DNA of 64,000 bases. It comes from Chloroflexota bacterium (lineage in GTDB: Bacteria > Chloroflexota > Dehalococcoidia > GIF9 > UBA5629). The stretch's first letter is position 1. Each line of letters starts with the position of its first letter. The notes beneath the pieces are model-generated. The model was not told the origin of the DNA. It worked only from the letters and a program-made list of their open reading frames with translations, and searched no databases. Positions 1 through 64,000 of this stretch are shown here, in pieces. Made by a program: the position numbers and the translations under genes. The DNA lies in the NCBI GenBank assembly GCA_036821185.1, contig DAISKD010000002.1, forward strand, positions 17,527 to 81,526. The letters are read 5' to 3'.

Positions 1-1120
1 CAAGACCGCCGTGGAGCTGTTTGCGGAAGCCGCCATGGATGCCATTACCGAATCGAATATTAAACCCAAAGACATCCAGGCGCTTTTCATGGGCAACGCC
101 CTGAGCGACATCGCCGAGGGGCAAGCACAGATCCAGGTCTTCGCTGCCGACTACCTGGGACTAGACCATGTGCCGGCAAACCGCTATGAGAACGCCTGCG
201 CCTCCTCCAGCGCTGCCTTCCGCGATGCGGTGATGTGGGTGGCTTCGGGCACCTTCGACATCGTCCTTGTCGGCGGCACTGAGACCGCTGCCAAAATGGG
301 CACACCGCTGGCAACTAGGACATTCGCCGCCGCCAGCGATAGCCGTTACGAGTACCCTTGCGGGCTTACCTTCCCCGGCGTCTTCGCCTTGCTCACTCAC
401 CTCTACTCCAGAAAATACGGCATCCCACTGGAAAGGCTGAAAAGGCAGATGGCGCAGGTATCGATAAACTCCCATTATTATGGGGCACGCAACCCCAAGG
501 CGCAGTTTCGCAAAGAGATAACTATGGACGATGTGTTCAACAGCATCATGGTGGCACAGCCACTCCAGCTCTATGACTGCTGCCCCTTCTCCGATGGTGC
601 TTCGGCAGTGGTCCTCGCCTGTGAAGAAAAGGCTAAAAAGCTCACCGATAAGCCGGTGTTCGTTGTCGGTCTGGGACAAGCATCATCGGGCAACCTTGCC
701 AGCCAGAAAGACTACCTCCCGCGCCTCATCGCCAGAGAACTTTCCGCCAAGCAGGCCTATAGTATGGCAGGACTGACACCTAAGGACATAGACCTAATCG
801 AGCTCCACGACTGTTTCAGCATCGCCACGCTCATCGCCCTGGAAAGTCTGGGCTTCTTCGATTTTGGCAGATCCGGCGAAGCAGTGGAGCGGGGTGAAAC
901 TAAGATCGGTGGTAAGATAGCGGTCAACCCCTCCGGTGGCTTGAAAGCAAAGGGGCACCCCATCGGTTCCACCGGTACAGCACAGGTTTATGAAATAGTC
1001 AAACAGCTCCGGGGTGAGTGCGGTGAACGCCAGGTGGAGGGAGCGAAGATAGGTATGACCGATACCCTTGGTGGCGACGGTGGCACCATCTGTAACGCCA
1101 TACTGGCGCGGGGCTGGTAA
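1..1120 (+). CDS. Thiolase-like protein of the SCP-x/DUF35-associated acetyl-CoA C-acetyltransferase family. The 5' end is truncated at the window edge.
   Basis: The ORF is open to position 1 (GTG at 11 is only the first in-window start). Thiolase fold motifs are present, including active-site Cys regions (ENACASS...). It lies immediately upstream of a DUF35 gene, the classic pairing. Confidence 0.8.
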   Translation, partial: KTAVELFAEAAMDAITESNIKPKDIQALFMGNALSDIAEGQAQIQVFAADYLGLDHVPANRYENACASSSAAFRDAVMWVASGTFDIVLVGGTETAAKMGTPLATRTFAAASDSRYEYPCGLTFPGVFALLTHLYSRKYGIPLERLKRQMAQVSINSHYYGARNPKAQFRKEITMDDVFNSIMVAQPLQLYDCCPFSDGASAVVLACEEKAKKLTDKPVFVVGLGQASSGNLASQKDYLPRLIARELSAKQAYSMAGLTPKDIDLIELHDCFSIATLIALESLGFFDFGRSGEAVERGETKIGGKIAVNPSGGLKAKGHPIGSTGTAQVYEIVKQLRGECGERQVEGAKIGMTDTLGGDGGTICNAILARGW

Positions 1121-1144
1121 GCCATGCAAAACTGATTACAGGAG

Positions 1145-1561
1145 ATGGCTATGGAACATAAACTCACCTACAAAGACTATTCTGAGGCACTGAAGGAGGA
1201 CAGGCTACTGGGCCTGAAATGCCACCAGTGTGGCGCCATCACCGTACCACCGAAGACAACTTGTAGCAAATGTCAGGGGAGTGAACTTGAGGTGGTGCAG
1301 CTCAGCGGCAGGGGCACCATCCAAACATTTACCACCATTTTCGTGCCACCTGAGGGCAGGGAGGCCGAAGCGCCGTACATCATCGTCCTGGTGGAGCTGG
1401 ATGAAGGCCCCTGGCTCATGGGCAACCTCGAGGGCATCGATCCTACCAAAGTTACCATGGACATCATCGGCAAGAGGGTCAAGTTAGGCCACGCCATCTT
1501 CCCCGGAGATAAGTTCTCCGCCGGCGAACTGGTAAGGCCACTTTTTACGCTGGAGAACTAG
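1145..1561 (+). CDS. DUF35 Zn-ribbon/OB-fold protein, the usual partner of thiolase and HMG-CoA synthase.
   Basis: A CxxC...CxxC rubredoxin-like zinc ribbon (CHQCG...CSKCQ) is followed by an OB-fold. A GGAG RBS is present and the gene is coupled 24 nt downstream of the thiolase. Confidence 0.8.
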   Translation: MAMEHKLTYKDYSEALKEDRLLGLKCHQCGAITVPPKTTCSKCQGSELEVVQLSGRGTIQTFTTIFVPPEGREAEAPYIIVLVELDEGPWLMGNLEGIDPTKVTMDIIGKRVKLGHAIFPGDKFSAGELVRPLFTLEN

Positions 1562-1682
1562 ACGATCTAGCCTGCCAGAGAACTACCACAGAGGTGGCCC
1601 GCGAAAATACGTCTCAAACCCACACTGAAATACAGATACCGCCCTCTTGCAAACAAAAGAGCAAAAACATTACACTTAAACG

Positions 1683-3227
1683 ATGCCCGAAACAGCTGTA
1701 CTAGTCGAAGCCCTGCTCCAGCCTGAAACCTACCCCCATCACCCCCAGAAGGTGGCACTGACACAGACACAGATGTCGTTTATCTTCCTCACCGGCGATT
1801 ATGCCTATAAGGTGAAGAAACCGGTGAACTTGGGATATCTGGACTATACTACGCTGGAGAAACGGCGCTATTTCTGTGAGCAGGAGGTAGAGCTGAACCG
1901 GCGCCTTTGTCCCGAAGTCTATATAGGGGTGGTGCCCATCACCTTAAGCCACGGGAAATTCAAGCTTGGTGGCGACGGGGAGGTGGTGGAATATGCCGTG
2001 AAGATGAAACAGTTACCCCAGGAACGAATGATGGACAGGCTCCTGGTCTCCGATGAGGTGACCGTGGAAATGGTCACCGCCGTTGCCCATAAGCTAGCTA
2101 CCTTCCACGAAAAGGCCGCCACCAGCACGGAGATCAGTGAGTACGGGAGCCTTAAGGCAATCAGGGTGAATACCGAAGAGAACTTTTCTCAGACAGAAAA
2201 GTACATCGGCACCACCATCACCACCGATACCTACAACCTTATCAAAGACTACGCCAATAATTTTATGGCGAAAAACCAGGCATTGTTCGAGCAGCGGGTG
2301 GCTGAGGGCAGGATAAGGGACTGCCACGGCGACCTGCACGCCGCCCATGTCTGCTTCACCGATGGGGTGTGCATCTACGACTGCATCGAGTTCAACGACC
2401 GCTTCCGCTACGGAGACGTGGCTTCAGAAATCGCTTTCTTAGCTATGGACTTAGACCGCTTTCAGCGGGCTGACCTCTCGCAAGTCTTTGTCAATGCTTA
2501 CATCAAGGCAAGTGGAGATGGGGAACTGTTGAAGCTGCTCGACTTCTATAAGTGCTACCGGGCCTATGTCAGGGGCAAGGTGGAAAGCTTCAAGCTGGAC
2601 GACCCTTTTATCACAGAGAAGGAGACCGCGCTGGAGGCAGCCCGGAGTTATTTCCGCCTCACCTACAGGTACGCCCGCAATAGGAAGCTGTTCCTCATCG
2701 TCGCCGGGCTGGTGGGCACCGGCAAGACCACGGTGGCACAAGCTTTGAGCCGTAGCCTGGGGCTGACGGTAATCTCCTCCGACGTAGTCCGCAAGGAACT
2801 GGCAGGCATCCCACCTACGGAGCGCCGCTTTGAGCCGATAAGCAGCGGCATCTACTCCGAGGAGTTCACCAGAAAGACATACGAGCAGATGTTCGCCAGC
2901 GCCAAAAAGCTCCTGCTCCAGGGGCAATCGGTGATTTTGGACGCCTCTTTCAAAAGGCGGGAACACAGGTTGCAGGCAAAACAGCTGGCGGAGGAATTAG
3001 GGGCTGACTTCGCCGCCCTGGAATGTGTGCTCGACGAGACCGCCATTAAAAGTCGACTGGAGCAAAGGGTTAGGCAGGGCTCGGTCTCCGATGGGCGCTG
3101 GGAGGTCTACCTGGCCCAGAAGGACGAGTTTGAAAAAATCGAAGAATTTTCACCCCAGCAGCATGTGGTACTTGACACCGCCCAGCCAATAAGTAATATT
3201 GTCAGGACAGTGACCGAAAGGTTATAG
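1683..3227 (+). CDS. Bifunctional protein: an N-terminal aminoglycoside/eukaryotic-like phosphotransferase domain fused to a C-terminal P-loop NTPase.
   Basis: The N-terminal part carries a kinase catalytic loop (CHGDLHAAHVCF, DCIEFNDRFRYGD). The C-terminal part carries a Walker A (GLVGTGKTT) and a Walker B-like motif (VILDASF). Confidence 0.6.
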   Translation: MPETAVLVEALLQPETYPHHPQKVALTQTQMSFIFLTGDYAYKVKKPVNLGYLDYTTLEKRRYFCEQEVELNRRLCPEVYIGVVPITLSHGKFKLGGDGEVVEYAVKMKQLPQERMMDRLLVSDEVTVEMVTAVAHKLATFHEKAATSTEISEYGSLKAIRVNTEENFSQTEKYIGTTITTDTYNLIKDYANNFMAKNQALFEQRVAEGRIRDCHGDLHAAHVCFTDGVCIYDCIEFNDRFRYGDVASEIAFLAMDLDRFQRADLSQVFVNAYIKASGDGELLKLLDFYKCYRAYVRGKVESFKLDDPFITEKETALEAARSYFRLTYRYARNRKLFLIVAGLVGTGKTTVAQALSRSLGLTVISSDVVRKELAGIPPTERRFEPISSGIYSEEFTRKTYEQMFASAKKLLLQGQSVILDASFKRREHRLQAKQLAEELGADFAALECVLDETAIKSRLEQRVRQGSVSDGRWEVYLAQKDEFEKIEEFSPQQHVVLDTAQPISNIVRTVTERL

Positions 3228-3233
3228 GGATAG

Positions 3234-4490
<1,257 letters not shown>

Positions 4491-4506
4491 TCACAAGGAG
4501 AAACAA

Positions 4507-5718
4507 ATGGCTAGCAGTTTCAACGATTCAACTTCATATTTTTTCGCCTCGGAATCGGTGACCGAGGGGCACCCGGACAAGCTCTGCGACCAGATCTCAG
4601 ACGCCATCCTCGATGCCATTCTGGAGCACGATCCATATGGCAGGGTTGCCTGCGAGGTGGCGGTCACCGTGGGGCTGGTGATTGTCCTTGGGGAAATCAC
4701 CACCAAATGCTATGTGGAGATACCCGAAGTCGTCCGCAAGGTGGTAAAGGAGGTGGGTTACACCAGGCCCGAATACGGCTTCGATTACCAGTCTTGCGGC
4801 GTGCTGGTGTCCATAAAGCCACAGTCAGCCGACATCGACGCCGGGGTGAGCCAGGCTATGGAGGTACGAGAGAGAATAGCAGTCGATGATATCCTGGACA
4901 AGACGGGTGCCGGCGACCAGGGGATGATGTTCGGCTTTGCCTGCACCGAGACGCCCGAGCTCATGCCACTGCCCATCTCCCTGGCCAACAAACTGTGCCG
5001 CCGGATGGCACAGGCGAGGAAAGAGAAAATAATCCCCTACCTCCGCCCCGATGGCAAGTCGCAGGTGACCGTGGAATATGAGCGCGGCGTACCCAAGAGG
5101 ATAGACTCCATAGTCATCGGCGCCCACCATGACCCCGACATAGACGCCAGGACAATCCGCAACGACATAATCGAAAAGGTGGTCAAGGCAGTGGTGCCAG
5201 CGCACCTACTCGATGACCGCACCAGGTACTATGTCAACAGCGCCGGACGCTTCGTCATCGGTGGTCCTGTCTCCGATACCGGCTTTACCGGACGCAAAAT
5301 ACTGGTGGACACCTACGGTGGCGCCTGCCGCCATGGCGGTGGTTGCTTTTCGGGCAAAGACCCCACCAAGGTCGACCGTTCCGCCAGCTATATGGCGAGG
5401 CATGTGGCCAAAAATGTGGTCGCCGCGGGCCTTGCCGAACGCATTGAAGTGCAGGTGGCCTATGCCATAGGCGTCGCCCGCCCACTTTCGCTGTCCATTG
5501 AGACCTTCGGCACAGGGAAAGTCCCTGACAGGGTCATCCTGGAGCTGATTAAGAAGCACTTCGACTTCCGTCCCGAAGCCATTATCAGACATCTCGACCT
5601 GCGCCGCCCCATCTATCGCCAGACGGCCGTCTACGGGCACTTCGGCAGGGACGACCTCGACCTACCCTGGGAACGGACAGATAAGGCACAGACGCTCAGG
5701 GCTGAAGCTGGGCTATAA
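4507..5718 (+). CDS. metK: S-adenosylmethionine synthetase.
   Basis: The MetK signature [17 protein letters not shown] and the [17 protein letters not shown] motif are present. The protein is 403 aa. Confidence 0.95.
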
Positions 5719-5725
5719 TTAGATT

Positions 5726-7156
5726 ATGGGCAATATTAAGTTCGGCACCGATGGCTGGCGCGGTATTATCGCCGAAGATTTCACCTTCGATAACGTCCGC
5801 GCCTGTGCTCAGGGGGTCGCTAATTACCTGAAGCGCACCCACCAGGTGGAGCGTGGACTGATAATCGGCTACGATACCAGATTCGCTTCAGAGGACTTTG
5901 CCGCTGCAGCCGCCGAGGTTATTGCCGCCAACGGCATCAGAGTCAGCCTCTGCGATAGGCCGGCGCCCACGCCGGCGATGAGCTATGCCGTCACCGCCAA
6001 AAAGGCGGCTGGCGCTATCATCATCACCGCCAGCCACAATCCCGGGAGATGGAACGGTTTCAAATACAAGGACGGTAGCGGTGCCAGCGCCCCGGTGGAG
6101 GTGGCAACGGAAATAGAAAAGGACGCCAACAGGGTGGCTGCCAGCGGGAAGATAGATAGGATGCCGCTGGTCAAAGCACTGGAGGATGGGCTTGTCTCCT
6201 ATCTCGACCCAAACCCGATTTATTTCGCCCAGCTCCGCAGGCTGGTTGACCTGGAAGCTATCCGCCAGACAAAGCTTAAGGTCATCGTCGACTCCATGTA
6301 CGGCGCCGGCTGCGACTACTTCAGGGGCCTCCTTGAAGGTGGCAACATTTCCATCACTGAGATACATGGCGAGCGTAACCCTTCGTTTCCCGGCATTCAG
6401 CCCGAGCCCATCGCCAGATTCCTAGGCGACCTCAGCAGCACGGTCGTCAAGGATAAGGCCGACGTCGGCCTTGCCACCGATGGCGATGCCGACCGCATCG
6501 GCGTCATCGATGAAACAGGCAGGTTTCTCAACCAGCACCAGGTGTTCGCCCTGCTCACGCTGTACCTTCTCGAAGTCCGCGGCGAGCGCGGCGCCATCAT
6601 CAAGACCCTGACCTCCACCGATATGCTATACCGGCTCGGCGAACTCTATGACGTGCCGGTCTACGAGACCCCTGTGGGCTTCAAATATGTGGCACCGCTG
6701 ATGAGGGAAAAGGACGCCATCATCGGTGGCGAGGAGAGCGGTGGCTACGGCTTCCGCGGTCACATCCCTGAGCGCGATGGCATCCTTGCCGGACTCTATT
6801 TCCTCGACTTCATTATTAAGAGCGGCAAGAGGCCCTCCCAACTGCTCGAGCACCTGTTCAGCAAGGTGGGCGAGCATTATTACGACCGCATCGACGTCCA
6901 CATTCATCCGGAGGACAGGGAGGGACTGAATGCAAAGCTTCTCCAGCAGAAGGTAACGGCCATTGACAGCATAGGCGTGGCACGCCTGGACACCAGGGAT
7001 GGCTACCGCTACGTACTCGCCGATGGCTCCTGGCTGCTCATCCGCTTCTCCGGCACTGAGCCACTGGTCAGGATATACGCCGAGGCCCACACTCCGCAAC
7101 AAGTACAAAGGTTACTCGATGCCGGCAGGAAGATGCTGGGGTACCCAGATGGCTGA
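5726..7156 (+). CDS. Phosphoglucomutase/phosphomannomutase family protein, archaeal-type PMM/PGM.
   Basis: Contains GTDGWRG, the active-site TASHNPG motif, and metal-binding DGDADR. Confidence 0.85.
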   Translation: MGNIKFGTDGWRGIIAEDFTFDNVRACAQGVANYLKRTHQVERGLIIGYDTRFASEDFAAAAAEVIAANGIRVSLCDRPAPTPAMSYAVTAKKAAGAIIITASHNPGRWNGFKYKDGSGASAPVEVATEIEKDANRVAASGKIDRMPLVKALEDGLVSYLDPNPIYFAQLRRLVDLEAIRQTKLKVIVDSMYGAGCDYFRGLLEGGNISITEIHGERNPSFPGIQPEPIARFLGDLSSTVVKDKADVGLATDGDADRIGVIDETGRFLNQHQVFALLTLYLLEVRGERGAIIKTLTSTDMLYRLGELYDVPVYETPVGFKYVAPLMREKDAIIGGEESGGYGFRGHIPERDGILAGLYFLDFIIKSGKRPSQLLEHLFSKVGEHYYDRIDVHIHPEDREGLNAKLLQQKVTAIDSIGVARLDTRDGYRYVLADGSWLLIRFSGTEPLVRIYAEAHTPQQVQRLLDAGRKMLGYPDG

Positions 7157-8213
7157 CCTCGACGACCTCTCTATATACCAGCGCCTTGACTGCGCCGGGA
7201 TGCTGGCACAGCTAAAAGGGCTGCCCGGACAATGCCGTACTGCCTGGAATAAAGCCATGGCATTTAAGCTACCGGCGGGGTACCGAAATATTGATAAGGT
7301 GGTTATAGTAGGCATGGGCGGCTCGGCCATCGGCGGCGACCTGCTCCGCAGCCTGACGCAGCGCCTTAAAAAACCCCTCATCTCAGTCGTCAGGGACTAC
7401 GACCTTCCACCATGGGTTGACCACAGGACGCTGGTCATCGCCTCCAGCTATTCCGGCAATACCGAGGAAACGATTTCCGCTTTCTCTCAAGCGCTGGACA
7501 TTAAATGTCACAAGCTGGTGCTGACCGGCGGCGGCAAGCTAAAGGAGATGGCAGAGAGGACCAATGTGCCCGTTTTCACCATCGACATCACTTCGCCACC
7601 GCGGGCGGCACTGGGCTATAGCCTGATGCCGCTTATCGCCTTCCTACAACAGCTTGACTTCCTCGAGGACAAGTCCACCGAGGTGGCTGAAATGCTTAGG
7701 GTACTGGAGGAATCATTGCCGAAGTGGGACGAAACCGCACCTGCGAGCTCCAACCTGGCAAAACAGCTTGCCTATAGCCTCCAGGGCAAAATCGCCGTGA
7801 TATATGGCGCCGGCATCCTCAGCGAGGTCGCCCGCCGCTGGAAGACACAGATCAACGAGAACAGCAAAGCCTGGGCATTTTTCGAGGTCTTTCCCGAGTT
7901 AGACCACAATGCAGTGGTGGGCTATGAGATGCCCCGAGAACTGGCTTCAAACATATTCGTCGCCCTGCTCCGCTCCCGCCATCTCCACCCACACACCCTC
8001 ATCCGCTACGAAGTAACTTCCGAGCTACTGACACAGAATGGCATCAGCCACCAATTTGTAGATGCCTACGGGGACAGCGACCTCGCCCAACTGATGGGTC
8101 TAGTCTACCTTGGCGACTGGACAAGCTACTACCTGGCGCTTCTCTATGAAATAGACCCCACCCCAGTCAGAGCCATTGACCACCTCAAAAAGCGCCTCAG
8201 CGAATCAAGGTAG
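7149..8213 (+). CDS. Bifunctional phosphoglucose/phosphomannose isomerase with a SIS domain.
   Basis: A SIS nucleotide-sugar motif (VVIVGMGGSAIGGDLL) is present. The start is reassigned to the ATG at 7149, which overlaps the upstream stop (ATGGCTGA); the ORF-track start at 6999 overlaps the upstream gene. Confidence 0.75.
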   Translation: MADLDDLSIYQRLDCAGMLAQLKGLPGQCRTAWNKAMAFKLPAGYRNIDKVVIVGMGGSAIGGDLLRSLTQRLKKPLISVVRDYDLPPWVDHRTLVIASSYSGNTEETISAFSQALDIKCHKLVLTGGGKLKEMAERTNVPVFTIDITSPPRAALGYSLMPLIAFLQQLDFLEDKSTEVAEMLRVLEESLPKWDETAPASSNLAKQLAYSLQGKIAVIYGAGILSEVARRWKTQINENSKAWAFFEVFPELDHNAVVGYEMPRELASNIFVALLRSRHLHPHTLIRYEVTSELLTQNGISHQFVDAYGDSDLAQLMGLVYLGDWTSYYLALLYEIDPTPVRAIDHLKKRLSESR

Positions 8214-8320
8214 CCGTAAGCCCCTGGGGCACAACCAGTCCCGCTGAGGAACCGGCGGCACACCCTTGATTGACAACTCCCACTGCTTTCTGTAAGCTAG
8301 ATTCTATCAGGCAGGGGGAA

Positions 8321-9631
8321 ATGGTGAAAACGGGAAGGGGGAAGACCAGCAAAAGGGGCTCATCCAGCACCAGCCCTCCACAGATAGGTGTGCCAACTAC
8401 CACTAAGACCAAGCCGGACGAACTTGTCGCTTTGAGCCGCGTTGCCGCAGCCATCAGTGGCATCACTGACCTCGACACCATCCTGCGCGTCGGACTGGAC
8501 ACCGTACTTGCCGTTCTGGACAGAGCCATAGGTGGCATAATGCTGTTGGATGAGGGCACCAGGACCCTCTACTACCGCGTATACCACGGAATATCCGATG
8601 ACTACGCCCAGCAGATGCGCATCCGACTTGGTGAGGGCATCGCCGGAAAGGTGGCTGAGAGCGCCAGAGCGATTATGCTGGCGGACATCTCCCAGAGCCC
8701 GGATGCCATCCACCCCGACCTTATCAGCAAAGAGGGCCTCAAGGCTTTCGTCAGCGTCCCGCTGATGTCTAAAGACAGAGTCCTCGGCGTCATGAACATC
8801 GCCAGCCACCTGCCCCACCAGTTCACCGAAAAGGACATCCACCTTCTTTATGCCACCGGCGACCTGCTCGGTCTGGCAATTGAACAAGCAAGGCTCTACG
8901 AGGAATTGCGCCGGGGCAGGGAGCGTTACCGTCGTTTGGCAAGGTTTGCCCTCATGGCCCAGGAAGACGAACGGAGGAGGATCTCCCGGGAGCTCCACGA
9001 TGAGACCAGCCAGGCACTTTCGGGTCTGGTGCTGAACCTGCAAGCGGTGATCGAAATGCTGGAGATGGTCGGCATCCGGGACAATAGGATCAAGGAGACG
9101 TTGAAGAAGGCGCACGGGCTGGCTGTTGAGGTGGGCAACGAGATCCATCGCCTGATCGTCAATCTCCGTCCCACTCTCCTCGACTCGCTGGGTTTGGTAC
9201 CCGCGCTCCGCCAGCATGCCGAGTCGGTGCTGGCGCCTCTGGGGATAAGTCTTTCCTTCCACTTCGATGAGATTGGCAAGACGATACCAAAAGACGTGGA
9301 AACCAACCTCTTCCGCGTAGCGCAAGGGGCTATAGGCAATATCCAGCAACATTCAAAGGCCACCAGCGCCTCTATCTCGCTGACGGTGGACGGCAATGAC
9401 CTGGTGATGCTCATCAGCGACAACGGTGTCGGCTTCGATGTTTCAGAGATAAAGACGGTGGAGCCCAGCGGGCGGGGTGCTGGCCTGTTCAGCATGAAAG
9501 AGCGGGTGCAGCTCATGGGCGGCAAATGTAATGTGAAGTCACAGCCGGGCAAGGGGACAACGGTCACGGTGCGAATACCGATGCAGTGGAGAACAGGCGA
9601 TGCCAAAGATAAGAGTCCTGGTAGTCGATGA
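8321..9631 (+). CDS. GAF-domain sensor histidine kinase of the HisKA_3/NarX type.
   Basis: Order of domains is GAF, then HisKA_3 H-box (ELHDETSQALSGL), then an HATPase_c G-box (DNGVGFD...GRGAGL). The start was chosen at the ATG after a GGGGGAA RBS; an in-frame TTG at 8270 is an alternative. Confidence 0.8.
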   Translation: MVKTGRGKTSKRGSSSTSPPQIGVPTTTKTKPDELVALSRVAAAISGITDLDTILRVGLDTVLAVLDRAIGGIMLLDEGTRTLYYRVYHGISDDYAQQMRIRLGEGIAGKVAESARAIMLADISQSPDAIHPDLISKEGLKAFVSVPLMSKDRVLGVMNIASHLPHQFTEKDIHLLYATGDLLGLAIEQARLYEELRRGRERYRRLARFALMAQEDERRRISRELHDETSQALSGLVLNLQAVIEMLEMVGIRDNRIKETLKKAHGLAVEVGNEIHRLIVNLRPTLLDSLGLVPALRQHAESVLAPLGISLSFHFDEIGKTIPKDVETNLFRVAQGAIGNIQQHSKATSASISLTVDGNDLVMLISDNGVGFDVSEIKTVEPSGRGAGLFSMKERVQLMGGKCNVKSQPGKGTTVTVRIPMQWRTGDAKDKSPGSR

Positions 9632-10256
9632 CCACGCCATAGTGCGCGATGGCATCTACGCCCTGCTGGGGCTGATGTCAGATATCGAGCTGGTGGGCGA
9701 AGCAGCCAACGGCAGGGAAGCTATAGAAAAGGTGGAAAAGCTGCTGCCAGATGTGGTGCTTATGGACGTCGCCATGCCCCTCATGGACGGACTGGAGGCA
9801 ACGCGCCGCATCTGCAAACAGTTCCCCGGGACCAAGGTGATTGCACTGACCCAGTACGATGACCACGAGTTTGTCTTCCCTATGTTCGAGGCTGGCGCTC
9901 GCGGCTTTATCTGCAAGACCGCCGCCTCCTCTGAGCTGGTCACTGCAATCCGCGCTGTCCACCGCGGCGACTCCTATCTATCACCATCGGTAGCCCGCGT
10001 CTTTGTAGAAAGGTACCAGCAACAGTTTGACTCGATGAGGGAACAAGACCCTTACCGGCAATTGACGGACAGGGAGAGGGAGATCTTGAAGCTACTGGCT
10101 GAAGGCTATACCACCCAGGAGATCGCCAGTATACTGGTGCTCAGCCCCAAGACAGTGGATAGGCACAAGACAAACCTTATGGCCAAGCTCGATATCCATA
10201 ACCGCGCCGACCTCATCAAGTACGCTATACGTAAAGGAATAATCACCCTGTCCTAG
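9600..10256 (+). CDS. LuxR/NarL-family response regulator, REC plus HTH.
   Basis: The receiver has DD...D...K residues (VVDDH, LMDVAMP) and there is a C-terminal LuxR HTH. It overlaps the kinase gene by 32 nt. Confidence 0.85.
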   Translation: MPKIRVLVVDDHAIVRDGIYALLGLMSDIELVGEAANGREAIEKVEKLLPDVVLMDVAMPLMDGLEATRRICKQFPGTKVIALTQYDDHEFVFPMFEAGARGFICKTAASSELVTAIRAVHRGDSYLSPSVARVFVERYQQQFDSMREQDPYRQLTDREREILKLLAEGYTTQEIASILVLSPKTVDRHKTNLMAKLDIHNRADLIKYAIRKGIITLS

Positions 10257-10442
10257 CCCGTTCATTTCCCGGTGCACAAAATTCCGGCGAAATATCAGTA
10301 GCTTCGGCAGCAAAAACTACAGTTTTTCCCGACGTCTTTTGGGGCATTCACCCCTGTGCTTCCTATAAGTAAGCGGCTAAACTTAGGATAAAGGCGTGAC
10401 GCCATGGTGCACCATTCAAGCGCCATGGCAAGGAGGTGGAAA

Positions 10443-11228
10443 ATGGAAGAGAAGAAGCTGAAGGTACTGGTGGTGGACAACGAAGAGGAGTTTATTGCAG
10501 ACGCGATTAAAGCATTGGAAAACTCCGGCTATATGGCACTCTGTGCCCGCTCGCTAGCTGAGGCGCAGGAAATGGTGCGCCGCCACAGACCGGACCTGGT
10601 CATCATCGGCACTATAGAGCCACGCGGCACCGCATTCCAGCTCCACCAGTGGCTGAGAAAGAGCCCTAGCTTCAGCAATGTCCCTCTGGTGGTGGTCGAT
10701 GCCCCTCCGGAGCAGAGGCTCACCAGAGGATGGCACTGGGAGGAGGGTATGCAACTGGAGGCCGAGGACTACTTTCAGAAACCTGTCGAAGTGGAGATGA
10801 TGATGGTCACCGTAAGGAAGGCGCTGGACAGGGCGACGAGAAAAATAAAGGTGCTCATAGTCGATGACCATGTGGTCGTTAGAGAAGGTATCCGCATTTT
10901 GCTCAGCTTGCAACCCGATATCCGGGTGGTGGGTGAAGCGGTCGACGGCACCGAAGCCATACAGAAGGCCCGTGAACTTATGCCCGATATCGTCCTCATG
11001 GACATCGCCATGCCGGGTATGGATGGACTGGAGGCTACCAAGGAATTGACCGAAGAGGGCATACCCTCCAGGGTATTAATGCTAACACAATATGCTGACG
11101 AAGCCAATGTACGTGCCAGTGAGAGAGTGGGTGCCTTTGGCTTCATCCCCAAAAAGACTGCCAGTTCCATGCTGCTCGCCGCCATAAGGGCGGCAGATAA
11201 AGGCGAGCGTATCCCCGTCCCACTCTGA
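10443..11228 (+). CDS. Tandem receiver-domain protein with no output domain; the first REC looks degenerate.
   Basis: REC1 has LVIIGTIEP where the phospho-Asp belongs (Asp replaced by Gly). REC2 has the canonical VDDH...LMDIAMPGMDG...K. There is a strong AGGAGGTGG RBS before the ATG at 10443. Confidence 0.75.
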   Translation: MEEKKLKVLVVDNEEEFIADAIKALENSGYMALCARSLAEAQEMVRRHRPDLVIIGTIEPRGTAFQLHQWLRKSPSFSNVPLVVVDAPPEQRLTRGWHWEEGMQLEAEDYFQKPVEVEMMMVTVRKALDRATRKIKVLIVDDHVVVREGIRILLSLQPDIRVVGEAVDGTEAIQKARELMPDIVLMDIAMPGMDGLEATKELTEEGIPSRVLMLTQYADEANVRASERVGAFGFIPKKTASSMLLAAIRAADKGERIPVPL

Positions 11229-11277
11229 GCGGGCAATAGATTACGACACCAGGCCCCTTGTCAAAGGCGGTGGTGAG

Positions 11278-13947
11278 TTGCAGCCAGTAACGATTACGCT
11301 GGATGGCAATGAGGTAAGCGGCTACGCCGGGATGAGCATCCTGGCCCTGGCGCGAGAGGCAAGAGTTCATATACCCACGCTGTGTCACGATGACCACCTG
11401 CCAGATATAGGCGCTTGCCGTCTGTGCATCGTTGAAGAGGAAAACACCGGTGCTCTTTTGGCGGCTTGTGTCACCCCTATAGCCTCGGGAATGGTGATCA
11501 ATACCCGCTCGCCACGGGTGGTCTCCCACCGCAAGACAATAGTGGAACTCATGCTGGCAAGCCACCCCGATGCCTGCCCAGTGTGCGATAAGGGCAACCG
11601 CTGCAAGCTGAGAGAGTTTGCCGCTGAGATGGGAATATCACCCACCCACTTCCACCGCATACCTCAGGCAGCAACTATTCAGGAGCTCAATCCGTTCGTC
11701 CAGCGCGACTCGAGCAAATGTGTTTTGTGTGCCAAGTGTATCAGGGCCTGCGAGGAACTTGTGGTTGAAGGTGTCCTGGACTACTTCCAGCGGGGCTTTA
11801 AGGCCAAGCCAACAACATTTGGAGACTTACCGCTGGAGGTCTCGGGATGCACCTTCTGCGGTACCTGCGTGACGCTCTGCCCCACCGGTGCCCTGATGGA
11901 AAAGGATGCGCCGTACCGCGGGACAACACGAGAAACGGTGCAGACAACCTGTCCCTTCTGCAGCTGCGGCTGCAGCATTGAACTGGAAGTTAAAGACAAC
12001 CGTGTCGTCCGTTCAACGCCCAGGGAAATAGAGGGCAGCGACTACCGCCCCCTCTGCATCCGGGGGAGCTACGGTTACGATTTCACCCATAGCCCGGAAA
12101 GGCTTACTATGCCCCTCATCAGGCGGGACGGGGATCTGCAGGAGACAAGCTGGGAGGAGGCGCTGAAGCTGGTAGCTGATGAGCTTGAAAGAGTAAAGGA
12201 AAGGTACGGCCCCAATAGTATCGCCGTGCTCGGCTCAGCCCGCTGTACCAACGAAGAAGCCTATTTACTGCAACGGTTTGCCAGGTGCACTATCGGCACC
12301 AATAACGTGGATAGCAGCAGCCGCCTCTATAGCGCCGCCACCATCCTGGGGCTGGCCACCACCATCGGACTGCCCCAACCAGCAAACCAAATAGAGGCGA
12401 TCGAAAGGTCCGATGTAATTATGGTTGTCGGTGCCGATCCCACCACCTCTGCACCAGCAGCAAGCTATGCCATCAAGCGAGCTGTCAAGAGCAAAGGTGC
12501 CTGTTTAATACTGATAGACCCACGCCGCACCAAGCTCGCCTTTTTCGCCACACTCCAGCTGCAGCTAAGACCGGGGACGGACATCGCACTGCTGAACGCC
12601 CTGGCACATGTAATCGTGAAGGAAGACCTGTTGGACAAGGGGTATGTGGTGCGACGCACAGATAATTTTGAGCTATTTGCCAGGTCGCTGGAACAATACA
12701 CCCCGGAATATGCCTCCGGAGTCACCGGTGTCCCCGCCGAGCAAATAGTGGCTGCCGCCAGACTGTATGCTAAGGCAAGGCAGGCTTCCATTATTTATGG
12801 CAACGGTGTAACTCAGTACCCCACCGGGACTGACTGCATTAAGGCAATCGCTAATCTGGCGTTGCTGACCGGCAATGCCGGGCGAAAAGGCGGGGGCATT
12901 ATTTCTCTCCACAGGGAAAGCAACAGCTACGGTGTCATGGCTATGGGACTGTCACCCCGATTGTTCCCCGGGTTCCGCAGCGTGACCGACAAACTGGAAA
13001 GGGAAAGGCTTGAAGTGCTCTGGGGGGTAAAACTACCCGATCCATTGGGGCTGACAGCCCTTGAGATGCTACAGGAGGCAAGATCGGGGAAAATTAGAGC
13101 GCTATACATCTACGGCGAAGACCCCATGTCCAGCTTTCCCGACCGCCATCTGGTCAGCGAAGCCCTCAGCTCGCTGGAACTCCTTGTCGTCCAGGACATC
13201 TTCCTCACCGAGACAGCGAAGCTAGCAGCCGCGGTGCTCCCTGGAACCAGCCCGGCTGAGAAAGATGGTACCACCATAAACTTCGAGGGAAAGATAAGGA
13301 GGTTCCGAAAAGCGGTGGCACCACCCGGTGAGAGTCGCCCCGACTGGCAGATATTGGCCGAGATCGCGTCCAGAATGAAAAGACCGCTGCCGTTCTCCCG
13401 CTTTGAGGACATTGTAACGGAGATGGAGGACTGTATGCCTGGCTATCAGTATTACGGCGGTGAGGGCAAGGAATTCGACATTCAGACCACGGGCAACAAC
13501 CAGCAACCCGTGGAGGAGGCACCACGCGGCTTCCCCCGCTTCTGGCCTGTCGAATATTCTGAAGCTCCCACCCCGGATGACCGCGACTACCCGTTCCTCC
13601 TGCTTACCGGAGGCACTTTCCCTTACGCTAGCAGTAATTTATGGTTGCTCAAAGCACCGAGGCTGAGAAGGTTCCTTTCGCAGGGGTATGCCGAGCTTAG
13701 TCCTGAGGATGCCCGCAGCCTGGGTCTGGGCAACGGTGACCTGGCGAAGGTCACCTCGGCTGCGGGCACAGTGGTGGCCCCGGTAAGGGTGTCAACCGAC
13801 ATGCCACCGGGAATGGTCTTTGTCCCATGCTCATTCCCTGAGATAGCGGTGAACGGGCTTTTCCACATCATACTCGATACACAATCGAAAACACCGGCAT
13901 TTAAGTCCTGCCGGGTGAAGGTCGAAAGGGTGGTTATAAATGACTGA
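11278..13947 (+). CDS. FdhF/FdsA-like molybdopterin oxidoreductase subunit with a NuoG-like N-terminus. The catalytic Sec/Cys position is Tyr, making it SfrA-like.
   Basis: The N-terminus has a 2Fe-2S motif (CHDD...CRLC...C), then 4Fe-4S ferredoxin motifs, then a CPFCSCGC cluster. The molybdopterin domain is closely similar to E. coli FdhF, but the motif reads VDSSSRLYSAATILG where FdhF has VDCCARVUHGPSVAGL. A TTG start is assumed. Confidence 0.8.
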   Translation: MQPVTITLDGNEVSGYAGMSILALAREARVHIPTLCHDDHLPDIGACRLCIVEEENTGALLAACVTPIASGMVINTRSPRVVSHRKTIVELMLASHPDACPVCDKGNRCKLREFAAEMGISPTHFHRIPQAATIQELNPFVQRDSSKCVLCAKCIRACEELVVEGVLDYFQRGFKAKPTTFGDLPLEVSGCTFCGTCVTLCPTGALMEKDAPYRGTTRETVQTTCPFCSCGCSIELEVKDNRVVRSTPREIEGSDYRPLCIRGSYGYDFTHSPERLTMPLIRRDGDLQETSWEEALKLVADELERVKERYGPNSIAVLGSARCTNEEAYLLQRFARCTIGTNNVDSSSRLYSAATILGLATTIGLPQPANQIEAIERSDVIMVVGADPTTSAPAASYAIKRAVKSKGACLILIDPRRTKLAFFATLQLQLRPGTDIALLNALAHVIVKEDLLDKGYVVRRTDNFELFARSLEQYTPEYASGVTGVPAEQIVAAARLYAKARQASIIYGNGVTQYPTGTDCIKAIANLALLTGNAGRKGGGIISLHRESNSYGVMAMGLSPRLFPGFRSVTDKLERERLEVLWGVKLPDPLGLTALEMLQEARSGKIRALYIYGEDPMSSFPDRHLVSEALSSLELLVVQDIFLTETAKLAAAVLPGTSPAEKDGTTINFEGKIRRFRKAVAPPGESRPDWQILAEIASRMKRPLPFSRFEDIVTEMEDCMPGYQYYGGEGKEFDIQTTGNNQQPVEEAPRGFPRFWPVEYSEAPTPDDRDYPFLLLTGGTFPYASSNLWLLKAPRLRRFLSQGYAELSPEDARSLGLGNGDLAKVTSAAGTVVAPVRVSTDMPPGMVFVPCSFPEIAVNGLFHIILDTQSKTPAFKSCRVKVERVVIND

Positions 13948-14422
13948 GCAACTGCTGAATACCAGACTGGACTTAAGGAAGCTGAACGCGATTATCGCCG
14001 AGTATACTGGCCAGCGCTGGTCGCTGATTCCGCTGGTACAGCGGATACAAAACGAGTTCGGCTACATTCCACAGGAGTCAATACCACTAATCGCTCAAGC
14101 CCTCAAGCTGTTCCCCAGCCAGGTACAGGGGGTTATCTCGTTTTACGCCCAGCTCTACACCAAGCCACGGGGGAGAAAGGTGGTCAGGGTCTGCCGTGGC
14201 ACAGCCTGTCATGTGAGGGGCGGAAAAACCATCCTGAAGTTGGTCAAGCAGACTCTAGGAATCGAGGAGGGTGAGACCACCCCAGATATGGAATACACGC
14301 TGGAAACGGTGGCATGCATTGGAGTCTGCGCCCTAGCACCCAACATTGTCATCGATGATAGGGTGTTCGGGCATATGAACCCCAAGAAGGTTGACTATTT
14401 GCTGAAAAGAGGTGGCGAGTAA
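13940..14422 (+). CDS. NuoE/HoxE-like 24-kDa subunit with a thioredoxin-like [2Fe-2S].
   Basis: The CRGTACHVRGG...CIGVCALAP motif is present. The start overlaps the upstream stop. Confidence 0.85.
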   Translation: MTEQLLNTRLDLRKLNAIIAEYTGQRWSLIPLVQRIQNEFGYIPQESIPLIAQALKLFPSQVQGVISFYAQLYTKPRGRKVVRVCRGTACHVRGGKTILKLVKQTLGIEEGETTPDMEYTLETVACIGVCALAPNIVIDDRVFGHMNPKKVDYLLKRGGE

Positions 14423-14423
14423 C

Positions 14424-17400
14424 ATGGGACCACGGATCACTGTGCTCGTCTGTCAGGGTACAGGCTGCATTTCCAGTAGGTCAGACGCTGTGTACACCGC
14501 ATTCCAGGAACAGGTGACAGCACTGGGCCTAGCGAATGTGAAAGTGGACTTTACCGGATGCCACGGCTTTTGCGAGCAGGGACCAAATGTGGTCATCGAG
14601 CCCGAAGGCATATTCTACACCCATGTTCAAGTGGACGATGTCCCCGAAATCGTCAGTTCCCACCTCCGTGACGGCATAGCGGTCGAGCGCCTGTTCTACC
14701 GGGACCCCCTAAGTGGCAAACCTATCCCGCACTACTCCGAAATCAATTTCTACGCCAAGCAGCAGCGTGTCATCCTGAACAACTGCGGTCACATCAACCC
14801 CGAAAGCATCGAGGACTACATCAACAGCGGTGGCTTCCGCGCCCTGCGCAAAGCCCTGCTGGAGATGACACCGGAGCAGGTCATCGAAGAGGTAAAAGAG
14901 TCCGGCCTGCGCGGGCGCGGGGGCGCCGGCTTCCCCACCTGGCGAAAGTGGGAGTTCTGCCGTAGTGCCCTAGGAAGCCAGAAGTACGTCATCTGCAACG
15001 CCGATGAGGGAGACCCCGGCGCCTTTATGGACCGTTCCATACTTGAGGCCGACCCCTATGCTGTCATCGAGGGGCTCACCATCGCCGGCTATGCCATCGG
15101 GGCAACCCAGGGCTACATCTATGTAAGGGCTGAATACCCTCTTGCAGTCAGCAGGGTGCGCCACGCAGTAGAGCGCTGTCGGGAAAAGGGATACCTTGGC
15201 AGCAATATCCTCGGCTCCGGCTTCAATTTCACCATCGAGATCAAAGAGGGTGCCGGTGCCTTCGTCTGTGGCGAGGAGACAGCGCTAATAGCCTCCATTG
15301 AGAGCCGTCGAGGCATGCCCCGTCCCCGCCCACCTTTCCCGGCACAATCAGGCCTTGATGGAAAGCCCACCATTATCAACAATGTGAAGACCTTAGCCTC
15401 CGTACCATTGATCATCGCCAACGGCGCCAAATGGTATGCCAGCATCGGCACCGAGAAGAGCAAAGGTACAGCCGTTTTCGCCTTGACCGGGAAGGTGGCA
15501 AACAGCGGGCTGGTCGAGGTGCCCATGGGCACACCTCTCTCCACCATTATCTTCGACATCGGCGGCGGCATCCCCCGAGGTAAGCGGTTCAAAGCGGTAC
15601 AGACCGGGGGGCCCTCGGGAGGTTGCATCCCGGCACAGTTCCTTGATACGCCCGTGGACTATGAAAACCTTGCCAGGCTGGGCTCCATCATGGGCTCCGG
15701 CGGCATGGTGGTGATGGATGAGACTACCTGTATGGTGGAGGTCGCCCGTTACTTCCTCAGCTTCACCCAGATGGAGTCCTGTGGCAAATGTGTCCCCTGC
15801 CGGCTGGGAACAAGGCAGATGCTGGAGATTCTCACCAGAATTACGCAGGGCAAAGGACGCGATAGCGACATCGATACCTTGCTCGCCCTGGCCAGAACGG
15901 TGAAAGAATGCTCACTCTGCGGACTAGGGCAGACCTGCCCCAACCCCGTCCTCACCACGCTCACCTACTTCCGGGATGAGTACGAAGCCCACATTAAAGA
16001 GAAAAAGTGCCCGGCGGCGGTGTGCGATGCCTTGATGATCTCCCCCTGCCAGCACACCTGCCCCGTGGGCATCAACATACCGAAATATGTTGCCCACATC
16101 GCCGCCGGTGAATACTTCGAATCGATAGAGACCGTCAGAGAAAGAAATCCCTTTCCCGCCATCTGCGGTCGTATCTGCCACCATCCCTGCGAGGGCAGGT
16201 GCCGGCGCGGCGAACTGGACGAACCGGTGGCCATCAGGGCGCTGAAAAGATTTGTCGCCGACTGGTATTTTGAGCGTATCGATGAGTTACCTCCACCACA
16301 GCCATTCCCCAGGACGAAGAAGGAAAAGGTGGCAGTCATCGGCGCTGGTCCCTGCGGCCTCTCCTGCGCCTATTTCCTGGCACAAATGGGCTACGGGGTC
16401 ACCGTCTTCGAGGCTGCCGCAGTGGGCGGCGGCATGCCAGCGGTGGCAATACCCGACTTCCGCCTCCCACGGGAAGTCATAGATAAAGAGATCGACTATA
16501 TCGTGAAGCGGGGGGTGGAGATAAGGTACAATACGCCGCTTAATGCCAGCTTCACCATAGAACACCTGCGGTCCAGCGGCTATGACGCCGTGTTCATCGC
16601 CGCCGGGGCACAGAAAAGTCAGACAATCGGCATACCCGGTGAAAGTGAAGCCCTTTCTGGCTTCTATTACGGTCTGAAGTTCCTGCGCGATGTCAAACTT
16701 GGTAGGCAGTTAAAAGTGGGGCGGCGGGTAGCAGTCATCGGCGGCGGTAACGTCGCCCTCGATGCCTCACGCACTGCCCTCCGCCTCGGCGCAGAAGAGG
16801 TCAACGTCTACTACCGCCGCTCCCGCGAGGAGATGCCGGTGACCGAGGTCGAGTTCAACGAAGCAGTGGCTGAAGGTATCAAAATCCACTTTCTCGTCGG
16901 CCCCACCCGGATCGTCAGCCGGGACAGCAGTGTGGCTGGCCTACAGTGCGTTCGTATGAAGCTGGGTGAGCCCGACGAGAGCGCCCGTAGAAAGCCCATC
17001 CCTATCCCCGGATCAGAGTTCTTCGTCGAAGCAGATACCGTCATCGCCGCGGTAGGACAGGCAGCCGACCTCTCCTTCCTGCCACCTGACAGCGCCCTGG
17101 AGCGCAGCCGATGGGAGAGGCTGGTGGTCGACTCTAATACGCTGAGTACAAATGTGCCCGGTGTCTTCGCCGGTGGCGACTTCGTCTTCGGTCCTGGGAT
17201 GATAATCGATGCCATCGCCAGCGGTAGAAGGGGGGCACTAGCCATCGATAAGTACCTTAGAAATGATACTACGCGGGTGCATATGTACGACACAAAAGAG
17301 CCGGGCACCAGACCAGCAGAAAAGCCTACTACGGAGGAGGAAGAGACCTGGCAGGTTGCCTTCAGACCAAGACCACCCACGCTCCCTATCGAGATGAGGA

Positions 17401-17492
17401 AACGGAGCTTCCAGGAGACCGAGCTCGGGCTTTCCGAAGAGCAGGCTAGGTACGATGCTAGGCGGTGCCTGCGGTGCGACCTGGAGAGTTAG
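14424..17492 (+). CDS. Fusion protein: NuoE-like 2Fe-2S domain, NuoF-like NADH/FMN/4Fe-4S module, 2x[4Fe-4S] ferredoxin, and a GltD/NfnB-like FAD-NAD(P)H oxidoreductase. It is SfrB-like.
   Basis: Motifs seen are CQGTGC...CHGFC, GAGAFVCGEETALI with ESCGKCVPCR (NuoF N3), a CxxCxxCxxxCP pair, a GltD N-terminal cluster (CGRICHHPCEGRC), GxGxxG twice (VIGAGPCG and VIGGGNVALD), and FAGGD. Confidence 0.8.
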   Translation: MGPRITVLVCQGTGCISSRSDAVYTAFQEQVTALGLANVKVDFTGCHGFCEQGPNVVIEPEGIFYTHVQVDDVPEIVSSHLRDGIAVERLFYRDPLSGKPIPHYSEINFYAKQQRVILNNCGHINPESIEDYINSGGFRALRKALLEMTPEQVIEEVKESGLRGRGGAGFPTWRKWEFCRSALGSQKYVICNADEGDPGAFMDRSILEADPYAVIEGLTIAGYAIGATQGYIYVRAEYPLAVSRVRHAVERCREKGYLGSNILGSGFNFTIEIKEGAGAFVCGEETALIASIESRRGMPRPRPPFPAQSGLDGKPTIINNVKTLASVPLIIANGAKWYASIGTEKSKGTAVFALTGKVANSGLVEVPMGTPLSTIIFDIGGGIPRGKRFKAVQTGGPSGGCIPAQFLDTPVDYENLARLGSIMGSGGMVVMDETTCMVEVARYFLSFTQMESCGKCVPCRLGTRQMLEILTRITQGKGRDSDIDTLLALARTVKECSLCGLGQTCPNPVLTTLTYFRDEYEAHIKEKKCPAAVCDALMISPCQHTCPVGINIPKYVAHIAAGEYFESIETVRERNPFPAICGRICHHPCEGRCRRGELDEPVAIRALKRFVADWYFERIDELPPPQPFPRTKKEKVAVIGAGPCGLSCAYFLAQMGYGVTVFEAAAVGGGMPAVAIPDFRLPREVIDKEIDYIVKRGVEIRYNTPLNASFTIEHLRSSGYDAVFIAAGAQKSQTIGIPGESEALSGFYYGLKFLRDVKLGRQLKVGRRVAVIGGGNVALDASRTALRLGAEEVNVYYRRSREEMPVTEVEFNEAVAEGIKIHFLVGPTRIVSRDSSVAGLQCVRMKLGEPDESARRKPIPIPGSEFFVEADTVIAAVGQAADLSFLPPDSALERSRWERLVVDSNTLSTNVPGVFAGGDFVFGPGMIIDAIASGRRGALAIDKYLRNDTTRVHMYDTKEPGTRPAEKPTTEEEETWQVAFRPRPPTLPIEMRKRSFQETELGLSEEQARYDARRCLRCDLES

Positions 17493-17500
17493 GAGGTGCC

Positions 17501-18148
17501 ATGAAATCCATAACCAGACAGAAACCGTTCGAAGAGATCGCCGGACAACTCCGTGGCTTCAGCCGTATCTTCATCGCCGGTTGCGGTACCTGTGCCACCC
17601 TGACCCACACCGGCGGGGTAGAGGAGGTGGCAGCTATGAAGGAAAAGCTGGAGTCGGAAGGCAAGTTTGTCACCGGCTCTATAGTTATCCCGGTCGCCTG
17701 CGACGACATCACCGAGACGCTGGCAGGCGAGCACGAGGGCTCCATACTCAGCGCCCATGCCATACTGGTGATGGCGTGCGCCCTGGGCGTGCACAGGATA
17801 GCCAACAACGCATTCAACAAGCCGGTCATCCCCGCACTGGACACACTGTTCATCGGCATGGACTATGGACAAGGGGTGTTCCACGAGGTCTGTGCCCAAT
17901 GCGGTCAATGTGTTCTGGGCGAAATGGCCGGCATCTGCCCCATTACCGCCTGCCATAAAGGGCTGCTCAACGGTCCCTGCGGCGGCACCAATAACGGGAA
18001 GTGTGAGGTGGACAAGGAGAAAGACTGCGCCTGGACGCTCATCTACAACCGACTTAAGGATCAAGGCAGGCTCGATATGATGCGAAAATACCAGCGACCC
18101 AAGAATTATCAGGTCGTTCCCAGGCCACGGACTATCAAGGTGTTCTGA
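17501..18148 (+). CDS. metV: MetV-like protein: the Cys-rich Fe-S partner of methylene-THF reductase, containing the MTHFR C-terminal-like domain.
   Basis: About 215 aa with clustered Cys (CGTCATL; CAQCGQCVLGEMAGICPITACHKGLLNGPCGG). An AGGAGGTG RBS precedes it, and it lies directly upstream of metF as in acetogen metVF. Confidence 0.7.
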   Translation: MKSITRQKPFEEIAGQLRGFSRIFIAGCGTCATLTHTGGVEEVAAMKEKLESEGKFVTGSIVIPVACDDITETLAGEHEGSILSAHAILVMACALGVHRIANNAFNKPVIPALDTLFIGMDYGQGVFHEVCAQCGQCVLGEMAGICPITACHKGLLNGPCGGTNNGKCEVDKEKDCAWTLIYNRLKDQGRLDMMRKYQRPKNYQVVPRPRTIKVF

Positions 18149-18174
18149 GGCAGTCTAAAGAAGCGAGGTGGAAT

Positions 18175-19059
18175 ATGCCTTCAAAGTTTAAACAAGCGCT
18201 CGACTCCAATAAGTTCGTCATCACCAGTGAGATAGGCCCACCTAAGGGGACAAACCTGGAGAAGATGTACCACCACATCGACCTGCTTAAAGATAAGGTT
18301 GATGCCCTCAACGTCACCGACCACCAGAGCTCCGTCATGCGCTTTCCCTCCATCGGTGGTTGTCTAGCTATAAAAGAGCACGGCGGTGAGCCCATCTTGC
18401 AGATGACCTGCCGCGACCGCAACCGTTTGGCACTTCAGGCAGAACTCCTCTTCGCCTACACCAGAGGGATCAGGAATGTCCTCTGTCTCACCGGCGATGC
18501 CGTGCCCGTGGGCGACCACAAGGAAGCTAAAGGCGTCTTCGACCTCGACTCCGTGCAGTTGCTCCGGACGATACGGACACTGGAATCAGGAAAGGACGTC
18601 GGTGGAAATGACCTCGATGGTGCTGTGGAGTTCTGCGCCGGCGCTACCGTCACCCCAGAGGCAAACCCCATCGAACCACAGCTGATCAAATTCGAGAAAA
18701 AAGTGGAGGCTGGCGCCGAGTTCTTCCAGACACAGGCAATCTACGACCTGGACAAATTCGCCAAATTCATGCAGTTTGCTCGTCAGTTCCCTGTGAAAAT
18801 CCTCGCCGGCATCGTTCTGCTCTCTTCAGCTAGAATGGCAAAATACATGACAGAAAATGTACCCGGTATCTTCGTCCCTCAATACCTAATAGACGAGCTG
18901 GCAAACGCGCCCAAAGGCATGGCGCTTAACAAAGGCATCGAGATAGCTGGCAGGATGATAGCCACCATAAAGAAAGAGGGTATCTGCGACGGTGTCCACA
19001 TCATGGCTATCGGCAGGGAGGAGGTCGTCCCGGATATCATCCAGGCAGCTGGTATTTGA
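18175..19059 (+). CDS. metF: 5,10-methylenetetrahydrofolate reductase.
   Basis: A 294-aa MetF-like TIM barrel with typical N-terminal motifs (ITSEIGPPKG...) and a flavin-binding region. Confidence 0.85.
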   Translation: MPSKFKQALDSNKFVITSEIGPPKGTNLEKMYHHIDLLKDKVDALNVTDHQSSVMRFPSIGGCLAIKEHGGEPILQMTCRDRNRLALQAELLFAYTRGIRNVLCLTGDAVPVGDHKEAKGVFDLDSVQLLRTIRTLESGKDVGGNDLDGAVEFCAGATVTPEANPIEPQLIKFEKKVEAGAEFFQTQAIYDLDKFAKFMQFARQFPVKILAGIVLLSSARMAKYMTENVPGIFVPQYLIDELANAPKGMALNKGIEIAGRMIATIKKEGICDGVHIMAIGREEVVPDIIQAAGI

Positions 19060-19311
19060 TATTGATCCAGAGGGGCTCTACCGGCGACCCTATACCCACT
19101 TCATTCCACAGGACCCGCCTGCACGTTTTAGCGTCCGGTATAAAAGACCGAGCTAAAACATAGCCGCGAATGCGACGATGCCCATATATGGTATACCGTG
19201 GAAAATCCAGCAGGCACGCCCTTGCCTTTTGCATAGTCGCCAGCTAATCTATCTGTAGTCATAACATGCTTAATATCTCAACGATAGCTTTAAAGGGGCT
19301 GTTTTAGAGCG

Positions 19312-20034
19312 GTGCGGAGAGTCCTCAACATCGCCCATAGAGGTTTTACCAGGGTTTTTCCGGACAATTCCCTAGAGTCTCTGGACGCGGCTATCGAGAT
19401 AGGCGTTGATGGTGTGGAATTCGATGTTCGGGAGACCTCCGATAAAAATTTCGTCGTCTTCCATGATCCGAAGCTGCACGGCACCAGTATCAGGGAGCTG
19501 ACGCTGGCACAATTGCAGGGCGTAAAGCTGGAAGGAAAATACAAAATTCCCACACTGGAAGAAGTACTTCGCCTCTGCGGCAATCGTACCAGGCTGTTCA
19601 TTGAACTGAAGGCTGTGGAATCGTTTCCACGGCTGGTGGAGGTCCTGAGGTCAGAAGCACCGCTTTCCGATATCATGCTGCTATCTTTTAGCAGGGCTTT
19701 GCTTACCGAAGCCTTGTACCTGGCGCCAGACATTCCCAGGGCTATTATCGTTACATCTCCGGGAAAGAGTCCGCTGCAACTGATGGAATCGGTGCAGGCT
19801 GACGCTATTGTCGCCAGGTACCCGTTTGGGGGCAGAAAATTGGTCGAGGCGGTCCATGGGGTCGGCCGGGCTATCTTCGTCTGGGGCCTGCCATTACCTT
19901 GTTGTATCAACGGTGTTGTCAAGATGGATGTGGACGGTATCATCTCGGACTTCCCCGATGCGGTGGGGAAAAAGCTCAGCGAAAAGTTGTTGATCTGTCA
20001 AGCAGACGACCAAAAACCACCCAAACCAGAATAA
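19312..20034 (+). CDS. Glycerophosphodiester phosphodiesterase family protein.
   Basis: Carries GDPD catalytic motifs (HRG...E.D). A GTG start is assumed. Confidence 0.75.
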   Translation: MRRVLNIAHRGFTRVFPDNSLESLDAAIEIGVDGVEFDVRETSDKNFVVFHDPKLHGTSIRELTLAQLQGVKLEGKYKIPTLEEVLRLCGNRTRLFIELKAVESFPRLVEVLRSEAPLSDIMLLSFSRALLTEALYLAPDIPRAIIVTSPGKSPLQLMESVQADAIVARYPFGGRKLVEAVHGVGRAIFVWGLPLPCCINGVVKMDVDGIISDFPDAVGKKLSEKLLICQADDQKPPKPE

Positions 20035-20155
20035 GAACAAGAATTAGTCCTCAGGAATCTCTGGCAGCATCAGCTTTTTCACCTCAATAGCCTCTCTCAC
20101 CTTGCCTATTTATTATTGATGTTATTCCTATTACTTCTGAACAAATGCCCGTTTG

Positions 20156-20184
20156 TTGCCTTAGCCGCTGCGTCCCGCTATAAT
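20156..20184 (+). promoter_or_regulatory. Sigma70-like promoter: TTGCCT, 17 nt, TATAAT.
   Basis: A near-consensus -35/-10 pair with a 17-nt spacer lies about 230 nt upstream of the yeeE start codon. Confidence 0.4.
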
Positions 20185-20415
20185 ATCGGCGGACTTTGCA
20201 TAGAAAGGGGGTGACGCTATGGTTGTCCTGCATCGGCGGGTATGATTCGACCCGTTGACGGTGCACGTAGTGCACCACCACAGAGCCGCTGCACAGGAAG
20301 CCAGCAACGCCACCCCAACCCCAGATACCTGCTGAAGCTCCCGCTGGGCACCTCGCGTTGTTATGCTTCCCGGACAGCGGGCAAAACCATAACAACGAAG
20401 GAGGTGCTGATTTCA

Positions 20416-21519
20416 ATGAATGCTTTCTCGCGCTTTCTTATGTCCCGATGGGGACCGATCATTACTGGTGCCGTCGTAGGTATACTTGCACCCATTCTGG
20501 TGAAGCTGGGCAACCCTGGCAACATGGGGCTATGCATGGTCTGCTTCACCCGCGATATTGCCGGGGCACTGGGGCTGCACCGTGCTGCGGCTGTGCAGTA
20601 CATCAGGCCCGAAATCATCGGGCTCTTCTTCGGTGCCCTCACCAGTGCGCTCGCCTTCGGTGAATTCAAGCCGCGCACCGGCTCAGCCCCGCTGGTGCGT
20701 TTCCTGCTGGGCGTGTTCGCTTCGTTCGGCGCGCTGCTGTTCCTTGGCTGTCCCTGGCGCGCCTATCTCAGGTTGGCTGGCGGCGACTGGAACGCCATCC
20801 TTGCCATCCTCGGTCTCATCGCCGGCATCGGCATCGGTATCGGCTTCCTAAAAATGGGCTACAGCCTGGGGCGTAACCACCCCGCCCCTAAGGCTCTGGG
20901 CTGGATAATGCCCGCGATTATGCTTGCCCTGCTGGTGCTGCTGGCACTCGCTCCACAGTTCGGCCGTGATGCCTCGGGGAACCCCACCGGCCCTATCTTC
21001 TTCTCAGAAAAGGGTCCGGGCAGCCAGCACGCACCGATTATTGTCAGCATCATCGTGGGGCTTATAATAGGTTTCCTTGCTCAGCGGAGCCGCTTCTGTA
21101 CCGTGGGTGCTATACGCGATGTCATCTTGCTCCGCGACTCACGCCTGCTTAACGGTATATTAGCGTTCATTGTCCTCGCTTTCCTTACCAACCTGATATT
21201 GGGTCAGTTCCATCCCGGCTTTGCCAACCAGCCGGTGTCGCACACCAATGCCCTGTTCAACTTCGGCGGCATGGTGCTGGCAGGGCTGGCATTCACCCTG
21301 GCAGGCGGCTGCCCAGGAAGGCAGCTTTTCCTCTCGGGTGAGGGCGATGCCGATGCTGCCATGTTCGTCATCGGTATGATAGTCGGAGCCGGCTTTGCCC
21401 ACACCTACAGCGTTGCCGCCACAGCAAACGGCCCGTCTGCCTTCAGCGCACTCGCTCTGGTCGTGGGTTTGGTCATCTGCATTATCATCGGCCTGACCAT
21501 GCGAGAGAGAAAGGTTTAG
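20416..21519 (+). CDS. YeeE/YedE family membrane protein (thiosulfate or selenium transporter-like).
   Basis: Polytopic membrane protein with two Cys motifs (GLCMVCFT and GGCPGRQL). A GGAGGTG RBS precedes the ATG at 20416. Confidence 0.8.
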   Translation: MNAFSRFLMSRWGPIITGAVVGILAPILVKLGNPGNMGLCMVCFTRDIAGALGLHRAAAVQYIRPEIIGLFFGALTSALAFGEFKPRTGSAPLVRFLLGVFASFGALLFLGCPWRAYLRLAGGDWNAILAILGLIAGIGIGIGFLKMGYSLGRNHPAPKALGWIMPAIMLALLVLLALAPQFGRDASGNPTGPIFFSEKGPGSQHAPIIVSIIVGLIIGFLAQRSRFCTVGAIRDVILLRDSRLLNGILAFIVLAFLTNLILGQFHPGFANQPVSHTNALFNFGGMVLAGLAFTLAGGCPGRQLFLSGEGDADAAMFVIGMIVGAGFAHTYSVAATANGPSAFSALALVVGLVICIIIGLTMRERKV

Positions 21520-21529
21520 GAGGTAGTCA

Positions 21530-21745
21530 ATGAGCGAAACTTTAGATTGTCGCGGCCTGTCCTGTCCCCAGCCAGCGATGCTCGCCCGCCAGGCGCTGCA
21601 GAAGCTCGGTAAAGGTACGTTGGAGGTGCTGGTAGACTCACCCACAGCGCGTGAGAACGTCTCCCGCCTGGCAAGAGATGCTGGCTGGCAGGTGGACATC
21701 CAGCAACAGCCCGATGGAAGTGTTAAACTGGTACTGAGTAAATGA
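21530..21745 (+). CDS. TusA-like sulfurtransferase.
   Basis: A 71-aa protein with the CPxP motif (LDCRGLSCPQP). Confidence 0.8.
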   Translation: MSETLDCRGLSCPQPAMLARQALQKLGKGTLEVLVDSPTARENVSRLARDAGWQVDIQQQPDGSVKLVLSK

Positions 21746-22890
21746 TCTACCTGGACAACGCTGCCACCTCCTGGCCCAAACCGCCAGAGGTATTGAAAGC
21801 TATGACCGACGTTCTGGAACGCTCCGGGGGTAACCCCGGGCGTTCCGGACACAGGCTGTCTATCGAGGCGGCAAGGATGATATATCAGACCAGAGAGGAC
21901 ATCGCCGAGTTTTTCAATTCCGGCGACCCGTTGGGCGTCATCTTCACCAGCAATGCCACCCATGCCCTTAACCTCGCTATTTATGGAGTCCTCCGCCCCG
22001 GCGACCGTGTGGTCACCACTTCCATGGAGCACAACTCGGTGATGCGCCCGCTGCGCCGCCTGGAAAAGAAAGGTGTGAAGCTACAGGTCGTCCCCTGCGC
22101 CAGGGATGGCACCGTTGATCTGGCAGAGATGGCGAAGGTGGTAACGCCAAGGACAAAGCTTGTAATTAGCGTTTTTGCCAGCAATGTGGTCGGCACCATT
22201 ATGCCGATAAAAGAGATCGCCGACATCGCCCATAGGGCCGGTGCCCTGTTCCTCGTCGATGCCGCCCAGGCGGCTGGCGCCCTGCCCATAGACATTCAGG
22301 GGCTAGCCATCGACCTTTTTGCCTTTACCGGGCACAAAGCGCTGCTGGGCTCACCTGGCAGCGGTGGTCTGGTGATTCGATCAGGCGTTGATGTCTCACA
22401 GATAGAACCACTGATGCGGGGTGGCACCGGAAGCCAGTCCGAGCTTGAGGAACACCCCGAATTCCTTCCTGACAAGTTCGAGAGCGGGACCCCCAATCTG
22501 GTGGGCATCGCCAGCTTGCAGGCCGGGATAAGATGGCTGAGGCAAAGGGGAATGGACGCCATCCGCGAACGTGAGAAGGACCTTACCCGCCGGTTTATCG
22601 AGGGGCTGTCACAGATACCAGGCATCAAAATTTATGGTACACTTGACGCCGAAAGATGCGTTGCCATAGTCTCTTTTACCGTGGAGGGCAAGACGGTGTC
22701 TGAAATTGGGATGAGGCTCGACGAGGAGCATGATGTGCTGGTACGGGTGGGCTTGCACTGTGCCCCAGCAGCCCACAGGACGATCGGCTCTTTCCCCGAG
22801 GGCACCGTGCGGCTAGCGCCAGGCATCTTCACCACGCTCGCTGAGGTGGAGACTGCGCTTCGAGCCATAGCCAGGGTGATCAGGTCATGA
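21742..22890 (+). CDS. Class V aminotransferase: cysteine desulfurase or selenocysteine lyase-like.
   Basis: A PLP fold with the PLP lysine in FTGHKALLG. The start overlaps the tusA stop (ATGA). Confidence 0.8.
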   Translation: MIYLDNAATSWPKPPEVLKAMTDVLERSGGNPGRSGHRLSIEAARMIYQTREDIAEFFNSGDPLGVIFTSNATHALNLAIYGVLRPGDRVVTTSMEHNSVMRPLRRLEKKGVKLQVVPCARDGTVDLAEMAKVVTPRTKLVISVFASNVVGTIMPIKEIADIAHRAGALFLVDAAQAAGALPIDIQGLAIDLFAFTGHKALLGSPGSGGLVIRSGVDVSQIEPLMRGGTGSQSELEEHPEFLPDKFESGTPNLVGIASLQAGIRWLRQRGMDAIREREKDLTRRFIEGLSQIPGIKIYGTLDAERCVAIVSFTVEGKTVSEIGMRLDEEHDVLVRVGLHCAPAAHRTIGSFPEGTVRLAPGIFTTLAEVETALRAIARVIRS

Positions 22891-23111
22891 GATACGGAGT
22901 GATACTTTTCCACACCACCTCGGCAGCGATGCAGGCGGAGAGGCTGCTATCTAAAGCCGGACTGAAAGTGAAGCTCATTCCAACACCACGCCAGTTCTCC
23001 AGCGACTGCGGCATCGCCCTCCGCTTTGACTGGGAACAGAAAGGAGAGGTGGAATCGCTGCTCGCCTCAAACAAGGTGGACACCGCTGCTCTCCATCAGA
23101 TGGAAGGGTAA
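22887..23111 (+). CDS. DUF3343-like small protein, a putative S/Se carrier.
   Basis: A 74-aa protein coupled by ATGA overlap. Its size and position next to YedE, TusA and a desulfurase match the known DUF3343 neighbourhood. Confidence 0.6.
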   Translation: MRYGVILFHTTSAAMQAERLLSKAGLKVKLIPTPRQFSSDCGIALRFDWEQKGEVESLLASNKVDTAALHQMEG

Positions 23112-23129
23112 AACAGGCAGGGGACTGAA

Positions 23130-23402
23130 TTGAAGGTAAAGAATAATGCTTTGAAAATCAACCTTGCTGACAATGTTGCCATCGCCATACGCGAAATAAA
23201 GAAGGGCGAGCCGGTGATAATAGACGACACAGAAATGTGCGTGGCAGCTGAGGATATACCCGCCAGCCACAAGATAGCCCTGGAGCCGATCGCCGTGGGT
23301 AGGCCGGTCGTCCGATATGGCGAACCAATTGTGGTGGCTACCGATGACATCGCTGTGGGACAGTGGGTGCACCTGCACAACACCAGGCCCGTAGAAGGTT
23401 AA
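23130..23402 (+). CDS. SAF-domain small subunit of a split UxaA-type lyase (SuyA-like).
   Basis: A 90-aa protein homologous to the altronate dehydratase N-terminal SAF domain. A TTG start is assumed. Confidence 0.65.
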   Translation: MKVKNNALKINLADNVAIAIREIKKGEPVIIDDTEMCVAAEDIPASHKIALEPIAVGRPVVRYGEPIVVATDDIAVGQWVHLHNTRPVEG

Positions 23403-23419
23403 AGCACTGGAGGCAAGAT

Positions 23420-24568
23420 ATGGAGTTTAACGGTTACCGCCGCGAGGACGGCAGGGCAGGGGTGAGGAACCATATATTGGTGATGTCATCGGTCGCCTGC
23501 GCCAACGGCGTGGTGGAAGCGCTGGAACGCATGTTCCCGGAGATAATGACCGTAAAGCACGCCTACGGCTGTGGCTACGGCCCCGAAGACCTGACCTTTA
23601 GTTTGAAGACGTTGGGTGGCATGGCAAGCCACCCTAACGTCGGCGCCGTCCTCATCATCGGGCTGGGCTGCGAGGTGCTCAAGCCGGAATATGTGGCAAC
23701 AGGGGTAAAGGATAAGCCCGTGGAATCACTGCTGATACAGACCTCGGGAAGCAAAGCCACCGTAAATAAAGCTAGTCAGCTTATTAAAAAGTTCGCCGCC
23801 CACCTCAAACGACAAAAACGAGAGCCGGTGCCGCTGAGCGCACTGCTGGTGGGGTTGAAATGCGGCGGCTCGGACGCATTCTCAGGTGTCACCGCCAACC
23901 CGGCGCTGGGTGTAGCTGCAGATATGCTGGTAGCTGAAGGGGCGAGCGTGATCATGGGTGAGGTCACCGAGATGATCGGCACCGACCACATCCTGAAAAA
24001 ACGTTGTCCTGACCCCGAGTTGGGCGAAAAATTGCAGAAGTTAATACTGGAGCAGGAAAAACGGGTGAGGGAGGCATTGGGTGAGCTTGCTGGGCTGGTC
24101 ATTGCCCCGGGAAATATCGATGGCGGGCTATCGTCCATTACCGAGAAATCCCTGGGCTGTAATGCCAAGGCAGGTACCTCGCCAATAGTGGAAATCGTGG
24201 GCTACGCCGAGAGGCCCAGTCGCAGCGGGCTGGTCATCATGAACACCCCAGGCTACGACATCGATGCCATGGCGGGCATGGCTGCCGCCGGTGCACAGAT
24301 AATCGTATTCACCACCGGCAGAGGGACACCGGTGGGTTTCCCTGCAGTACCGGTCATTAAAGTGTCCAGCAATTCCACCATTTTTAGAACCATGAAAGGT
24401 GACATAGACGTGGATGCCGGTACCATACTTGAAGGCGAGAGGGCGCTCGCCGACGTAGGAAAGGAGATCTACGATTGCATACTGGCGACAGCAAACGGTA
24501 GGCTCACCTGCGCCGAGAGAAACCGCATGGAGGCCTTCAACTGCTTGAAGCAGGGGATAACCTTTTAG
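23420..24568 (+). CDS. UxaA-family hydro-lyase large subunit (altronate dehydratase C-terminal-like, SuyB-like).
   Basis: Corresponds to the C-terminal catalytic domain of UxaA/GarD. The ATG at 23420 follows a GGAGG RBS, 18 nt after the SAF-gene stop. Confidence 0.75.
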   Translation: MEFNGYRREDGRAGVRNHILVMSSVACANGVVEALERMFPEIMTVKHAYGCGYGPEDLTFSLKTLGGMASHPNVGAVLIIGLGCEVLKPEYVATGVKDKPVESLLIQTSGSKATVNKASQLIKKFAAHLKRQKREPVPLSALLVGLKCGGSDAFSGVTANPALGVAADMLVAEGASVIMGEVTEMIGTDHILKKRCPDPELGEKLQKLILEQEKRVREALGELAGLVIAPGNIDGGLSSITEKSLGCNAKAGTSPIVEIVGYAERPSRSGLVIMNTPGYDIDAMAGMAAAGAQIIVFTTGRGTPVGFPAVPVIKVSSNSTIFRTMKGDIDVDAGTILEGERALADVGKEIYDCILATANGRLTCAERNRMEAFNCLKQGITF

Positions 24569-24582
24569 TGAAGATCGTCGGA

Positions 24583-24981
24583 CTAACGCTTAGTATACTG
24601 CGGCGCTTTGCGGGCGCGCTTTAAGCCGTACTTCTTACGCTCCTTCACTCTGGCATCGCGTGTCAACAGGCCGGCATACCGCAACAGCGGCTTGAAGTTC
24701 TCATTGTAGGCAACAAGCGCCCGGGAGATACCGTGGCGCATGGCATCCGCCCAAGCACTGATGCCACCACCTTCCACCTTCGCCTCGACATCGAACTTGC
24801 CCACGGTCTCGGTGACCATAAACGGTTGCATGATGGCGCGCTGGTGGGTCAAGCGAGGGAACAGCTCCTCATAGGGCTTACCATTCACCGTAAGCCTTCC
24901 GCTACCGCCAGGGAACAGCTTCACCCGCACTATAGCGCACTTACGCTTACCCGTGCCCGGGACATAGGTCTGTGTGGTCAT
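24583..24981 (-). CDS. rpsI: 30S ribosomal protein S9.
   Basis: C-terminus ...RKAPQYTKR. Confidence 0.95.
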
Positions 24982-25427
24982 GTGCCTTTAACCTCCTTGG
25001 CGGTCGCTTTCGACGCAGCTAGCTGCGCCTTGTGGGGGTGGTCCTCACCAGCATAAACTTTAAGCTTCTTCAACATGCGCCTGCCTAAATCGGTGTCTGG
25101 CAGCATACCCTTTACGGCATGCCCAATTACCTGAGTGGGGTGTCTAGCAAGCATCTCACTAAGGGTAACCGCCCTGAGTCCTCCGGGATAGCCAGAATGG
25201 CGGTAATAAATCTTCTCCCTGGCTTTCTTGCCGGTGACCCTCACCTTGGCAGCGTTAATTACGACCACATAATCGCCGGTGTCCAGATAAGGGGCATATA
25301 TCGGCTTGTGCTTGCCCATAAGCAGTCTGGCTATCTTAGATGCCAGCCTGCCCAGCGTCTGCCCGGCAGCATCTATCAGATGCCACCGGCGCTCTACATC
25401 GCTAGCTTTAGTTGCATACGTCTTCAA
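24978..25427 (-). CDS. rplM: 50S ribosomal protein L13.
   Basis: Homology to L13 and conserved position upstream of rpsI. Confidence 0.95.
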
Positions 25428-26203
25428 TTTTCCATCTCCAGAATATACGGGTATTCCACTTTTACTAAATATAGACCATGGGCTGGCGCGGTCGGTCCGG
25501 CTAAGCCCAGCTTTTTCGCCTCCATAACCCGGTGGAGCTCCTCGGGTCCAGCTTTCCCCAGCCCTACCCTGACCAGTAACCCCACCGTGTTGCGCACCTG
25601 ATGGGGCAGGAAAGAGTTAGCCCGCATGCGCAGGGCCACAATTTCCCCCTCCCTTTCTACCCCAGCCTCATATAGAGTGCGCACCGTGCTTCTGCGCTTC
25701 CCCAAATCAGCGCCGAAGGAGGCGAAATCGTGCTCTCCCTCCAGCAGTTTACATGCCCTGTCCATCATCTCGACATCCAGCTTCTGAGGCACGAAGTAGG
25801 CGAGTCCCTCCCACAGGGGTGAGCGCGTCGGGCTGTTCAGTATCTTATACTCATACTCCCGACTGGTAGCATCACGCCTGACGTCAAACTTCACGTCTAC
25901 CCTGCAGGCCCCTTTGATGGCTATGTCCCTGGGTAGATAGAAGTTCAACGCCCGCACAAATGTCCGCGGCGACAGCATCGACCGCGTCCTAAAGCTCACC
26001 ACCTGCCCCAGGGCATGCACCCCGCTATCGGTACGGCTGGCGGCAACCACACGAACCGCCTCCCCGGTCACCTTCCTTATCGCCTTCTCCAGCTCGTCTT
26101 GGACAGTAGGTACACCGGGCTGCCACTGGAAGCCACAATAGTTGCCGCCGTGGTACTCCACCAAAAGTACGACTTTGTTGTTAAAGAGCGCCACCTCACC
26201 CAT
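25424..26203 (-). CDS. truA: tRNA pseudouridine(38-40) synthase.
   Basis: TruA motifs including the catalytic Asp region (RTDSGVHA). Confidence 0.9.
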
Positions 26204-26215
26204 ATGGTGGCAACG

Positions 26216-26569
26216 TTATTCCACCATTTCTAACTGCACCAGGGGCGCCCCATCTCCCACTCTTCTCCCCAGCTTAGTAATCCTAGTATACCCTCCGGGG
26301 CGTTCCTTAAACCTGGGAGCTAGCTCGTCGAACAACTTTTCCACCAGCTTTTTATCGGTGATGAACGCTAGGGCGCGACGCCGAGAGGCGAGGCTCCCCT
26401 CCTTGCCCAAAGTGATCATCTTCTCCGCCAGACCTCGCACCTCTTTTGCCTTTGCCTCTGTGGTCACGATTTTCTCGTAGCGGATGAGGTCGGACACCAA
26501 GTTGCGGTACAAAGCCCACCGCTGCTCTGTGGTCCGACTGAATTTTCTACCATCCACTCTATGTCTCAT
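26216..26569 (-). CDS. rplQ: 50S ribosomal protein L17.
   Basis: Begins [17 protein letters not shown] (ATG at 26569). Confidence 0.9.
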
Positions 26570-26612
26570 CTCTGCCTCGTTCTTCACCAGACTCGGGGGA
26601 ATCTTCTTCCAC

Positions 26613-27581
26613 TTATACCGACTTCTTCTGGCGCCGTTTCTTTTCCTTAGGTTCCGTCACCATAGGGATGCCAAGTTTTTCCAGAGCTGCCTGTACCTCC
26701 TCCCTGGACTTCGTCCCGAAACCGGGTAGCGAGGTCAGTTTGTCAATCCCCTTCTCCAGCACCTGCCCTACGGTGGTGACGCCAGCCCTCCTCAGGCTGT
26801 TGTAGGTATGAGTGGAAAGTGGCAACTGGTCGAGGGGCATGAGATACTGCTCTGGAGGAATCACGCGTTGCCAGACCACCTCTGCTCCCTCCTCCACGGC
26901 CGCCTTCACCAACTCGCGGAAGCAATTGAACTGCTCCACCAGTACGGCAGCGCTCTGGGTCAAAGCCTCGAGGGGAGACAATGTCCCATCCGTCCATATC
27001 TCCAGCGTCAGTTTCTCCAGAGTACTCCCCTCCCTGGCACTGCTGGGCTCGACGGAAAAAATTGCTCTCCGCACCGGTGAGAAAATAGCGTCTATCGGGA
27101 TGACACCGGCGGGCAAGTTATCACCGGACTTTGCCGGGATATATCCTCTGCCGACCTCGATGTTGAACTCAACAATCAACTTAGCTTCGGCAGTATCCAG
27201 AGTGGCCAGATGGAGCTCGGGGTTGGCAATCTCAAACCCGGCAGGTGCTTGAATATCCCCGGCGCATACCTTCCCTTCGCCCTGCACCTCCAGCCTAGCC
27301 CTACCACTTCTCTGGACGGAGTGGCGAAAGCGCACTGCTTTAACGTTAAGCAGGAACTCGATTACGTCCTCTTTCACATGTGGTATAGTAGAGAACTCGT
27401 GCTGGACACCCTCTATCCAGACCCAGGTGACGGCCGCGCCGGGCAACGAACTTAACAGCACCCTGCGCAGGCTGTTCCCCAAGGTAATGCCGAAGCCTTT
27501 CTCCACCGGCTCAGCGACAAAACGTCCGTATGTCGCAGTGCTCTCCACACACTCTACTTTTGGCAATGCTAACTCTAGCAC
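26613..27581 (-). CDS. rpoA: DNA-directed RNA polymerase alpha subunit.
   Basis: Alpha N-terminal and C-terminal domains are present. The start is moved to a GTG after an AGGTATGGAG RBS to avoid overlapping rpsD; a TTG at 27614 is the alternative. Confidence 0.85.
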
Positions 27582-27594
27582 AGCAGCTCCATAC

Positions 27595-28227
27595 CTAGCG
27601 TGAGTAGTACTCAACTATCGACTTTACATCAAACTTTGCTTGTATGTCCTCAGCGACCGGCAGGCTGACTACCTTACCGATGAGCTTTTGTTTGTCCAGC
27701 GACAACCAGGTGGGAATGACCACATCCCCAGCAGTCTGGGCCACCATCTTGTAATATTCGGTGTTCTTGCTGGATTCACGCCAAGCAATGACATCGCCCG
27801 GTTTTACCAGGTAGGAAGGGATGTCAGCCCTGCGCCCATTCACCAGGATATGACCGTGACGCACGACCTGTCTTGCCTGCGCCCTAGAGCTGGCAAAACC
27901 GAGGCGGTAGACCACATTGTCAAGGCGTCTTTCCAGTAGTATAAGCAGGTTTTCACCGGTGACCCCCGGAAGCCTCTCAGCCTCGGCAAAGAACTTCCAA
28001 AACTGGCGCTCCAAAAGTCCATAAGTATACCGGGCTTTCTGCTTCTCCAGCAATTGTAGACCGCGCTCTGATTTCCTGGTACGCCGTTTCGCCGTTGCGT
28101 TGTAGCCCGGTGGAACGCTCCGACGTTCAAGAGCGCACTTGGAAGTATAGCACCTGTCACCTTTAAGCATCAGTTTGTCGCCAACACGACGACACAACCG
28201 ACAGACGGCATCAGTATAGCGCGCCAT
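27595..28227 (-). CDS. rpsD: 30S ribosomal protein S4.
   Basis: Contains the zinc-ribbon-like CRLCRR...C motif and is full length. Confidence 0.95.
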
Positions 28228-28229
28228 AT

Positions 28230-28622
28230 TTAGACTCGCCTCCTTTTACGAGGCCGGCAGCCATTGTGCGGTACCGGCGTCACATCCTTGATCGCGGTTA
28301 CCATAATTCCGGATGCCTGAATGGCACGGATCGCAGCCTCACGCCCGCTGCCAGGACCTTTCACCAGCACCTCCACCTGCCTCAGACCGTGTTCTCTAGC
28401 TTTCTGGGCAGCTTGCTGTGCTGCCATTTGGGCTGCATATGGCGTGCCTTTCCTCGACCCCTTGAACCCCGCTGTGCCCGAGCTGCTCCAGGCGATGACA
28501 TTCCCCTTAGCATCGGTCATGATCACGATAGTATTGTTGAATGTGGACTGGATGTAAGCCCTACCTTCGCCTACTTGTTTTCGCTCTCGTCTTCTGCCAC
28601 TGCTCCTAGCTTTTCCAGGCAT
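28230..28622 (-). CDS. rpsK: 30S ribosomal protein S11.
   Basis: Homology. Confidence 0.95.
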
Positions 28623-28636
28623 GATTATCTACTCCG

Positions 28637-29026
28637 TTACTTCTTTGCCAGACCACGCCTCTGTCCGCGGCCAGCCACCGTCTTTCGCGGCCCACGCTTG
28701 GTGCGGGCGTTGGTGCGCGTCCGCTGCCCGTGGACCGGCAAGCCGCGGCGATGTCTGATACCGCGATAGCAGCCGATCTCGATGAGCCTCTTGATATTAA
28801 GGTTGACCTCCTTGCGCAGCTCACCTTCGACTGTATACTCCCGGTCGATGATCTCGCGTATACGGGTTAGCTCCTGCTCCTTAAGGTCCTTTACCTTGGC
28901 ATCGGGGTTTACCCCGGCTGTCTGAAGCACCTTGCGGCTCAGGGTAGGCCCTATACCATGAATGTACTGCAGCGAGATATAGACCTTCTTTTCGTTGGGT
29001 ATGTCGACACCAGCGATTCGTGCCAT
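28637..29026 (-). CDS. rpsM: 30S ribosomal protein S13.
   Basis: Begins [10 protein letters not shown]. Confidence 0.95.
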
Positions 29027-29044
29027 CTTTCACCTGCTCCTCTT

Positions 29045-29159
29045 TTTATCCCTGTCTTTGCTTATGCTTCGGGTTCTCACAAATGACACGTACCACTCCA
29101 TGGCGCCGGATAATTTTGCACTTGGCACAGCGGCGTTTCACTGACGATCTTACTTTCAT
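29045..29159 (-). CDS. rpmJ: 50S ribosomal protein L36, zinc-binding form. There is an apparent 1-nt insertion/frameshift as read.
   Basis: The reverse complement translates to [19 protein letters not shown], then loses frame. Deleting one T at about 29100-29101 restores ...[18 protein letters not shown]. The gene is too short for the ORF track. Confidence 0.6.
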
Positions 29160-29244
29160 GTCCAATCACCAATGTTCAATAGTCAAAAACTTTTAAATAA
29201 TATACTTTATTGCCAATCCTGTCAAAATGTCAATGGGAAAAGCC

Positions 29245-29463
29245 TCACTTCAACCTGTAGGTTATCCGCCCCCGCGACAGATCGTACGGGGAAAGCTCCA
29301 CCAGCACCCTGTCCTGTGGTAGAATGCGGACATAGTATTTCCGCATCTTTCCCGAGACATGGGCTAAGACCACATGTCCATTGGGTAGTTGCACCCGAAA
29401 GGTGGCATTCGGTAGCGACTCGATCACCACTCCTTCGACCTCTATGCTCTCTTTCTTAGGCAT
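29245..29463 (-). CDS. infA: Translation initiation factor IF-1.
   Basis: Begins [13 protein letters not shown]... (ATG at 29463). Confidence 0.95.
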
Positions 29464-29472
29464 ACAAAACAA

Positions 29473-30225
29473 TTATACCAGAGTGAGTATTTCCGCCTCA
29501 TCATCTGTGATTACAATGGTGTGCTCAAAATGGGCCGCCAGACTTCCGTCAGCGGTAAGCACCGTCCACCGGTTAGGGGCGACCCTCGTTCGCCAGTCGC
29601 CAGCGGTAACCATCGGCTCCACCGCCAGCGTCATCCCTCTTTGAAGCAGAGGCCCCCCTCCTGGCGAGCCGAAATTGGGCACCAGCGGGTCTTCATGCAG
29701 GTCCCTGCCTATTCCATGTCCAGAATACTCGCGCACCACCGAAAACCCTTTCCCCTCAACATAGCTCTGGATCGCTGCTGATATATCTCCCACATAGCCA
29801 CCGCAGCGCGCCGCCTTTATCCCCATCATCAGGGCGGTCCTAGTCACATTTATCAGCTCTTCTGCCTGCGCGCTCAGCCTGCCAACGCCCACAGTGATAG
29901 CAGCATCACCGTGTAAACCGTTGACTACGGCACCGAAATCTAACGACACTACATCACCTTCTTTAAGCTCCCGCTCACCGGGTATACCGTGCACAATCTC
30001 GTCATTCACCGAGACGCAAAGATGTGCCGGAAACCCCCGGTAACCTTTGAATGAAGCTCTAGCGCCGTATCTCTTTACTTCTCTCATAGCTACCATATCA
30101 AGATGGCGTGTGGTCACCCCAGGTCTTATCTCTTCCTTCAGCCTCTCCAGCACCACAGCCACTATCCTGCCGGCCTGACGCATAAAGGCTATCTCCTGTG
30201 GCGACTTGATAATTATCACGGTCAC
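29473..30225 (-). CDS. map: Type I methionine aminopeptidase.
   Basis: Metal ligands (D...D...H...E...E) within a pita-bread fold. Confidence 0.9.
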   Translation of the reverse strand: MTVIIIKSPQEIAFMRQAGRIVAVVLERLKEEIRPGVTTRHLDMVAMREVKRYGARASFKGYRGFPAHLCVSVNDEIVHGIPGERELKEGDVVSLDFGAVVNGLHGDAAITVGVGRLSAQAEELINVTRTALMMGIKAARCGGYVGDISAAIQSYVEGKGFSVVREYSGHGIGRDLHEDPLVPNFGSPGGGPLLQRGMTLAVEPMVTAGDWRTRVAPNRWTVLTADGSLAAHFEHTIVITDDEAEILTLV

Positions 30226-30235
30226 CCATGTTCCG

Positions 30236-30883
30236 CTACTTTTTGTCTACAGAACTGACTATCGCTTCAGCCACGTCCTCAATGCCACGCTGACCATTTA
30301 CCCGTACCAGCTTGCCCTGGGCCTGATAATAGTCCAGAAGCGGCACTGTCTGGTCAAAATAGACCCTGAGGCGTTCCTTCACCGTCTCCACTCTGTCATC
30401 AGGACGCTGGTACAGTTCACCGCCACACCTGTCGCATACCACCGCTACCTTCGGCGGAGAGGTGACCTCGTGGTATGGTGCCTGGCATTTACGGCACACC
30501 CACCGTCCTCCTAAACGTTTCAGCAGCTCCGCTTCTGACACTTCAATGTACACCACCCTGTCTATGGCTTTGCCCCGTGCGGCCAGCATCCTGTCTAGTG
30601 CCTCAGCCTGAGCAAGGGTGCGCGGAAAACCGTCAAAAATGCAGCCCTCCCGGCAGTCCTGCGCATCAAGGCGCTTCGACACCAGTTCTATGGTTACCTC
30701 ATCGGGCACCAGCTCCCCTTTTTCCATATATCCCTTGACCTTTTTCCCCAGCTCTGTGCCCTTCTCCACCGCCTCACGGAACAGGTCACCAGAAGCTATA
30801 TGGGCTAAGGACAGTCTCTTGGAAACAATAGCTGCCTGAGTCCCTTTGCCAGCTCCAGGTGCACCAAGAAAGACGAGATACAT
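30236..30883 (-). CDS. adk: Adenylate kinase with a Zn-lid (CxxC...CxxC).
   Basis: P-loop GAPGAGKGTQA and lid Cys motifs (CRKC...CDRCG). Confidence 0.95.
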   Translation of the reverse strand: MYLVFLGAPGAGKGTQAAIVSKRLSLAHIASGDLFREAVEKGTELGKKVKGYMEKGELVPDEVTIELVSKRLDAQDCREGCIFDGFPRTLAQAEALDRMLAARGKAIDRVVYIEVSEAELLKRLGGRWVCRKCQAPYHEVTSPPKVAVVCDRCGGELYQRPDDRVETVKERLRVYFDQTVPLLDYYQAQGKLVRVNGQRGIEDVAEAIVSSVDKK

Positions 30884-30891
30884 CTGACAAG

Positions 30892-32208
30892 CTACCTCAG
30901 GAAACCCTCATAGCGGCGCATAGTCAGCTGGGCTTCGATCTGCTTCATTGTGTCTAGGGCAACACCGACAACTATTAGTAAGCCCGTGCTCGATATAGTC
31001 AGCACCGCTACATCAGTTATGCTACGGATGAAAAAGGGCAACACCGCCACCGTGGCGAGGAACAGCGCACCACCCCAGGTTATCCTGGTTATCACCCCGT
31101 TAAGATATTCTGTGGTGGGCTTCCCCGGACGCACTCCAGGAATAAAACCACCCTGGCGTTGCAATGTCCGCGCCAGGTCCATCTGCTCGAATATGACCAT
31201 GGTATAGAAAAAGGCGAATGCTACCACCATCAGGAAATAGAGCGCCCAATAAAACAATCCCCGGGGGAGGGGAGCGTCGGGGTTAAACCAGTCCATGATA
31301 GCGTTGGCAAAGTTCGGCTCCTGCCCCATTGGGCTGGCGAAATAGCTGGCAATGGTGCCGGGAAAGATCATCAGCGAGATGGCAAAGATGAGCGGTATCA
31401 TACCGGCAGAGTTCACCTTGAGCGGAATATGCGTGGAGCCGGTCTGGCGGTACATCCGGGCGCCGCGAAATGTCGTCCGGGCATACTGGACAGGAATGCG
31501 ACGGTGTGCCTCGGTGAACATGACTATAAAGGCTATGGTAACCAGTCCCAGAAGGGTAAAAGCGATAAGCCCCGTAATGTTCTCCCTCACGATAAGGCCG
31601 CGCCCGATCATCTCAGGGAGTTGGGCAACGATGCCGCCGAAAATGATTATGGAGACTCCGTTGCCGACGCCCCGCTCTGTGATTAGCCCCCCCAACCAGA
31701 CAAGGAATATGGTGCCAGCGGTCAGCGAAAGTACCATGGCAAATGTTGGGAATGCTGCCGCCGTGCTCACCACCCCCTGACTCCGCAGCAGGTTTATCTG
31801 GGCATAGCCCTGCAAAGCAGCCAGGGGCACCGTCAGCCAGTGTGTGATCTGGCTGATCCTCCGCCTGCCAGCCTCACCCTCCTGCGAAAGCGCCCTCAGT
31901 GCCGGTATAACCGGTACCAGCAGCTGCATCACGATGGAAGCGGTTATGTAGGGGTAGACCCCCATCGCTGCTACGCTGAAGTTGCGCATGGCCCCACCGG
32001 TGAACAGGTCGAGCATGCCCAATAGCTGGTTCCGCTCAAAGAGGTCGCGCATCGCCACCACATCCAGACCTGGCATGGGGATATGGGCGATGAACCGGAA
32101 GACCACCAGCATGGCAAAAGTAAACACCAGTCGACGCCTCAAGTCAGGCAACGAAAAGGCGTCAATCATTGCCTGAATAAGACGGGGCCTTCCTGATACC
32201 TGCTGCAT
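30892..32208 (-). CDS. secY: Preprotein translocase subunit SecY.
   Basis: A 10-TM SecY with conserved motifs. Confidence 0.95.
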   Translation of the reverse strand: MQQVSGRPRLIQAMIDAFSLPDLRRRLVFTFAMLVVFRFIAHIPMPGLDVVAMRDLFERNQLLGMLDLFTGGAMRNFSVAAMGVYPYITASIVMQLLVPVIPALRALSQEGEAGRRRISQITHWLTVPLAALQGYAQINLLRSQGVVSTAAAFPTFAMVLSLTAGTIFLVWLGGLITERGVGNGVSIIIFGGIVAQLPEMIGRGLIVRENITGLIAFTLLGLVTIAFIVMFTEAHRRIPVQYARTTFRGARMYRQTGSTHIPLKVNSAGMIPLIFAISLMIFPGTIASYFASPMGQEPNFANAIMDWFNPDAPLPRGLFYWALYFLMVVAFAFFYTMVIFEQMDLARTLQRQGGFIPGVRPGKPTTEYLNGVITRITWGGALFLATVAVLPFFIRSITDVAVLTISSTGLLIVVGVALDTMKQIEAQLTMRRYEGFLR

Positions 32209-32210
32209 GG

Positions 32211-32654
32211 CTAAATGCGCTCCACCCTCCCCCCAACAGCCAGTATCTTCTTCTCGGCAGAAGCGGAGAATTCGTTGGCTTTCACCACCAGCGGGCAGTT
32301 GATGTCCCCATCCCCCAAGACTTTGATCGGTCGTCCTTTACTCTTGACTAGACCGGCATCAAAGAGAACCTGGGGGGTGACCTCAGTGTTAGGCGGAAAA
32401 GCTTTCAACTGCCCCACATTGACGATTTGGTACTCAGTCTTGAAGATGTTAGTAAAGCCACGCTTGTGCGGCAAACGTTTAACCAGCGGCAGCTGCCCAC
32501 CTTCAAATCCGGGACGCACCCCACCGCCGGAACGCGACTTTTGCCCCTTGCAGCCGCGTCCCGAATAACTACCATGACCGCTGCCATCGCCACAGCCAAC
32601 CCGTTTTCTTTTGCGCCTAGCTCCCGCAGGAGGTTTCAGTTCATGCTGCTCCAT
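32211..32654 (-). CDS. rplO: 50S ribosomal protein L15.
   Basis: Homology. Confidence 0.95.
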
Positions 32655-32835
32655 CTTCGATCACTTCCATTCTGACCAGATGCTTGACTTTGGCTACCAT
32701 ACCTCTTATGGCAGGCGAGTCCTCATGCTCCACCGTTTGTTGAAGACGGCGGAACCCTAAGGCCTTAAGTGTCCGCCTCTGGTCTTTTTCATAACCGATA
32801 TCACTTTTGACCCAGGTGATCCGCAGTCTAGCCAC
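32641..32835 (-). CDS. rpmD: 50S ribosomal protein L30.
   Basis: Homology. Confidence 0.9.
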
Positions 32836-33370
32836 CTGACTTCTCTCCCTTGGTCGCAGTTTCTCCCTTGCGCTGGGAAAGGACCTCCTCGGGGTTTCTT
32901 AAGGTCGCCAGGGCTATGAGAGTGGCCCTGACCACATTTATGGGATTGGAACAACCCAACGACTTACTTAAGACGTCCTTTATACCCGCGGCCTCCAGCA
33001 CCGCTCGGACACCACCACCAGCAATAACGCCTGTACCGGGTACCGCAGGTTTCAGCAATATCTCCGCCGCCCCGTACTTGGATCGAATCTCGTGTGGTAT
33101 TGTGGTGCCTGACATGGCCACCTTGAACAGATCTTTCTTGGCAGTAGCACCCGCTTTACGTACCGCTTCCGGAACCTCTCTAGCCTTACCGATACCAGCA
33201 CCCACATGCCCCTTTCCATCTCCGACCACCACCAGAGCACGAAAACGAAGCCTTTTGCCGCCCTTCACCACCTTGGTCACACGGTTCAGTGCCACCAGTC
33301 TTTCTTCCAGCTCCAGCTCAGCAGGGTCAACTTTTGCCTTGTTCTTGGGCATTTTGGTCACCGCTTTCAT
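32828..33370 (-). CDS. rpsE: 30S ribosomal protein S5.
   Basis: The start is set to the ATG at 33370, downstream of the rplR stop. The ORF-track start at 33448 would overlap rplR. Confidence 0.9.
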
Positions 33371-33381
33371 AAACACAAACC

Positions 33382-33747
33382 TCAAAAATCCAGTCCGGCC
33401 TTCCTCGCCGCTTCTGCCAAAGCCTTTACTCTCCCGTGATACTTGCAACCGCCGCGGTCGAAGACGACCTGTTTTATGCCTTTGCTCAAAGCCCTCTGGG
33501 CTACCAGTGTGCCCACCACTTCAGCCACCTCGACCTTTTTCTTCCCATCTGCCCTGCCCCTTATCTCCGGCTCAAGGCTGCTGGCTATTGCCAGGGTATG
33601 TCCTCTGGAGTCGTCGATAACCTGAGCATAGATATGGTTCAAACTCCGGAAAACGCACAGCCTTGGCCTAGCAGGCGTGCCCACCACCTTCTTTCGGATG
33701 CGAACATGACGCCTCTTTCGCGCCAATCTAACATCTACTTTAGCCAT
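33382..33747 (-). CDS. rplR: 50S ribosomal protein L18.
   Basis: Homology. Confidence 0.95.
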
Positions 33748-33756
33748 CTCATCTCC

Positions 33757-34308
33757 TTAGCCTTTGGCTGACGCCTTTCCGGCCTTACCTGGCTTGAGCC
33801 GAATTTTCTCACCCGCATACCTGATACCCTTTCCCTTATAGGAATCGGGGGGCCTTATAGCCTTGATTTCAGCTGCAGTCCTCCCCACCAGTTCTTTATC
33901 AATGCCGATGACACGGACACGGTTCGCTCCCTCGACCACAATATCTATCCCCGGCGGCGGTGTAAATTCCACCGGGTGACTGAAACCGACCTGCAAGGAC
34001 AGCGCATTTCCAACCTTCTGTGCCCTGTACCCCACACCACTTAGCTCCAGGACTTTCTCAAAGCCCTTGGTCACACCCTCTACCATATTAGCCAGCAGCG
34101 ACCGCGTCAACCCGTGCAAAGCACGGTGGTTCCTGTTGCCTGTTGGCCTGGTCACCTCCAGCTTACCGTCCTCTAAAGCGATAGAGATGTCCGGATGAAA
34201 GGCGCGCGTAAGCTTTCCTTTAGCACCCTCTACCGTTACCTCATTCCCTTTTATGGTCACCTTGACACCCTGAGGAACGTGGATCGGCATCCTACCTATG
34301 CGCGACAT
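33757..34308 (-). CDS. rplF: 50S ribosomal protein L6.
   Basis: Homology. Confidence 0.95.
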   Translation of the reverse strand: MSRIGRMPIHVPQGVKVTIKGNEVTVEGAKGKLTRAFHPDISIALEDGKLEVTRPTGNRNHRALHGLTRSLLANMVEGVTKGFEKVLELSGVGYRAQKVGNALSLQVGFSHPVEFTPPPGIDIVVEGANRVRVIGIDKELVGRTAAEIKAIRPPDSYKGKGIRYAGEKIRLKPGKAGKASAKG

Positions 34309-34326
34309 AATAGCTCTCCACAGAAC

Positions 34327-34719
34327 TTACCATACGTAACACAGTAGCTCTCCACCCAGCTTTCGCTGCCAGGCTTGCTGTCCAGTCATCAATCCTTTCG
34401 ACGTGGACAGGATAGCTATGCCCAGCCCGCCGTAAACGCGGGGTATCTCACCGCGCCCCACATATACCCTGAGACCTGGTTTACTCACCCGCTCCAGCCC
34501 CCTCACCGCCGGCTGTCCATCTATATATTTCAGAGTTATCTTTATCATCCTCTGCGGTCTGCCCCTGAGGAGAGTATAATCCGAAATAAAGCCTTCCTCC
34601 TTAAGAATCTTGGCTATAGCTAGCTTCATCTTTGAGACCGGGACAAGGACGCTATCATGCCTCACCATCACGGCGTTTCGGATCCGAGTCAGCATATCAG
34701 CAATAGGGTCAGTGACCAT
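34327..34719 (-). CDS. rpsH: 30S ribosomal protein S8.
   Basis: Homology. Confidence 0.95.
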
Positions 34720-34737
34720 AAATAACAGTCCTCCGTG

Positions 34738-34923
34738 TCACCAGCTCGACTTTCTCACCCCCGGGATCTCCCCCTTTAAGGCAAGCTGCCGAAAGCAGAT
34801 ACGGCACAGCCCAAACTGCCGGATAAAGGCACGAGGCCTACCGCACAACCGGCAGCGGTTGCGGTGCTGCACCTTATACTTCGGCGGTCGCATAGATTTA
34901 AGAACTTTAGATAGTTTCGCCAT
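34738..34923 (-). CDS. rpsZ: 30S ribosomal protein S14 type Z, zinc-binding.
   Basis: A 61-aa protein with the CRLCGRP...CRIC motif. Confidence 0.9.
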
Positions 34924-34935
34924 ATCTCAGTAACC

Positions 34936-35478
34936 TCATTGCTTCCTGAAAGGCATGCCCAGACACTCGAGCAGGTACCTGCCTTCCTCTGCAGTGGCTG
35001 CCGTGGTCACTATGGTTATCTCCAGTCCCCTCAGCCTGTCCACCTTATCATATTCAATCTCCGGAAAAACGATCTGTTCCTTAAGTCCCAATGTATAGTT
35101 GCCAGCGCCATCAAAGGAGTCCCGTGGCACCCCCTGAAAATCCCGCACCCGCGGCAGCACCACACTTACCAGCTTATCAAAGAAATCGTACATCCTCTTG
35201 CCCCTGAGGGTCACCATCATCCCCACGGGCACACCAGCCCTGATCTTGAACGCCGCAATGGACTTCTTGGCCCGTGTCGTCACCGGATGCTGTCCCGAGA
35301 TCAGCGCCAGGTCCTTCTCCGCAGCTTCTAGGGCCTTGGGGTTCTGCACTGCTTCCCCGAGACCTATGTTCAACACGATCTTGCTCAGCCGTGGTACCTG
35401 CATCACGTTCTTGTATCCAAACTTCTCCATAAGTTTCGGTACCACTTCTTTCACATACTTTTCCTTAAGACGAGACAT
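34936..35478 (-). CDS. rplE: 50S ribosomal protein L5.
   Basis: Homology. Confidence 0.95.
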
Positions 35479-35495
35479 GGCACAGGTACATCCAA

Positions 35496-35807
35496 TCAGT
35501 CAATTACCTCACTACAGGAGCGACAAACACGCACCTTCCTGCCATCATCCAAAAAGCGATAACCGACCCGCGTCGGCTTGTTGCATTTTCCGCAAATGAG
35601 CATGACATTAGACACATGGACCGGCGCCTCGAGTTCGATAATGCCGGCCTGTCTGGCCACTCCCCGAGCCCGTGAATGACGCTTAATCATGTTTATCCCT
35701 TCGACTATCACCTTCTGCTCTTTGGGCATAGCCTTCCTGACCTTGCCCTTCTTCCCCCTATCTTTGCCGGCGATCACTAGCACGGTATCGTTCTTTCTGA
35801 TCTTCAT
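35496..35807 (-). CDS. rplX: 50S ribosomal protein L24 with a C-terminal C4 zinc ribbon.
   Basis: An N-terminal KOW domain, then C-terminal CGKC...CRSC, the same Cys pattern as Thermus-type L24. Confidence 0.9.
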
Positions 35808-35819
35808 CGCTACAATGCC

Positions 35820-36188
35820 TCACAATACCTCAGGGGCCAGCGAGATTATCTTCATGAAGTTTTTGTCCCTCAGCTCTCTGGCCACCGGACCGAAAATACG
35901 AGTGCCACGCGGGTTATTTTTGTCGTCCAGGATAACTGCGGCATTCTCATCGAACTTGACATAGGAACCGTCAGGTCGATGGTACTGCCTTGCCACGCGG
36001 ACGACCACCGCCCGGACAACATCCCCTTTCTTTACCACCCCACCGGGGATAGCACGCTTTACCGTACCCACAATAATATCTCCGACGGTGGCGTAGCGCC
36101 GCCGGGTACCGCCGGGCACATTGATACACATAATCTGTCTGGCACCAGTATTATCAGCTACTTTAAGTCTGGTATAAGGCTGGATCAT
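35820..36188 (-). CDS. rplN: 50S ribosomal protein L14.
   Basis: Homology. Confidence 0.95.
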
Positions 36189-36213
36189 CTCTGGTTCCTA
36201 AAAAGATACCCGC

Positions 36214-36495
36214 TCAAGTTACCTCACCGGGCTCAACCTCAACCTTCTCTTTCTTCTGCAATATCTCAACGACACGCCAGCGCTTCTCTTTGGAAAGCGG
36301 GCGTGTCTCCATTATCTTCACCACATCGCCAATGCGGCACTTGTTTTCCTCGTCGTGTGCCTTGAATTTGGCTCGCCGCCTTGTCACCTTCTTGTACAGT
36401 GGATGCCTCGTCAGGCTTTCCACCTGCACCACAACTGTCTTGTCCATCTTGTCGCTTATTACTGTACCTATCCTCACTTTTCGCTTGCCTGTCAT
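36214..36495 (-). CDS. rpsQ: 30S ribosomal protein S17.
   Basis: Homology. Confidence 0.9.
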
Positions 36496-36498
36496 GGG

Positions 36499-36696
36499 CT
36501 ACCTTATTCCTAGCTCCCTCTCTCTTAATACCGTCTTGATCCTGGCGATCTTTTTCTTCACCTTTTTCAGCTCGCTGGTGTTCGCTAGCTGTCTTGTCGC
36601 CAGGCGAAACCTCAGATTGAACAGCTCCTCATAGGCTTCCTCAAGCTTCTTGGCTAGCTCCTCGTTACGCAAAGCACGGATTTCGTCAACCTTCAT
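36499..36696 (-). CDS. rpmC: 50S ribosomal protein L29.
   Basis: Homology. Confidence 0.9.
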
Positions 36697-37124
36697 GCTG
36701 TCGCCTCTTGCTTAACGCCCTCTTTTACCACAAACCTGGTAGCTATAGGCAGTTTGTACGATGCCAGGTGCAGTGCCTCATGGGCCATATCCTCCTTGAT
36801 GCCGCTCACTTCAAACAGTATCCTGCCCGGCTTTACCACAGCTACCCAATGATCAGGAGCACCCTTGCCACTACCCATCCTTGTTTCCGCCGGCTTCTTA
36901 GTAACCGGCTTGTCCGGGAAAATGCGTATCCACATACGCCCGCCGCGGCGCAAGTAGCGCACGATGACGCGGCGCGCAGCTTCGATCTGCCTTCCCGTCA
37001 CCCAAGCACCCTCTAGAGCTTGCAGACCAAACTCTCCAAAGGCGAGGGTGTTCCCGGCTTGTGCCTTACCCCGTAAGTGCCTTCGCTGGGCTTTACGATA
37101 CTTCACTCGTTTCGGCTGCAACAA
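36693..37124 (-). CDS. rplP: 50S ribosomal protein L16.
   Basis: Homology. Confidence 0.95.
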
Positions 37125-37764
37125 GTTCTCTACTTACCTCCGGTGTAATATCGCCTTTGTAAATCCAGACCTTTATCCCGATATTGCCCAATGTGGTCTT
37201 AGCTTCGACAAAACCATAGTCAATATCGGCACATAGCTTATGCAACGGCAGTTGCCCCTGAAGGGTAGTCTCACGGCGGGCGATCTCTACACCGCCCAAT
37301 CTGCCGGCGCAGCTAATTTTTATACCTTTAGCCCCAGCTTGCATCGTCCGAAAAGCAGCTTGTTTCATCGCCCTACGAAAGGCCATCCTGCGCTCGATCT
37401 GGTCAGCGATAGTCCTCGCCACCACCACCGCCTCCAGCTCCGGCTGCTCCACCTCTTTGATGGACAGCCTCACCCTCTTGCCACATATCTCCTCAAGGTG
37501 CTTCTTCAACTCCTCAGCCCGTTGGCCCCCTCTTCCGATAACGATACCCGGGCGCGCTGAGTATAGGGTTACCACCACCTCATTTCCGGTACGCTCGATC
37601 CCCACCCTGGCAACGCCGCCATCGGCACACTTTTCAGCTATAGCCTTGCGCAGTTTCAAGTCTTCCTGCAAGAACTCGGTGTAATGCTTTTCGCTATACC
37701 ACTTGGACTGCCAGCCGCGAATTACACCGATCCTAAAACCGTAAGGATGTACCTTATGCCCCAC
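37093..37764 (-). CDS. rpsC: 30S ribosomal protein S3.
   Basis: A GTG start ([11 protein letters not shown]) after a GGAGGAGG RBS. The ORF-track TTG/ATG at 37782 is the alternative. Confidence 0.9.
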
Positions 37765-38098
37765 TTGCCTCCTCCTCAACAAAGACTTTTATATGGGTGG
37801 AGCGCTTAAGGATGGGGTTGACACGTCCCCTCGCCTGAGGGCGGAACCTCTTCAGCCTGTGCCCCTCATCGGCAAAGATCTCTGTGATCCTAAGCGCCGT
37901 AGGTTCCATCTGAAAATTGTTCTCCGCATTGGCTGCCGCCGACTTGATCACCTTGGCTACCTCCCGAGCCGCCGGTGTGGGCAAGAACTTGAGCATCGCC
38001 AGCGCCTCGTCCACCTTCTTGCCACGCACCAGGTCAACAACCAATCTCACCTTCTGTGCTGAGATGCGTACATCCTTAGCTTCAGCCTTCACTTTCAT
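37754..38098 (-). CDS. rplV: 50S ribosomal protein L22.
   Basis: Homology. Confidence 0.95.
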   Translation of the reverse strand: MKVKAEAKDVRISAQKVRLVVDLVRGKKVDEALAMLKFLPTPAAREVAKVIKSAAANAENNFQMEPTALRITEIFADEGHRLKRFRPQARGRVNPILKRSTHIKVFVEEEASGA

Positions 38099-38109
38099 GT
38101 CCGTAGCTA

Positions 38110-38400
38110 TTACTTCTTCTTAGCCTGTACTGTCACTTGCGCTTTAGCGGTATGACCACGGAAGGTCCTGGTCGGTGCAAATTCCCCCAGCTTATGCCCC
38201 ACCATATTCTCTGTAATAAAAATGGGTACATGACGCCGCCCGTCATGTACGGCAATGGCATGACCGATCATCTCGGGCAGTATGGTAGAACCCCGGGACC
38301 ACGTTTTTATTACCGCTTTTCCTCCGGAGCGGTTAAGCGCCTCTACTTTTTTGAGCAACTTGGGGTCACAATAAGGACCCTTTTTTGATGAACGTGACAT
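38110..38400 (-). CDS. rpsS: 30S ribosomal protein S19.
   Basis: Homology. Confidence 0.95.
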
Positions 38401-38429
38401 TTCTTTCTAATACTCCAAAATAATAAATA

Positions 38430-39254
38430 TTACTCCTTTCGCCGCTTCACAATCAACCTGTCCGAGGGTTTGGCTCGTCGTGTCTTCTCTCCCAGCGCCG
38501 GCTTGCCCCAAGGCGTCTTGGGCGCCATCCCTCTGGGGGCCCGGCCCTCACCACCGCCATGGGGATGGTCCCGCGGAGTCATTGCCGAACCCCGAACCTG
38601 GGGACGCCTCCCCAGCCACCTGGTGCGCCCGGCTTTGCCCAGCTTGATTCCCCTATGCTCCACATTGCCCACCTGGCCTATAGTGGCCACGCAGGTGGAC
38701 AGAAAACGGCGCACCTCGCCCGACGGCAGACGAACCAGTGTGTACTTATCCTCCTTGCCCAGCACCTGCGCTACCACGCCAGCACTGCGCACCAGTTGGC
38801 CACCCTTTCCCGGCTCAAGTTCCAGATTGTGTATCAGCGTGCCGTCGGGGATGGAACCCAGTGGCAAAGCGTTACCGGGCTTGATCTCGGCACCTTCACC
38901 AGCCGTTACAGTATCACCCACATTCAACCCCAGCGGCGCCAGTATGTAGCGTTTTTCACCGTCGACATAGTGTATCAAGGCAATGCGCGCCGAGCGGTTG
39001 GGGTCATATTCGATAGCTGCCACTTTGCCCGGCACGCCGAGCTTGTCCCTTTTGAAGTCTATAATGCGCAGCCGCCGCTTGGCACCTCCAGCACGATGTC
39101 GTACCGTGATCACACCCCGGTTATTGCGCCCTGCCTTCTTCTTCAATGGCAACAAAAGCGACTTCTCGGGCACGGTCTTCGTTATTTCCTCAAAGGTGGC
39201 ACTGACCATGCCCCGCCTGCCGGGTGATGTCGGTTTGAAAGTCTTCAGTCCCAA
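38430..39254 (-). CDS. rplB: 50S ribosomal protein L2.
   Basis: Begins (TTG) [15 protein letters not shown] after a GAGAGGTAGG RBS. Confidence 0.95.
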
Positions 39255-39387
39255 AGCAGCCTACCTCTCTAAGGATGTCTCCGCTGCCATCGCGTCTTCT
39301 TCAGCAGCTTGCGATGTTTGTGTTTTGCCATCTTCTTTCTGCGCTTTTTTATGACTGAGCCCACGTTACTACCTCAGCTCTGACCTT

Positions 39388-39672
39388 TTACACTCCTTCG
39401 AAGAACTCTATCTTCTGTCCTGGGGCTAGGGTCACCACCGCCTTCTTCCACTCCGGCGTCTCCACCTGACGCCTGCCAAACCTCTTCGTTTTGCCGGGTA
39501 CATTTACGATATTCACCTTGACTACATCGACCTTGAAGGCAAGCTCCACCGCCTCCTTGACCTGGCGCTTGCTTGCCCCTTTTACCACCTCAAAAGCATA
39601 TTTGCCCTGCTCTTTAAGGACAGTCGTTTTCTCCGAGATTATCGGGCGTTTCAGTACCTGGTAAAGATGCAT
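39388..39672 (-). CDS. rplW: 50S ribosomal protein L23.
   Basis: The ATG at 39672 gives MHLYQVLKRPIISEK. Confidence 0.9.
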   Translation of the reverse strand: MHLYQVLKRPIISEKTTVLKEQGKYAFEVVKGASKRQVKEAVELAFKVDVVKVNIVNVPGKTKRFGRRQVETPEWKKAVVTLAPGQKIEFFEGV

Positions 39673-39689
39673 TTCGATCTCTCTCAAAC

Positions 39690-40346
39690 TCAATCAGCAG
39701 CCGCTATCGCTCTGGCTCTGGGTTTCACGCCCCATAGGTCCTCGACCACACGCACCGCATCCTCGGGCATTATCAGAAACCTATATGATAATAAATCAGC
39801 TACGTTAAGCAACGAAGCCAGCATCGTCTTGACCTTCGGCAAATTACGCGCCGCTCTGACTAGCCTATCGTCTTTCTGACTTGTGGCAATTATGGCTGAC
39901 CCCTCGACCTTCAGCGCGGCCAGGACCTTAGCCACTTCCTTCGTCTTGGGGCTGGCCAGCTCCAGTTTGTCCAGGACTATCAAGCGACCGCTTTTTGCCT
40001 TGTCCGAAAGTACACACCTGATAGCCAGACGACGCATCTTCTTGGGCACCTCCTGCCGGTAGCTCCTGGGATGCGGTCCGTGAGCTACTCCACCGCCCAC
40101 AAAAATAGGTGCTCCAGCATCGCCGTGCCGAGCCCTGCCGGTATGCTTCTGCGGATATAGCTTCCTGCCACCAATATTGACGTCACCCCGTGTCTTGGTG
40201 TCCGCAGTACCCAGGCGCCGGTTGGCTAACTGTGCTACCAGTACTTGATGCACCACTGCCTCATTAAAAGGCACATCAAAGACGTCGTCCCTGACTTCTA
40301 CCTCTCCCACTACCTGGCCGCCCACATTATGAAGCTTTAGCCGCAT
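39690..40346 (-). CDS. rplD: 50S ribosomal protein L4.
   Basis: The start is set to the ATG at 40346 after a GAGGTGGTAAGA RBS ([10 protein letters not shown]). The ORF-track start at 40397 would overlap rplC by 70 nt. Confidence 0.9.
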
Positions 40347-40968
40347 TCTTACCACCTCTGATGGCTTTTCTGACGAGCACCAATCCATTCCTGCCACCGG
40401 GCACCGCGCCCTTAACCAGCAACAGATGGCGCGCCGTGTCCACCTCCACCACTCTCAAATTGCGCACCGTAACCCTGGCATTGCCCATATGGCCTGCCAT
40501 ACGGGTACCTTTGAGCACGCGCCCGGGGAACGTAGTGGCACCGACTGAGCCCGGAGCCCGGTGTCTATCCGATTGGCCATGTGTCTTGGGACCACCGGCA
40601 AAATGATGTCGCTTGACCACACCGGCAAACCCTTTACCCTTCGAGGTGCCGATGACATCGACCAAGTCCCCGGGTTTGAATATATCGACGTCGATCTTCT
40701 GCCCCAACTTGAACCCGCTGACATCTTCGACGCGGAACTCGCGCAAGTATTTGAACAGCCCTAAGCCCTTGAGGTTCCCCTTTTGTGGAGCATTCAGCCG
40801 CTTCGTCTCACCAAAGCCAAGCTGGATAGCGTTGTAGCCGTCCTTTTCTTTCGTCTTAATCTGAGTGATAACGCAGGGACCGGCCTCAATGGCCGTTACC
40901 ACCGTTTCGCCGTCTTCGCGAAACAATTGGGTAATACCTATTTTCTTACCGATCATGCCTGGAAACAT
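40327..40968 (-). CDS. rplC: 50S ribosomal protein L3.
   Basis: Homology. Confidence 0.95.
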
Positions 40969-40981
40969 CGTTAGAAAAACC

Positions 40982-41290
40982 TTATAACTTGATATCGATC
41001 TCCACCCCAGAAGGTAACTGGAGCTGAGTTAGAGCATCTATGGTCTTAGATGTCGGCTCCAGGATATCGATAAGGCGTTTGTGAGTGCGGATCTCAAACT
41101 GCTCCCTCGAGTCCTTATCGATGTGGGGGGACCTGATGACGCAGAACTTGCGGATATGCGTGGGCAGCGGGACAGGTCCAGCCACTATCGCCCCCGTCCG
41201 TTCCACGGTCTCCACAATCTGTACCACCGACTGGTCTACCAGCCTGTGGTCATATCCTTTGACCTTTATCCGAATTTTCTGCTTGGGCAT
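40982..41290 (-). CDS. rpsJ: 30S ribosomal protein S10.
   Basis: Homology. Confidence 0.95.
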
Positions 41291-41292
41291 AC

Positions 41293-43371
41293 CTAGAAGC
41301 CTCTCACCTTAAATTGGGCCTGTTCGGTCAGGCTGGGGGGAAGCTCCTTATAGCAGTGGAACTGTAGCGAGTAGCTAGCCCTCCCCTGAGTCAGCGACCG
41401 CAACACGGTGGCATAGCCAAAGGTCTCAGCCAGCGGGATCAACGCCCTCACCGTACAGGTCTCACCGTGGGTCTCGATGCCTTCGATATTACCTCGCCTG
41501 GCATTGAGGTCACCGATAACATCGCCCAGGAATTGCGCTGGCATCACCACTTCCAGCTTCATAATCGGCTCCAGCAGCACGGGCTTAGCTCTCCTCACTC
41601 CTTCTTTCACGGCTATGGAACCGGCCATCTTGAAGGCAAGGTCTGAAGAGTCCACCTCGTGGTAACTGCCGTCAAATAAAGTGACCTTTATATCAATGAC
41701 CGGATAGCCAGCTATAGCGCCGGTCTCCAGCGCCTCCCGGACACCGGCCTCTACAGCAGGAACGTATTCCTTCGGTATCACCCCACCCCTGAGATGGTCC
41801 ACGAACCTGAAACCGCTGCCCAGTTCACCGGGCTCTAACTTCAACCATACATGACCATACTGTCCCCGACCGCCAAACTGGCGGATAAACCTGCCTTCAA
41901 CCTCCACAGGCACAGTTATCGTCTCCTTATAAGCCACCTGAGGCTTGCCCACCCTGGCAGACACGTTGAACTCGCGATGCATACGGTCAAGCAATACCTC
42001 GAGGTGCAGCTCGCCCATACCCGCTATTACGGTCTGCCCGGTCTCCTGGTCAACACGCACCTTAAAAGTGGGGTCTTCCTCGGCAAGTTTACTCAGCGCT
42101 TCGCTTAACCTATTTTGGTCTGCCTTGCTCTTAGGTTCCACCACCATAGAAAGCACCGGCTCGGGAAAACGGATGGGCTCCAGCAGCACCGGGTGTGCTA
42201 GGTCGCACAGGGTATCGCCAGTGAAGGTATTCTTAAGCCCCACGGTAGCGGCGATGCTACCGGTATCAGCCATCTCGATCTCCTCGCGGTGGTTAGCGTG
42301 CATCCGTATGAGCCTACCGATACGCTCCTTTTGCCCTCTGGTGGAATTGAACACTTGCATCCCGGGTGTCACCACCCCGGAATACACTCTGAAGTACACC
42401 AGCCTGCCCATAAATGGGTCGGTCACTACCTTGAAAGCTAAAGCAGAGAAAGGTGCCTCATCTCTCGCCTCCCTCACGCCCTCTTCGCCAGTGCGCAGGT
42501 CGGTGACCAGTACCGGCGGGATATCCAGAGGTGAGGGCAAATAATCCACGATAGCGTCCAGCAGTGGCTGGATGCCCTTGTTCCTCAGGGCACTACCACA
42601 AAGCACCGGGACTATCCAGTTGGCCAGCGTGAGCCGTCTTATCGCCGCTTTCACCTCCGCCACCGGGATCTCTTTCTCTTCCAGATAGAGCAACATCAAC
42701 TGGTCGTCATTCTCCGCCAGCTTTTCGATCATCAAATGGCGCTGCCTTTCAAACTCCTCTCTTTCATCATCAGGCACTGCCATCTCCTCCGGGGCAACTT
42801 CGGCATCATCAGAAAACAGCCATGCCTTCTGCTCGATGAGGTCAATAACGCCGCGGAATCCGTCCTCCTTACCCCAGGGCATTTGCACCGGTAACGTCTT
42901 AGCCCTGAGCCTGTCCTCTATCATTTTCACCGTGTGGTAAAAATCGGCACCGACCCTGTCCATTTTATTTACAAAACATATCCGCGGCACCTTGTACCTG
43001 TCAGCCTGCCGCCACACGGTCTCTGACTGGGCTTCCACGCCGGCGACCCCATCGAACACCACTACGCCACCATCCAGCACCCTGAGGCTTCTCTCCACCT
43101 CAGCGGTGAAGTCCACGTGCCCCGGTGTGTCGATGATGTTTATCCGGTGCTCCCGCCAGTAACAGGTGGTAGCTGCGGCTGTGATGGTGATGCCACGTTC
43201 CCTCTCCTGCTCCATCCAGTCCATGACCGCGGTCCCCTCATCTACCTCACCGATCTTATAGGTGCGACCCGTATAGAATAGGACTCTTTCCGTGACCGTG
43301 GTCTTACCGGCATCGATATGTGCAATGATGCCTATATTCCTCACCTTGTCCAGAGGAAAAGTCCGGCTCAT
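41293..43371 (-). CDS. fusA: Elongation factor G.
   Basis: The ATG at 43371 gives [25 protein letters not shown]. The ORF-track start at 43434 would overlap rpsG. Confidence 0.95.
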
Positions 43372-43427
43372 CACGCTGCCAGCAACCACCTTTCTAGCCT
43401 GTTGTACCATTTTATACTGCGATAATG

Positions 43428-43898
43428 TTACCATCGATAGTGAGCAAAAGCTTTGTTGGCCTCAGCCATCTTATGAGTATCCTGCCGCTTCTTTATAGTC
43501 GCCCCTTGACCCTGAGAAGCGTCAATTATCTCGGCAGCCAATTTCTCTGCCATCGATTTGCCGCTGCGTTCCCGGGCAAAACCTATCAGCCACCGCATGG
43601 CAAGGGACAGTCCCTGCTCCGGCGCCACCTCCACCGGGACCTGGTAAGTAGCACCGCCGACGCGGCGTGACTTTACACGGAGCAAGGGTGTGGCGTTCTT
43701 AATCGCCTGCTCCAGCACCGGCAGCGGCTCGGTGTGCATTCGCTCCTTCACAAGGTCAAGCGCAGCATACATAATCCTGTCAGCGGTAGCCTTCTTACCG
43801 TCCCTCATCACCTTGTTGATAAGTTTGGCTACCAGCACGCTCCCGTATCTGGGGTCGGGTGATGGCACCCGTTCTATTACCTCACCACGCCTCGGCAT
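43428..43898 (-). CDS. rpsG: 30S ribosomal protein S7.
   Basis: Homology. Confidence 0.95.
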
Positions 43899-43903
43899 TT
43901 AGA

Positions 43904-44338
43904 CTATTCCTCCCCTACCTTGCTTGCTTTGGGCCTCTTGGCCCCGTACCGGCTCCGCCCCTGTCGCCTTCCCTCCACGCCAGCAGCATCCAGAGTGCCC
44001 CTGATGATGTGGTAACGTACACCGGGTAAGTCCTTCACCCTGCCACCCCGGACGAGGACGACCGAGTGCTCCTGAAGGTTATGTCCTTCGCCCGGGATAT
44101 ATGCAGTAACTTCAACGCCGTTGGTCAGGCGGACACGGGCTATCTTACGCAAAGCCGAATTCGGTTTCTTCGGCGTCATCGTCTTCACCTGCACACAGAC
44201 GCCGCGCTTTTGCGGTGAACTCACCCCATAGACCGCCTTGTTCTTCAGCGCGTTGTAGCCAACATTTAGCGCCGGCGCCTTGGTGCGCTTGGTCACCTTT
44301 CGCCGTCCCTTCCGCACCAGTTGATTAATCGTCGGCAT
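43904..44338 (-). CDS. rpsL: 30S ribosomal protein S12.
   Basis: The ATG at 44338 gives [12 protein letters not shown]. Confidence 0.95.
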
Positions 44339-44505
44339 ACCCAACTCCTCGCATAAACATTACCACAATGTCATCATTTTCAACAAGTAAAAAGCCACCT
44401 AGTTGTCTACCGGTCTACTTCCCAAAAGGTCTGCGCCCCGGTTCAACTAGCCGGCTTACTCAGGTTGTTACACCTAAACTAATGGCTAGTAGACGCTGAA
44501 GTGAA

Positions 44506-44534
44506 ACTATAGCAAACTATTCAGGTCTTGTCAA
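44506..44534 (-). promoter_or_regulatory. Candidate sigma70 promoter of the str/S10/spc/alpha super-operon: TTGACA, 17 nt, TATAGT.
   Basis: On the minus strand the -35 TTGACA is at 44534-44529 and the -10 TATAGT at 44511-44506, about 170 nt upstream of rpsL. Confidence 0.4.
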
Positions 44535-44617
44535 CAACGGCAGCAGCCTTTCCCTTTCCTTGGTCGCGTTGATGTGCTACGGTTTCTTTTTCGCTATACC
44601 TACCCTCCAAGGTCCGG

Positions 44618-46165
44618 TCAAAACGCGCTCAGCACTGCATCGGGTACCTTTTCCCACGCCTGTCGCTCTTCATCATAAGGGGCATCCTCAAGCCGGCACT
44701 GTTTCCCCAGTATCATGGTCTGCCTGCGCTCACCGTAGGTCTCCCAGCTACCTAAGCTGGGACAGGTAGGGTCACCGCGCCGCGCAAAAGATGTCCAGGC
44801 GTCCTGTATTTTTTCGGACAAAGCCCAGGCCTCCTCGCTGGACCCGGTGAAGTTGTCGTCCAGAATACCGAAGACGAAGCCCAGCTCCAACGCATGGCAT
44901 GAGCCGAGGGCACCATCCTTCCACGGCGACACCCAGTCAAAGAGGTACATATAATTTCTTTTGTTGCGACTGCGGTGGGCTTCGGTGAGCCGGATTGCCG
45001 GTATACGGAAGATCCTGTCCGTCTGGATGGCGGTGAATAAATCGACCGGCGCAACCGACCAGCCGCGCCTGGCGCGCGCCTGGCGGTAAGCATCAACAAG
45101 CGCTACCGCATCTGCGCCCGGTATCAGCCGCTGGCAACGACGCAGTAGTTTAGCTTCGTCCATCTCTGCCAGCCTGGCATCCACAAGGGCAAACAGTTTC
45201 CACTCGTCCATGGTGGTGCCCACCATGATGACGACCTCGTCCGCCGAGCCATTCGTAATGGCACGGGGCGGCATATCGGGGACTACAGAGCCGTCGACGA
45301 CCGGTCTTAAAGGCAGGTCGACCAGCCCTGATCTGGGGTCACGCGCTCTGGCGCTCAGCTCCTTATGGGCATCTAGAAGCTGTTCCGTAGTCAGCGACCA
45401 CAGCTTCTCTGGTTCGCCGGGCTTTATGCCCAGGATGTCAAGAAACATCTCCGCCACCTTCACAGCGCGCTCCACGGAGCTGACATGGTGACCGGCGCCG
45501 CTCTGTAAAATAGCCTTGTGGAACAGACCTTTCGCTTCTGGCATTGCTAACAGCGTCCCCACGCTCATGCCACCGGCAGACTCGCCGAAAATGGTCACAT
45601 TACTGGGGTCGCCACCGAAGTTAGAGATGTTGTCCCGCACCCACTGCAAAGCGAGCATTTGGTCGAGCAGCCCTTCATTACCCGTGGCCGGGATTTTGCC
45701 TTTGGTCACTTCGTTCAAGTTAATAAAGCCGAAGACATTAAGCCGATAGTTAATGGTGACCACCACCACGTCCCCACGCGTCGCCAGGCGACGGCCGTTA
45801 TATACCAGCCAAGAACCAGCGCCGGTGGTGAAGCCACCACCATGAATCCAGACCATCACCGGGCGCTTAGCATCATCCAGACCAGGCGTCCAGACGTTAA
45901 GGTAAAGGCAGTCCTCATTCTGTGGCTGCTGCTCAGGTGGACTTAGTAGGGGGATCTCCATAGGCACCTGCGGGCAAGTTGCTCCGAACTCCTTAGCCGG
46001 TCGCACACCGCTCCACGGCTGTAGCGGCTCAGGTGGCAGCCAGCGCCTTTTGCCCACCGGCGGTGCCGCGAAGGGCACGCCCCGAAAAACGTACGTCCCC
46101 TTCCTGAGTATGCCATCTATTTTCCCGAAAGTGGTCTCCACGATTGCCCCTGTGGTCTCAGCCAT
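44618..46165 (-). CDS. Type B carboxylesterase (para-nitrobenzyl esterase family).
   Basis: The catalytic serine pentapeptide GESAG sits in FGESAGG, with an oxyanion-hole HGGG. Confidence 0.85.
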   Translation of the reverse strand: MAETTGAIVETTFGKIDGILRKGTYVFRGVPFAAPPVGKRRWLPPEPLQPWSGVRPAKEFGATCPQVPMEIPLLSPPEQQPQNEDCLYLNVWTPGLDDAKRPVMVWIHGGGFTTGAGSWLVYNGRRLATRGDVVVVTINYRLNVFGFINLNEVTKGKIPATGNEGLLDQMLALQWVRDNISNFGGDPSNVTIFGESAGGMSVGTLLAMPEAKGLFHKAILQSGAGHHVSSVERAVKVAEMFLDILGIKPGEPEKLWSLTTEQLLDAHKELSARARDPRSGLVDLPLRPVVDGSVVPDMPPRAITNGSADEVVIMVGTTMDEWKLFALVDARLAEMDEAKLLRRCQRLIPGADAVALVDAYRQARARRGWSVAPVDLFTAIQTDRIFRIPAIRLTEAHRSRNKRNYMYLFDWVSPWKDGALGSCHALELGFVFGILDDNFTGSSEEAWALSEKIQDAWTSFARRGDPTCPSLGSWETYGERRQTMILGKQCRLEDAPYDEERQAWEKVPDAVLSAF

Positions 46166-46270
46166 AGCTCATCCTCCACTAAGAAAAAGTTTTGGGCTAA
46201 TTGTAGTGGCTTTTTCTGCTAGCGTCAATCAGGCTGGCTAAGCATACAAAAGACGTCGCCAGCATTTTAA

Positions 46271-46321
46271 GACTGAAAATAAAGGGGGGAAGCCCGTAGC
46301 TGTGAGCGGGCTTCCCCCCTT
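46271..46321 (-). terminator. Rho-independent terminator for the minus strand.
   Basis: A perfect 15-bp GC-rich stem (AAGGGGGGAAGCCCG / CGGGCTTCCCCCCTT) with a 9-nt loop, followed on the minus strand by UAUUUUCAG. Confidence 0.7.
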
Positions 46322-46345
46322 AAGACCACCGGATGCAGCGCCTTT

Positions 46346-48088
46346 CTACTTGGCAAGCATCGACTGCTTCAGCTCTTGGTCAATCCAGATGTATCTGGTG
46401 TAATTCAAGACATTGTAATAGCCCAGCGAGGACTCGCCGCTAAAGTTCTTTACCCACGGCCACCAGAACCGATAGTAATATGGTCCTGGCATCTGGATGA
46501 CATATACCTGCTCCATGATATAGGGCAACACCTCCCGGTGTATTTTGTCCACCGCAGCCTCGTCGGGGAATGCCGCCAGCATATCCTCGCGCGCCTTGTT
46601 CAGCACCGGGTCGTTTACGTAGCTACCATTAAACATCCCGCCACCAGTATAGTTAATAGCCTTGAAATAGGTGCCTATGCCCGAGTTGCTGGCCTGCATC
46701 ATTTCATCATACGCCCTTCTCACATGAAGGGAAAGGTAGGTGGAGTAGTCCTTAGGCTCAATCGTCAGCTCCACCCCTATCTTTGACCAATAATCCTTGA
46801 TAAGCTGCAAGACATCGACGACCATGCGGGTATTATAACACGGCATCTTGACCTTGAAGCCGTTGGGGTAGCCAGCCTCAGCCAGGAGCTGCTTCGCCTT
46901 CTCCGGATTGTAGTTGTACAGCTCCTGCACCGACTTCGGCATCTGTTCTAGTGGCACGTAGGCACCGGAATATTCCTTCACATGTATGATAGGCCACTTG
47001 ATGGCAAGCCCGTCTCCGCCGAAGTACCGGTCAACTATCCCCTTGTAGTCAATCGCCATCGATAAAGCCTGCCGCACCCTCTTATCAGCAAAAGGCATGT
47101 CCTTCTTGTCCGTCCTCATATAAATACAATAGGTAGCATCTTCGGAAAACCGCGCATGTCTCAACTGCGGCATGCGCAGGAATTCCTGTGCTATCTCCCA
47201 CTCCACAGTCGCTATGTCAAGCTGACCGGTGCGGAAAGCGGCGTGGAAGGTAGACTCGTCAGGTATGACATGCAGCTTGACCCCGTCAAGATATGGCAAC
47301 TGATCACCCTTACCGGGACCGATCGGATTCTTCTCCCAATAGCTGGGGTTGCGCGTAAATGTGACTATGCTGCCGGGCATAAAATCGGTGAGCATGAACG
47401 GACCGGTGCCGATGCTGTTCTTCCAGTCATTCAAGTTGCCGAACTGTTCCACAGCATCTTTGGGGAAGATGCACATGTAGTCAGGTAGCAAGGTGATGAC
47501 ATCGCCGAAATACAGCGGGTCGCACTTTACCACCACGGTGTAAGGGTCAGGTGCAGATATGTCCATGGTCTCACATGCCTTGGGGTATGTCTGCCTCATG
47601 TAGGCTGTGGGTAGAGTGCACTGGCGCTTTAGGGAGAAGACGACGTCATCGGCGGTAAGCTCCCTGCCGTTGGTCGGCGGCTTGTTGTGCCACTTGACCC
47701 CCTTGCGCAGATGGAAGATTATGGTGTGTTTTCCCTGTATCTCCCATCTCTCAACCAGAGACCCGGCCTTGTGTTCCAGGCGGTTGAGCCCTCCTCCGAC
47801 AAACCAATCGCACTCTTTGGTGCCATGCCCACCGGCATGCCCCTTGGTCCAGTCCCCAGTCCACAGCTCGTCATTGGTAAATTTCAGGGTGGTGCAATAT
47901 GCGTGACCCCGGATTGCATCGTCAAAAGCGGGAGGGTCGGCAGCGATCCTTAAGTTAAGGGTGCCACCATAAACTGGCTTCGCCTTCTCCTCGCCTACCT
48001 CTTTGACGCCCCTGGCACAGCTGCTGACCATCAGCCCGGCAATCAGCACCAGCACCAAAATATACACTACCGTTGTCTTCTTTATCAT
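46346..48088 (-). CDS. ABC transporter substrate-binding lipoprotein, family 5 (peptide/opine/nickel type).
   Basis: Signal peptide with lipobox (LMVSSC), followed by an SBP_bac_5 fold. The protein is 580 aa. Confidence 0.85.
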   Translation of the reverse strand: MIKKTTVVYILVLVLIAGLMVSSCARGVKEVGEEKAKPVYGGTLNLRIAADPPAFDDAIRGHAYCTTLKFTNDELWTGDWTKGHAGGHGTKECDWFVGGGLNRLEHKAGSLVERWEIQGKHTIIFHLRKGVKWHNKPPTNGRELTADDVVFSLKRQCTLPTAYMRQTYPKACETMDISAPDPYTVVVKCDPLYFGDVITLLPDYMCIFPKDAVEQFGNLNDWKNSIGTGPFMLTDFMPGSIVTFTRNPSYWEKNPIGPGKGDQLPYLDGVKLHVIPDESTFHAAFRTGQLDIATVEWEIAQEFLRMPQLRHARFSEDATYCIYMRTDKKDMPFADKRVRQALSMAIDYKGIVDRYFGGDGLAIKWPIIHVKEYSGAYVPLEQMPKSVQELYNYNPEKAKQLLAEAGYPNGFKVKMPCYNTRMVVDVLQLIKDYWSKIGVELTIEPKDYSTYLSLHVRRAYDEMMQASNSGIGTYFKAINYTGGGMFNGSYVNDPVLNKAREDMLAAFPDEAAVDKIHREVLPYIMEQVYVIQMPGPYYYRFWWPWVKNFSGESSLGYYNVLNYTRYIWIDQELKQSMLAK

Positions 48089-48409
48089 TCTTGTTCCTCC
48101 TTTCAGCTCTAAAAATCTAAAATATGTGACCTCTCAGGACGAGACTTCCACAGCATTCACCCCCTCTACCTTATTCTGAATCTGGTGGTAAACGAAAAAG
48201 ACGAGGGGCACAATATACAGGATACACTACACCTCGTGCCTTTATCGGACAAATACTGCTTCCCACCCCTAAAAACCTGCTATAGGATATACTTTAACAG
48301 ACTTGCTGCACCCTGTCAAGACATGCCGGATGGACTTTGGTCACGTTTTTGCGAAAACCGTGGCACTGAAACCTGACATCCATTGGGAGAGACGCCATAA
48401 TGCCGCAAG

Positions 48410-48458
48410 TCCTAAAAGAAACGAGGAAGCCCGACGAAAATCGCCGTCGGGCTTCCTC
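48410..48458 (-). terminator. Rho-independent terminator for the minus strand.
   Basis: A 14-bp stem (GAGGAAGCCCGACG / CGTCGGGCTTCCTC) with an 8-nt loop, followed on the minus strand by GUUUCUUUUAGG. Confidence 0.65.
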
Positions 48459-48489
48459 AAACTCCAACCGACTCTGGCTTGGCGCCCTT

Positions 48490-50266
48490 CTATTTGCCCA
48501 GCATAGACTGCTTCAGCTCCTGGTCTATCCAGATATATTTGGCATAGCTAAAGGTGTTATAGTAGCCAATCGAGGCTTCGCCGCTGTAGTTCTTCACCCA
48601 GGGCCACCAGAACCGGTAATAGCGCTGTCCCGGCAGCGGGATGGTATAGCATTGCTCGAACAGGTACGGTAACATTTCGGCATGTATCTTGTCCACTCTG
48701 GCTTCATCAGGAAATGCTGCCCCCATTTCGTCCCTCGCCTTGTTAAGCACCGGGTCATCTATCAAGCTGAGGTTGAACATTCCGGTACCAGTATAGTTTG
48801 TACCCTTAAAATAAGCGCCGACGCCAGCACCTGTCCACAAGGCCATATCATCATAAGCTCGCCTGACAACTAGGGACAGTAACACGCCATAGTCCTTAGG
48901 TTCAAGTATTAACTCCACGCCTACCTTTGCCCATGAGTCCTTCACCATTTGCAGCAGGTCTGAATATAGGCGCTGATTGTAGAAGATTATCTTCGCCTTG
49001 AACCCATTGGGGTACCCGGCTTCAGCCAGAAGCTGCTTTGCCTTCTCCGGCTGGTACTTGAATACCTCCTGTGCTGACGGTGGCAATTTTTCGAAGGGCA
49101 CAAATGCATTGGCATACTCCCTCGTGTTCGGGACCGGCCAACCGTACAGCCTACCCTTGCCACCGAAATACTCGTTTAGTATTTTATTACGGTCAATAGC
49201 CATGGACAGTGCCTGCCGCACCCTCTTATCAGCAAAGGGAGAGTCCTTTTTATCCATCCTCATGCATATAGCCAGTCCGGTATCCCCCTCAAACTCGACA
49301 TGCTTCAGCTCCGGTCTGTTCAGGAACTCCAGTGCCGTCTCCCAATCGAGAGTGGCTATATCAAGCTGACCGGTGCGGAAAGCCGCAATGGCAGTGGACT
49401 CATCAGGAATGAACACCATTTTAACACCATCCAGATATGGCAACTGGTCTCCTTTTCCCGGTCCAATCGGGTTCCGCTGCCAATAATTGGGGTTACGCAC
49501 ATATGAGATAACGCTGCCAGGCACAAATTCGGTCAACGTAAATGGGCCAGTGCCGATATTGTTCTGCCATTCGTTCATGTTACCGAACTGCTCCACAGCA
49601 TCTTTGGGGAAGATGTGAGCATAATCAGGCAGCGTAGTGATGACGTCGGCGAAATATTCTGGCTTACATTTGATGACCACGGTATAGGGGTCCGGTGCTG
49701 ATATCTCGGTGGCCCCAGCCGCCTTAGGGTATGTCCTCTTGAAATAGGCTGTGGGCAGAGTCAACATACGGTTCAATAGAGTAGACAACATCCTCAGCCG
49801 TTACCTCCCGACCGTTGGTCGGCGGCTTGTTGTAGAACTTGACGCCCTTGCGCAGGTGGAAGATGATGGTATCCTTGCCCTGTATCTCCCAACTCTCAGC
49901 TAAACATCCGGCCTTGTGTTCCAAGCGGTTAAGGCCACTAATGAACCAATCGCACTCACCGGTGCCATAGCCACCGGCTTTCCCCTTGGTCCAGTCGCCT
50001 TCCCAGAGCTCATCGTTGGTCAGCTTTAAGGGGTAAGTGTTGTAATGGGGCTGGATGGCATCATCAAAATAGGGTGTGAGCTCGACCCTGACCGTGAGGG
50101 TGCCACCGTAAACAGGTTTTTCTTTCTCCACGGCCACCTCTTTGACACCCTTAGCACAGCTACTACCCACAAGGGTGACGATAGCAACTAAGATAAAAAG
50201 GCAGGCTAGCATCCGGTTTCTTGTCATGTGTGTTTCCTCCAATTCAGCATAATGTGGTCCACGCAC
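48490..50266 (-). pseudogene. Second family-5 SBP lipoprotein, paralogous to 46346..48088. It is split into two ORFs by a 1-nt frameshift near 49776-49780.
   Basis: The N-terminal ORF (50266..49724, signal with lipobox GSSC) and the C-terminal ORF (49791..48490) overlap by 68 nt. Removing one A in TCTATTGAAC restores VVYSLNRMLTLPTAY, colinear with the paralog sequence VVFSLKRQCTLPTAY. Confidence 0.7.
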
Positions 50267-50344
50267 CTTGAACGCTATTCAGTTACCTTGTAGCTTCCAT
50301 AATTATCACCACCTTTCTCTAAATGCTCCTGCAAGTACCAACCG

Positions 50345-51004
50345 TCAATTTTTGCTTACGCTTTGCGCCCGACTGACCGGCTTCTTGTTTGCCCGAATGC
50401 TGGCAAGGATGGAATCGGTCTGTTTCCTGATATACTCCTCCAGGGTATACCGCTTTTTCAGCAGCCACCTCCTATTTGCCCAGGCATTGGCAGCAACCAC
50501 AATATTGTGGGCCACCAAATATGTGTCCTCTATTTCAAACTCGCCAGCTTTCACCCCCTCGGTGAGCAGCTGGGTGAAATATTCAACCTTCTGTATCTCC
50601 CGGTCGAAAATAGTCTGCCTTAGCTCCTTTGAAGCCGTCCAAACGATGTGATTGTGTAAGTTGTATAGACCTTGAAGCTCATCCGCATTCTGAAAGTACA
50701 TCCTGATCGATTCCTTCAGAGCCTCAACAGGGGATAAGCCTTTCACCCGCTCCCTCATTTCCTTAAGCAAACGCTCATGATATGAGTTCCCATACTCCGT
50801 GCTCAGCCACAAAAGGTCATCTTTCGACCCGATGTAACGGTACAGCGCACCGATGGTCAGACCACAGGCCTCTGCTATCGCCCGCATGCCCGTCTCCCTG
50901 AACCCTTGGGCCATAAAAAGTTCCGTCGCCACCTTACATATCTGCTCCCTTCGTTTGGAAAGGAGTTCCTTATCGGTGATCGAATGCCGAATCTGTTTCA
51001 TCAT
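50345..51004 (-). CDS. TetR/AcrR family transcriptional regulator.
   Basis: An N-terminal HTH (REQICKVATELFMAQGFRETGMRAIAEACGLTIGALYRYI) with a C-terminal ligand-binding domain. Confidence 0.85.
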   Translation of the reverse strand: MMKQIRHSITDKELLSKRREQICKVATELFMAQGFRETGMRAIAEACGLTIGALYRYIGSKDDLLWLSTEYGNSYHERLLKEMRERVKGLSPVEALKESIRMYFQNADELQGLYNLHNHIVWTASKELRQTIFDREIQKVEYFTQLLTEGVKAGEFEIEDTYLVAHNIVVAANAWANRRWLLKKRYTLEEYIRKQTDSILASIRANKKPVSRAQSVSKN

Positions 51005-51063
51005 TTCCCCACCTCGATGAACTACTTCACGAAGACAGCTTCGTAACGTCGGGTAAGCGCTTG

Positions 51064-51093
51064 GGTTAACAATTGTTAGCTAACAATGGCTAA
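51064..51093. promoter_or_regulatory. Overlapping palindromes, a candidate TetR operator.
   Basis: GTTAACAATTGTTAGCTAACAATGGCTAAC contains the perfect palindromes TAACAATTGTTA (51066-51077) and GTTAGCTAAC (51074-51083), with GCTAAC repeated at 10-bp spacing. It lies 60-90 nt upstream of the tetR start. Confidence 0.45.
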
Positions 51094-51314
51094 CTGAGAA
51101 TAACCTTTCGGCAGGGATTTGTCAAGTTGATATCCTGGCTGACCACGACAAATCTACAGGCAAATCGCTGGCGCGACCTCAGTAATTAGCAACCGGATAA
51201 CGCGCGATCGATTACCAGTAGAATCTAGCGTCGCCTGAGTTGTTAAAAGTCCGTTATAGGACTGCCTTGCGCAGGCGGTTGCGCTCCTCTGTGTTACCGG
51301 CGCGTTTGATATGT

Positions 51315-52280
51315 TTATGACGAGCCCGCTTCAAGAGGCGTTTTTCTCTTTACCATGCCGGACCAGTGCGTAAAATTAAGCCCTTCTCTCCTTGCTATCT
51401 CCACCAGCGATTCCATAACGTCCGCCGTGAGCATGTCCACCCCTTCTAGAGACCAAGGGCAACCCAGCCGGCGGTACTTTGCCGAGCAAGTATTATTGAA
51501 AGCTAGCAAATCATAGCGTTCTGCCGTGGGGAGATTGTCTCTGATGAAACGGGCTATCCCCCTGATATTGTCTTCGCTATCGGTATACCCCGGTATCACC
51601 GGCGTCCGCACCCACATGGGTTTGCCCAGCCTAGCTATCTCGCGGGCGTTATTCAGCACCGTCTGGAGCGAAATCCCCGTGTATTCCAGATGTCTTGCCT
51701 CGTCTATTATCTTTATATCGTAGAGAACAAGATCAGCCATCCTGATTAGAGGCTGCAACCTCGTCCAGGTTACCCCTCCAGAGGTGTCCAGCACGACGTG
51801 TATCCCTTCCCGGGAGGCAGCCTGCATCAGGGCAAGCGAAAATTCAGGTTGCATCGCCGGCTCACCACCGGATAAAGTCACTCCCCCTCCTGACTTTTCA
51901 TAAAATATTCTGTCGCGCAGCACCTGCTCAAGCACTTCATTTACCGTGACGCGTCGCCCGATTACTTCCAGGGCTGCAGCCGGACATGCCCTGACACAGT
52001 CGCCACAACAATCGCAAATATCTCTAGCGATGAGCATACCGTCGGAGGTGAGCTGCAGAGCCGACTTAGCGCAAGCTTTTAAGCATTCCGTTGCTCCGAT
52101 ACATCGAACCTCGTACCATACGAGGTGCGGCTGCATCTTCATCCCCTCAGGGTTGTGACACCAGGGACATCGCAATGGGCATCCTTTGAGAAACACCGTG
52201 GTGCGGATCCCTGGACCATCCTCGGTGGAGTGGCGCTGAATATTGAAAATCATTCCGGTAAGATTGTTCGATTCAGTCAA
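51315..52280 (-). CDS. Glycyl-radical enzyme activating protein (radical SAM, PflA-like, with an extra ferredoxin-like domain).
   Basis: Contains the CPLRCPWCHN radical-SAM motif, two CxxCxxCxxxC clusters, and a SAM-binding GGEP. Confidence 0.85.
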   Translation of the reverse strand: MTESNNLTGMIFNIQRHSTEDGPGIRTTVFLKGCPLRCPWCHNPEGMKMQPHLVWYEVRCIGATECLKACAKSALQLTSDGMLIARDICDCCGDCVRACPAAALEVIGRRVTVNEVLEQVLRDRIFYEKSGGGVTLSGGEPAMQPEFSLALMQAASREGIHVVLDTSGGVTWTRLQPLIRMADLVLYDIKIIDEARHLEYTGISLQTVLNNAREIARLGKPMWVRTPVIPGYTDSEDNIRGIARFIRDNLPTAERYDLLAFNNTCSAKYRRLGCPWSLEGVDMLTADVMESLVEIARREGLNFTHWSGMVKRKTPLEAGSS

Positions 52281-52336
52281 CGAAATCCCTCCACCCTCTC
52301 TAGGCGCTCAGATTGGCTATCCGCTGATAACAGCAG

Positions 52337-54808
52337 TTATATTTCGCCAAACTCAGTTCGAGCTATTATGTCGTCCTGCAGCGGCTTCGAGAGGTCTATG
52401 AAACGGAAAGAGTAACCTGAAACCTTAACCACAAGGTCAGGGTAATTCTCGGGGTGCTTCTGAGCATCTTTCAAGGTCTCTACATCCACCGGATTGAACT
52501 GTATATGTCTCCCACCCAGTAGGAAGTAAGCCTCGATCATAGAAGTTAATTTGTCTAGACCTTCGTCCGTCTTTATAACACCGGGTGAGAGTCTCATATT
52601 GAACGTCGTACCGCTGCTCAAACAAGCCTTGCACGCTCTGGAAACCGAATGGAGTACCGCCGTGGCTCCGTTAGTTTCCGTACCATTGGTGGGAGATATA
52701 CCGTTGGACACCGGTGCCCTGGCTAACCGACCATCAGCTGAAGCTCCACACACCAGCCCCTCGGTCACGTGAGTCCCGGACGATATCAGCAACGGACGAT
52801 AGCATCCTCCTAACACCCTCGACCTATGGCTTCTGACCTCATGCTCTAAGACGCTGGTAACCCACTCGGCGAGTTCGTCAGCCCTGAGGTCATCATTCCC
52901 GTACTTTGGAGCCTTACGCAGCAGCAGTTGCCGGACGCTCTCAGCACCGGCAAAGTTGTTGCGCAGATGGTTTACCAGCTCCTCCATGGTGAGAAGCTTC
53001 TCCTCAAACACCGCCCAGCGGATGGCACTCAGCGAGTTCGTTACAGTGGCCAGCCCTTGCGCACCCAGTGTTACGTGGCTGTACCGTGCCCCTCCCTGAG
53101 CTATATCGTAGCCGCTTTCCAGACATCCCTCTATCGTTGATGACAGCAGTGGATTGGGGAAATATTTGGCGATCACCTCGTCTTTGATGTCCCCATGCCT
53201 GACCGCGGCACTCACCACGTAAGAAAGCTGTCCTAGAAAAGCCCCCTTTACATCCTCGAAAGTTTTGAAGGTGCTGGCAGGAGGAGTCGGCGCCCCCACA
53301 CGTTTCCCGTCCCGGAATCGGCATCCTTCGTTCAAAGCAAGCTCCAGCACCTGAGTCAAATGAATACCGGTGCCGGCGGTATAGCCATTGTTATTGCACG
53401 AACCGGTAGGTTCGGCACACCCCACGATGGCATAGTCCCGCGCATCCTCAAGCGAATAACCGTCCTTCAACAGGTCCCTGATTATCACCTCGTCGTTGAA
53501 AAATGCAATGCCAGCACCTATACGGAGCGTCTGGCAAGCTCTTTCCAGGAAAGCCCGCGGTGTTCTAGCAGAAATCCTTACGCTGAAGCTCTTGCGCAGA
53601 CCACCTCCAAGGGCATCGTGGGCATCGAGGAACAGGTAAGAGAGCTCGTTGGTCGCATCTTCGCCGTTTCGGTCAACCCCTCCGATGGTGACATTGTTCG
53701 GTCCGAAAACGAGGAAGTGCGATACCTTTATCAGGTACTCCTCCAGATACTCCAACGCCTGTTCTGGCGTTATCAGCCCCTTTTCAATATCCTGCTTATA
53801 ATACGGGTAAAGGAGCTGGTCGAGCCTGCCTACAGTGTGGACCCCGTCATCGCCATAGCTGATTGCCAAGACGACTTGTGTCATCCACACCGATTGCAGT
53901 GCCTCCAAAAAGCTCCGCGGTGGATTAGCCGGCACCCACCGACAGCGTTCGGCTATCTCCAACAACTCTTTTCTTCTCTGTCCCTCCACCTTCTGAGCCA
54001 TCTCTTCAGCCAAAGCCGCGTACCGATTGGAAAAATCGCATACCGCCCTGGCTGCCACTTGAACAGCCTCATAGAAATTCTTTCTGGTCTCGTAATCCTT
54101 GCTATCCTCCTTGAGCTCGCTTAGGGCTTTCGTTGCCCACTCATATATACCATTGAAGCCAATGTTCAGCACCCGTCTCAGCCCAACGATAATATGACCC
54201 TGCAGGTCCACGCTATGTGCCACCTCGGTAGCATCGGGGGCAACGCCCCTTTTTCTCCAAAACTCGGCTTTCAGGCTGCGGAGGTCCCTTCCCTCCCAAT
54301 AAGGGAGTATCTCCTCCTTCAACTCCCGATATACCTCCTCCGGCATATTGATAACCTCACGGTCGAACTCCGGACTATGTCCGCCCATACCCGACAACAG
54401 TTTCAGTCTCTCTTCAGAAAGTTTACCTTCGCGAATCAACAGCGCCTTTCGGATGGCGGCGCTTACCAGGCTTCTTTCGATCCCCACCACACTGGCTACC
54501 GGCTTGAAAGTCTTCGAGCCCACCAGCAGTTCATCCTCGTTTATCCTGATAGACATGTTACCAAGCGTCTCCCTCAAGGCATGTGCTGCACGGAGAGCTG
54601 GCGGCGCCTTCTCCATCTGCTTCCAGGTCCTGGTGTAGTAACGCATTCGCTCGATATCTACTTCGTATGGGCTGGCGAACAGACGCTGCTTCAACCGTTG
54701 TATCCTGTCTGAAAGTGGCCTCTGCTTAACTTGGGTAACTGCCAGGGTCATAACTGTTATCTCCTTTCCATAAATTTCAAATGGCCCTACCGCAACTATT
54801 GTACACAC
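52337..54808 (-). CDS. Glycyl radical enzyme, PFL-fold, eliminase-type Cys loop (paralog 1).
   Basis: The C-terminal glycine-radical motif is VKVSGYSFRFIDL (Gly codon about 52415-52417). The Cys loop is IVGCAEPTG, a single Cys plus Glu rather than the Cys-Cys of PFL. The protein is 823 aa. Confidence 0.85.
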   Translation of the reverse strand: MCTIVAVGPFEIYGKEITVMTLAVTQVKQRPLSDRIQRLKQRLFASPYEVDIERMRYYTRTWKQMEKAPPALRAAHALRETLGNMSIRINEDELLVGSKTFKPVASVVGIERSLVSAAIRKALLIREGKLSEERLKLLSGMGGHSPEFDREVINMPEEVYRELKEEILPYWEGRDLRSLKAEFWRKRGVAPDATEVAHSVDLQGHIIVGLRRVLNIGFNGIYEWATKALSELKEDSKDYETRKNFYEAVQVAARAVCDFSNRYAALAEEMAQKVEGQRRKELLEIAERCRWVPANPPRSFLEALQSVWMTQVVLAISYGDDGVHTVGRLDQLLYPYYKQDIEKGLITPEQALEYLEEYLIKVSHFLVFGPNNVTIGGVDRNGEDATNELSYLFLDAHDALGGGLRKSFSVRISARTPRAFLERACQTLRIGAGIAFFNDEVIIRDLLKDGYSLEDARDYAIVGCAEPTGSCNNNGYTAGTGIHLTQVLELALNEGCRFRDGKRVGAPTPPASTFKTFEDVKGAFLGQLSYVVSAAVRHGDIKDEVIAKYFPNPLLSSTIEGCLESGYDIAQGGARYSHVTLGAQGLATVTNSLSAIRWAVFEEKLLTMEELVNHLRNNFAGAESVRQLLLRKAPKYGNDDLRADELAEWVTSVLEHEVRSHRSRVLGGCYRPLLISSGTHVTEGLVCGASADGRLARAPVSNGISPTNGTETNGATAVLHSVSRACKACLSSGTTFNMRLSPGVIKTDEGLDKLTSMIEAYFLLGGRHIQFNPVDVETLKDAQKHPENYPDLVVKVSGYSFRFIDLSKPLQDDIIARTEFGEI

Positions 54809-55004
54809 TGCTTCTCGCTAACGCAAAAACGGGCTTTATGGGGAAACGCTCGCAAACCCAAGGGCGGCCTTTCAATACCAACCTCACAAGAGATTAACCT
54901 CATAAAAGACGCCGAGCAGACGCAGCTTCAAACGCGCTATCTCCTCCGAAACGGGCTTCTACTCGGCTGGGGCAGTTAAAAGGCTAGTGACTGTGCCCCT
55001 TTAA

Positions 55005-57515
55005 TTAGTTAAGTTGAAACTCGGTCCGGGCGATGATGTCGTCCTGGACACGCTTGGGCAGATCGATGAAACGGAAGGAGAAACCAGAGACCTTGACCAT
55101 CAGGTCGAGATAGTTCTCCGGGTGCTCCTGCGCATCCAGCAACATCTCTTTGCTTAGGGGGTTAAACTGCACCTGTCTGCCACCGAGAGCGAAATAGCCC
55201 TCGATCAAAGAGGCGAACTTGTTCAAGCCCTCTTCGGTCTTTATGCCCAGCGGGTTAACGATGGCATTAAGTATGGTACCGTCGCTCACCGGGACGGCAC
55301 AGACCTTTGCTGCCGAACACATAACAGCCGTCAACCCGTTGCGCTCCGTCCCATTCGAGGGGGTGATCCCGTTGGACAGCGGCGTCCCGGCCAGCCTGCC
55401 ATCAGGGGTAGCACCGATGGTCGCTCCCCAGGCAACATGCGTCGCCGAGGAAAGCATGTACGGTCTGTGGACACCTCCCATCCAGAACCTGTGCTTCCTC
55501 ACCTCCCTGTTATATACATCGGTAATCCACACCGCCAGCTCATCAACGGAAGGGTCATCATTGCCATACTTTGGAGCACGGAGCAAACGCTGCCTTAAGT
55601 CCTCTCTCCCCTGGAAATTGTTGCGCAGACACTCGGCAAGTTTTTCCATCGTGACCAGCTTCTGGTCGAAGACCGCCCACTTGATGGCTGCCAGTGAGTC
55701 GGCAGCTGTAGCCAGCGAGCAGTTGCCGATCGCCGAGTGGTTATAACGGGCACCACCTCGAGTAACGTCCTCGCCGGACTCCACACAGCCTTCGATCGTC
55801 GCCGAAAGCAATGGCAACGGATAATGTTCGGCAATCACCTGATCCTTTAAGTACCCAGCTTTCACACATCCTGCGACAGACCGTGAAAGCTGCTCTTCGA
55901 TCGCCTTCTTAAAATCTTCGAACGTGTTGAGGGAGGACACAGGGGCTGCAGGCGGTGCCACCTGCTTCCATTTCACCGGGTACCTTCTGCCCTCATGCAA
56001 CACCAACTCTAGGACAGCCGCCAGCAGGACACCGTTGGTGGCGGTGTAGCCGTTATTGTTCCCGGTACCAGTGGGCTCAGCACAGCCCACAATAGAGTAG
56101 TCCCTGGCATCTTCCAGCGAATAGCCATCCTCCAGAAGCCCCTTGATCACCACATCGTCATTGTAAAAAGCGACGCCGGCACAGTCCCGGTGGACTTCAC
56201 ATGCTTTAGTCAGGAACTCCCGCGGTGTCTTTCCTGGATAAATCCTTACCGCCAGCCCGGACCGCCCACAGCCCTTCAGTCTCCTGTGGGCTTCAAGGAA
56301 AAGATAGCTCACCTCATTTACTGCATCCTCGCCGTCCCTGTCGATTCCACCGATGGTCACATTATTGGGACCAAAATATACATTGGTGGCGAGCTTTACA
56401 ATGTACTCCATGATGGCCTCAAGGGCTTGTTCTCGGGTGAGCCTCCCAGCTTCAATATCACGCTTGTAGTATGGATAGAGGAACTGGTCCACCCTGCCCG
56501 GGCAGGTAATAGAGTTGCCACCGTAGCTGATCAACACCGCCACCTGGGTCAGCCAGACAGCCTGAACCGCTTCCATGAAGTTCCGTGGCGGGTTGGCTGG
56601 CACCCAGCGGCAACGCTCAGCTATTTCCAATAACTCTCCCCTCCTCTGTCCGCTAGCCTTTTGTGCCATCTCTTCAGCCAGCCGGGCATAGCGCTCGGCA
56701 AAATGGCACACCGCCCCGGCAACAATCTGCACCGCCTCCAGAAAGTCCTTCTTCCTTAGATAAGCCTTTTCCCCAAGCTTCCCCCTCTCGAAATCCGCCC
56801 GAAATGCAGCCAGCTTCTCTGCCGCCTGACGGGCAATGCCCTTGAAACCCATATCCAGAACCTTCTTAATCCCCACAATCACATGTCCCTGGGGCGGAAC
56901 ATCGCTGACAAACCACCCCCCCAGCGCTCTGGTACTGCCATCCTCAGCGATGATGCCGTTCTCCTTCCAGGCAGCCAGCTTGAGGACATGGACAGTCTTG
57001 TCCTTCCAGTAAGGCACTATCTCCTCTTTAAGCTCGCGGTACTCTTCCTCCGAAATGTTCGGCATTTCCTTCCAGAAACTCGGGCCCCTTGCCCCGAGGG
57101 CACCTCCGCGGACTTCTGCAGCCTCCGCCACCCATTCCTCCACCGTTTTCCCGGTGCCGTACAGAGATAACGCCAGGAAGATATGGGGTTGACCCACAGA
57201 AGCCTCAACATAAATGGGATCAGCCCAGTCTTTGCTCGACTTGGAGCCTACGATCAGCTCCTCATCCTCGATCCTGATGGGTATATTATGCAGCGTCTCT
57301 TCCAGCCCCTTGGCGGCACGAAAACACGGGGGCTGTCCTTCGGTCTGCTTGTATGCCCTGGTATAGTGCTTTGCCCTTTCGATGTCCAGCTTGAAAGTGG
57401 TGGCAAGTAAGCGCTCCCGCATCTTCCTGATGCGCTCCGGGACATATCCCGCCTGCGAAGCAACCCCGGCCTCCTGCCGGCTTACCGCGATTTTAGTAGT
57501 CTCCATGGCGTCCAC
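55005..57515 (-). CDS. Glycyl radical enzyme, PFL-fold, eliminase-type Cys loop (paralog 2).
   Basis: 836 aa with VKVSGFSFRFIDL (Gly codon about 55083-55085) and IVGCAEPTG. It is closely paralogous to the 823-aa protein. Confidence 0.85.
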   Translation of the reverse strand: MDAMETTKIAVSRQEAGVASQAGYVPERIRKMRERLLATTFKLDIERAKHYTRAYKQTEGQPPCFRAAKGLEETLHNIPIRIEDEELIVGSKSSKDWADPIYVEASVGQPHIFLALSLYGTGKTVEEWVAEAAEVRGGALGARGPSFWKEMPNISEEEYRELKEEIVPYWKDKTVHVLKLAAWKENGIIAEDGSTRALGGWFVSDVPPQGHVIVGIKKVLDMGFKGIARQAAEKLAAFRADFERGKLGEKAYLRKKDFLEAVQIVAGAVCHFAERYARLAEEMAQKASGQRRGELLEIAERCRWVPANPPRNFMEAVQAVWLTQVAVLISYGGNSITCPGRVDQFLYPYYKRDIEAGRLTREQALEAIMEYIVKLATNVYFGPNNVTIGGIDRDGEDAVNEVSYLFLEAHRRLKGCGRSGLAVRIYPGKTPREFLTKACEVHRDCAGVAFYNDDVVIKGLLEDGYSLEDARDYSIVGCAEPTGTGNNNGYTATNGVLLAAVLELVLHEGRRYPVKWKQVAPPAAPVSSLNTFEDFKKAIEEQLSRSVAGCVKAGYLKDQVIAEHYPLPLLSATIEGCVESGEDVTRGGARYNHSAIGNCSLATAADSLAAIKWAVFDQKLVTMEKLAECLRNNFQGREDLRQRLLRAPKYGNDDPSVDELAVWITDVYNREVRKHRFWMGGVHRPYMLSSATHVAWGATIGATPDGRLAGTPLSNGITPSNGTERNGLTAVMCSAAKVCAVPVSDGTILNAIVNPLGIKTEEGLNKFASLIEGYFALGGRQVQFNPLSKEMLLDAQEHPENYLDLMVKVSGFSFRFIDLPKRVQDDIIARTEFQLN

Positions 57516-57712
57516 CTTCGTAAAAATCTAGTACTGCAAGACTTCGACTACAAAAATTGTACACCTTTTCCTTAAAAAACAAAACGCCACTGGTTGTACC
57601 GGTCGGCCAGTTTGACGCTGCTTCGGTCATATGGTATCATTCACGATTGTGTCCACCAGTGCGTGACACGCCTCGGACACGTAGTTGATCTGAAAGGAAA
57701 AAGGAGTGCGTT

Positions 57713-58807
57713 ATGATTTCATTCAGTCCCACCGAAGAACAACAGATGATAGTGAATATGGTGAAGCAGTTCGCCACCGACGAGATGCGCAAAATCTATC
57801 GGGAGTGCGACGAGAGCGGCGAGGTCCCTCAGAGGCTCATCGAAACAGCATGGGGGCTGGGGCTTACCTCGAGTTGCATCCCCGAGGGGTATGGCGGCGC
57901 CGGTGGTGAGCGCTCGGTGCTCACCGGGGCACTCATCGCCGAAGAGCTAGCCTGGGGCGACCTGTCGATGGCGATGCACATCCTCTGCCCCTCCCTGTTC
58001 GTCCTGCCCATCCTGGAAATGGGTACCGAGGAGCAGAAGAAAAAATACCTCCCCATGTTCTGCGGTGCCAAATTCACCGCAGCCACTGCGGCTCTGATAG
58101 AGCCCAAGTTCAATTTCGACCCCAACGAGCTGTCTACCACGGCACGGAGAGACGGCAATAACTACATCCTCAACGGCGAAAAGTGCTATGTGCCACTGGC
58201 TGCCGAATCGGAGGCTATCCTGGTATATGCCGCTGAAGACGGGCAGACACAAGGGTTCATTGTAGAAAAGGGAACGCCGGGACTGGAGATAAAGGAACGG
58301 GAAAAGAACATGGGTATCAAAGCCCTGGCGACTTACGAGCTGTCGCTAAAGGACTGCCGCGTGCCCAGGGAGAACCGCCTCGGCGGAGAAAAGGCGTGCG
58401 ACTTTAACCGCTTGCTCAACTGTTCCCGTGTAGCCTTAGCAACGATGGCAGTTGGGGTGGCGAAGGCATCCTATGAATATGCCCGGGACTACGCCAAGAC
58501 GCGCGTTGCCTTTGGTGAGCCCATAGCCTCAAGACAGGCCATCGCCTTTATGCTCGCTGAGACAGCTATCGAAATAGATGCTACCAGGCTGATGGTATGG
58601 GAAGCCGCCTGGATGCTGGACAAGAAGATGGAAGCGACCAGAGAGTCCTCACTGGTCAAGCTGTACGCTGATGATATGGTGATGACCGCCACCGATAGAG
58701 GAGTGCAGATCCTGGGCGGGCACGGCTACATCCGCGAACACCCGGTGGAGCTCTGGTTCCGCAACGGTCGAGGTTTCGCCACCTTCGATGGCATGGCTAT
58801 GGTATAA
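57713..58807 (+). CDS. Acyl-CoA dehydrogenase family protein lacking the C-terminal YEGT catalytic-Glu motif; a likely non-catalytic partner subunit.
   Basis: An ACAD fold of 364 aa. The C-terminus reads ...HGYIREHPVELWFRNGRGFATFDG with no YEG(T/S) and no Glu at the base position. An AAGGAG RBS is present. Confidence 0.7.
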   Translation: MISFSPTEEQQMIVNMVKQFATDEMRKIYRECDESGEVPQRLIETAWGLGLTSSCIPEGYGGAGGERSVLTGALIAEELAWGDLSMAMHILCPSLFVLPILEMGTEEQKKKYLPMFCGAKFTAATAALIEPKFNFDPNELSTTARRDGNNYILNGEKCYVPLAAESEAILVYAAEDGQTQGFIVEKGTPGLEIKEREKNMGIKALATYELSLKDCRVPRENRLGGEKACDFNRLLNCSRVALATMAVGVAKASYEYARDYAKTRVAFGEPIASRQAIAFMLAETAIEIDATRLMVWEAAWMLDKKMEATRESSLVKLYADDMVMTATDRGVQILGGHGYIREHPVELWFRNGRGFATFDGMAMV

Positions 58808-58827
58808 CATTAAGGAGGTATTGACCG

Positions 58828-60021
58828 ATGATAGACTTCGAACTTTCAGCCGAGGATAAAGCAACCATAGAGGCAGCGCACAAATATGCTGAAGAGCTCT
58901 TTCGTCCCCTCAGCCGCTACTACGATGAACACGAGCATGAAGACCCTAAGGAACTCATCGAAAAGTGGGTGGGCTTAAGGTCGCAAGGCAGTATCTTCGG
59001 TCTCGGTGTAGCTGCAGCTCTGAGGGTAGAGGAGTTCTGCTGGGGCGATGCCGGGCTGATGCTGGCGATGCCCGGTCCGGGGCTGGGCGGTGCTGCTGTG
59101 TTCGCCTCCGGCACCAGGGAACAGATAGAGAGGTTCCTCAAGCGGTACGGCGAGGACAAGCCCTGCTGGGGTGCCATGGCAATGACCGAACCCCACTGCG
59201 GTTCAGACACCGCAGCCATCAACGCCACCGCCGTCCGCGACGGCAATGAATGGGTAATTAACGGCGAAAAGATCTTCGTCACCGCCGGCAAACGGGCGAT
59301 GGAGGACTCCAACGGGCTGACCGTCGTCTGGGCTACGGTGGACAAGACCGCTGGCAGGGCTGGAATGAAACCGTTCGTCGTCGAAGCTGGTACCCCGGGT
59401 GTAAAGGTGGAGAAAAAGGAGAAGAAGCTGGGCATCAGGGCCAGCGATACCGTCACCCTAGTCTTCGACAACTGCCGCATCCCCTTCGACAACATCCTCG
59501 GTAGCCCTGAGGTGAGGCAAGTCGACCGCACGGACACCGCTGGCTTCAAGAAGGCGATGGCAACCTTCGATGCCACCCGCCCCATCATCGCCGCCATGGC
59601 CATCGGCATCGCCAGGGCAGCGCTCGACTTCGTTAAGGAAACGCTGGAGAAGGAAGGTATCAAGGTCCGTTATGGACTACACCGCCAGAAACTCACCGCC
59701 CTGGAACGGGACGTTATGGAAATGGAGTCCCAATACAAGGCAGCCAAGATGTTGATGCTACGGGCGGTATGGATGATGAGCCAGCTCAAACCCAATAACC
59801 TTGAGTCCTCAATGGCCAAGGTAAAGGCTGGACTCGCCGCCACCAAAATCACCCAGAAGGCTGTGGAAATACTGGGACCGCTGGGCTACTCCAGGAAATA
59901 CTTGGTGGAAAAGTGGATGCGCGATGCCAAGATAAACGACATCTTCGAAGGCACCGGTCAGATAAATATGCTGGTGGTAGCACGCCGCATCCTTGACTTT
60001 ACCAGAGAACAGCTTAAATAG
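58828..60021 (+). CDS. Acyl-CoA dehydrogenase.
   Basis: An ACAD fold of 397 aa with the catalytic-base motif DIFEGTGQIN (YEGT-like). It starts 20 nt after the previous ACAD gene. Confidence 0.8.
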   Translation: MIDFELSAEDKATIEAAHKYAEELFRPLSRYYDEHEHEDPKELIEKWVGLRSQGSIFGLGVAAALRVEEFCWGDAGLMLAMPGPGLGGAAVFASGTREQIERFLKRYGEDKPCWGAMAMTEPHCGSDTAAINATAVRDGNEWVINGEKIFVTAGKRAMEDSNGLTVVWATVDKTAGRAGMKPFVVEAGTPGVKVEKKEKKLGIRASDTVTLVFDNCRIPFDNILGSPEVRQVDRTDTAGFKKAMATFDATRPIIAAMAIGIARAALDFVKETLEKEGIKVRYGLHRQKLTALERDVMEMESQYKAAKMLMLRAVWMMSQLKPNNLESSMAKVKAGLAATKITQKAVEILGPLGYSRKYLVEKWMRDAKINDIFEGTGQINMLVVARRILDFTREQLK

Positions 60022-60062
60022 TTCAGACACTTGATATCGTACGGTCTGGAGGGGCTGGCGCG

Positions 60063-60391
60063 ATGAAAGTGGTTTACCATTCCCGATTCCTGGAGGTCTA
60101 CGCCTCCAACCCCGCCGCCAGCCCCGGCAGGCTGGAACCCATCCTAGAGGAACTACGCCACCTCCAGTTCGTTGAACCCGAACCGGCTACCGAAGAAGAC
60201 CTGCTCAGAGTACATACCCGGCAGCATGTAGAGTCCATTAAAAGGGAGACGACTATAACCCCATCGGAAGGCTTATCAAAAGAGCAGCAGAGAGGAACTG
60301 CCAGGGCAGAAGGTTCGCCGTCCTCGAAGGTGGCTATAACCACAGCGTGCTGGACAAAAACGTCAGAGCTTTTGTGGAGGGACTGGACTGA
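60063..60391 (+). pseudogene. Remnant of a histone deacetylase/acetoin-utilization (HDAC) family gene. The N-terminal ~60 aa are joined out of frame to the C-terminal ~45 aa, and the catalytic core is deleted.
   Basis: The N-terminal frame reads MKVVYHSRFLEVYASNPAASPGRLEPI...EEDLLRVHTRQHVESIK, the HDAC N-terminal signature. The +1 frame from about 60242 reads ...RRFAVLEGGYNHSVLDKNVRAFVEGLD*, the HDAC C-terminal EGGY motif. There are no metal-binding D/H core residues in between. Confidence 0.5.
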
Positions 60392-60400
60392 GCTCTGTCT

Positions 60401-61348
60401 CTACGGTGGGCACTTGGCGCAGACGGAGCGGAACAAGGTGGTGCTGAGATAGCGGTCCCCACGGTCCGGTAGTATGACAACGATGGTGCCGGAGCGCATC
60501 CTCTTCGCCAGCCGCAGTGCTCCCACCACGGCAGCACCGCTTGACATACCGACAAACAGCCCTTCTTTGACCGCTAACAGCCTAGTCGTCTCAAAAGCCT
60601 CCTCGTCTTCAACCACCACCTTGTCGTCGCAGAGCTCCGGACGATAAATCTTGGGTACGATGGACTCACTCAGGTTTTTCAAACCCTGGATGGCGTGACC
60701 TACAGTGGGCTCAACAGCCACAATTTTGACCTCTGGTTTTTTCTCCTTAAAGTATTTCGATACCCCCATCAGCGTGCCCGTCGTCCCGATGCCGGCCACG
60801 AACACATCCACCTCTCCATTCGTCTGAGAGAAGATCTCCGGACCAGTAGTCTCATAGTGAGCAAGCACGTTGTACTCATTATCGAACTGGTTGGGCATAT
60901 AGTATTTTTCCGGCTCCTCCATCACAAGCTGGTGCGCCCTTCTGATGGCACCGTCGGTGCCCTCGTCACCCGGCGTCAGCACCACCTCAGCCCCGAAAGC
61001 AGTAAGAGTGCGCTGTCTCTCCACGCTGACGCACTCCGGCATAAAAAGCTTTACCCGGTAGCCTCTGGCAGCGCCCATCATCGCCAGCGCAATGCCCATA
61101 TTCCCTGATGTCGGCTCCACTATCGTTTTCTGCGGGGTAAGCTCACCGCTCGCTTCAGCTTTCATTATCATGTAATATGCCGGGCGGTCTTTGACCGAGC
61201 CACCAGGATTAGCGCCTTCGAACTTTCCCAAAATGCGCACCTTCGGATTACCGTTGAGGTTGGTCAGCTCCACCAGCGGCGTATTGCCGATGGTACTAAA
61301 CAAGCTAAACTTTCCAGTTGCAGTTTTCAGACTTGCCCTGTTTCTCAA
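60401..61348 (-). CDS. cysK: Cysteine synthase (PLP-dependent O-acetylserine sulfhydrylase).
   Basis: The PLP-Lys motif region NPGGSVKDRPA, glycine-rich loops, and a length of 315 aa. Confidence 0.85.
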   Translation of the reverse strand: MRNRASLKTATGKFSLFSTIGNTPLVELTNLNGNPKVRILGKFEGANPGGSVKDRPAYYMIMKAEASGELTPQKTIVEPTSGNMGIALAMMGAARGYRVKLFMPECVSVERQRTLTAFGAEVVLTPGDEGTDGAIRRAHQLVMEEPEKYYMPNQFDNEYNVLAHYETTGPEIFSQTNGEVDVFVAGIGTTGTLMGVSKYFKEKKPEVKIVAVEPTVGHAIQGLKNLSESIVPKIYRPELCDDKVVVEDEEAFETTRLLAVKEGLFVGMSSGAAVVGALRLAKRMRSGTIVVILPDRGDRYLSTTLFRSVCAKCPP

Positions 61349-61502
61349 TCTGCCACCGTGCCTGCAGAAAATTTTTTATCCTGACAAAACATACCAAGTT
61401 TACGACAAATGCCACCGCCGTATCAAGCCACACACCAGCTAGAACTCGGACTGCCGCGCCTTGCCCACCGGACAGGGGCACCTTCGCACGTCCTACGGCA
61501 AA

Positions 61503-61691
61503 TTATGCTGTCGAAAGCTTGACCGCAGCGTATATGGTAAAAGCAACGATGGCGAGCAGAATGACCGCGCCCATGGCTATGGCTAGCTTGACCCTGCCCA
61601 CCTTTGCCCCCAGAAAATCACCAAACAGCATTGACACCGCAACACCGACGACTATCTCCACCAGCGTGATCGCAGTCTTAAGTTCGGGCAT
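61503..61691 (-). CDS. Small hypothetical membrane protein with two transmembrane helices.
   Basis: A 62-aa hydrophobic protein. An AGGAGG RBS lies 8 nt upstream of the ATG. Confidence 0.45.
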   Translation of the reverse strand: MPELKTAITLVEIVVGVAVSMLFGDFLGAKVGRVKLAIAMGAVILLAIVAFTIYAAVKLSTA

Positions 61692-61786
61692 ACTTTTTAT
61701 CCTCCTTTTGGTGTTAAATTATACTACAACCAAGCACCACAACAACTCTTTACGCCACAGCTACCTTCTGCTATCATCGGAGGGCT

Positions 61787-63193
61787 ATGACGATAAAGCT
61801 TACCTTTCTCGGTGCTGCCCGCAGCGTCACCGGCTCCTGCTACCTTCTCGAAACGGGGGAAAACCGACTGCTGGTGGACTGCGGCATGTACCAGGAAAGA
61901 CCGCTCCGGGAGCGCAACTGGGCGCCTTTCCCGGTGCCCCCAGACACCATCGATGCAGTGCTGCTGACCCATGCCCATCTGGACCACAGTGGTCTTTTGC
62001 CCAAACTGGTGCACGATGGCTTCTCCGGCCCCATCTACTGTACCCCTGCCACCAAGGAGATCACCGAAATCATGCTACTGGACTCAGCCGCCATACAGGA
62101 AGAGGACGCCGAGTTCAAAAGGCTGCGCCACCAGAAGGAGAAAAGAAAGGGGCCTTATCCTGAGGTCCCGCTCTATACGGTAAAAGATGCCGAAGCCGCC
62201 GTACCTTTGCTCACCCCGGTAAATTATCAACACACCATCGAGGTAGCAAATGGCATCTCCGCCACCTTCTACGATGCCGGGCATGTGCTCGGGTCAGCGA
62301 TGATAGAAATGGTGGTGCAGCAGAATGGCAAACAAAGAAGGCTGCTTTTCTCCGGCGACATCGGCAGACAGAATAAGCCTATCCTCCAGGACCCCACGAC
62401 TTTCACCGAGGCTGACTACATCATCATGGAGTCGACCTACGGTGATAGACAGCTAGAATCGCCGGCTGAAGCGGCTGACAAATTTGCCGCGGCGATAAAT
62501 GCCACCGTCAGGGCCGGGGGCAATATCATCATACCCAGCTTCGCTCTGGAGCGCTCCCAGGAGATGCTCTACTACCTGAACAAATTCCTCCTGGAAGACC
62601 GCATCCCCCACCTGCTGGTCTTTTTCGATAGCCCCATGGCGGTCGGTATAAACGAGGTCTTCCAGCACCACATCGACCTCTTCGATGAGGAGATGAAGGA
62701 GCTAATACGCCAGAAAAAGTCGCCCTTCCACTTCCCCGGCTTGAAGTTGGTGAGGACGGTGGATGAGTCCAAAGCGATAAACCACATCAGCGGCACCGTC
62801 ATCATCATCGCCGGTTCCGGGATGTGTACCGGCGGCAGGATAAAACACCATCTTGCCAATAACATCTCCAGGAAAGAAAGCGCCATTCTGTTCGTCGGCT
62901 ATCAGGCAGAGGGCACACTGGGCAGGGAGATCGTGGACGGCGCCAAACAGGTGAGGATACTGGGAAAGCGCTATCAGGTAAAGGCAAAGATAGTACAGAT
63001 AGATGGCTTCTCAGCGCACGCAGACAAAGGCGAGCTTTTGAAATGGGCGCTTAACTTAAAGCGACCGCCGAGACATGCCTTCATCACCCACGGCGAGGCA
63101 AAGGCAACGGAAAGCCTCGCCAGCGCTATCAGAGAAAAGACCAGCTGGACTGTGACCATCCCTGAGTATCGCCAGGAATTTCTGCTCGACTGA
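61787..63193 (+). CDS. MBL-fold metallo-hydrolase of the beta-CASP family, a putative RNA-processing nuclease.
   Basis: The HAHLDHSG motif (HxHxDH) is present, followed by beta-CASP motifs. The protein is 468 aa. Confidence 0.8.
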   Translation: MTIKLTFLGAARSVTGSCYLLETGENRLLVDCGMYQERPLRERNWAPFPVPPDTIDAVLLTHAHLDHSGLLPKLVHDGFSGPIYCTPATKEITEIMLLDSAAIQEEDAEFKRLRHQKEKRKGPYPEVPLYTVKDAEAAVPLLTPVNYQHTIEVANGISATFYDAGHVLGSAMIEMVVQQNGKQRRLLFSGDIGRQNKPILQDPTTFTEADYIIMESTYGDRQLESPAEAADKFAAAINATVRAGGNIIIPSFALERSQEMLYYLNKFLLEDRIPHLLVFFDSPMAVGINEVFQHHIDLFDEEMKELIRQKKSPFHFPGLKLVRTVDESKAINHISGTVIIIAGSGMCTGGRIKHHLANNISRKESAILFVGYQAEGTLGREIVDGAKQVRILGKRYQVKAKIVQIDGFSAHADKGELLKWALNLKRPPRHAFITHGEAKATESLASAIREKTSWTVTIPEYRQEFLLD

Positions 63194-63202
63194 GCCCACC
63201 GG

Positions 63203-63901
63203 TCACCTTGCCACCGCCCGCTTGCCCACGATCTCATGCCTGATGTACCACCGCTCTACCGTAGTCGCTACCTCCTCAGGCGTGTCGCATACTCGCACCA
63301 GGTTAAAGTCCTCCTCGGAAACAAACCCTCGTGCCAGAGTCACGTTCCTCAGCCAATCAAGAAACCCCTTCCAGTAGCTGCTGTCGTAGAGTATAACCGG
63401 GAAGGGCTTTATCTTGTGTGTCTGCATCAGGTTGAGCACCTCGGTAAGCTCGTCCAGCGTGCCGATGCCGCCGGGCATGATGACGAAGGCGGTAGCATAC
63501 TTAACCAGCATCACCTTGCGTACGAAGAAGTGTCTGAAAGTCAGCGCCTTAGTGGTGAAAACGTTGCAGGGCTGCTCCTCGGGCAGGTCAATATTCAGTC
63601 CAATTGATGCCACCCCCGCCTCCACCGCCCCCTTATTGGCCGCCTCCATCACGCCAGGGCCGCCACCGGTTATTATGGAGAAGCCCATCTCCCCAAGCCG
63701 GCGCGCCACCTCCACCACCTGCGCATAGAGTTCTTCATCGGCCTTCAGCCGTGCCGAACCATAGATGGTCACCGCTGGTTCCACGCCGGCAAGGGCATCA
63801 AAACCGGAGACGAACTCCCCGATAATGCGGAACATCCGCCAGGCTTCTTCCTTGACCAGTTCATTGATCTCATATTCGTACGGCATGTTGTCCCTCCACA
63901 A
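63203..63901 (-). CDS. LOG-family protein (TIGR00730; cytokinin riboside 5'-monophosphate phosphoribohydrolase-like).
   Basis: Contains the PGGIGTLDE motif and a Rossmann-like GGGPGVM. Confidence 0.8.
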   Translation of the reverse strand: MWRDNMPYEYEINELVKEEAWRMFRIIGEFVSGFDALAGVEPAVTIYGSARLKADEELYAQVVEVARRLGEMGFSIITGGGPGVMEAANKGAVEAGVASIGLNIDLPEEQPCNVFTTKALTFRHFFVRKVMLVKYATAFVIMPGGIGTLDELTEVLNLMQTHKIKPFPVILYDSSYWKGFLDWLRNVTLARGFVSEEDFNLVRVCDTPEEVATTVERWYIRHEIVGKRAVAR

Positions 63902-63962
63902 TACGATATTACCACATAACCGCGCCAGCCGCTAAACCTTTATACCACCGTGGACAGGGATG

Positions 63963-63991
63963 TTGACAGGTCGACTGGCAAGTGTTATAAT
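63963..63991 (+). promoter_or_regulatory. Perfect consensus sigma70 promoter (TTGACA, 17 nt, TATAAT) reading rightward out of the window.
   Basis: TTGACA is at 63963-63968, followed by a 17-nt spacer and TATAAT at 63986-63991. Confidence 0.5.
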
Positions 63992-64000
63992 GGTAATCGG

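Follow-up and report, generated by a model that had tools for sequence, protein, structure and literature searches.

MetVF of Sporomusa ovata purifies as a heterodimer (PMC7483475, PMC9430772), and the MetVF enzymes of S. ovata and C. ljungdahlii are active with reduced ferredoxin, not with NAD(P)H (PMC9430772; available extract of PMC8515935). In Acetobacterium woodii, MetVF-RnfC2, a 3S/type III methylene-THF reductase (MTHFR), depends on NADH through a NuoF-family flavoprotein subunit encoded alongside (PMC9430772; same extract of PMC8515935). RnfC2, whose N-terminus is MetV-like, is one subunit, whereas the putative input module described here comprises three proteins with two nucleotide-binding sites and a long chain of Fe-S clusters. 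The HdrABC-MvhD-MetVF systems (6S/type IV; Moorella, Sporomusa, and marine Chloroflexi) likewise unite MetVF with a multi-flavin/Fe-S module for which bifurcation is suspected. The nearest relative of the present MetF outside its clade (67% identical) belongs to this type, in an hdrA-mvhD-metVF-hdrC cluster; however, the HdrA/MvhD input module is unrelated to the Bfu/NuoEFG module found here.

The closest described arrangement is that of Yi et al. (Microbiol Spectr 2021, PMC8515935). According to the available extract of that article, NuoEFG homologues precede metFV in Dethiosulfatarculus sandiegensis, and the same gene arrangement occurs "widely in Desulfobacterales and Chloroflexi". From this gene order, the authors named a speculative bifurcating "X type" MTHFR, the MetFV of which forms its own phylogenetic group. 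The locus studied here likewise carries NuoE/F/G-homologue genes directly upstream of metV-metF in a Chloroflexota genome, as a possibly bifurcating MTHFR. In addition, stnABC lies directly downstream of metVF in S. ovata (PMC7483475). The claim of an earlier sequence-only reading that such a pairing was undescribed is, thus, incorrect. Three features go unmentioned in the extract of PMC8515935, which refers to a "NuoEFG homolog": the NuoG-like subunit here is a full-length, apparently dead formate dehydrogenase (FDH), an NADPH-binding NfnL/GltD domain replaces the ferredoxin-like C-terminus of the NuoF-like subunit, and a sensor-kinase/regulator cassette accompanies the operon.

Organization and conservation of the operon

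The window, namely, the whole 64,000-nt stretch of DNA analyzed, contains the following five genes.

11278..13947, + strand: gene 1, BfuA/FdsA-like subunit "FdhL", 889 aa
13940..14422, + strand: gene 2, NuoE/BfuC-like thioredoxin-like [2Fe-2S] subunit, 160 aa
14412..17492, + strand: gene 3, BfuB/HydB-type NuoF fused to an NfnL/GltD-type domain, likely start ATG 14424
16038..17492, + strand: NfnL/GltD-like domain of gene 3, residues ~543-1026
17501..18148, + strand: gene 4, MetV, 215 aa, PF12225
18175..19059, + strand: gene 5, MetF, catalytic subunit of the MetVF-type methylene-THF reductase, 294 aa, PF02219

An ORF check of the window recovered the five co-directional ORFs at the coordinates given in the sequence-only reading, and Pfam and NCBIfam profile searches agreed with its domain composition for all five genes. 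Genes 1 and 2 overlap by 8 nt (ATGACTGA, read from the sequence). The gene 3 stop codon (TAG, 17490-17492) and the metV ATG (17501) are 8 nt apart, with GGAGG ahead of metV; 26 nt separate the metV stop codon (18146-18148) from the metF ATG (18175), with GAGGTGG ahead of metF. Both gaps, and the GAGG ribosome-binding site of metF, are as previously read. The ORF and domains of gene 3 also stand, but its length of 1026 aa is probably too great: the more likely start is ATG 14424, 1 nt past the gene 2 stop, which yields 1022 aa as in homologues. The alternative start, GTG 14412, gives an 11-nt overlap with gene 2. A longer metV ORF from GTG 17465 was rejected as an ORF-listing artefact.

The block FdhL–NuoE–NuoF::NfnL–MetV–MetF was present in 21 complete independent loci with unrelated flanks, of which eight genome/metagenome loci were obtained through protein look-ups and a genome scan and 13 through a metagenome scan. 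Three further loci from the metagenome scan break off inside metV/metF. The lowest identities across the block loci were 35% for FdhL, 56% for gene 3, and 72% for MetF. With one and the same gene order in all 21 complete loci despite their differing flanks, the five-gene arrangement is far beyond chance. The proposed linkage of metVF to the module is, therefore, conserved and not incidental, and the dead FdhL with the fusion but without MetVF did not occur in any of the 21 complete loci. The spacer between gene 3 and metV is 8 nt here versus 38-144 nt in orthologues.

Three regulatory genes precede the operon.

8270..9631, + strand: GAF + HisKA_3 sensor histidine kinase (Pfam; the JGI gene call begins at 8390)
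9600..10256, + strand: NarL/LuxR-type response regulator, REC + GerE (Pfam, NCBIfam)
10404..11228, + strand: double-receiver (REC-REC) protein with no output domain (Pfam)

In the main Chloroflexota clade, the kinase gene belongs to a conserved regulatory cassette ahead of the operon; it also lies upstream in loci L082, L084, L086, L087, and L088, and the response regulator adjoins it in all main-clade loci. The REC-REC protein, which ends 49 nt upstream of gene 1, is 49-70% identical across orthologous loci. In L087, an integrase island sits between the REC-REC gene and gene 1, and the five-gene block is undisturbed.

Domains of the five proteins

Gene 1 matched the Pfam domains Fer2_4, NADH-G_4Fe-4S_3, two Fer4, Molybdop_Fe4S4, Molybdopterin, and Molydop_binding. 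An N-terminal [2Fe-2S] cluster, a His-ligated [4Fe-4S] cluster, two ferredoxin-type [4Fe-4S] clusters, and the [4Fe-4S] cluster of the Mo domain are followed by the FDH-like domain. All Fe-S ligands are present and invariant across 31 homologues; the BfuA-like subunit, as read from these ligands, carries a complete chain of five Fe-S clusters ending in a dead FDH domain. The protein is ~40% identical to R. capsulatus FdsA, and in the Fdh-Bfu/FdsABG family of NAD-dependent FDHs, it corresponds to the alpha subunit (40-43% identity to FDH-type BfuA over the full length), while genes 2 and 3 match the gamma and beta subunits. However, the catalytic Sec/Cys, His, and Arg of these enzymes are all replaced in gene 1, and the beta-subunit equivalent, gene 3, has an extra NADPH domain. 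Using FdsA "CARVCH" as the alignment reference, the Sec/Cys-His pair was located at the following codons.

12328..12333, + strand: TAT AGC, Tyr351-Ser352, at the position of the Sec/Cys-His pair of true FDHs

The third replacement is Arg→His. Across the family, Sec/Cys→Tyr, His→Ser/Asn, and Arg→His/Gln were observed in 29-31 of the 31 members, and within the main clade, Tyr351 is conserved at 90% or more. Its position in the more distant X-type loci of the metagenome scan is occupied by Gln, His, Arg, Ala, Gly, Ser, or a gap. No in-frame TGA occurs in gene 1, and the Sec/Cys position is encoded by TAT (12328-12330), which bears out the sequence-only reading that this is not a selenoprotein; its description of an FDH-like subunit without the catalytic residue applies throughout the 31-member family. 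Judging from these residues, gene 1 is not an FDH, and its full-length FDH-like domain is predicted to be catalytically dead.

Gene 2 is NuoE-like (2Fe-2S_thioredx; Cys85, 90, 126, and 130). Gene 3 begins with Complex1_51K and NADH_4Fe-4S, followed by Fer4_20 and Pyr_redox_2. Its NuoF part has FMN, NADH, [4Fe-4S], and N-terminal [2Fe-2S] sites and a Cys/His "B2" site, and residues 8-542 matched the NiFe-Bfu HydB 7t2r_B with 791 bits and ~65% identity, including conserved B2 ligands (C440/T478/H527/C533/C538). The NfnL/GltD-like domain has two [4Fe-4S] sites (Cys546, 550, 585, 589, 593, 597, 1019, and 1022), an FAD GxGxxG motif, and an NADP-type GGGNVA…YRRS motif; it matched NfnA 9bov_A (413 bits) and NfnSL 4ylf_B (327 bits). 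The Pfam domains and these motifs support the earlier assignment of NADH/FMN and NADPH/FAD sites to gene 3. The module, thus, combines predicted FMN/NAD(H) and FAD/NADP(H) sites on one 1022-aa fusion with a NuoE-like [2Fe-2S] subunit.

NuoE-like, HydB-like NuoF, and NfnL/GltD FAD-NADPH domains are common to NfnABC/StnABC (PDB 8oh5, 9bov, 9n5u), which also have an Fdh/NuoG-like domain without a catalytic centre, as in gene 1; StnABC of S. ovata is encoded beside metVF, as here (PMC7483475). The A subunit of NfnABC carries the NfnL domain as an insertion, at a point equivalent to between residues ~100 and ~103 of gene 1. In contrast, this domain is fused here to the C-terminus of the B subunit, in the place of the canonical C-terminal B3/B4 ferredoxin-like domain of BfuB, on which ferredoxin docks in NfnABC (available extract of PMC12018979). 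Gene 1 has a full-length Fdh-like domain that is nearer to real FDHs, and MetVF is always attached in the operon. By domain content, genes 1-3 are a domain-permuted relative of the NfnABC/StnABC (Bfu) enzymes, in which the NfnL/GltD domain appears to have shifted from BfuA to the C-terminus of BfuB, displacing the ferredoxin-binding B3/B4 domain. The sequence-only reading had called the module SfrAB-like/NuoEF-like; its domains were correctly recognized, but the module is better named Bfu-family, NfnABC/StnABC-like. Geobacter SfrAB unites a GltD-like NADPH subunit and an FDH-like subunit whose catalytic residue is missing (PMC7483475 and the sequence-only reading), and is without the NuoE/NuoF part and MetVF; it was set beside the operon by description only.

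The metV product (PF12225, 123 bits) has 12 Cys and an NGPCGG motif. The metF product (PF02219, 149.6 bits) bears only a distant relationship (~50 bits) to the structurally solved NAD(P)H-type MTHFRs. MetF and MetV are the predicted catalytic core, without a pyridine-nucleotide site of their own.

Electron supply to MetVF

We lean towards the view that the operon encodes a Chloroflexota (Dehalococcoidia-like) X-type MetVF reductase, most likely fed electrons by the co-encoded Bfu-type module; its product is most likely an NAD(P)H-linked MetVF reductase. Electrons would pass from NADH and/or NADPH to the flavins, the BfuA cluster chain, the MetV clusters, the MetF flavin, and methylene-THF, and would flow in reverse for methyl-THF oxidation. 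The dead FDH domain may serve as a scaffold and wire, with MetVF as the recruited catalytic head. The NuoE + NuoF::NfnL core was paired with the [FeFe]-hydrogenase HydA in locus L005, an FeS-only BfuA without a catalytic partner in L063, and intact Sec-FDHs in L132 and L149, which suggests that a variable catalytic partner is carried on the BfuA side. As other organisms have this fused core next to an [FeFe]-hydrogenase or to intact Sec-FDHs, MetVF looks like a new catalytic head on an electron wire. We speculate that exergonic methylene-THF reduction drives an energetically unfavorable step, for example the reduction of NADP+ or ferredoxin, because the fusion keeps bifurcating-type BfuB signatures and has an NADPH domain in place of the ferredoxin-binding domain. 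The data fit a plain dual-cofactor NAD(P)H:methylene-THF oxidoreductase equally well. The assembly of all five proteins into one physical complex and electron bifurcation are both hypothetical; as the B3/B4 domain is missing, classical Bfu-type bifurcation to ferredoxin is less certain and cannot be assumed.

A possible, although less probable, explanation is that two separate enzymes are co-transcribed: genes 1-3 would form a domain-permuted NfnABC/Stn-type transhydrogenase (NADH, NADPH, possibly ferredoxin), MetVF would be an independent ferredoxin-dependent (2S-type) reductase, and the operon would be shared only through C1/redox metabolism. In S. ovata, which carries hdrCBA-mvhD-metVF-stnABC, Stn purifies alone as an NADPH:Fd/NAD+ transhydrogenase (Nfn activity; PMC7483475). 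Purified MetVF enzymes take electrons from reduced ferredoxin in vitro, so that two separate enzymes could be connected through a diffusible carrier, and the longer pre-metV spacers of orthologues leave room for separate regulation. Furthermore, every NfnABC domain, including the dead Fdh-like domain, is present in genes 1-3, and the L063 fusion has no catalytic partner. However, the dead-FdhL module was never without metVF in the 21 complete loci despite their wide divergence, and a ferredoxin-producing Nfn reaction would require a different docking site in the absence of B3/B4 (extract of PMC12018979). FdhL is also nearer to FDH-type BfuA than to the Fdh-like part of NfnA (27-35% identity), and the separate phylogenetic grouping of X-type MetFV argues against this explanation.

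It is improbable that gene 1 retains a Mo/W-pterin in its FDH-like domain and acts on, or senses, another substrate, coupling a second redox reaction to MetVF. All four domains of the molybdopterin fold are retained, including the C-terminal pterin-capping Molydop_binding (PF01568), whereas NfnA homologues align to gene 1 only up to residue ~723; a bound pterin with another role is, thus, possible. Many Mo-domain residues are invariant in the 31 homologues, and Tyr351 is strongly conserved in the main clade. However, all three FDH catalytic residues are replaced, and the variable Tyr position in distant X-type loci speaks against a conserved metal ligand. Moreover, FdhL evolves faster than the other four proteins (54-64% identity versus 74-88% for gene 3 and MetF), which fits a scaffold or wire. 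The proposal that genes 1-3 are a bona fide NAD(P)+-dependent FDH, grouped with MetVF as two enzymes of the Wood-Ljungdahl methyl branch, may be dismissed as very improbable: although the top PDB matches of gene 1 are FdsA-type FDHs and annotation pipelines call its homologues "formate dehydrogenase alpha subunit", it is contradicted by the replaced active-site residues, all three of which are kept by true Bfu-FDHs from the same scans (CAR[LT](U/C)H and RGQNN), and by a TIGR01591 score of 614.9, under the trusted cutoff of 666.25 (NCBIfam).

With electron transfer from the Bfu-type module to MetVF as the favored reading, the X-type operon is a good candidate for how some anaerobes power the methylene-THF step.

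The five-gene operon and its formate dehydrogenase-like subunit

The operon consists of five co-directional open reading frames:

11278-13947, + strand, gene 1, FdhL (BfuA/FdsA-like)
13940-14422, + strand, gene 2, NuoE/BfuC-like
14412(14424)-17492, + strand, gene 3, NuoF::NfnL fusion
17501-18148, + strand, gene 4, MetV
18175-19059, + strand, gene 5, MetF

The spacing read from the sequence (an 8-nt overlap of genes 1 and 2, an 8-nt gap between gene 3 and metV, and a 26-nt gap between metV and metF) agrees with the tight coupling described in the sequence-only reading. The domain assignments of that reading were borne out by Pfam and NCBIfam for all five genes: in gene 1, a NuoG-like Fe-S N-terminus precedes a complete molybdopterin-oxidoreductase fold, gene 2 resembles NuoE, and gene 3 combines NuoF (Complex1_51K and NADH_4Fe-4S) with Fer4_20 and Pyr_redox_2 of the GltD/NfnB type. 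The probable start codon of gene 3 is ATG 14424, a single base beyond the gene 2 stop; the product then has the length of its homologues (1019-1022 aa). The window belongs to a 115-kb JGI metagenome contig, in whose annotation gene 3 (1000 aa) begins too far downstream and lacks two cysteines of the N-terminal [2Fe-2S] site, Cys14 and Cys19.

Promoter and terminator scans of 8000-19500 yielded no more sites than shuffled sequence, and none between the genes. Neither Rfam nor tRNA scans gave any match in the window, and no SAM or THF riboswitch points to anabolic control. Genes for S-adenosylhomocysteine hydrolase and SAM synthetase are located 5.5 kb upstream of the operon (3237-5718, + strand). 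Orthologous loci do not share this neighborhood, which is therefore no firm indication of an anabolic role.

Gene 1 is ~40% identical along its full length to FdsA-type NAD-dependent formate dehydrogenases (FDHs). The CARVCH motif of R. capsulatus FdsA corresponds to SRLYSA in gene 1, in which Tyr351-Ser352 (TAT AGC, with the Tyr351 codon TAT at 12328-12330) replaces the Sec/Cys-His pair. The catalytic Arg of …PLRGQNN… is also replaced (…SLHRESN…, with His545 at the Arg position), and the score against the FDH equivalog model TIGR01591 (614.9) is below its cutoff of 666.25. At the Sec/Cys position, 29 of 31 gene 1 homologues (53-100% identity) have Tyr, one has Arg, and one has Cys; none keeps the FDH His, and the catalytic Arg is replaced by Gln or His. 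In more distant loci that carry this operon, unrelated residues or a gap occupy the Tyr351 position, indicating that Tyr is not a conserved new ligand. Both CAR[LT](U/C)H and RGQNNVQ are retained in the FDH-type BfuA genes from the same scans, and many of those genes contain an in-frame TGA. The sequence-only reading had named a bona fide formate dehydrogenase encoded by genes 1-3 as the case that would contradict it, and the replaced catalytic residues rule out this case.

The Fe-S ligands of gene 1 are invariant across the 31 homologues, namely, those of the [2Fe-2S], the His/Cys3 [4Fe-4S], two [4Fe-4S], and the Mo-domain [4Fe-4S] clusters, and the A-cluster chain of BfuA in the electron-bifurcating Bfu family is present. 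The gene 1 product is the fastest evolving of the five operon proteins. These two features, the invariant ligands of five clusters and the rapid evolution, are in keeping with a role as electron wire and scaffold and not with catalysis. Public data name gene 1 homologues "formate dehydrogenase alpha subunit" despite the loss of all catalytic residues, and this routine mis-annotation distorts metabolic reconstructions of Dehalococcoidia MAGs.

A domain-permuted Bfu/Nfn-type module and the adjoining MetVF genes

Gene 2 (PF01257, 160 bits) has Cys85, 90, 126, and 130, the ligands of the C1 [2Fe-2S] cluster of BfuC. Over its first 542 residues, gene 3 is ~65% identical to HydB/BfuB of electron-bifurcating hydrogenases and to NfnB/StnB, and this part retains the FMN/NADH motifs. 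C440, T478, H527, C533, and C538 of gene 3 pair with C438, C476, H525, C531, and C536 of the NiFe-Bfu HydB structure 7t2r_B. This Cys/His "B2" site separates bifurcating BfuB from non-bifurcating NuoF homologues, which lack the His (Schut et al., PMC9304861). Gene 3 possesses the full BfuB set of FMN/NADH site, B1 cluster, and B2 site; furthermore, Cys14, 19, 50, and 54 align to the HydB N-terminus as the thioredoxin-like B5 site.

The C-terminal ferredoxin-like domain that carries B3/B4 is absent from gene 3: the alignment with HydB/NfnB stops at residue ~542, and no pair of CxxCxxCxxxCP motifs follows. Its place is taken by the N-terminal two-cluster domain of NfnL. According to PMC12018979, the B3/B4 domain is part of the ferredoxin-binding site in solved Nfn-Bfu structures. 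Residues ~543-1026 best match the NfnL/GltD domain inside NfnA of the NfnABC transhydrogenase (9bov_A, 413 bits; NfnSL, 327 bits), with eight cysteines for two [4Fe-4S] clusters, an FAD motif, and an NADP-type GGGNVA…YRRS motif.

Classical NfnA, from Firmicutes and other genome-scan loci, aligns as gene 1[1-100], gene 3[545-1022], and gene 1[103-723] in succession, which indicates that all NfnABC/StnABC domains are present in the window. The window module and NfnABC/StnABC also share an Fdh/NuoG-like domain without a catalytic centre and an NADP-type second dinucleotide motif, a criterion taken from PMC7483475. The A subunit of NfnABC/StnABC carries its NfnL/GltD domain as an insertion that separates the N-terminal [2Fe-2S] domain from the Fdh-like domain, whereas in the window the NADPH domain is shifted to the C-terminus of the B subunit. 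The earlier description of the module as SfrAB-like and NuoEF-like was a fair first approximation; its precise form is a domain-permuted Bfu/Nfn-type module. Geobacter SfrAB is described as two subunits, a dead FDH-like SfrA and a GltD-like SfrB, without NuoE or NuoF. The window differs in having NuoE-like and NuoF-like parts, with the GltD-like domain fused to the latter.

MetF (PF02219, 149.6 bits) belongs to the MetVF lineage and not to the NAD(P)H-binding E. coli type: it scored 80.9 against TIGR00676 [NAD(P)H type] (cutoff 293.7) and ~50 bits against the E. coli, Thermus, and human MTHFR structures. MetV (PF12225, 123 bits) has 12 Cys and an LLNGPCGG motif and is encoded directly upstream of metF, as in the MetVF type; a PDB search for MetV revealed no solved relative. 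The MetF clade is sharply set off, with representatives at 80% and 67% identity and the next at ≤52%. MetVF changes partners. Outside the clade, the most similar MetF (67% identical) is encoded in an Hdr-type cluster, and more distant ones are stand-alone or accompanied by folD/gcv:

L089, 1-6162, hdrA-hdrA-mvhD-metV-metF-hdrC-like cluster followed by a Fer4_20/Pyr_redox_2 (GltD/NfnL-like) gene
L090, stand-alone metF
L091, metF with glycine-cleavage, OFOR, and folD genes and a distant metV
L092, folD-metF-gcv

The GltD/NfnL-like gene after the Hdr-MetVF cluster of L089 indicates that an NADPH-type module recurs beside MetVF in a different architecture. No Desulfobacterota X-type locus (the NuoEFG-metFV arrangement) was found among the contexts of MetF cluster representatives at 47-67% identity.

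Prior record, conservation, and probable origin of the X-type operon

Four types of MTHFR are usually listed: MetF alone, MetVF, MetVF-RnfC2, and HdrABC-MvhD-MetVF (PMC9430772). The study of Yi et al. 2021 (PMC8515935) adds a fifth, X-type, with NuoEFG-homologue genes before metFV in Dethiosulfatarculus sandiegensis. It describes this arrangement as occurring "widely in Desulfobacterales and Chloroflexi", as unstudied and speculated to bifurcate, and places X-type MetFV in its own phylogenetic group (group III, with D. sandiegensis). In the window, NuoE, NuoF, and NuoG homologues immediately precede metV-metF. The pairing, which the sequence-only reading took to be undescribed, is thus not new; the locus belongs to an MTHFR type that has a name but awaits characterisation. 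The Bfu-family survey (PMC9304861) makes no mention of MetF or methylene-THF, and no later characterisation of the X-type was found in the literature searchable without subscription.

A species-level genome scan identified the order FdhL–NuoE–NuoF::NfnL–MetV–MetF in three Chloroflexota MAGs, one locus of which ends upstream of nuoE at a contig end. The same order was present in every contig reached via gene 3 or gene 1 homologues, with FdhL identity down to 54%. These loci have unrelated flanks: PGM/PGI and a GDPD gene adjoin the window operon, and the other loci have PaaX, OAD/POR, a P-type ATPase, or a peptidase instead. With the FdhL alignment as seed, a scan of metagenomes contributed 13 further complete loci, plus three ending within metV/metF; in some of these lineages, gene 3 is only 56-61% and MetF 72-79% identical, and some have PAS kinases upstream instead of the GAF kinase. 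The genome scan, homologue look-ups, and metagenome scan revealed no locus with the dead FdhL and the fusion but without metVF. The linkage of metVF to genes 1-3, for which the sequence-only reading had proposed a neighborhood survey, was conserved across the dead-FdhL loci examined.

Loci of the main Chloroflexota clade invariably have genes for a GAF-HisKA_3 kinase, a NarL-type regulator, and a double-receiver protein upstream of the operon. At locus L087 (6696-9371), a phage-type integrase and three small ORFs lie between the double-receiver gene and the FdhL gene; this 3.4-kb integrase island is just upstream, and the five-gene block is untouched. At L139 (3211-4086), a divergent MetF-like paralogue (PF02219, only 57 bits; 29-31% identical to MetF) lies directly upstream of the dead FDH gene. 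Such a paralogue marks a second X-type lineage (also L113, L119, L120, L123, L127, and L159), in which PAS-type kinases and regulators replace the GAF kinase cassette.

The X-type operon is abundant, since the protein searches with gene 1 and with gene 3 each had their list of the best 120 matches filled by close homologues, at identities of at least 53% for gene 1 and at least 77% for gene 3. Those listed are mostly from sediment and groundwater Chloroflexota, and the relatives with names are Chloroflexota/Dehalococcoidia MAGs.

The NuoE and NuoF::NfnL core also occurs with other partners:

L005, 6640-12002, NuoE and NuoF::NfnL core with [FeFe]-hydrogenase HydA, Armatimonadia MAG
L063, 7356-11941, 1255-aa NuoE-NuoF-NfnL triple fusion and a 209-aa FeS-only BfuA, Pirellulaceae MAG
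L132, 1-4912, and L149, 1020-10718, NuoF::NfnL fusion beside intact Sec-FDH alpha subunits (CARL-U-H, RGQNN), metagenome

The modules of L005 and L063 may be NADP-linked Bfu variants without the usual ferredoxin domain, and the form in L132 and L149 is likely the ancestral, catalytically active form of the module. This modularity of the core suggests an origin for the X-type operon, which looks like a fused-type Fdh-Bfu with a decayed FDH site that recruited MetVF as its catalytic end.

Two other loci in the window were noted:

20242-24568, + strand, selenium-handling gene cluster: YedE-family Se transporter (TIGR04112, 473 bits), TusA-like protein, Se_S_carrier (PF11823), SAF and GD_AH-like proteins, and a class-V aminotransferase (cysteine desulfurase or selenocysteine lyase type)
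51315-57515, - strand, two tandem glycyl-radical enzymes (823 and 836 aa) with a radical-SAM activase

The selenium cluster lies just downstream of the operon, a curious placement as it adjoins an FDH relic that lost its Sec. The glycyl-radical enzymes are of the PFL2/glycerol-dehydratase/HypD-like subfamily.

Proposed electron transfer to MetVF and its significance

The observation behind the sequence-only reading is confirmed; its interpretation was partly right and needed sharpening. The cofactor and nucleotide sites, the dead FDH site, and the conserved operon are directly observed. Based on these sequence features, we lean slightly toward genes 1-3 supplying MetVF with electrons as its NAD(P)H-linked input module. 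Electrons would leave the FMN and/or FAD of gene 3, enter the BfuA clusters of gene 1, and pass to MetV and then to the MetF flavin.

In the main rival reading, genes 1-3 encode an Nfn-like transhydrogenase that is simply expressed together with a ferredoxin-dependent MetVF. Its precedent is S. ovata, in which stnABC is located directly downstream of metVF (PMC7483475); Stn was purified alone as a transhydrogenase (PMC7483475) and MetVF as a heterodimer (PMC9430772), which argues against a single complex despite the adjoining genes. We regard such a pair of separate enzymes as possible but rather doubtful for the window operon.

Gene 3 keeps the BfuB bifurcation signatures, and its ferredoxin exit is replaced by an NADPH domain; therefore, electron input through genes 1-3 may be read in two ways. 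The X-type enzyme may be a plain dual-cofactor reductase. Alternatively, it may be a rewired Bfu in which NADP(H) at the NfnL FAD takes the low-potential arm of ferredoxin, giving ferredoxin-independent bifurcation or confurcation (2 NADH + methylene-THF + NADP+ ⇌ 2 NAD+ + methyl-THF + NADPH). We consider this second possibility quite improbable. If true, the exergonic MTHFR step would make NADPH in the forward direction, and NADPH would drive the otherwise unfavourable oxidation of methyl-THF with NAD+ in reverse. In the reverse Wood-Ljungdahl pathway, this oxidation is the classic thermodynamic bottleneck.

Methylene-THF reduction is the most exergonic step of the Wood-Ljungdahl pathway, and the electron source of MetVF-type reductases and energy conservation at this step are long-standing questions. 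The partner modules of MetVF studied so far are three: none, RnfC2, and HdrABC-MvhD. To our knowledge, the NuoEFG-type ("X-type") MetVF has been mentioned once and never characterised. Its architecture is strictly conserved, always carrying the NADPH domain and apparently built on a fossil formate dehydrogenase. The present study adds a defined architecture (the fossil FDH, the NADPH fusion, and the lost ferredoxin domain) and a wide distribution. The five-gene block provides a concrete construct with clear activities for an old question in C1 bioenergetics.

Follow-up and report, generated by a model that had tools for sequence, protein, structure and literature searches.

The molybdopterin-oxidoreductase fold of NuoG/Nqo3, a subunit of respiratory complex I, carries no cofactor. 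In these subunits the fold is combined with an N-terminal chain of [2Fe-2S] and [4Fe-4S] clusters and with NuoE and NuoF partners. A corresponding arrangement, with five Fe-S motifs in the same domain order as in the protein described here, is found in the alpha subunits of NAD+-dependent formate dehydrogenases (FDHs), such as FdsA of R. capsulatus (6TG9) and C. necator and FDH1 of M. extorquens (7VW6), which are likewise partnered with NuoE- and NuoF-type subunits. In FdsA, Cys386 is the Mo ligand, equivalent to Sec140 of FdhF, with His387 and Arg587 as the catalytic histidine and arginine (PMC7171172). NfnABC and StnABC, electron-bifurcating transhydrogenases of the Bfu family (PDB 9BOV, 9N5U, 8OH5), combine BfuC-like and BfuB-like proteins with a permuted GltD NADPH-FAD module and an Fdh-like Fe-S subunit without a pterin site; in NfnA, no pterin density was seen for this domain by cryo-EM (PMC11829005). 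SfrAB of Geobacter sulfurreducens, compared here by its published description, pairs an FdhA-like SfrA with a GltD-like NADPH subunit, SfrB. It is set apart by being described as two subunits without NuoE/NuoF-like partners or MetVF, and the literature found on SfrA/SfrB gave no active-site information.

What donates electrons to MetVF-type methylenetetrahydrofolate reductases (MTHFRs), and how these enzymes couple energy, is a long-standing question in the bioenergetics of acetogens and sulfate reducers. In Moorella thermoacetica, HdrABC-MvhD-MetVF joins MetVF to a flavin/Fe-S module proposed for NADH electron bifurcation, and this HdrA-type input module is unrelated to the NuoEF/Bfu-type module considered here. 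Yi et al. 2021 (PMC8515935) noted metFV genes preceded by NuoEFG homologues, 'widely in Desulfobacterales and Chloroflexi', and speculated on a bifurcating 'X-type' MTHFR, which is predicted and uncharacterised. That one-paragraph note is the only literature on the complex that we found, and no Bfu of the MTHFR type is among those listed by Schut et al. 2022.

The locus analyzed here lies in a 64-kb window, the whole stretch of DNA under study, and matches the X-type cluster in both gene arrangement and taxon. An FdhA-like subunit, FdhA*, is encoded first, followed by a NuoE-like protein, a NuoF::GltD flavoprotein, MetV and MetF (Table 1). This kind of gene cluster has thus been noted before, but the earlier account of its 'NuoG homologue' contains nothing on FDH ancestry, on the Tyr/Ser/His substitutions, on the NuoF::GltD fusion or on the BfuB signatures described below. 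Start and stop codons overlap among the first three genes, with 8 nt shared by the FdhA* stop and the NuoE-like start. Of the operon's proteins, MetF shows the highest conservation (77-93% identity across loci). Among 51 GTDB loci in which the upstream sequence extends for 3.2 kb or more, 44 have a histidine kinase, a LuxR-type regulator and a tandem-receiver protein ahead of the operon, and the tandem-receiver gene lies directly upstream of FdhA* in related loci as well. Membrane-arm genes are absent nearby, in contrast to NuoG, and the putative complex would be soluble; FdsD was not seen. The 64-kb window holds no further Wood-Ljungdahl or formate genes that would settle the physiological direction. 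The true start of MetV is probably the ATG at 17501 (MKSITRQ...), judging from the MetV ORF of a related locus (L083).

Table 1. Features of the FdhA*-MetF operon and its upstream region, in window coordinates
Feature	Coordinates	Strand	Basis or remark
GAF-domain sensor histidine kinase (HisKA_3/HATPase_c), conserved upstream	8270..9631	+	Pfam
LuxR/NarL-type response regulator (REC + GerE HTH), position conserved in related loci	9600..10256	+	Pfam, NCBIfam
Tandem-receiver (REC-REC) protein without output domain	10404..11228	+	Pfam Response_reg, two stretches
FdhA-like subunit FdhA*, 889 aa, TTG start	11278..13947	+	Pfam, TIGR01591, PDB phmmer, AF2
FdhA* domains: [2Fe-2S], His-ligated [4Fe-4S], two more [4Fe-4S], Mo-proximal [4Fe-4S], molybdopterin-oxidoreductase domains II-IV without catalytic residues			
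CPFCSCGC, aa 225-232, CxxCxxxC part of the Mo-proximal [4Fe-4S] motif, with extra Cys230	11950..11973	+	Family alignment
Tyr351 (TAT, 12328-12330) and Ser352 (AGC, 12331-12333)	12328..12333	+	At the positions of the Mo-ligating Cys/Sec and catalytic His
His545-Arg546	12910..12915	+	His545 at the catalytic Arg site (FdsA Arg587 / FdhF Arg333); Arg off by one
NuoE/BfuC-like thioredoxin-like [2Fe-2S] protein, 160 aa	13940..14422	+	PF01257 3.6e-47; four Cys
NuoF/BfuB-like flavoprotein with circularly permuted GltD/NfnB-like module, 1026 aa	14412..17492	+	Pfam, PDB match
MetV, small Fe-S subunit of MetVF-type MTHFR	17465..18148	+	PF12225 3.1e-36
MetF, methylenetetrahydrofolate reductase catalytic subunit	18175..19059	+	PF02219 1.6e-43

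FdhA* is best read as a descendant of the alpha subunit of an NAD-type FDH that is now non-catalytic. It aligns over nearly its full length with NAD+-dependent FDH alpha subunits (phmmer E 1e-157 to 1e-162; 33% identity by Foldseek) and is much closer to these than to NuoG. It nevertheless falls below the cut-offs of both family profiles, scoring 614.9 bits against 666.25 for TIGR01591 (Fdh-alpha) and 375.6 against 470.05 for TIGR01973 (NuoG), the outcome of a profile comparison that an earlier sequence-only reading of this DNA had proposed. An AF2 model built from a 148-sequence alignment (pLDDT 91.4) was used in place of one from 24 close relatives, whose shallow alignment gave an unusable pLDDT of 48.8. 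The predicted fold matches FDH1 (7vw6_A, TMq 0.94) and another FDH alpha subunit (0.93), with lower values for NuoG (0.70-0.78) and for StnC/NfnA (0.64-0.69). Cap domain IV is full-length in FdhA*; the alignment with NfnA is confined to aa 104-558.

The electron-transfer part of the protein is intact. All 20 ligands of the five Fe-S clusters are invariant in the family, including C225, C228, C232 and C260 of the proximal [4Fe-4S] cluster, and the HxxxCxxCxxxxxC motif is uninterrupted. The unusual CPFCSCGC motif noted by the sequence-only reading is present in the translation, as are the GEDP, VVQDIF and DWQI blocks that it listed. The additional cysteine of this motif, Cys230, is found in 24/24 and 32/32 family members and in 68/70 loci, but in only 4/42 canonical FDHs and 27/107 other non-canonical relatives. 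The strict conservation of the proximal cluster counts against a pterin-free protein, in which this cluster would lead nowhere without a docked partner.

The active site, by contrast, differs from that of the FDHs at each of its key positions. In gap-free blocks of the phmmer alignment with R. capsulatus FdsA (6tg9_A, E=2e-161), Cys386 and His387 correspond to Tyr351 and Ser352 of FdhA*, within the segment VDSSSRLYSAATILGL (aa 344-359). This pairing, and the residue numbering and coordinates given for it, had been read correctly from the sequence alone, as the positions of the two codons confirm. No cysteine occurs anywhere in aa 340-360. Ser347 likewise stands, as had been proposed, in place of the cysteine found four residues ahead of the ligand in 93% of canonical FDHs. 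The earlier view that the essential Arg333 equivalent is retained proved wrong: Arg587 of FdsA (PLRGQNN) aligns with His545 (SLHRESN), while Arg546 lies one residue later, opposite Gly588, and Val592 is matched by Ser550. The family consensus here is LQRENN, as against LRGQNN in 42/42 canonical FDHs. The Lys44 equivalent, in the CxKG motif between the proximal [4Fe-4S] cluster and the pterin, is Arg262, with arginine in 31/32 family members and lysine in 42/42 canonical FDHs. FdhA* therefore has none of the equivalents of Cys386, His387, Arg587 and Lys44, and, together with the sub-threshold TIGR01591 score, this supports the expectation that canonical formate oxidation does not occur.

A single transition separates TAT from TGT (Cys), so the tyrosine could in principle reflect a sequencing or assembly error (TAT for TGT or TGA), or the gene could be a decaying pseudogene of a genuine formate dehydrogenase. 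The probability of either is negligible. The 889-aa ORF contains zero in-frame stops, tyrosine recurs in 68 or more species-level genomes that were assembled independently, about a dozen further cofactor or catalytic positions have changed coherently, and purifying selection is evident; this explanation is thereby ruled out.

No fewer than 414 species genomes, nearly all of them Dehalococcoidia MAGs, encode relatives of FdhA*. Tyrosine occupies the former ligand site in 97 of 104 pattern-parsed homologues, 31 of 32 aligned family members and 68 of 70 GTDB species loci. The former active-site loops are as conserved as the remaining domain, with a within-family column identity of 0.675 against 0.65 for the Mo domain. 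The sporadic degeneration implied by the sequence-only reading finds no support here, since the replacement residues are themselves conserved. Across sister clades with the same operon, however, the former ligand is tyrosine in the family described here, serine in P0126 and histidine in P0134 and P0125. This variation argues that the residue is filler and not a new ligand, and the candidate role of the tyrosine as a new metal ligand was downgraded on this basis.

Losses extend beyond the immediate catalytic residues. Among 78 columns that are each at least 90% conserved in the 42 canonical FDHs, 53 are retained in the FdhA* family. The 25 lost columns include K262R, C347G/S, C351Y, H352N/S, N387D, H392A and R545Q/H, together with G546R, Q547E, V550G/S, R671G, R779T/S/G and H852S; the others are mostly conservative or partial substitutions. 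The RGQ motif is exchanged for other conserved residues, and so are the His and Arg of the GxNPxxxHP, TTGR and FHH-type motifs, at positions that we take to be contacts of the pterin cofactor (MGD). In the same family DPR, VVQD-F, GE-P, Asn859 and Lys876 are kept at about 100%, compared with 29-61% in other non-canonical relatives. The retained positions presumably include the motifs with which the two Rossmann-like domains bind nucleotides, and, with the full cap domain, they make some nucleotide or pterin binding by FdhA* possible.

These retained features bear on whether FdhA* might still be a pterin protein, with Mo/W-bisPGD or metal-free MGD in a remodelled site. Tyr351 would then act as a ligand or in the second sphere, and the protein would catalyze a reaction that does not involve formate, or its pterin would simply carry electrons from the proximal cluster on to a partner docked at the protein. 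The complete FDH fold with its cap, the 53 preserved canonical positions, the conservation of the remodelled residues themselves (Tyr and Arg262 each in 31/32, Ala392 in 32/32) and the invariant proximal cluster with its extra invariant Cys230 are all consistent with such a protein. However, known ligands of Mo/W-bisPGD are Cys, Sec, Ser, Asp or none, and we know of no Tyr-ligated Mo/W-bisPGD enzyme. The replaced Lys equivalent, the replaced His/Arg motif positions and the differing ligand-site residue (Tyr, Ser or His) among same-operon sister clades also argue against it, as does the pterin-free NfnA, the closest experimentally examined analogue. We therefore regard a surviving pterin enzyme as improbable. 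The loss of the Mo/W ligand, His, Arg, Lys and putative cofactor contacts instead predicts no formate oxidation and probably no functional Mo/W-bis-pterin center. The electron-transfer or scaffold role suggested by the sequence-only reading fits the pterin-free Fdh-like domain of NfnA, so that its interpretation holds for the absence of formate chemistry and for the scaffold, but not for arginine retention or sporadic degeneration, and it missed the operon context.

In that context the flavoprotein, unlike the FDH counterpart, is of the bifurcating BfuB type and carries a fused GltD module, with MetVF encoded alongside. Its N-terminal part finds its best PDB match in the bifurcating HydB (7t2r_B, 790 bits), and it contains the N-terminal [2Fe-2S] cysteines C14, C19, C50 and C54. 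The BfuB-specific His/Cys 'B2' site is represented by C440, T478, H527, C533 and C538, corresponding to C438, C476/Thr, H525, C531 and C536 in A. mobile. The C-terminal ferredoxin-like domain of BfuB (B3/B4) is absent; the alignment with HydB/StnB stops at KKCPAAVC538, and the GltD-like module begins at aa 544-546. This module contains two [4Fe-4S] clusters, an FAD motif and a GxGxxA motif of the NADP(H) type. Residues 544-1023 match residues 102-567 of NfnA/StnC (546-1022 in a second alignment). The module is permuted, with its PC...CP motif at the start and RCLxC at the end, where the C-terminal RCLRC aligns with the N-terminal RCLxC of NfnB and GltD. In Nfn/Stn the GltD module is inserted in the BfuA-like subunit, whereas here it is carried by the C-terminus of the BfuB-like protein, displacing the B3/B4 domain. 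That domain was reportedly required for bifurcation in HydABC of T. kivui (work cited in PMC11829005), and its absence here counts against bifurcation.

The FdhA*-NuoE-NuoF::GltD-MetV-MetF operon points to an MTHFR-linked Bfu/Nfn-like complex and away from formate. We accordingly consider it reasonably likely that FdhA* is a non-catalytic, probably pterin-free BfuA/NuoG-type wire or scaffold subunit of the X-type MTHFR complex. The core would be a soluble multi-flavin assembly of FdhA*, the NuoE-like [2Fe-2S] protein and a NuoF-like FMN/NADH subunit bearing a GltD-like FAD/NADP(H) module. It may move electrons between pyridine nucleotides, possibly also ferredoxin, and MetVF, at which methylene- and methyl-tetrahydrofolate (THF) would be interconverted. 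A candidate reaction is NAD(P)H-driven reduction of methylene-THF together with reduction of a lower-potential acceptor; in reverse, methyl-THF oxidation could be pulled by NADPH or reduced ferredoxin.

The domain inventory would also suit an independent NADH/NADPH(/ferredoxin) transhydrogenase of the Nfn/Stn type whose domains have been shuffled, since NfnABC/StnABC also comprise NuoE-like, BfuB-like, permuted GltD and Fdh-like Fe-S parts. FdhA* would remain a non-catalytic scaffold, and MetVF would merely be co-transcribed through shared C1 and redox metabolism. In S. ovata the stnABC genes immediately follow metVF, but the purified Stn is a three-subunit transhydrogenase in its own right (PMC7483475), so gene adjacency does not prove a complex. 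Unlike in Nfn/Stn, however, MetV and MetF belong to a conserved operon here: the five-gene set is complete in 40 of the 41 GTDB loci with enough downstream sequence, and its order also persists in clades that are only ~40% identical. In one locus (L087) FdhA* is immediately preceded by MetF, and one Bacillota-labelled MAG lacks the GltD module yet retains MetVF. The GltD module also occupies the position of the usual ferredoxin-side clusters of BfuB, which indicates that the enzyme is no simple copy of Nfn. An independent transhydrogenase thus appears unlikely.

For the X-type MTHFR complex favored here, a more specific arrangement can be outlined, although we advance it only tentatively, as an unlikely version in its full form. 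In this Bfu-core MTHFR, the NADP(H)-FAD module would have taken the place of the ferredoxin-side domain of BfuB, and the FDH domain, stripped of its active site, would serve as a docking site from which the proximal [4Fe-4S] cluster, with its extra Cys230, passes electrons to MetV. Through bifurcation or confurcation, conversion between methylene- and methyl-THF would be linked energetically either to transhydrogenation between NADH and NADPH or to ferredoxin. We infer both the physical association with MetVF and the flavin-based coupling from the gene context and the BfuB/NfnA-like signatures. Solved structures include no relative of MetV, and this docking consequently has no precedent.

If correct, a Bfu-core MTHFR would address how MetVF is driven in the reductive and oxidative Wood-Ljungdahl pathway. 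The operon, with only five genes and two pyridine-nucleotide sites in their products, is a compact candidate for direct expression and assay. The FdhA* family also provides a well-sampled intermediate between working NAD-type FDHs and cofactor-less scaffolds of the NuoG and NfnA types, and the locus places the Nfn/Stn GltD cassette on another host site. Hundreds of family proteins from Dehalococcoidia and other MAGs carry the JGI/NCBI label 'formate dehydrogenase alpha subunit', and reconstructions of formate use or CO2 reduction based on this label are probably wrong.

FdhA*, the FdhA-like protein of the window, has the Pfam layout of a complete NAD-type formate dehydrogenase (FDH) alpha subunit (Fer2_4, NuoG-type His-ligated 4Fe-4S, 2x[4Fe-4S] ferredoxin, Molybdop_Fe4S4, Molybdopterin and Molydop_binding), and its top matches among solved structures are FdsA-type FDH alpha subunits, aligned over roughly the whole length (E 1e-157 to 1e-162). 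The AF2 model (pLDDT 91.4, pTM 0.92) is closest to FDH alpha subunits (TMq 0.94 for 7vw6_A and 0.93 for 6tg9_A), with TMq of 0.70-0.78 for NuoG and 0.64-0.69 for NfnA/StnC. FdhA* does not reach the curated cut-off of TIGR01591 (614.9; cut-off 666.25) or that of the NuoG model TIGR01973 (375.6; cut-off 470.05).

Residues were mapped in gap-free alignment blocks with R. capsulatus FdsA (6tg9_A). Within residues 344-359 (VDSSSRLYSAATILGL), Tyr351 corresponds to the Mo ligand Cys386 of FdsA and Ser352 to His387 (residue roles from PMC7171172), so the central observation of the sequence-only reading, which placed Tyr and Ser at the sites of the Mo-ligating Cys/Sec and His, is correct. That reading was also right about the GEDP, VVQDIF and DWQI blocks and about the CPFCSCGC motif. 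Its further claim that the essential Arg is kept does not hold: His545 occupies the position of FdsA Arg587, while Arg546 lies one residue off register, opposite Gly588, and Ser550 aligns with Val592. The shift is seen in LHRESN of FdhA* versus LRGQNN; the flanks are anchored and the alignment has no indel there. The interpretation given in the sequence-only reading is partly supported. FdhA* is thus very probably incapable of canonical formate oxidation, as judged from its sequence.

Coordinates of the features discussed (positions within the window)
Feature	Position	Strand	Remarks
GAF histidine kinase, LuxR-type response regulator, tandem-receiver (REC-REC) protein	8270-11228	+	directly upstream of operon
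FdhA* ORF	11278-13947	+	first gene; 889 aa, TTG start; contains whole of 12301-12345
Tyr351 codon TAT	12328-12330	+	in FdhA*
Ser352 codon AGC	12331-12333	+	in FdhA*
NuoE-like [2Fe-2S] protein	13940-14422	+	second gene, after FdhA*
NuoF-like protein fused to GltD/NfnB-like module (NuoF::GltD)	14412-17492	+	third gene; 1026 aa
C-terminal segment of GltD-like module	17432-17492	+	aa 1007-1026 of NuoF::GltD
MetV	17465 or, more likely, 17501 to 18148	+	fourth gene
MetF	18175-19059	+	fifth gene
S-adenosylhomocysteine hydrolase (ahcY)	3237-4490	+	
SAM synthetase (metK)	4507-5718	+	
Two PFL-like glycyl-radical enzymes and radical-SAM activating enzyme	51315-52280, 52337-54808, 55005-57515	-	enzymes of 823 and 836 aa

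A search of 5.8 billion proteins returned more than 100 full-length homologues (54-84% identity), mainly from Chloroflexi/Dehalococcoidia metagenome bins, many of them named 'formate dehydrogenase alpha subunit' by their source. Among 104 homologues parsed by pattern, 97 have Tyr at the ligand position, as do 31 of 32 in a multiple alignment. In a scan that took one genome for each GTDB species, at least 414 genomes encode relatives; the best 80 of these are nearly all Dehalococcoidia/Dehalococcoidales MAGs, and 68 of 70 parsable loci carry Tyr. These Tyr-bearing relatives and FdhA* are referred to here as the Tyr family.

As a canonical reference we used the 42 FDHs with C-H and LRGQNN among the 150 best 50%-identity cluster representatives. 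The Tyr family keeps 53 of the 78 Mo-region columns that are at least 90% conserved in this set. Among the 25 that it does not keep, positions tied to catalysis or to the cofactor have changed coherently in the 32-member alignment: the Lys44 equivalent is Arg262 in 31 of 32 members, the upstream Cys347 is Gly/Ser, Cys351 is Tyr, His352 is Asn/Ser, GxNPxxxHP reads GADPxxxAP, RGQ reads Q/H-R-E, Val550 is Gly/Ser, ERR reads EG(R/K), TTGR reads TG(G/x)(T/S), and one His of the C-terminal cap domain is Ser. Mean column identity within the family is 0.65 in the Mo domains and 0.72-0.80 in the Fe-S domains. Decay of FdhA* is ruled out, as the replacement residues are conserved in their own right and the ex-active-site loops reach a column identity of 0.675; the alignment indicates an active site remodelled under purifying selection.

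None of the 20 ligands of the five Fe-S clusters varies in the Tyr family. FdhA* probably contains no bis-MGD at all. It is quite unlikely that it still binds some pterin or nucleotide, even though the proximal cluster, which would be a dead end without a pterin, is strictly conserved, an extra Cys230 in CP[FY]C[GS]CGC is invariant, and many canonical FDH-invariant positions lost in other degenerate clades are kept at approximately 100%. These kept positions presumably line the nucleotide-binding parts of the cofactor site. Only 4 of the 42 canonical FDHs have Cys230, whereas it is enriched among the other non-canonical relatives, with 27 of 107. Cryo-EM of C. saccharolyticus NfnABC showed no pterin density in the Fdh-like domain, whose pterin site is incomplete and whose A2-A4-A5 cluster branch is considered a probable remnant (PMC11829005).

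Among the 150 nearest cluster representatives (P0121-P0270), the canonical triad is found in 42 only; about 107 lack Cys/Sec-His-Arg, and many of these have the additional Cys of the proximal-cluster motif as well as Arg for Lys at the Lys44 position. In the sequence neighbourhood of NAD-type FdhA, true 'FdhA' proteins may be fewer than non-catalytic ones. In a rough neighbour-joining tree, canonical FDHs group together, and the Tyr family falls among non-canonical clades with Ser, His, Met, Asn and others at the ex-ligand position. Genomic context was obtained for three of the more distant clades (41-42% identity), each of which is MTHFR-linked; representatives P0126 (Ser) and P0134 (His) lie in an operon of exactly the five genes seen in the window, and P0125 (His) has a MetF gene directly upstream. 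The loss of catalytic residues is therefore, on this comparison, old and common to several clades, with Tyr as a subclade-specific state. The confinement of Tyr to one subclade is therefore evidence against its being a new catalytic ligand. At the related locus L087 (6117-9688), whose clade is about 42% identical and carries His as the ex-ligand residue, the FdhA-like gene is directly preceded by a gene for a divergent MetF that shares 32% identity with the MetF of the window; MetV was not seen in the available part of this contig.

The first three genes of the operon overlap by 8 and 11 nt. At least 5.3 kb is available 3' of the FdhA-like gene in 41 of 80 GTDB loci, and all five parts occur in the same order in 40 of these. 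The exception is a Bacillota-labelled MAG (L083, JBFLVI010000003.1), in which the NuoF-like ORF (10194-11828) ends right after KKCPA, the fusion junction, and the whole GltD module is missing, with MetV and MetF next; either the module was deleted naturally or the assembly is at fault. Of the operon proteins, MetF shows the highest conservation (77-93% identity across loci).

The first 542 residues of NuoF::GltD match bifurcating BfuB subunits best (NiFe-HydB 7t2r_B with 790 bits, HydB, NfnB and StnB), whereas non-bifurcating NuoF and FdsB reach about half the bit score. Ligands of the N-terminal [2Fe-2S] (C14, C19, C50, C54) and NuoF-type [4Fe-4S] (C457, C460, C463, C503) clusters are present. 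The His/Cys site that, according to Schut et al., identifies a BfuB as bifurcating (A. mobile C438, C476 or Thr, H525, C531, C536) has its equivalents in C440, T478, H527, C533 and C538. Directly behind KKCPAAVC538, where a C-terminal ferredoxin-like domain (clusters B3/B4) would usually follow, there is instead a GltD-like module that contains two [4Fe-4S] motifs, an FAD GxGxxG (GAGPCG) and a GxGxxA (GGGNVA), a kind of motif assigned to NADP(H) by the Stn authors. This exchange of a ferredoxin-side domain for an NADP(H)-FAD module is the operon's most intriguing feature. The module starts with SPCQHTCP and ends with RRCLRCDLES, which aligns to the N-terminal RCLxC of NfnB/GltD, to NfnA 564-567 and to StnC 563-566. 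Since this segment corresponds to the displaced N-terminus of GltD/NfnB, the module is circularly permuted exactly as the GltD cassette of NfnA/StnC.

The trio of FdhA*, NuoE and NuoF::GltD thus has the domain inventory of NfnABC/StnABC in a different fusion topology, as the same permuted cassette is inserted in the NuoG-like subunit in NfnA/StnC but fused to the NuoF-like subunit here. NuoG and the Fdh-like domain of NfnA/StnC are, like FdhA*, cofactor-less or catalytically dead molybdopterin-fold subunits, among which the Tyr family is a well-populated new variant. In S. ovata, stnABC adjoins metVF, but the transhydrogenase Stn was purified on its own; it is nevertheless unlikely that the trio is an independent Nfn-like transhydrogenase that only shares its transcription with MetVF. 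The evidence shows that FdhA* is kept as a full-size FDH-fold Fe-S protein in a NuoEF/Bfu-type module genetically locked to MetVF. This, together with the predicted lack of canonical formate oxidation, leads us to lean towards FdhA* as a BfuA/NuoG-type wire and scaffold subunit of an MTHFR complex.

Although noticed earlier, the five-gene operon had not been analysed or characterised. In Dethiosulfatarculus sandiegensis and 'widely in Desulfobacterales and Chloroflexi', Yi et al. 2021 (PMC8515935) noted NuoEFG homologues ahead of metFV, and speculated on a new, possibly bifurcating, 'X type' MTHFR that was not studied there. Beyond that one paragraph we found no literature on this arrangement, and no MTHFR type figures in the Bfu family survey. 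On potentials quoted in the literature (CH2-THF/CH3-THF about -200 mV, NADH about -280 mV, NADPH about -380 mV, ferredoxin about -500 mV), methylene-THF reduction could drive reduction of a lower-potential acceptor. Alternatively, NADPH or reduced ferredoxin could pull an otherwise unfavourable methyl-THF oxidation with NAD+, a direction that would suit organisms with an oxidative pathway, such as Desulfobacterales. For the energy coupling of MetVF-type MTHFRs, whose mechanism is missing, the operon offers a tractable candidate, and its first gene is systematically misannotated as 'formate dehydrogenase' in Dehalococcoidia genomes.

Of the 51 loci whose upstream DNA is long enough, 44 carry the three regulatory genes there, which suggests dedicated, signal-dependent control of the MTHFR module. 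In one lineage (L001, 4696-7371; L002, 995-3670), a phage-type integrase and three small ORFs lie between the tandem-receiver and FdhA-like genes, separating the regulators from the operon. The ahcY and metK genes lie a few kb upstream of the operon; such methyl-cycle genes near a methyl-THF-forming enzyme may hint at an anabolic (methionine/SAM) role instead of, or beside, a catabolic one. The window also encodes two paralogous PFL-like glycyl-radical enzymes with an adjoining radical-SAM activating enzyme.

Follow-up and report, generated by a model that had tools for sequence, protein, structure and literature searches.

In the window, by which we mean the whole 64,000-nucleotide stretch of Dehalococcoidia DNA that was analysed, two glycyl radical enzyme (GRE) genes, GRE2 and GRE1, and the gene of a radical SAM activating enzyme lie in one orientation on the minus strand, as stated in the original prediction (Table 1). 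The three genes are real and intact. Both GRE products matched PF02901 and PF01228 (E 1e-158 to 1e-166). The activase gene starts 57 nt 3' of GRE1; its product scored 335 bits against TIGR02494 (cut-off 174), which, together with the CX3CX2C motif and the adjacent GRE gene, marks it as a GRE activating enzyme. The true starts of GRE2 and GRE1 are likely the ATG codons at 57506 and 54751, each preceded by a ribosome-binding site. The predicted open reading frames stood, with their lengths revised from 836 aa (from GTG 57515) to 833 aa for GRE2 and from 823 to 804 aa for GRE1, whose close homologs are all 804 aa long. For the activase, the probable start is the TTG (321 aa) or Met10; the public gene call of 273 aa would remove the CX3CX2C motif.

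Table 1. Features of the GRE locus and its surroundings (positions within the window)
Feature	Positions	Strand	Remarks
Acyl-CoA dehydrogenase paralog pair	57713-60021	plus	364 + 397 aa; divergent
GRE2	55005-57506	minus	833 aa; subclade 'WIN_1'
GRE2-GRE1 spacer	54752-55004	minus	253 nt; decayed original GRE1 5' end, hairpin, -10-like box
GRE1	52337-54751	minus	804 aa; AGGAG ribosome-binding site; subclade 'WIN_2'
SHFLVFGPN loop of GRE1	53696-53722	minus	residues 344-352; in place of the ~24-residue "cap helix" segment of other GREs
GRE activating enzyme (radical SAM)	51315-52280	minus	CPLRCPWC (CX3CX2C) and two ferredoxin-like Cys clusters
Perfect 16-bp palindrome ATTGTTAGCTAACAAT	51072-51087	n/a	just 3' of a promoter-like site, 5' of the TetR gene
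TetR-family regulator	50345-51004	minus	
Family-5 (Dpp/Opp-type) solute-binding protein	48490-50266	minus	frameshifted near 49740-49776
Family-5 (Dpp/Opp-type) solute-binding protein	46346-48088	minus	intact, 580 aa
Type-B carboxylesterase (Est50/PnbA-like)	44618-46165	minus	own promoter-like site

Both motifs that had been claimed for the two GREs, the glycine-radical motif and an identical Cys loop (GCAEPTG), were located. The glycine-radical motif was VKVSGFSFRFIDL in GRE2 and VKVSGYSFRFIDL in GRE1, and the Cys loop and Gly motif were found as GCAEPTGTGNNNGY and VKVSGFSFRFIDLPKR in GRE2 and as GCAEPTGSCNNNGY and VKVSGYSFRFIDLSKP in GRE1. Both kept the glycine that carries the radical, a single catalytic Cys and the Cys-x-Glu pattern. 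The Gly, Cys, Glu and a His at the position of GD His164 and HypD His160 were retained in both proteins and in 102 of the 102 members examined of the clade described below; every clade member had GC[VAT]E, with GCAEP in GRE1 and GRE2. The superfamily fingerprint (RVxG[FWY]x6-8[FL]x4Qx2[IV]x2R, with the barrel, the C-terminal glycyl radical domain and the Cys-loop Cys) was present in both except for the replacement of Arg by Lys (KVSG[YF]SFRFIDLxKxxQDDIIAR). The Gly loops of the two paralogs differed only at the aromatic residue following the Gly (KVSG[Y/F]SF), and 53 of the last 74 residues, which form the glycyl radical domain, were identical (72%, counted by hand on the pairwise alignment), compared to 54% over all 811 columns.

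The AF2 model of GRE1 (pLDDT 92) gave a TM of 0.90 to GD and HypD. GRE2 has the same deletion of the cap-helix segment as GRE1. This deletion of ~15 residues, which takes out the cap helix, is a hallmark of the clade, as are the conserved His and the Lys instead of Arg in the glycine motif; the signatures NNNGY and NGTE are also characteristic. The N-terminal insert is longer in the clade GREs. The cap helix has been described in a review as structurally conserved across all GREs, closing one end of the barrel and lining the substrate channel. Should its apparent loss be confirmed, this would run counter to a structural invariant that has been stated for the superfamily. GRE1 and GRE2 differ from each other in pocket-lining β-strand and loop segments, namely SYGDDGVHTVGR vs SYGGNSITCPGR, YRPLLISSGTH vs HRPYMLSSATH, and TAGTG vs TATNG, respectively.

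Neither GRE reached the cut-off of any curated family considered (HypD, CutC, HpsG/HpfG, PflD, IAD, HPAD, PFL and the PFL2-3 subfamily). The tree and the profile cut-offs placed the two paralogs outside the characterised clades, in line with the original prediction, which had left their substrates unassigned. Identity to the solved GREs was about 30–37% for the eliminase types and 24–26% for HPAD, BSS and MASS. The closest sequences and folds were those of GD, HypD, PD and CutC (E 1e-118 to 1e-139; TM 0.90), whereas HPAD, BSS and MASS were far more distant (E 1e-67 to 1e-71). The single Cys with its Glu had been read as the pattern of eliminases and dehydratases rather than PFL; the single Cys and the proximity to 1,2-eliminases and isomerases bear this out, but Cys-x-Glu is not exclusive to eliminases, being kept in the isomerases HplG, YbiW and PflD. 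HPAD likewise has a Glu two residues past the Cys. Between and beside the GRE genes there was neither an open reading frame nor room for X-succinate-synthase or HPAD small subunits; those of X-succinate synthase had indeed been predicted to be missing. At the level of motifs, the single Cys, the Cys-x-Glu and the lack of small subunits would place both proteins in the GRE 1,2-eliminase/isomerase class. Beyond His, Cys and Glu, GRE1 and GRE2 mostly lacked, in the alignments, the residues with which HypD, GD and CutC bind their substrates; the only similar ones were a Ser, aligned with Thr645 of HypD, and, at Cys+13, a Thr in what we take to be the position of CutC Thr502.

GRE1 and GRE2 fell into a large clade, supported as monophyletic by neighbour-joining (98/100 bootstrap) and with identities of at least 45%; it is known only from metagenome-assembled genomes (MAGs) of Dehalococcoidia, Thermodesulfobacteriota, Syntrophomonadaceae, Actinomycetota and many Asgard archaea. 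In some MAG records, clade members are named "choline trimethylamine-lyase". The two paralogs belong to different subclades, with bootstrap values of 100 for that of GRE2 and 97–100 for that of GRE1, and the tree indicates that these subclades are old and deep and that the duplication is old and no recent tandem event. Arrays of two to four full-length clade GREs were present at 22 of the 72 loci, 20 of them with exactly one activase. The tandem is therefore typical of the clade, and the earlier statement that it is uncommon for duplicated paralogs to share one activase fails inside it. The GRE1 type was also found alone with its own activase (loci L014–L018 and L023), as was the GRE2 type alone (L038), and the gene order varied in close relatives (GRE2-GRE1-AE, GRE1-AE-GRE2 and GRE2-AE-GRE1, AE being the activase).

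Parts of ABC importers, of the Dpp/Opp or Liv type, were encoded near the clade GREs at 34 of the 72 loci, TetR-type regulators at 25, acyl-CoA ligases or dehydrogenases at 13, and esterase-like proteins at 12. Recurrence across phyla was limited to these four kinds of neighbours, none of them universal; among aldehyde and alcohol dehydrogenases, aldolases and reductases, none that would use up the product of an eliminase recurred beside the clade GREs. Carboxylesterase genes accompany clade GREs also in Acidobacteriota, Thermodesulfobacteriota and Thorarchaeota, and similar acyl-CoA dehydrogenase pairs were seen at L009, L010, L033 and L071. The neighbours listed in the original prediction (TetR regulator, two solute-binding proteins, type-B carboxylesterase and divergent acyl-CoA dehydrogenase pair) were right, the first solute-binding protein being frameshifted, and so was the claim that the neighbourhood fits none of the characterised GRE pathways. 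Permease and ATPase genes near the solute-binding proteins were absent from the window. The GRE2-GRE1 gap, only 22–28 nt in close relatives, is much longer here; the original 5' end of GRE1 survives within it as a decayed copy that has lost the start codon and contains an in-frame stop. A −10-like box (TACAAT) and a terminator-like hairpin, the latter weak, also lie in the spacer. The palindrome upstream of the TetR gene occurs once in the window and is probably the TetR operator (autoregulation); it was absent upstream of both GRE1 and GRE2.

We propose, with a probability of roughly 0.55, that GRE1 and GRE2 are separate, catalytically competent GREs, both eliminase- or isomerase-like, acting on two related imported substrates and served by one activase. 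Two related substrates, probably e.g. isomers or homologues, are suggested by the old, separate subclades and the differing pocket-lining segments. The reaction type is proposed by analogy of motifs. One radical SAM activase would install the glycyl radical on both GREs; a single activase has been documented to cross-activate GREs with Gly loops that differ only as RVSG[Y/F]. In the reaction, the thiyl radical of the lone Cys would take the H atom from the carbinol (or amine-bearing) carbon, Cys-Ala-Glu would provide the Glu that deprotonates or orients the substrate OH, the conserved His would assist the departure of the adjacent O- (or N-) linked leaving group, and the H atom would then be given back. 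In known eliminases and isomerases, all of which keep Cys-x-Glu, the Glu is bound to the substrate OH. GD His164 is the proposed acid, and HypD His160 is essential. The substrates would be small polar compounds imported by the Dpp/Opp- or Liv-type ABC systems; in some lineages they may be freed from esters and then enter acyl-CoA metabolism.

Several observations fit this proposal less well. One of the two solute-binding proteins is frameshifted, neither has a permease or ATPase gene nearby, the short GRE gap in the closest relatives would also suit subunits of one enzyme, and the operator-like palindrome is lacking 5' of both GREs. As for the eliminase-like chemistry, the lack of a recurrent product-consuming enzyme speaks against it, as does the scarcity of further HypD, GD and CutC substrate-binding residues.

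It is unlikely that GRE1 and GRE2 are isozymes for one substrate, kept for dosage or differential regulation. Their identical GCAEPTG core, near-identical Gly loops and common activase would agree with such a role, as would the apparently separate promoters of the two genes here, but the paralogs share only about half of their residues, their pocket-lining segments differ, and their deep subclades are conserved separately across phyla. We consider doubtful, to a similar degree, a more far-reaching possibility, i.e. a new GRE reaction class on substrates bulkier than those of known eliminases (a small peptide, glycoside or ether, ester, or CoA-linked acid), and perhaps a major path, so far overlooked, by which Asgard archaea and Dehalococcoidia break down organic matter anaerobically. 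It is raised because the cap helix is lost, the N-terminal insert is longer and multi-paralog arrays lie beside Dpp/Opp importers and esterases.

The original prediction offered two related substrates or a heteromer; the former is favoured here, and the latter is disfavoured by the solo loci and the variable gene order. A heteromeric (α/α') GRE in which both subunits are needed, one of them maybe regulatory or structural, seems quite improbable, even though pairs from two distinct subclades beside one activase recur in Dehalococcoidia, Thermodesulfobacteriota and Asgard archaea, with closely spaced genes in the closest relatives. Every catalytic residue is kept in both copies, arrays of three to four copies exist, and the spacer with its terminator- and promoter-like elements separates the genes here. 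GREs are described as homodimers, with no known heterodimer of catalytic paralogs.

Still less probable is a divergent version of a known activity, such as a glycerol or 1,2-diol dehydratase acting on an alcohol that the neighbouring esterase sets free. In both structure and sequence, GD ranks first or second among the matches, its catalytic His and Glu are conserved, and esterases recur in several lineages; however, further GD active-site positions are changed and the PFL2-3 subfamily cut-off is not reached (both detailed below), partner alcohol or aldehyde dehydrogenases and microcompartment genes are missing, and small diols would need no Dpp/Opp- or Liv-type importer. Fumarate-adding (alkyl- or benzylsuccinate-synthase-like) hydrocarbon activation is highly improbable: Asgard single-Cys GREs with 29–33% identity to AssA/BssA have been called Ass/Bss in the literature, and acyl-CoA ligases and dehydrogenases recur nearby, but the β, γ and δ small-subunit genes are missing, among the PFL-like matches BSS and MASS lie furthest away (E 1e-67 to 1e-71, 26% identity, vs 1e-120 to 1e-139 for eliminases), Cys-x-Glu with His is the eliminase/isomerase signature, and ABC importers with solute-binding proteins suggest polar solutes over hydrocarbons.

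GREs, which are oxygen-sensitive radical enzymes, perform anaerobic reactions of difficult chemistry, and with every clade that was newly assigned a new pathway came to light (those of hydroxyproline, isethionate and anhydro-sugars, and that from choline to trimethylamine). According to a 2026 review, whole GRE clades still lack validation and there is no archaeal PFL-like GRE of known function. The present clade occurs widely among uncultured lineages of sediments and digesters, most Asgard groups among them, and relatives of it there may have been taken for hydrocarbon-activating Ass/Bss; motifs and gene context, as far as these can tell, argue against both this and the choline-lyase reading. 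With two GREs, one activase and an oxygen-stable solute-binding protein, the locus makes GRE function in Asgard archaea and Dehalococcoidia approachable by experiment, and the ligand of the adjacent solute-binding protein should reveal the substrate class.

Among the known systems, PFL and TdcE have Cys-Cys where GRE1 and GRE2 have Gly-Cys (TIGR01255, 122–164 bits vs a cut-off of 994). X-succinate synthases were rejected for the lack of small-subunit open reading frames and for BSS and MASS being the weakest PFL-like PDB matches. For the C-S lyases IslA, IseG and HpsG and for the dehydratase HpfG, a class defined by an Arg/Gln/Arg triad anchoring the sulfonate, the scores were 485–498 bits (NF048011) and 433–456 bits (NF048009) vs cut-offs of 1000. 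PFL2 of Archaeoglobus fulgidus (PDB 2F3O), an archaeal GRE of disputed function, is at a similar distance (E 1e-114 to 1e-120, 32% identity) and shares Cys-x-Glu and the His, but it lies outside the clade, still has the cap-helix segment as well as an RVAG motif, and shows neither NNNGY nor NGTE. YbiW/PflD, which opens the ring of anhydro-sugar phosphates, and HplG share Cys-x-Glu, the His, and C-O or C-N cleavage without small subunits. However, these isomerases fall outside the clade in the tree, the PflD model NF007437 gives 408 and 433 bits vs 1109, and the frw PTS genes and fsaA that adjoin YbiW/PflD in E. coli have no PTS or aldolase counterpart in the window.

CutC (5FAU, 5A0U, 9F3W) was the top PDB phmmer match (1e-130 and 1e-139), with Cys-x-Glu and the fold in common. 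The Asp of the CutC "GD", presumably Asp216, which binds the trimethylammonium group, aligns to the His of the clade QGH, and a residue that we take to be CutC Tyr506 aligns to Gly. The cut gene cluster and microcompartment are missing here, and CutC identity was rejected at 452 and 458 bits (TIGR04394, cut-off 1050). HypD (6VXC/6VXE), the trans-4-hydroxy-L-proline dehydratase, was among the best NCBIfam equivalog and PDB matches, and is grouped here with the N-methyl-hydroxyproline dehydratases HpyG and HpzG (8ID1, 8IOF). Equivalents of HypD His160, Cys434 and Glu436 are present, in addition to the Ser aligned with Thr645, whereas Asp278, Asp339, Ser334, Phe340 and Tyr450 have none; the scores of 521 and 538 bits (NF043068, cut-off 1100) also speak against HypD identity.

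GD (1R8W/1R9D) and the PDs (5I2G, 9RCO) differ from GRE1 and GRE2 in their Arg of the Gly motif, in their microcompartment or aldehyde/alcohol dehydrogenase context, and in identity, which is only 31–37%. Of the residues expected for GD/PD (His164, Glu435, Asp447, Ser282, and cap-helix Phe333 with Tyr339/Phe344), the His and Glu are present. GD Asp447 aligns to Ala, His281 and Ser282 are replaced, Tyr640 lacks a conserved counterpart, and the deletion takes away the cap-helix segment with Phe333; Tyr339, just past it, aligns with Phe. GD/PD identity was accordingly rejected, TIGR01774 (PFL2-3) giving 580 bits vs a cut-off of 678. The likeness to GD and the PDs lies in the fold (TM 0.90), the single Cys, Cys-x-Glu and the His at the GD His164 position, and their activase is of the same type as the one encoded here, with two extra Fe-S cluster motifs.

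The original prediction of two tandem glycyl radical enzymes (GREs) and an activase in one orientation was borne out by the open reading frames (ORFs), their translations and the family models. GRE1 and GRE2 were 54% identical to each other, and both matched PF02901 and PF01228 (Pfam, E 1e-158 to 1e-166). The GCAEPTG loop was present in both, and the glycine motif read VKVSGFSFRFIDL in GRE2 and VKVSGYSFRFIDL in GRE1. The activase matched the NCBIfam model TIGR02494 for glycyl-radical activating enzymes with 335 bits (cut-off 174). No ORF for a BSS- or HPAD-type small subunit was found between or beside the three genes. The motifs, the family matches and the lack of such an ORF therefore confirm the observation from which the analysis started, including its statement that X-succinate-synthase small subunits are missing. 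The ATG codons that lie behind ribosome-binding sites are the more likely starts of both GRE genes; the resulting 804 residues of GRE1 are the length of every close homolog.

Positions of the features discussed, in window coordinates
Feature	Position	Strand	Remarks
GRE2 ORF	55005-57515	minus	likely ATG start at 57506, giving 833 aa
GRE2-GRE1 spacer	54752-55004	minus	253 nt, holds a decayed second copy of the 5' end of GRE1
GRE1 ORF	52337-54808	minus	likely ATG start at 54751, giving 804 aa
GRE1 residues 344-352	53696-53722	minus	short loop at the clade deletion; same alignment columns in GRE2
Glycyl-radical activase	51315-52280	minus	CPLRCPWC radical-SAM motif and two ferredoxin-like Cys clusters
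Palindrome ATTGTTAGCTAACAAT	51072-51087		perfect, 16 bp, inside overlapping TTGTTA(G/A)C repeats
First family-5 solute-binding protein	48490-50266	minus	frameshift near 49740-49776
ORF of 129 aa	60063-60452	plus	possible gene remnant
PLP-dependent (PALP) gene	60401-61348	minus	3' end overlapped by the 129-aa ORF
Molybdopterin oxidoreductase and following genes	11278-17492	plus	formate-dehydrogenase-type in appearance

Neither GRE reached an equivalog or subfamily cut-off of the curated NCBIfam models. The equivalog scores were about half of the cut-offs or less, with 521-538 bits for hydroxyproline dehydratase (HypD; cut-off 1100), 485-498 for HpsG (1000), 452-458 for choline trimethylamine-lyase (CutC; 1050), 433-456 for HpfG (1000), 408-433 for PflD (1109), 386-392 for IAD (1100), 308-335 for HPAD (1150) and 122-164 for PFL (994). 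The broad PFL2-3 subfamily model gave 580 bits against a cut-off of 678. Sequence and fold searches of the PDB returned generic GRE matches only, at 24-37% identity. The best sequence matches were CutC, glycerol dehydratase (GD), HypD, propanediol dehydratase (PD) and the PFL2 from A. fulgidus (E 1e-114 to 1e-139), and those to BSS, MASS and HPAD were far weaker (E 1e-67 to 1e-71). GD and HypD shared 35-37% identity with the window GREs in BLASTP, and the unlabelled PDB match 9RCO is the propanediol dehydratase from Raoultella. The AlphaFold2 model of GRE1 (pLDDT 92.4, pTM 0.92, alignment of 66 sequences) superposed on GD, HypD, PD and CutC with TM ≈ 0.90 and 30-33% identity, and on HPAD, BSS and MASS with 24-26% identity. 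Neither paralog was thus placed inside a characterised GRE clade, an outcome that would have counted against the original prediction.

The protein search yielded 917 relatives with E < 1e-50. The closest were 85-89% identical, followed by a broad band at 50-59%, and both of these sets were metagenomic; the window genes shared both the 85-89% identity and synteny with metagenome-assembled genomes (MAGs) of Dehalococcoidia, which makes a member of this class the probable host. A scan limited to one genome for each species found 76 loci, all in MAGs. The bacterial hosts were Dehalococcoidia and other Chloroflexota, Syntrophomonadaceae and other Bacillota, Thermodesulfobacteriota and other Deltaproteobacteria including Smithella, Acidobacteriota and Actinomycetota. 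The archaeal hosts comprised many Asgard lineages (Promethearchaeota, Thor-, Hel-, Hod-, Odin-, Frey- and Jordarchaeia) as well as Nezha- and Nitrososphaerales archaea. In neighbour-joining trees with GD, HypD, PflD, YbiW and PflB from E. coli, and A. fulgidus PFL2 as the references, 102 sequences formed one group on a long branch in 98 of 100 bootstraps. Members of this clade were at least 45-47% identical to GRE1 or GRE2.

Several sequence signatures marked the clade. The His of a QGH motif aligned with GD His164 and HypD His160, a column occupied in CutC by the Asp of a "GD" sequence. The Cys-x-Glu motif took the form GC[VAT]E, NN[VI]T[IL]GG was a further signature in the alignment, and SNG[IM]SPxNGTE stood where other GREs have [DE]G[IV]SPxxGxD. 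The glycine motif was [KR]V[ST]G, with Lys replacing the fingerprint Arg. Moreover, the stretch that joins helix 329-343 to strand 353-357 in GRE1 has lost about 15 residues, a segment present in GD, HypD, PflD, YbiW, PFL2 and PflB. A 2026 review describes this segment as the cap helix, retained in all GREs and lining the substrate channel, and according to the HypD paper it carries HypD Ser334, GD Phe333 and CutC Phe389. The secondary structure of the GRE1 model showed only a nine-residue loop at the cap-helix site, and an insert was found there in only four clade members, all from Actinomycetota (loci L034, L058, L083 and L084). From the alignment and the model, we infer that the cap helix is missing from the clade.

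Of the 72 loci that encode at least one full-length GRE of the clade, 22 had two to four GRE copies, counting L045 with its single clade member beside two non-clade GREs; 20 of the 22 had exactly one activase gene. Tandem paralogs with one activase are therefore normal for the clade, and the expectation that such sharing is uncommon did not hold inside it. The L045 array (12641-17621, Promethearchaeota) has a single activase, and its two very divergent GREs, with Cys loops GCNEP and GCYEP and glycine motifs RVAGY and KVAGY, fell near HypD in the tree, outside the clade. GRE2 grouped with Dehalococcoidia partner copies and one Deltaproteobacteria sequence (100% bootstrap), next to which the unbootstrapped tree placed a sequence from Bacillota, followed by those from Nezha, Jord and Nitrososphaerales archaea. 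GRE1 grouped with the remaining Dehalococcoidia copies and with genes that occur as a single copy in Syntrophomonadaceae and Chloroflexota (97-100% bootstrap). The pairs in Thermodesulfobacteriota and Asgard archaea came from other pairs of subclades. By these groupings, GRE1 and GRE2 are not recent duplicates.

The original prediction offered either two related substrates or a heteromeric enzyme. The catalytic Gly, Cys, Glu and His were kept in all clade copies, both window subclades also occurred as a lone GRE with an activase, and close relatives had the gene orders GRE2-GRE1-AE, GRE1-AE-GRE2 and GRE2-AE-GRE1 (AE, activase). This pattern argues more for two independent enzymes, whose substrates would be related yet distinct, than for an obligate heteromer; GREs have been described as homodimers. 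A common activase for these two enzymes is plausible, because the last 74 residues of GRE1 and GRE2 were 72% identical (53/74) compared to 54% overall, their glycine loops differed only in Tyr/Phe after the Gly, and cross-activation has been reported across the same kind of Tyr/Phe difference.

The spacer between the two GRE genes retained a decayed GRE1 5' end that matches the first part of the L010 ortholog at 80% identity; its ATG is now ACT, and a CAG codon has mutated to a TAG stop. The corresponding gap is only 22-28 nt in the related loci L003, L009 and L010, and therefore GRE1 in the window acquired a new 5' region. This region supplies a -10-like box and a ribosome-binding site of its own; GTGTACAAT, common to the regions upstream of GRE1 and GRE2, is most simply such a box.

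Past the GREs, the window continues with a TetR gene, two family-5 solute-binding proteins of which the second (46346-48088) is intact, an Est50/PnbA-like carboxylesterase and the rpsL-rpsG-fusA ribosomal operon, and a divergently transcribed pair of acyl-CoA dehydrogenase genes lies upstream. Both frames of the split solute-binding protein together matched the 578-aa L010 ortholog with 79-84% identity, so the gene has either decayed into a pseudogene or been misassembled. The palindrome ATTGTTAGCTAACAAT, unique in the window, lies upstream of the TetR gene, just downstream of a promoter-like TTGACA-17-TATTCT site; no similar operator-like palindrome was found upstream of the GRE genes, even with three mismatches, and no riboswitch or known RNA was found in 44000-61000. 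Elsewhere, the 129-aa ORF (Table) encodes only the first third of a histone-deacetylase-type domain, scoring below the Pfam cut-off. The genes at 11278-17492 encode an 889-aa molybdopterin oxidoreductase whose N-terminal Fe-S domains are NuoG-like, a 160-aa ORF, and a 1026-aa NuoF-like FMN/Fe-S module fused to a pyridine-nucleotide-disulfide oxidoreductase; together they look like an NAD(P)-linked electron-transfer complex.

Across the 72 loci, neighbours of the clade GREs included an activase (52), any ABC-importer part (34; Dpp/Opp-type in 18 and Liv-type in nine), a TetR-type regulator, with a MerR-TetR fusion in Deltaproteobacteria (25), a 369-aa ferredoxin-domain protein (14), an acyl-CoA ligase or dehydrogenase (13), an unannotated protein of about 690 aa, c18 (eight), and a carboxylesterase (seven, in about four independent lineages). 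Amidohydro_1, Amidohydro_2 and Abhydrolase_1 hydrolases and a family-III CoA-transferase were each confined to single lineages. Genes for aldehyde or alcohol dehydrogenases, aldolases, reductases or microcompartment shell proteins did not recur in these loci. The 369-aa protein (L041:277-1383 and homologs) has a Cys-rich middle and ends in a 2x[4Fe-4S] ferredoxin domain, and adjoins GRE or activase genes in bacteria as well as in Asgard archaea; it may donate electrons to the activase or sense redox state. The c18 protein (L050:7352-9427; homologs in L028/L036, L041, L047, L057, L061, L064 and L068) adjoins clade GREs in Asgard archaea and Chloroflexia, together with a carboxylesterase in Thorarchaeota. 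It has a GGSGGA motif and matched only PKD repeats in Pfam, with no Pfam catalytic domain, NCBIfam match or significant PDB match.

We found no characterised clade member in the literature on sequence similarity networks, Asgard archaea, Dehalococcoidia and ether/PEG lyases. Published suggestions for such GREs are genome-based speculation only, naming Ass/Bss or "carbohydrates or peptides". An Asgard study assigned single-Cys GREs from Hermod- and Thorarchaeota to the alkyl/benzylsuccinate synthases on the strength of 29-33% identity; these proteins may belong to the clade. Two clade members of one Syntrophomonadaceae MAG, P0077 and P0110, are named choline trimethylamine-lyase. The motifs, distances and context of the clade argue against both labels, which look wrong or unsupported. 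The clade is an uncharacterised GRE group with its own structural signature and multi-paralog arrays, and matters for being widespread, testable and probably misannotated in some public records.

As reported in the literature, Cys-x-Glu is kept by the eliminases GD, PD, HpfG, HypD, HpyG, HpzG, CutC, IslA/IseG and HpsG, and also by the isomerases HplG, YbiW and PflD. In characterised members of both kinds, the Glu forms a hydrogen bond with the substrate OH; for GD, His164 has been proposed as the acid that assists the departing OH, and HypD His160 is essential. By analogy of motifs, an eliminase/isomerase-type mechanism is best supported for the clade, with a probability slightly above one half (≈ 0.55). 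The thiyl radical would abstract an H atom adjoining an OH or NH group, the Glu and His would assist, a vicinal O- or N-linked group would be eliminated or a ring opened, and the H atom would be given back. In GRE1 the Cys, Glu and His are Cys445, Glu447 and His186. The recurrent importers, hydrolases and acyl-CoA genes name no compound, but indicate a polar solute that the cell takes up, which may be released by an ester/amide hydrolase and linked to acyl-CoA metabolism in some lineages. We also considered the conserved Arg of "YRP" (Arg652 in GRE1) as a carboxylate anchor and rejected it, since HypD has the same Tyr-Arg with no reported substrate contact.

Compared to HypD, whose specificity residues are Asp278, Asp339, Ser334, Phe340, Tyr450 and Thr645, the clade has at most a Ser at the position of Thr645. 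The GD specificity residues Asp447, His281/Ser282, Tyr339 and Tyr640 are replaced, as are the CutC residues at the aligned positions that we take to be Asp216 and Tyr506. What the clade keeps is the Cys, Glu and His of the eliminases and isomerases.
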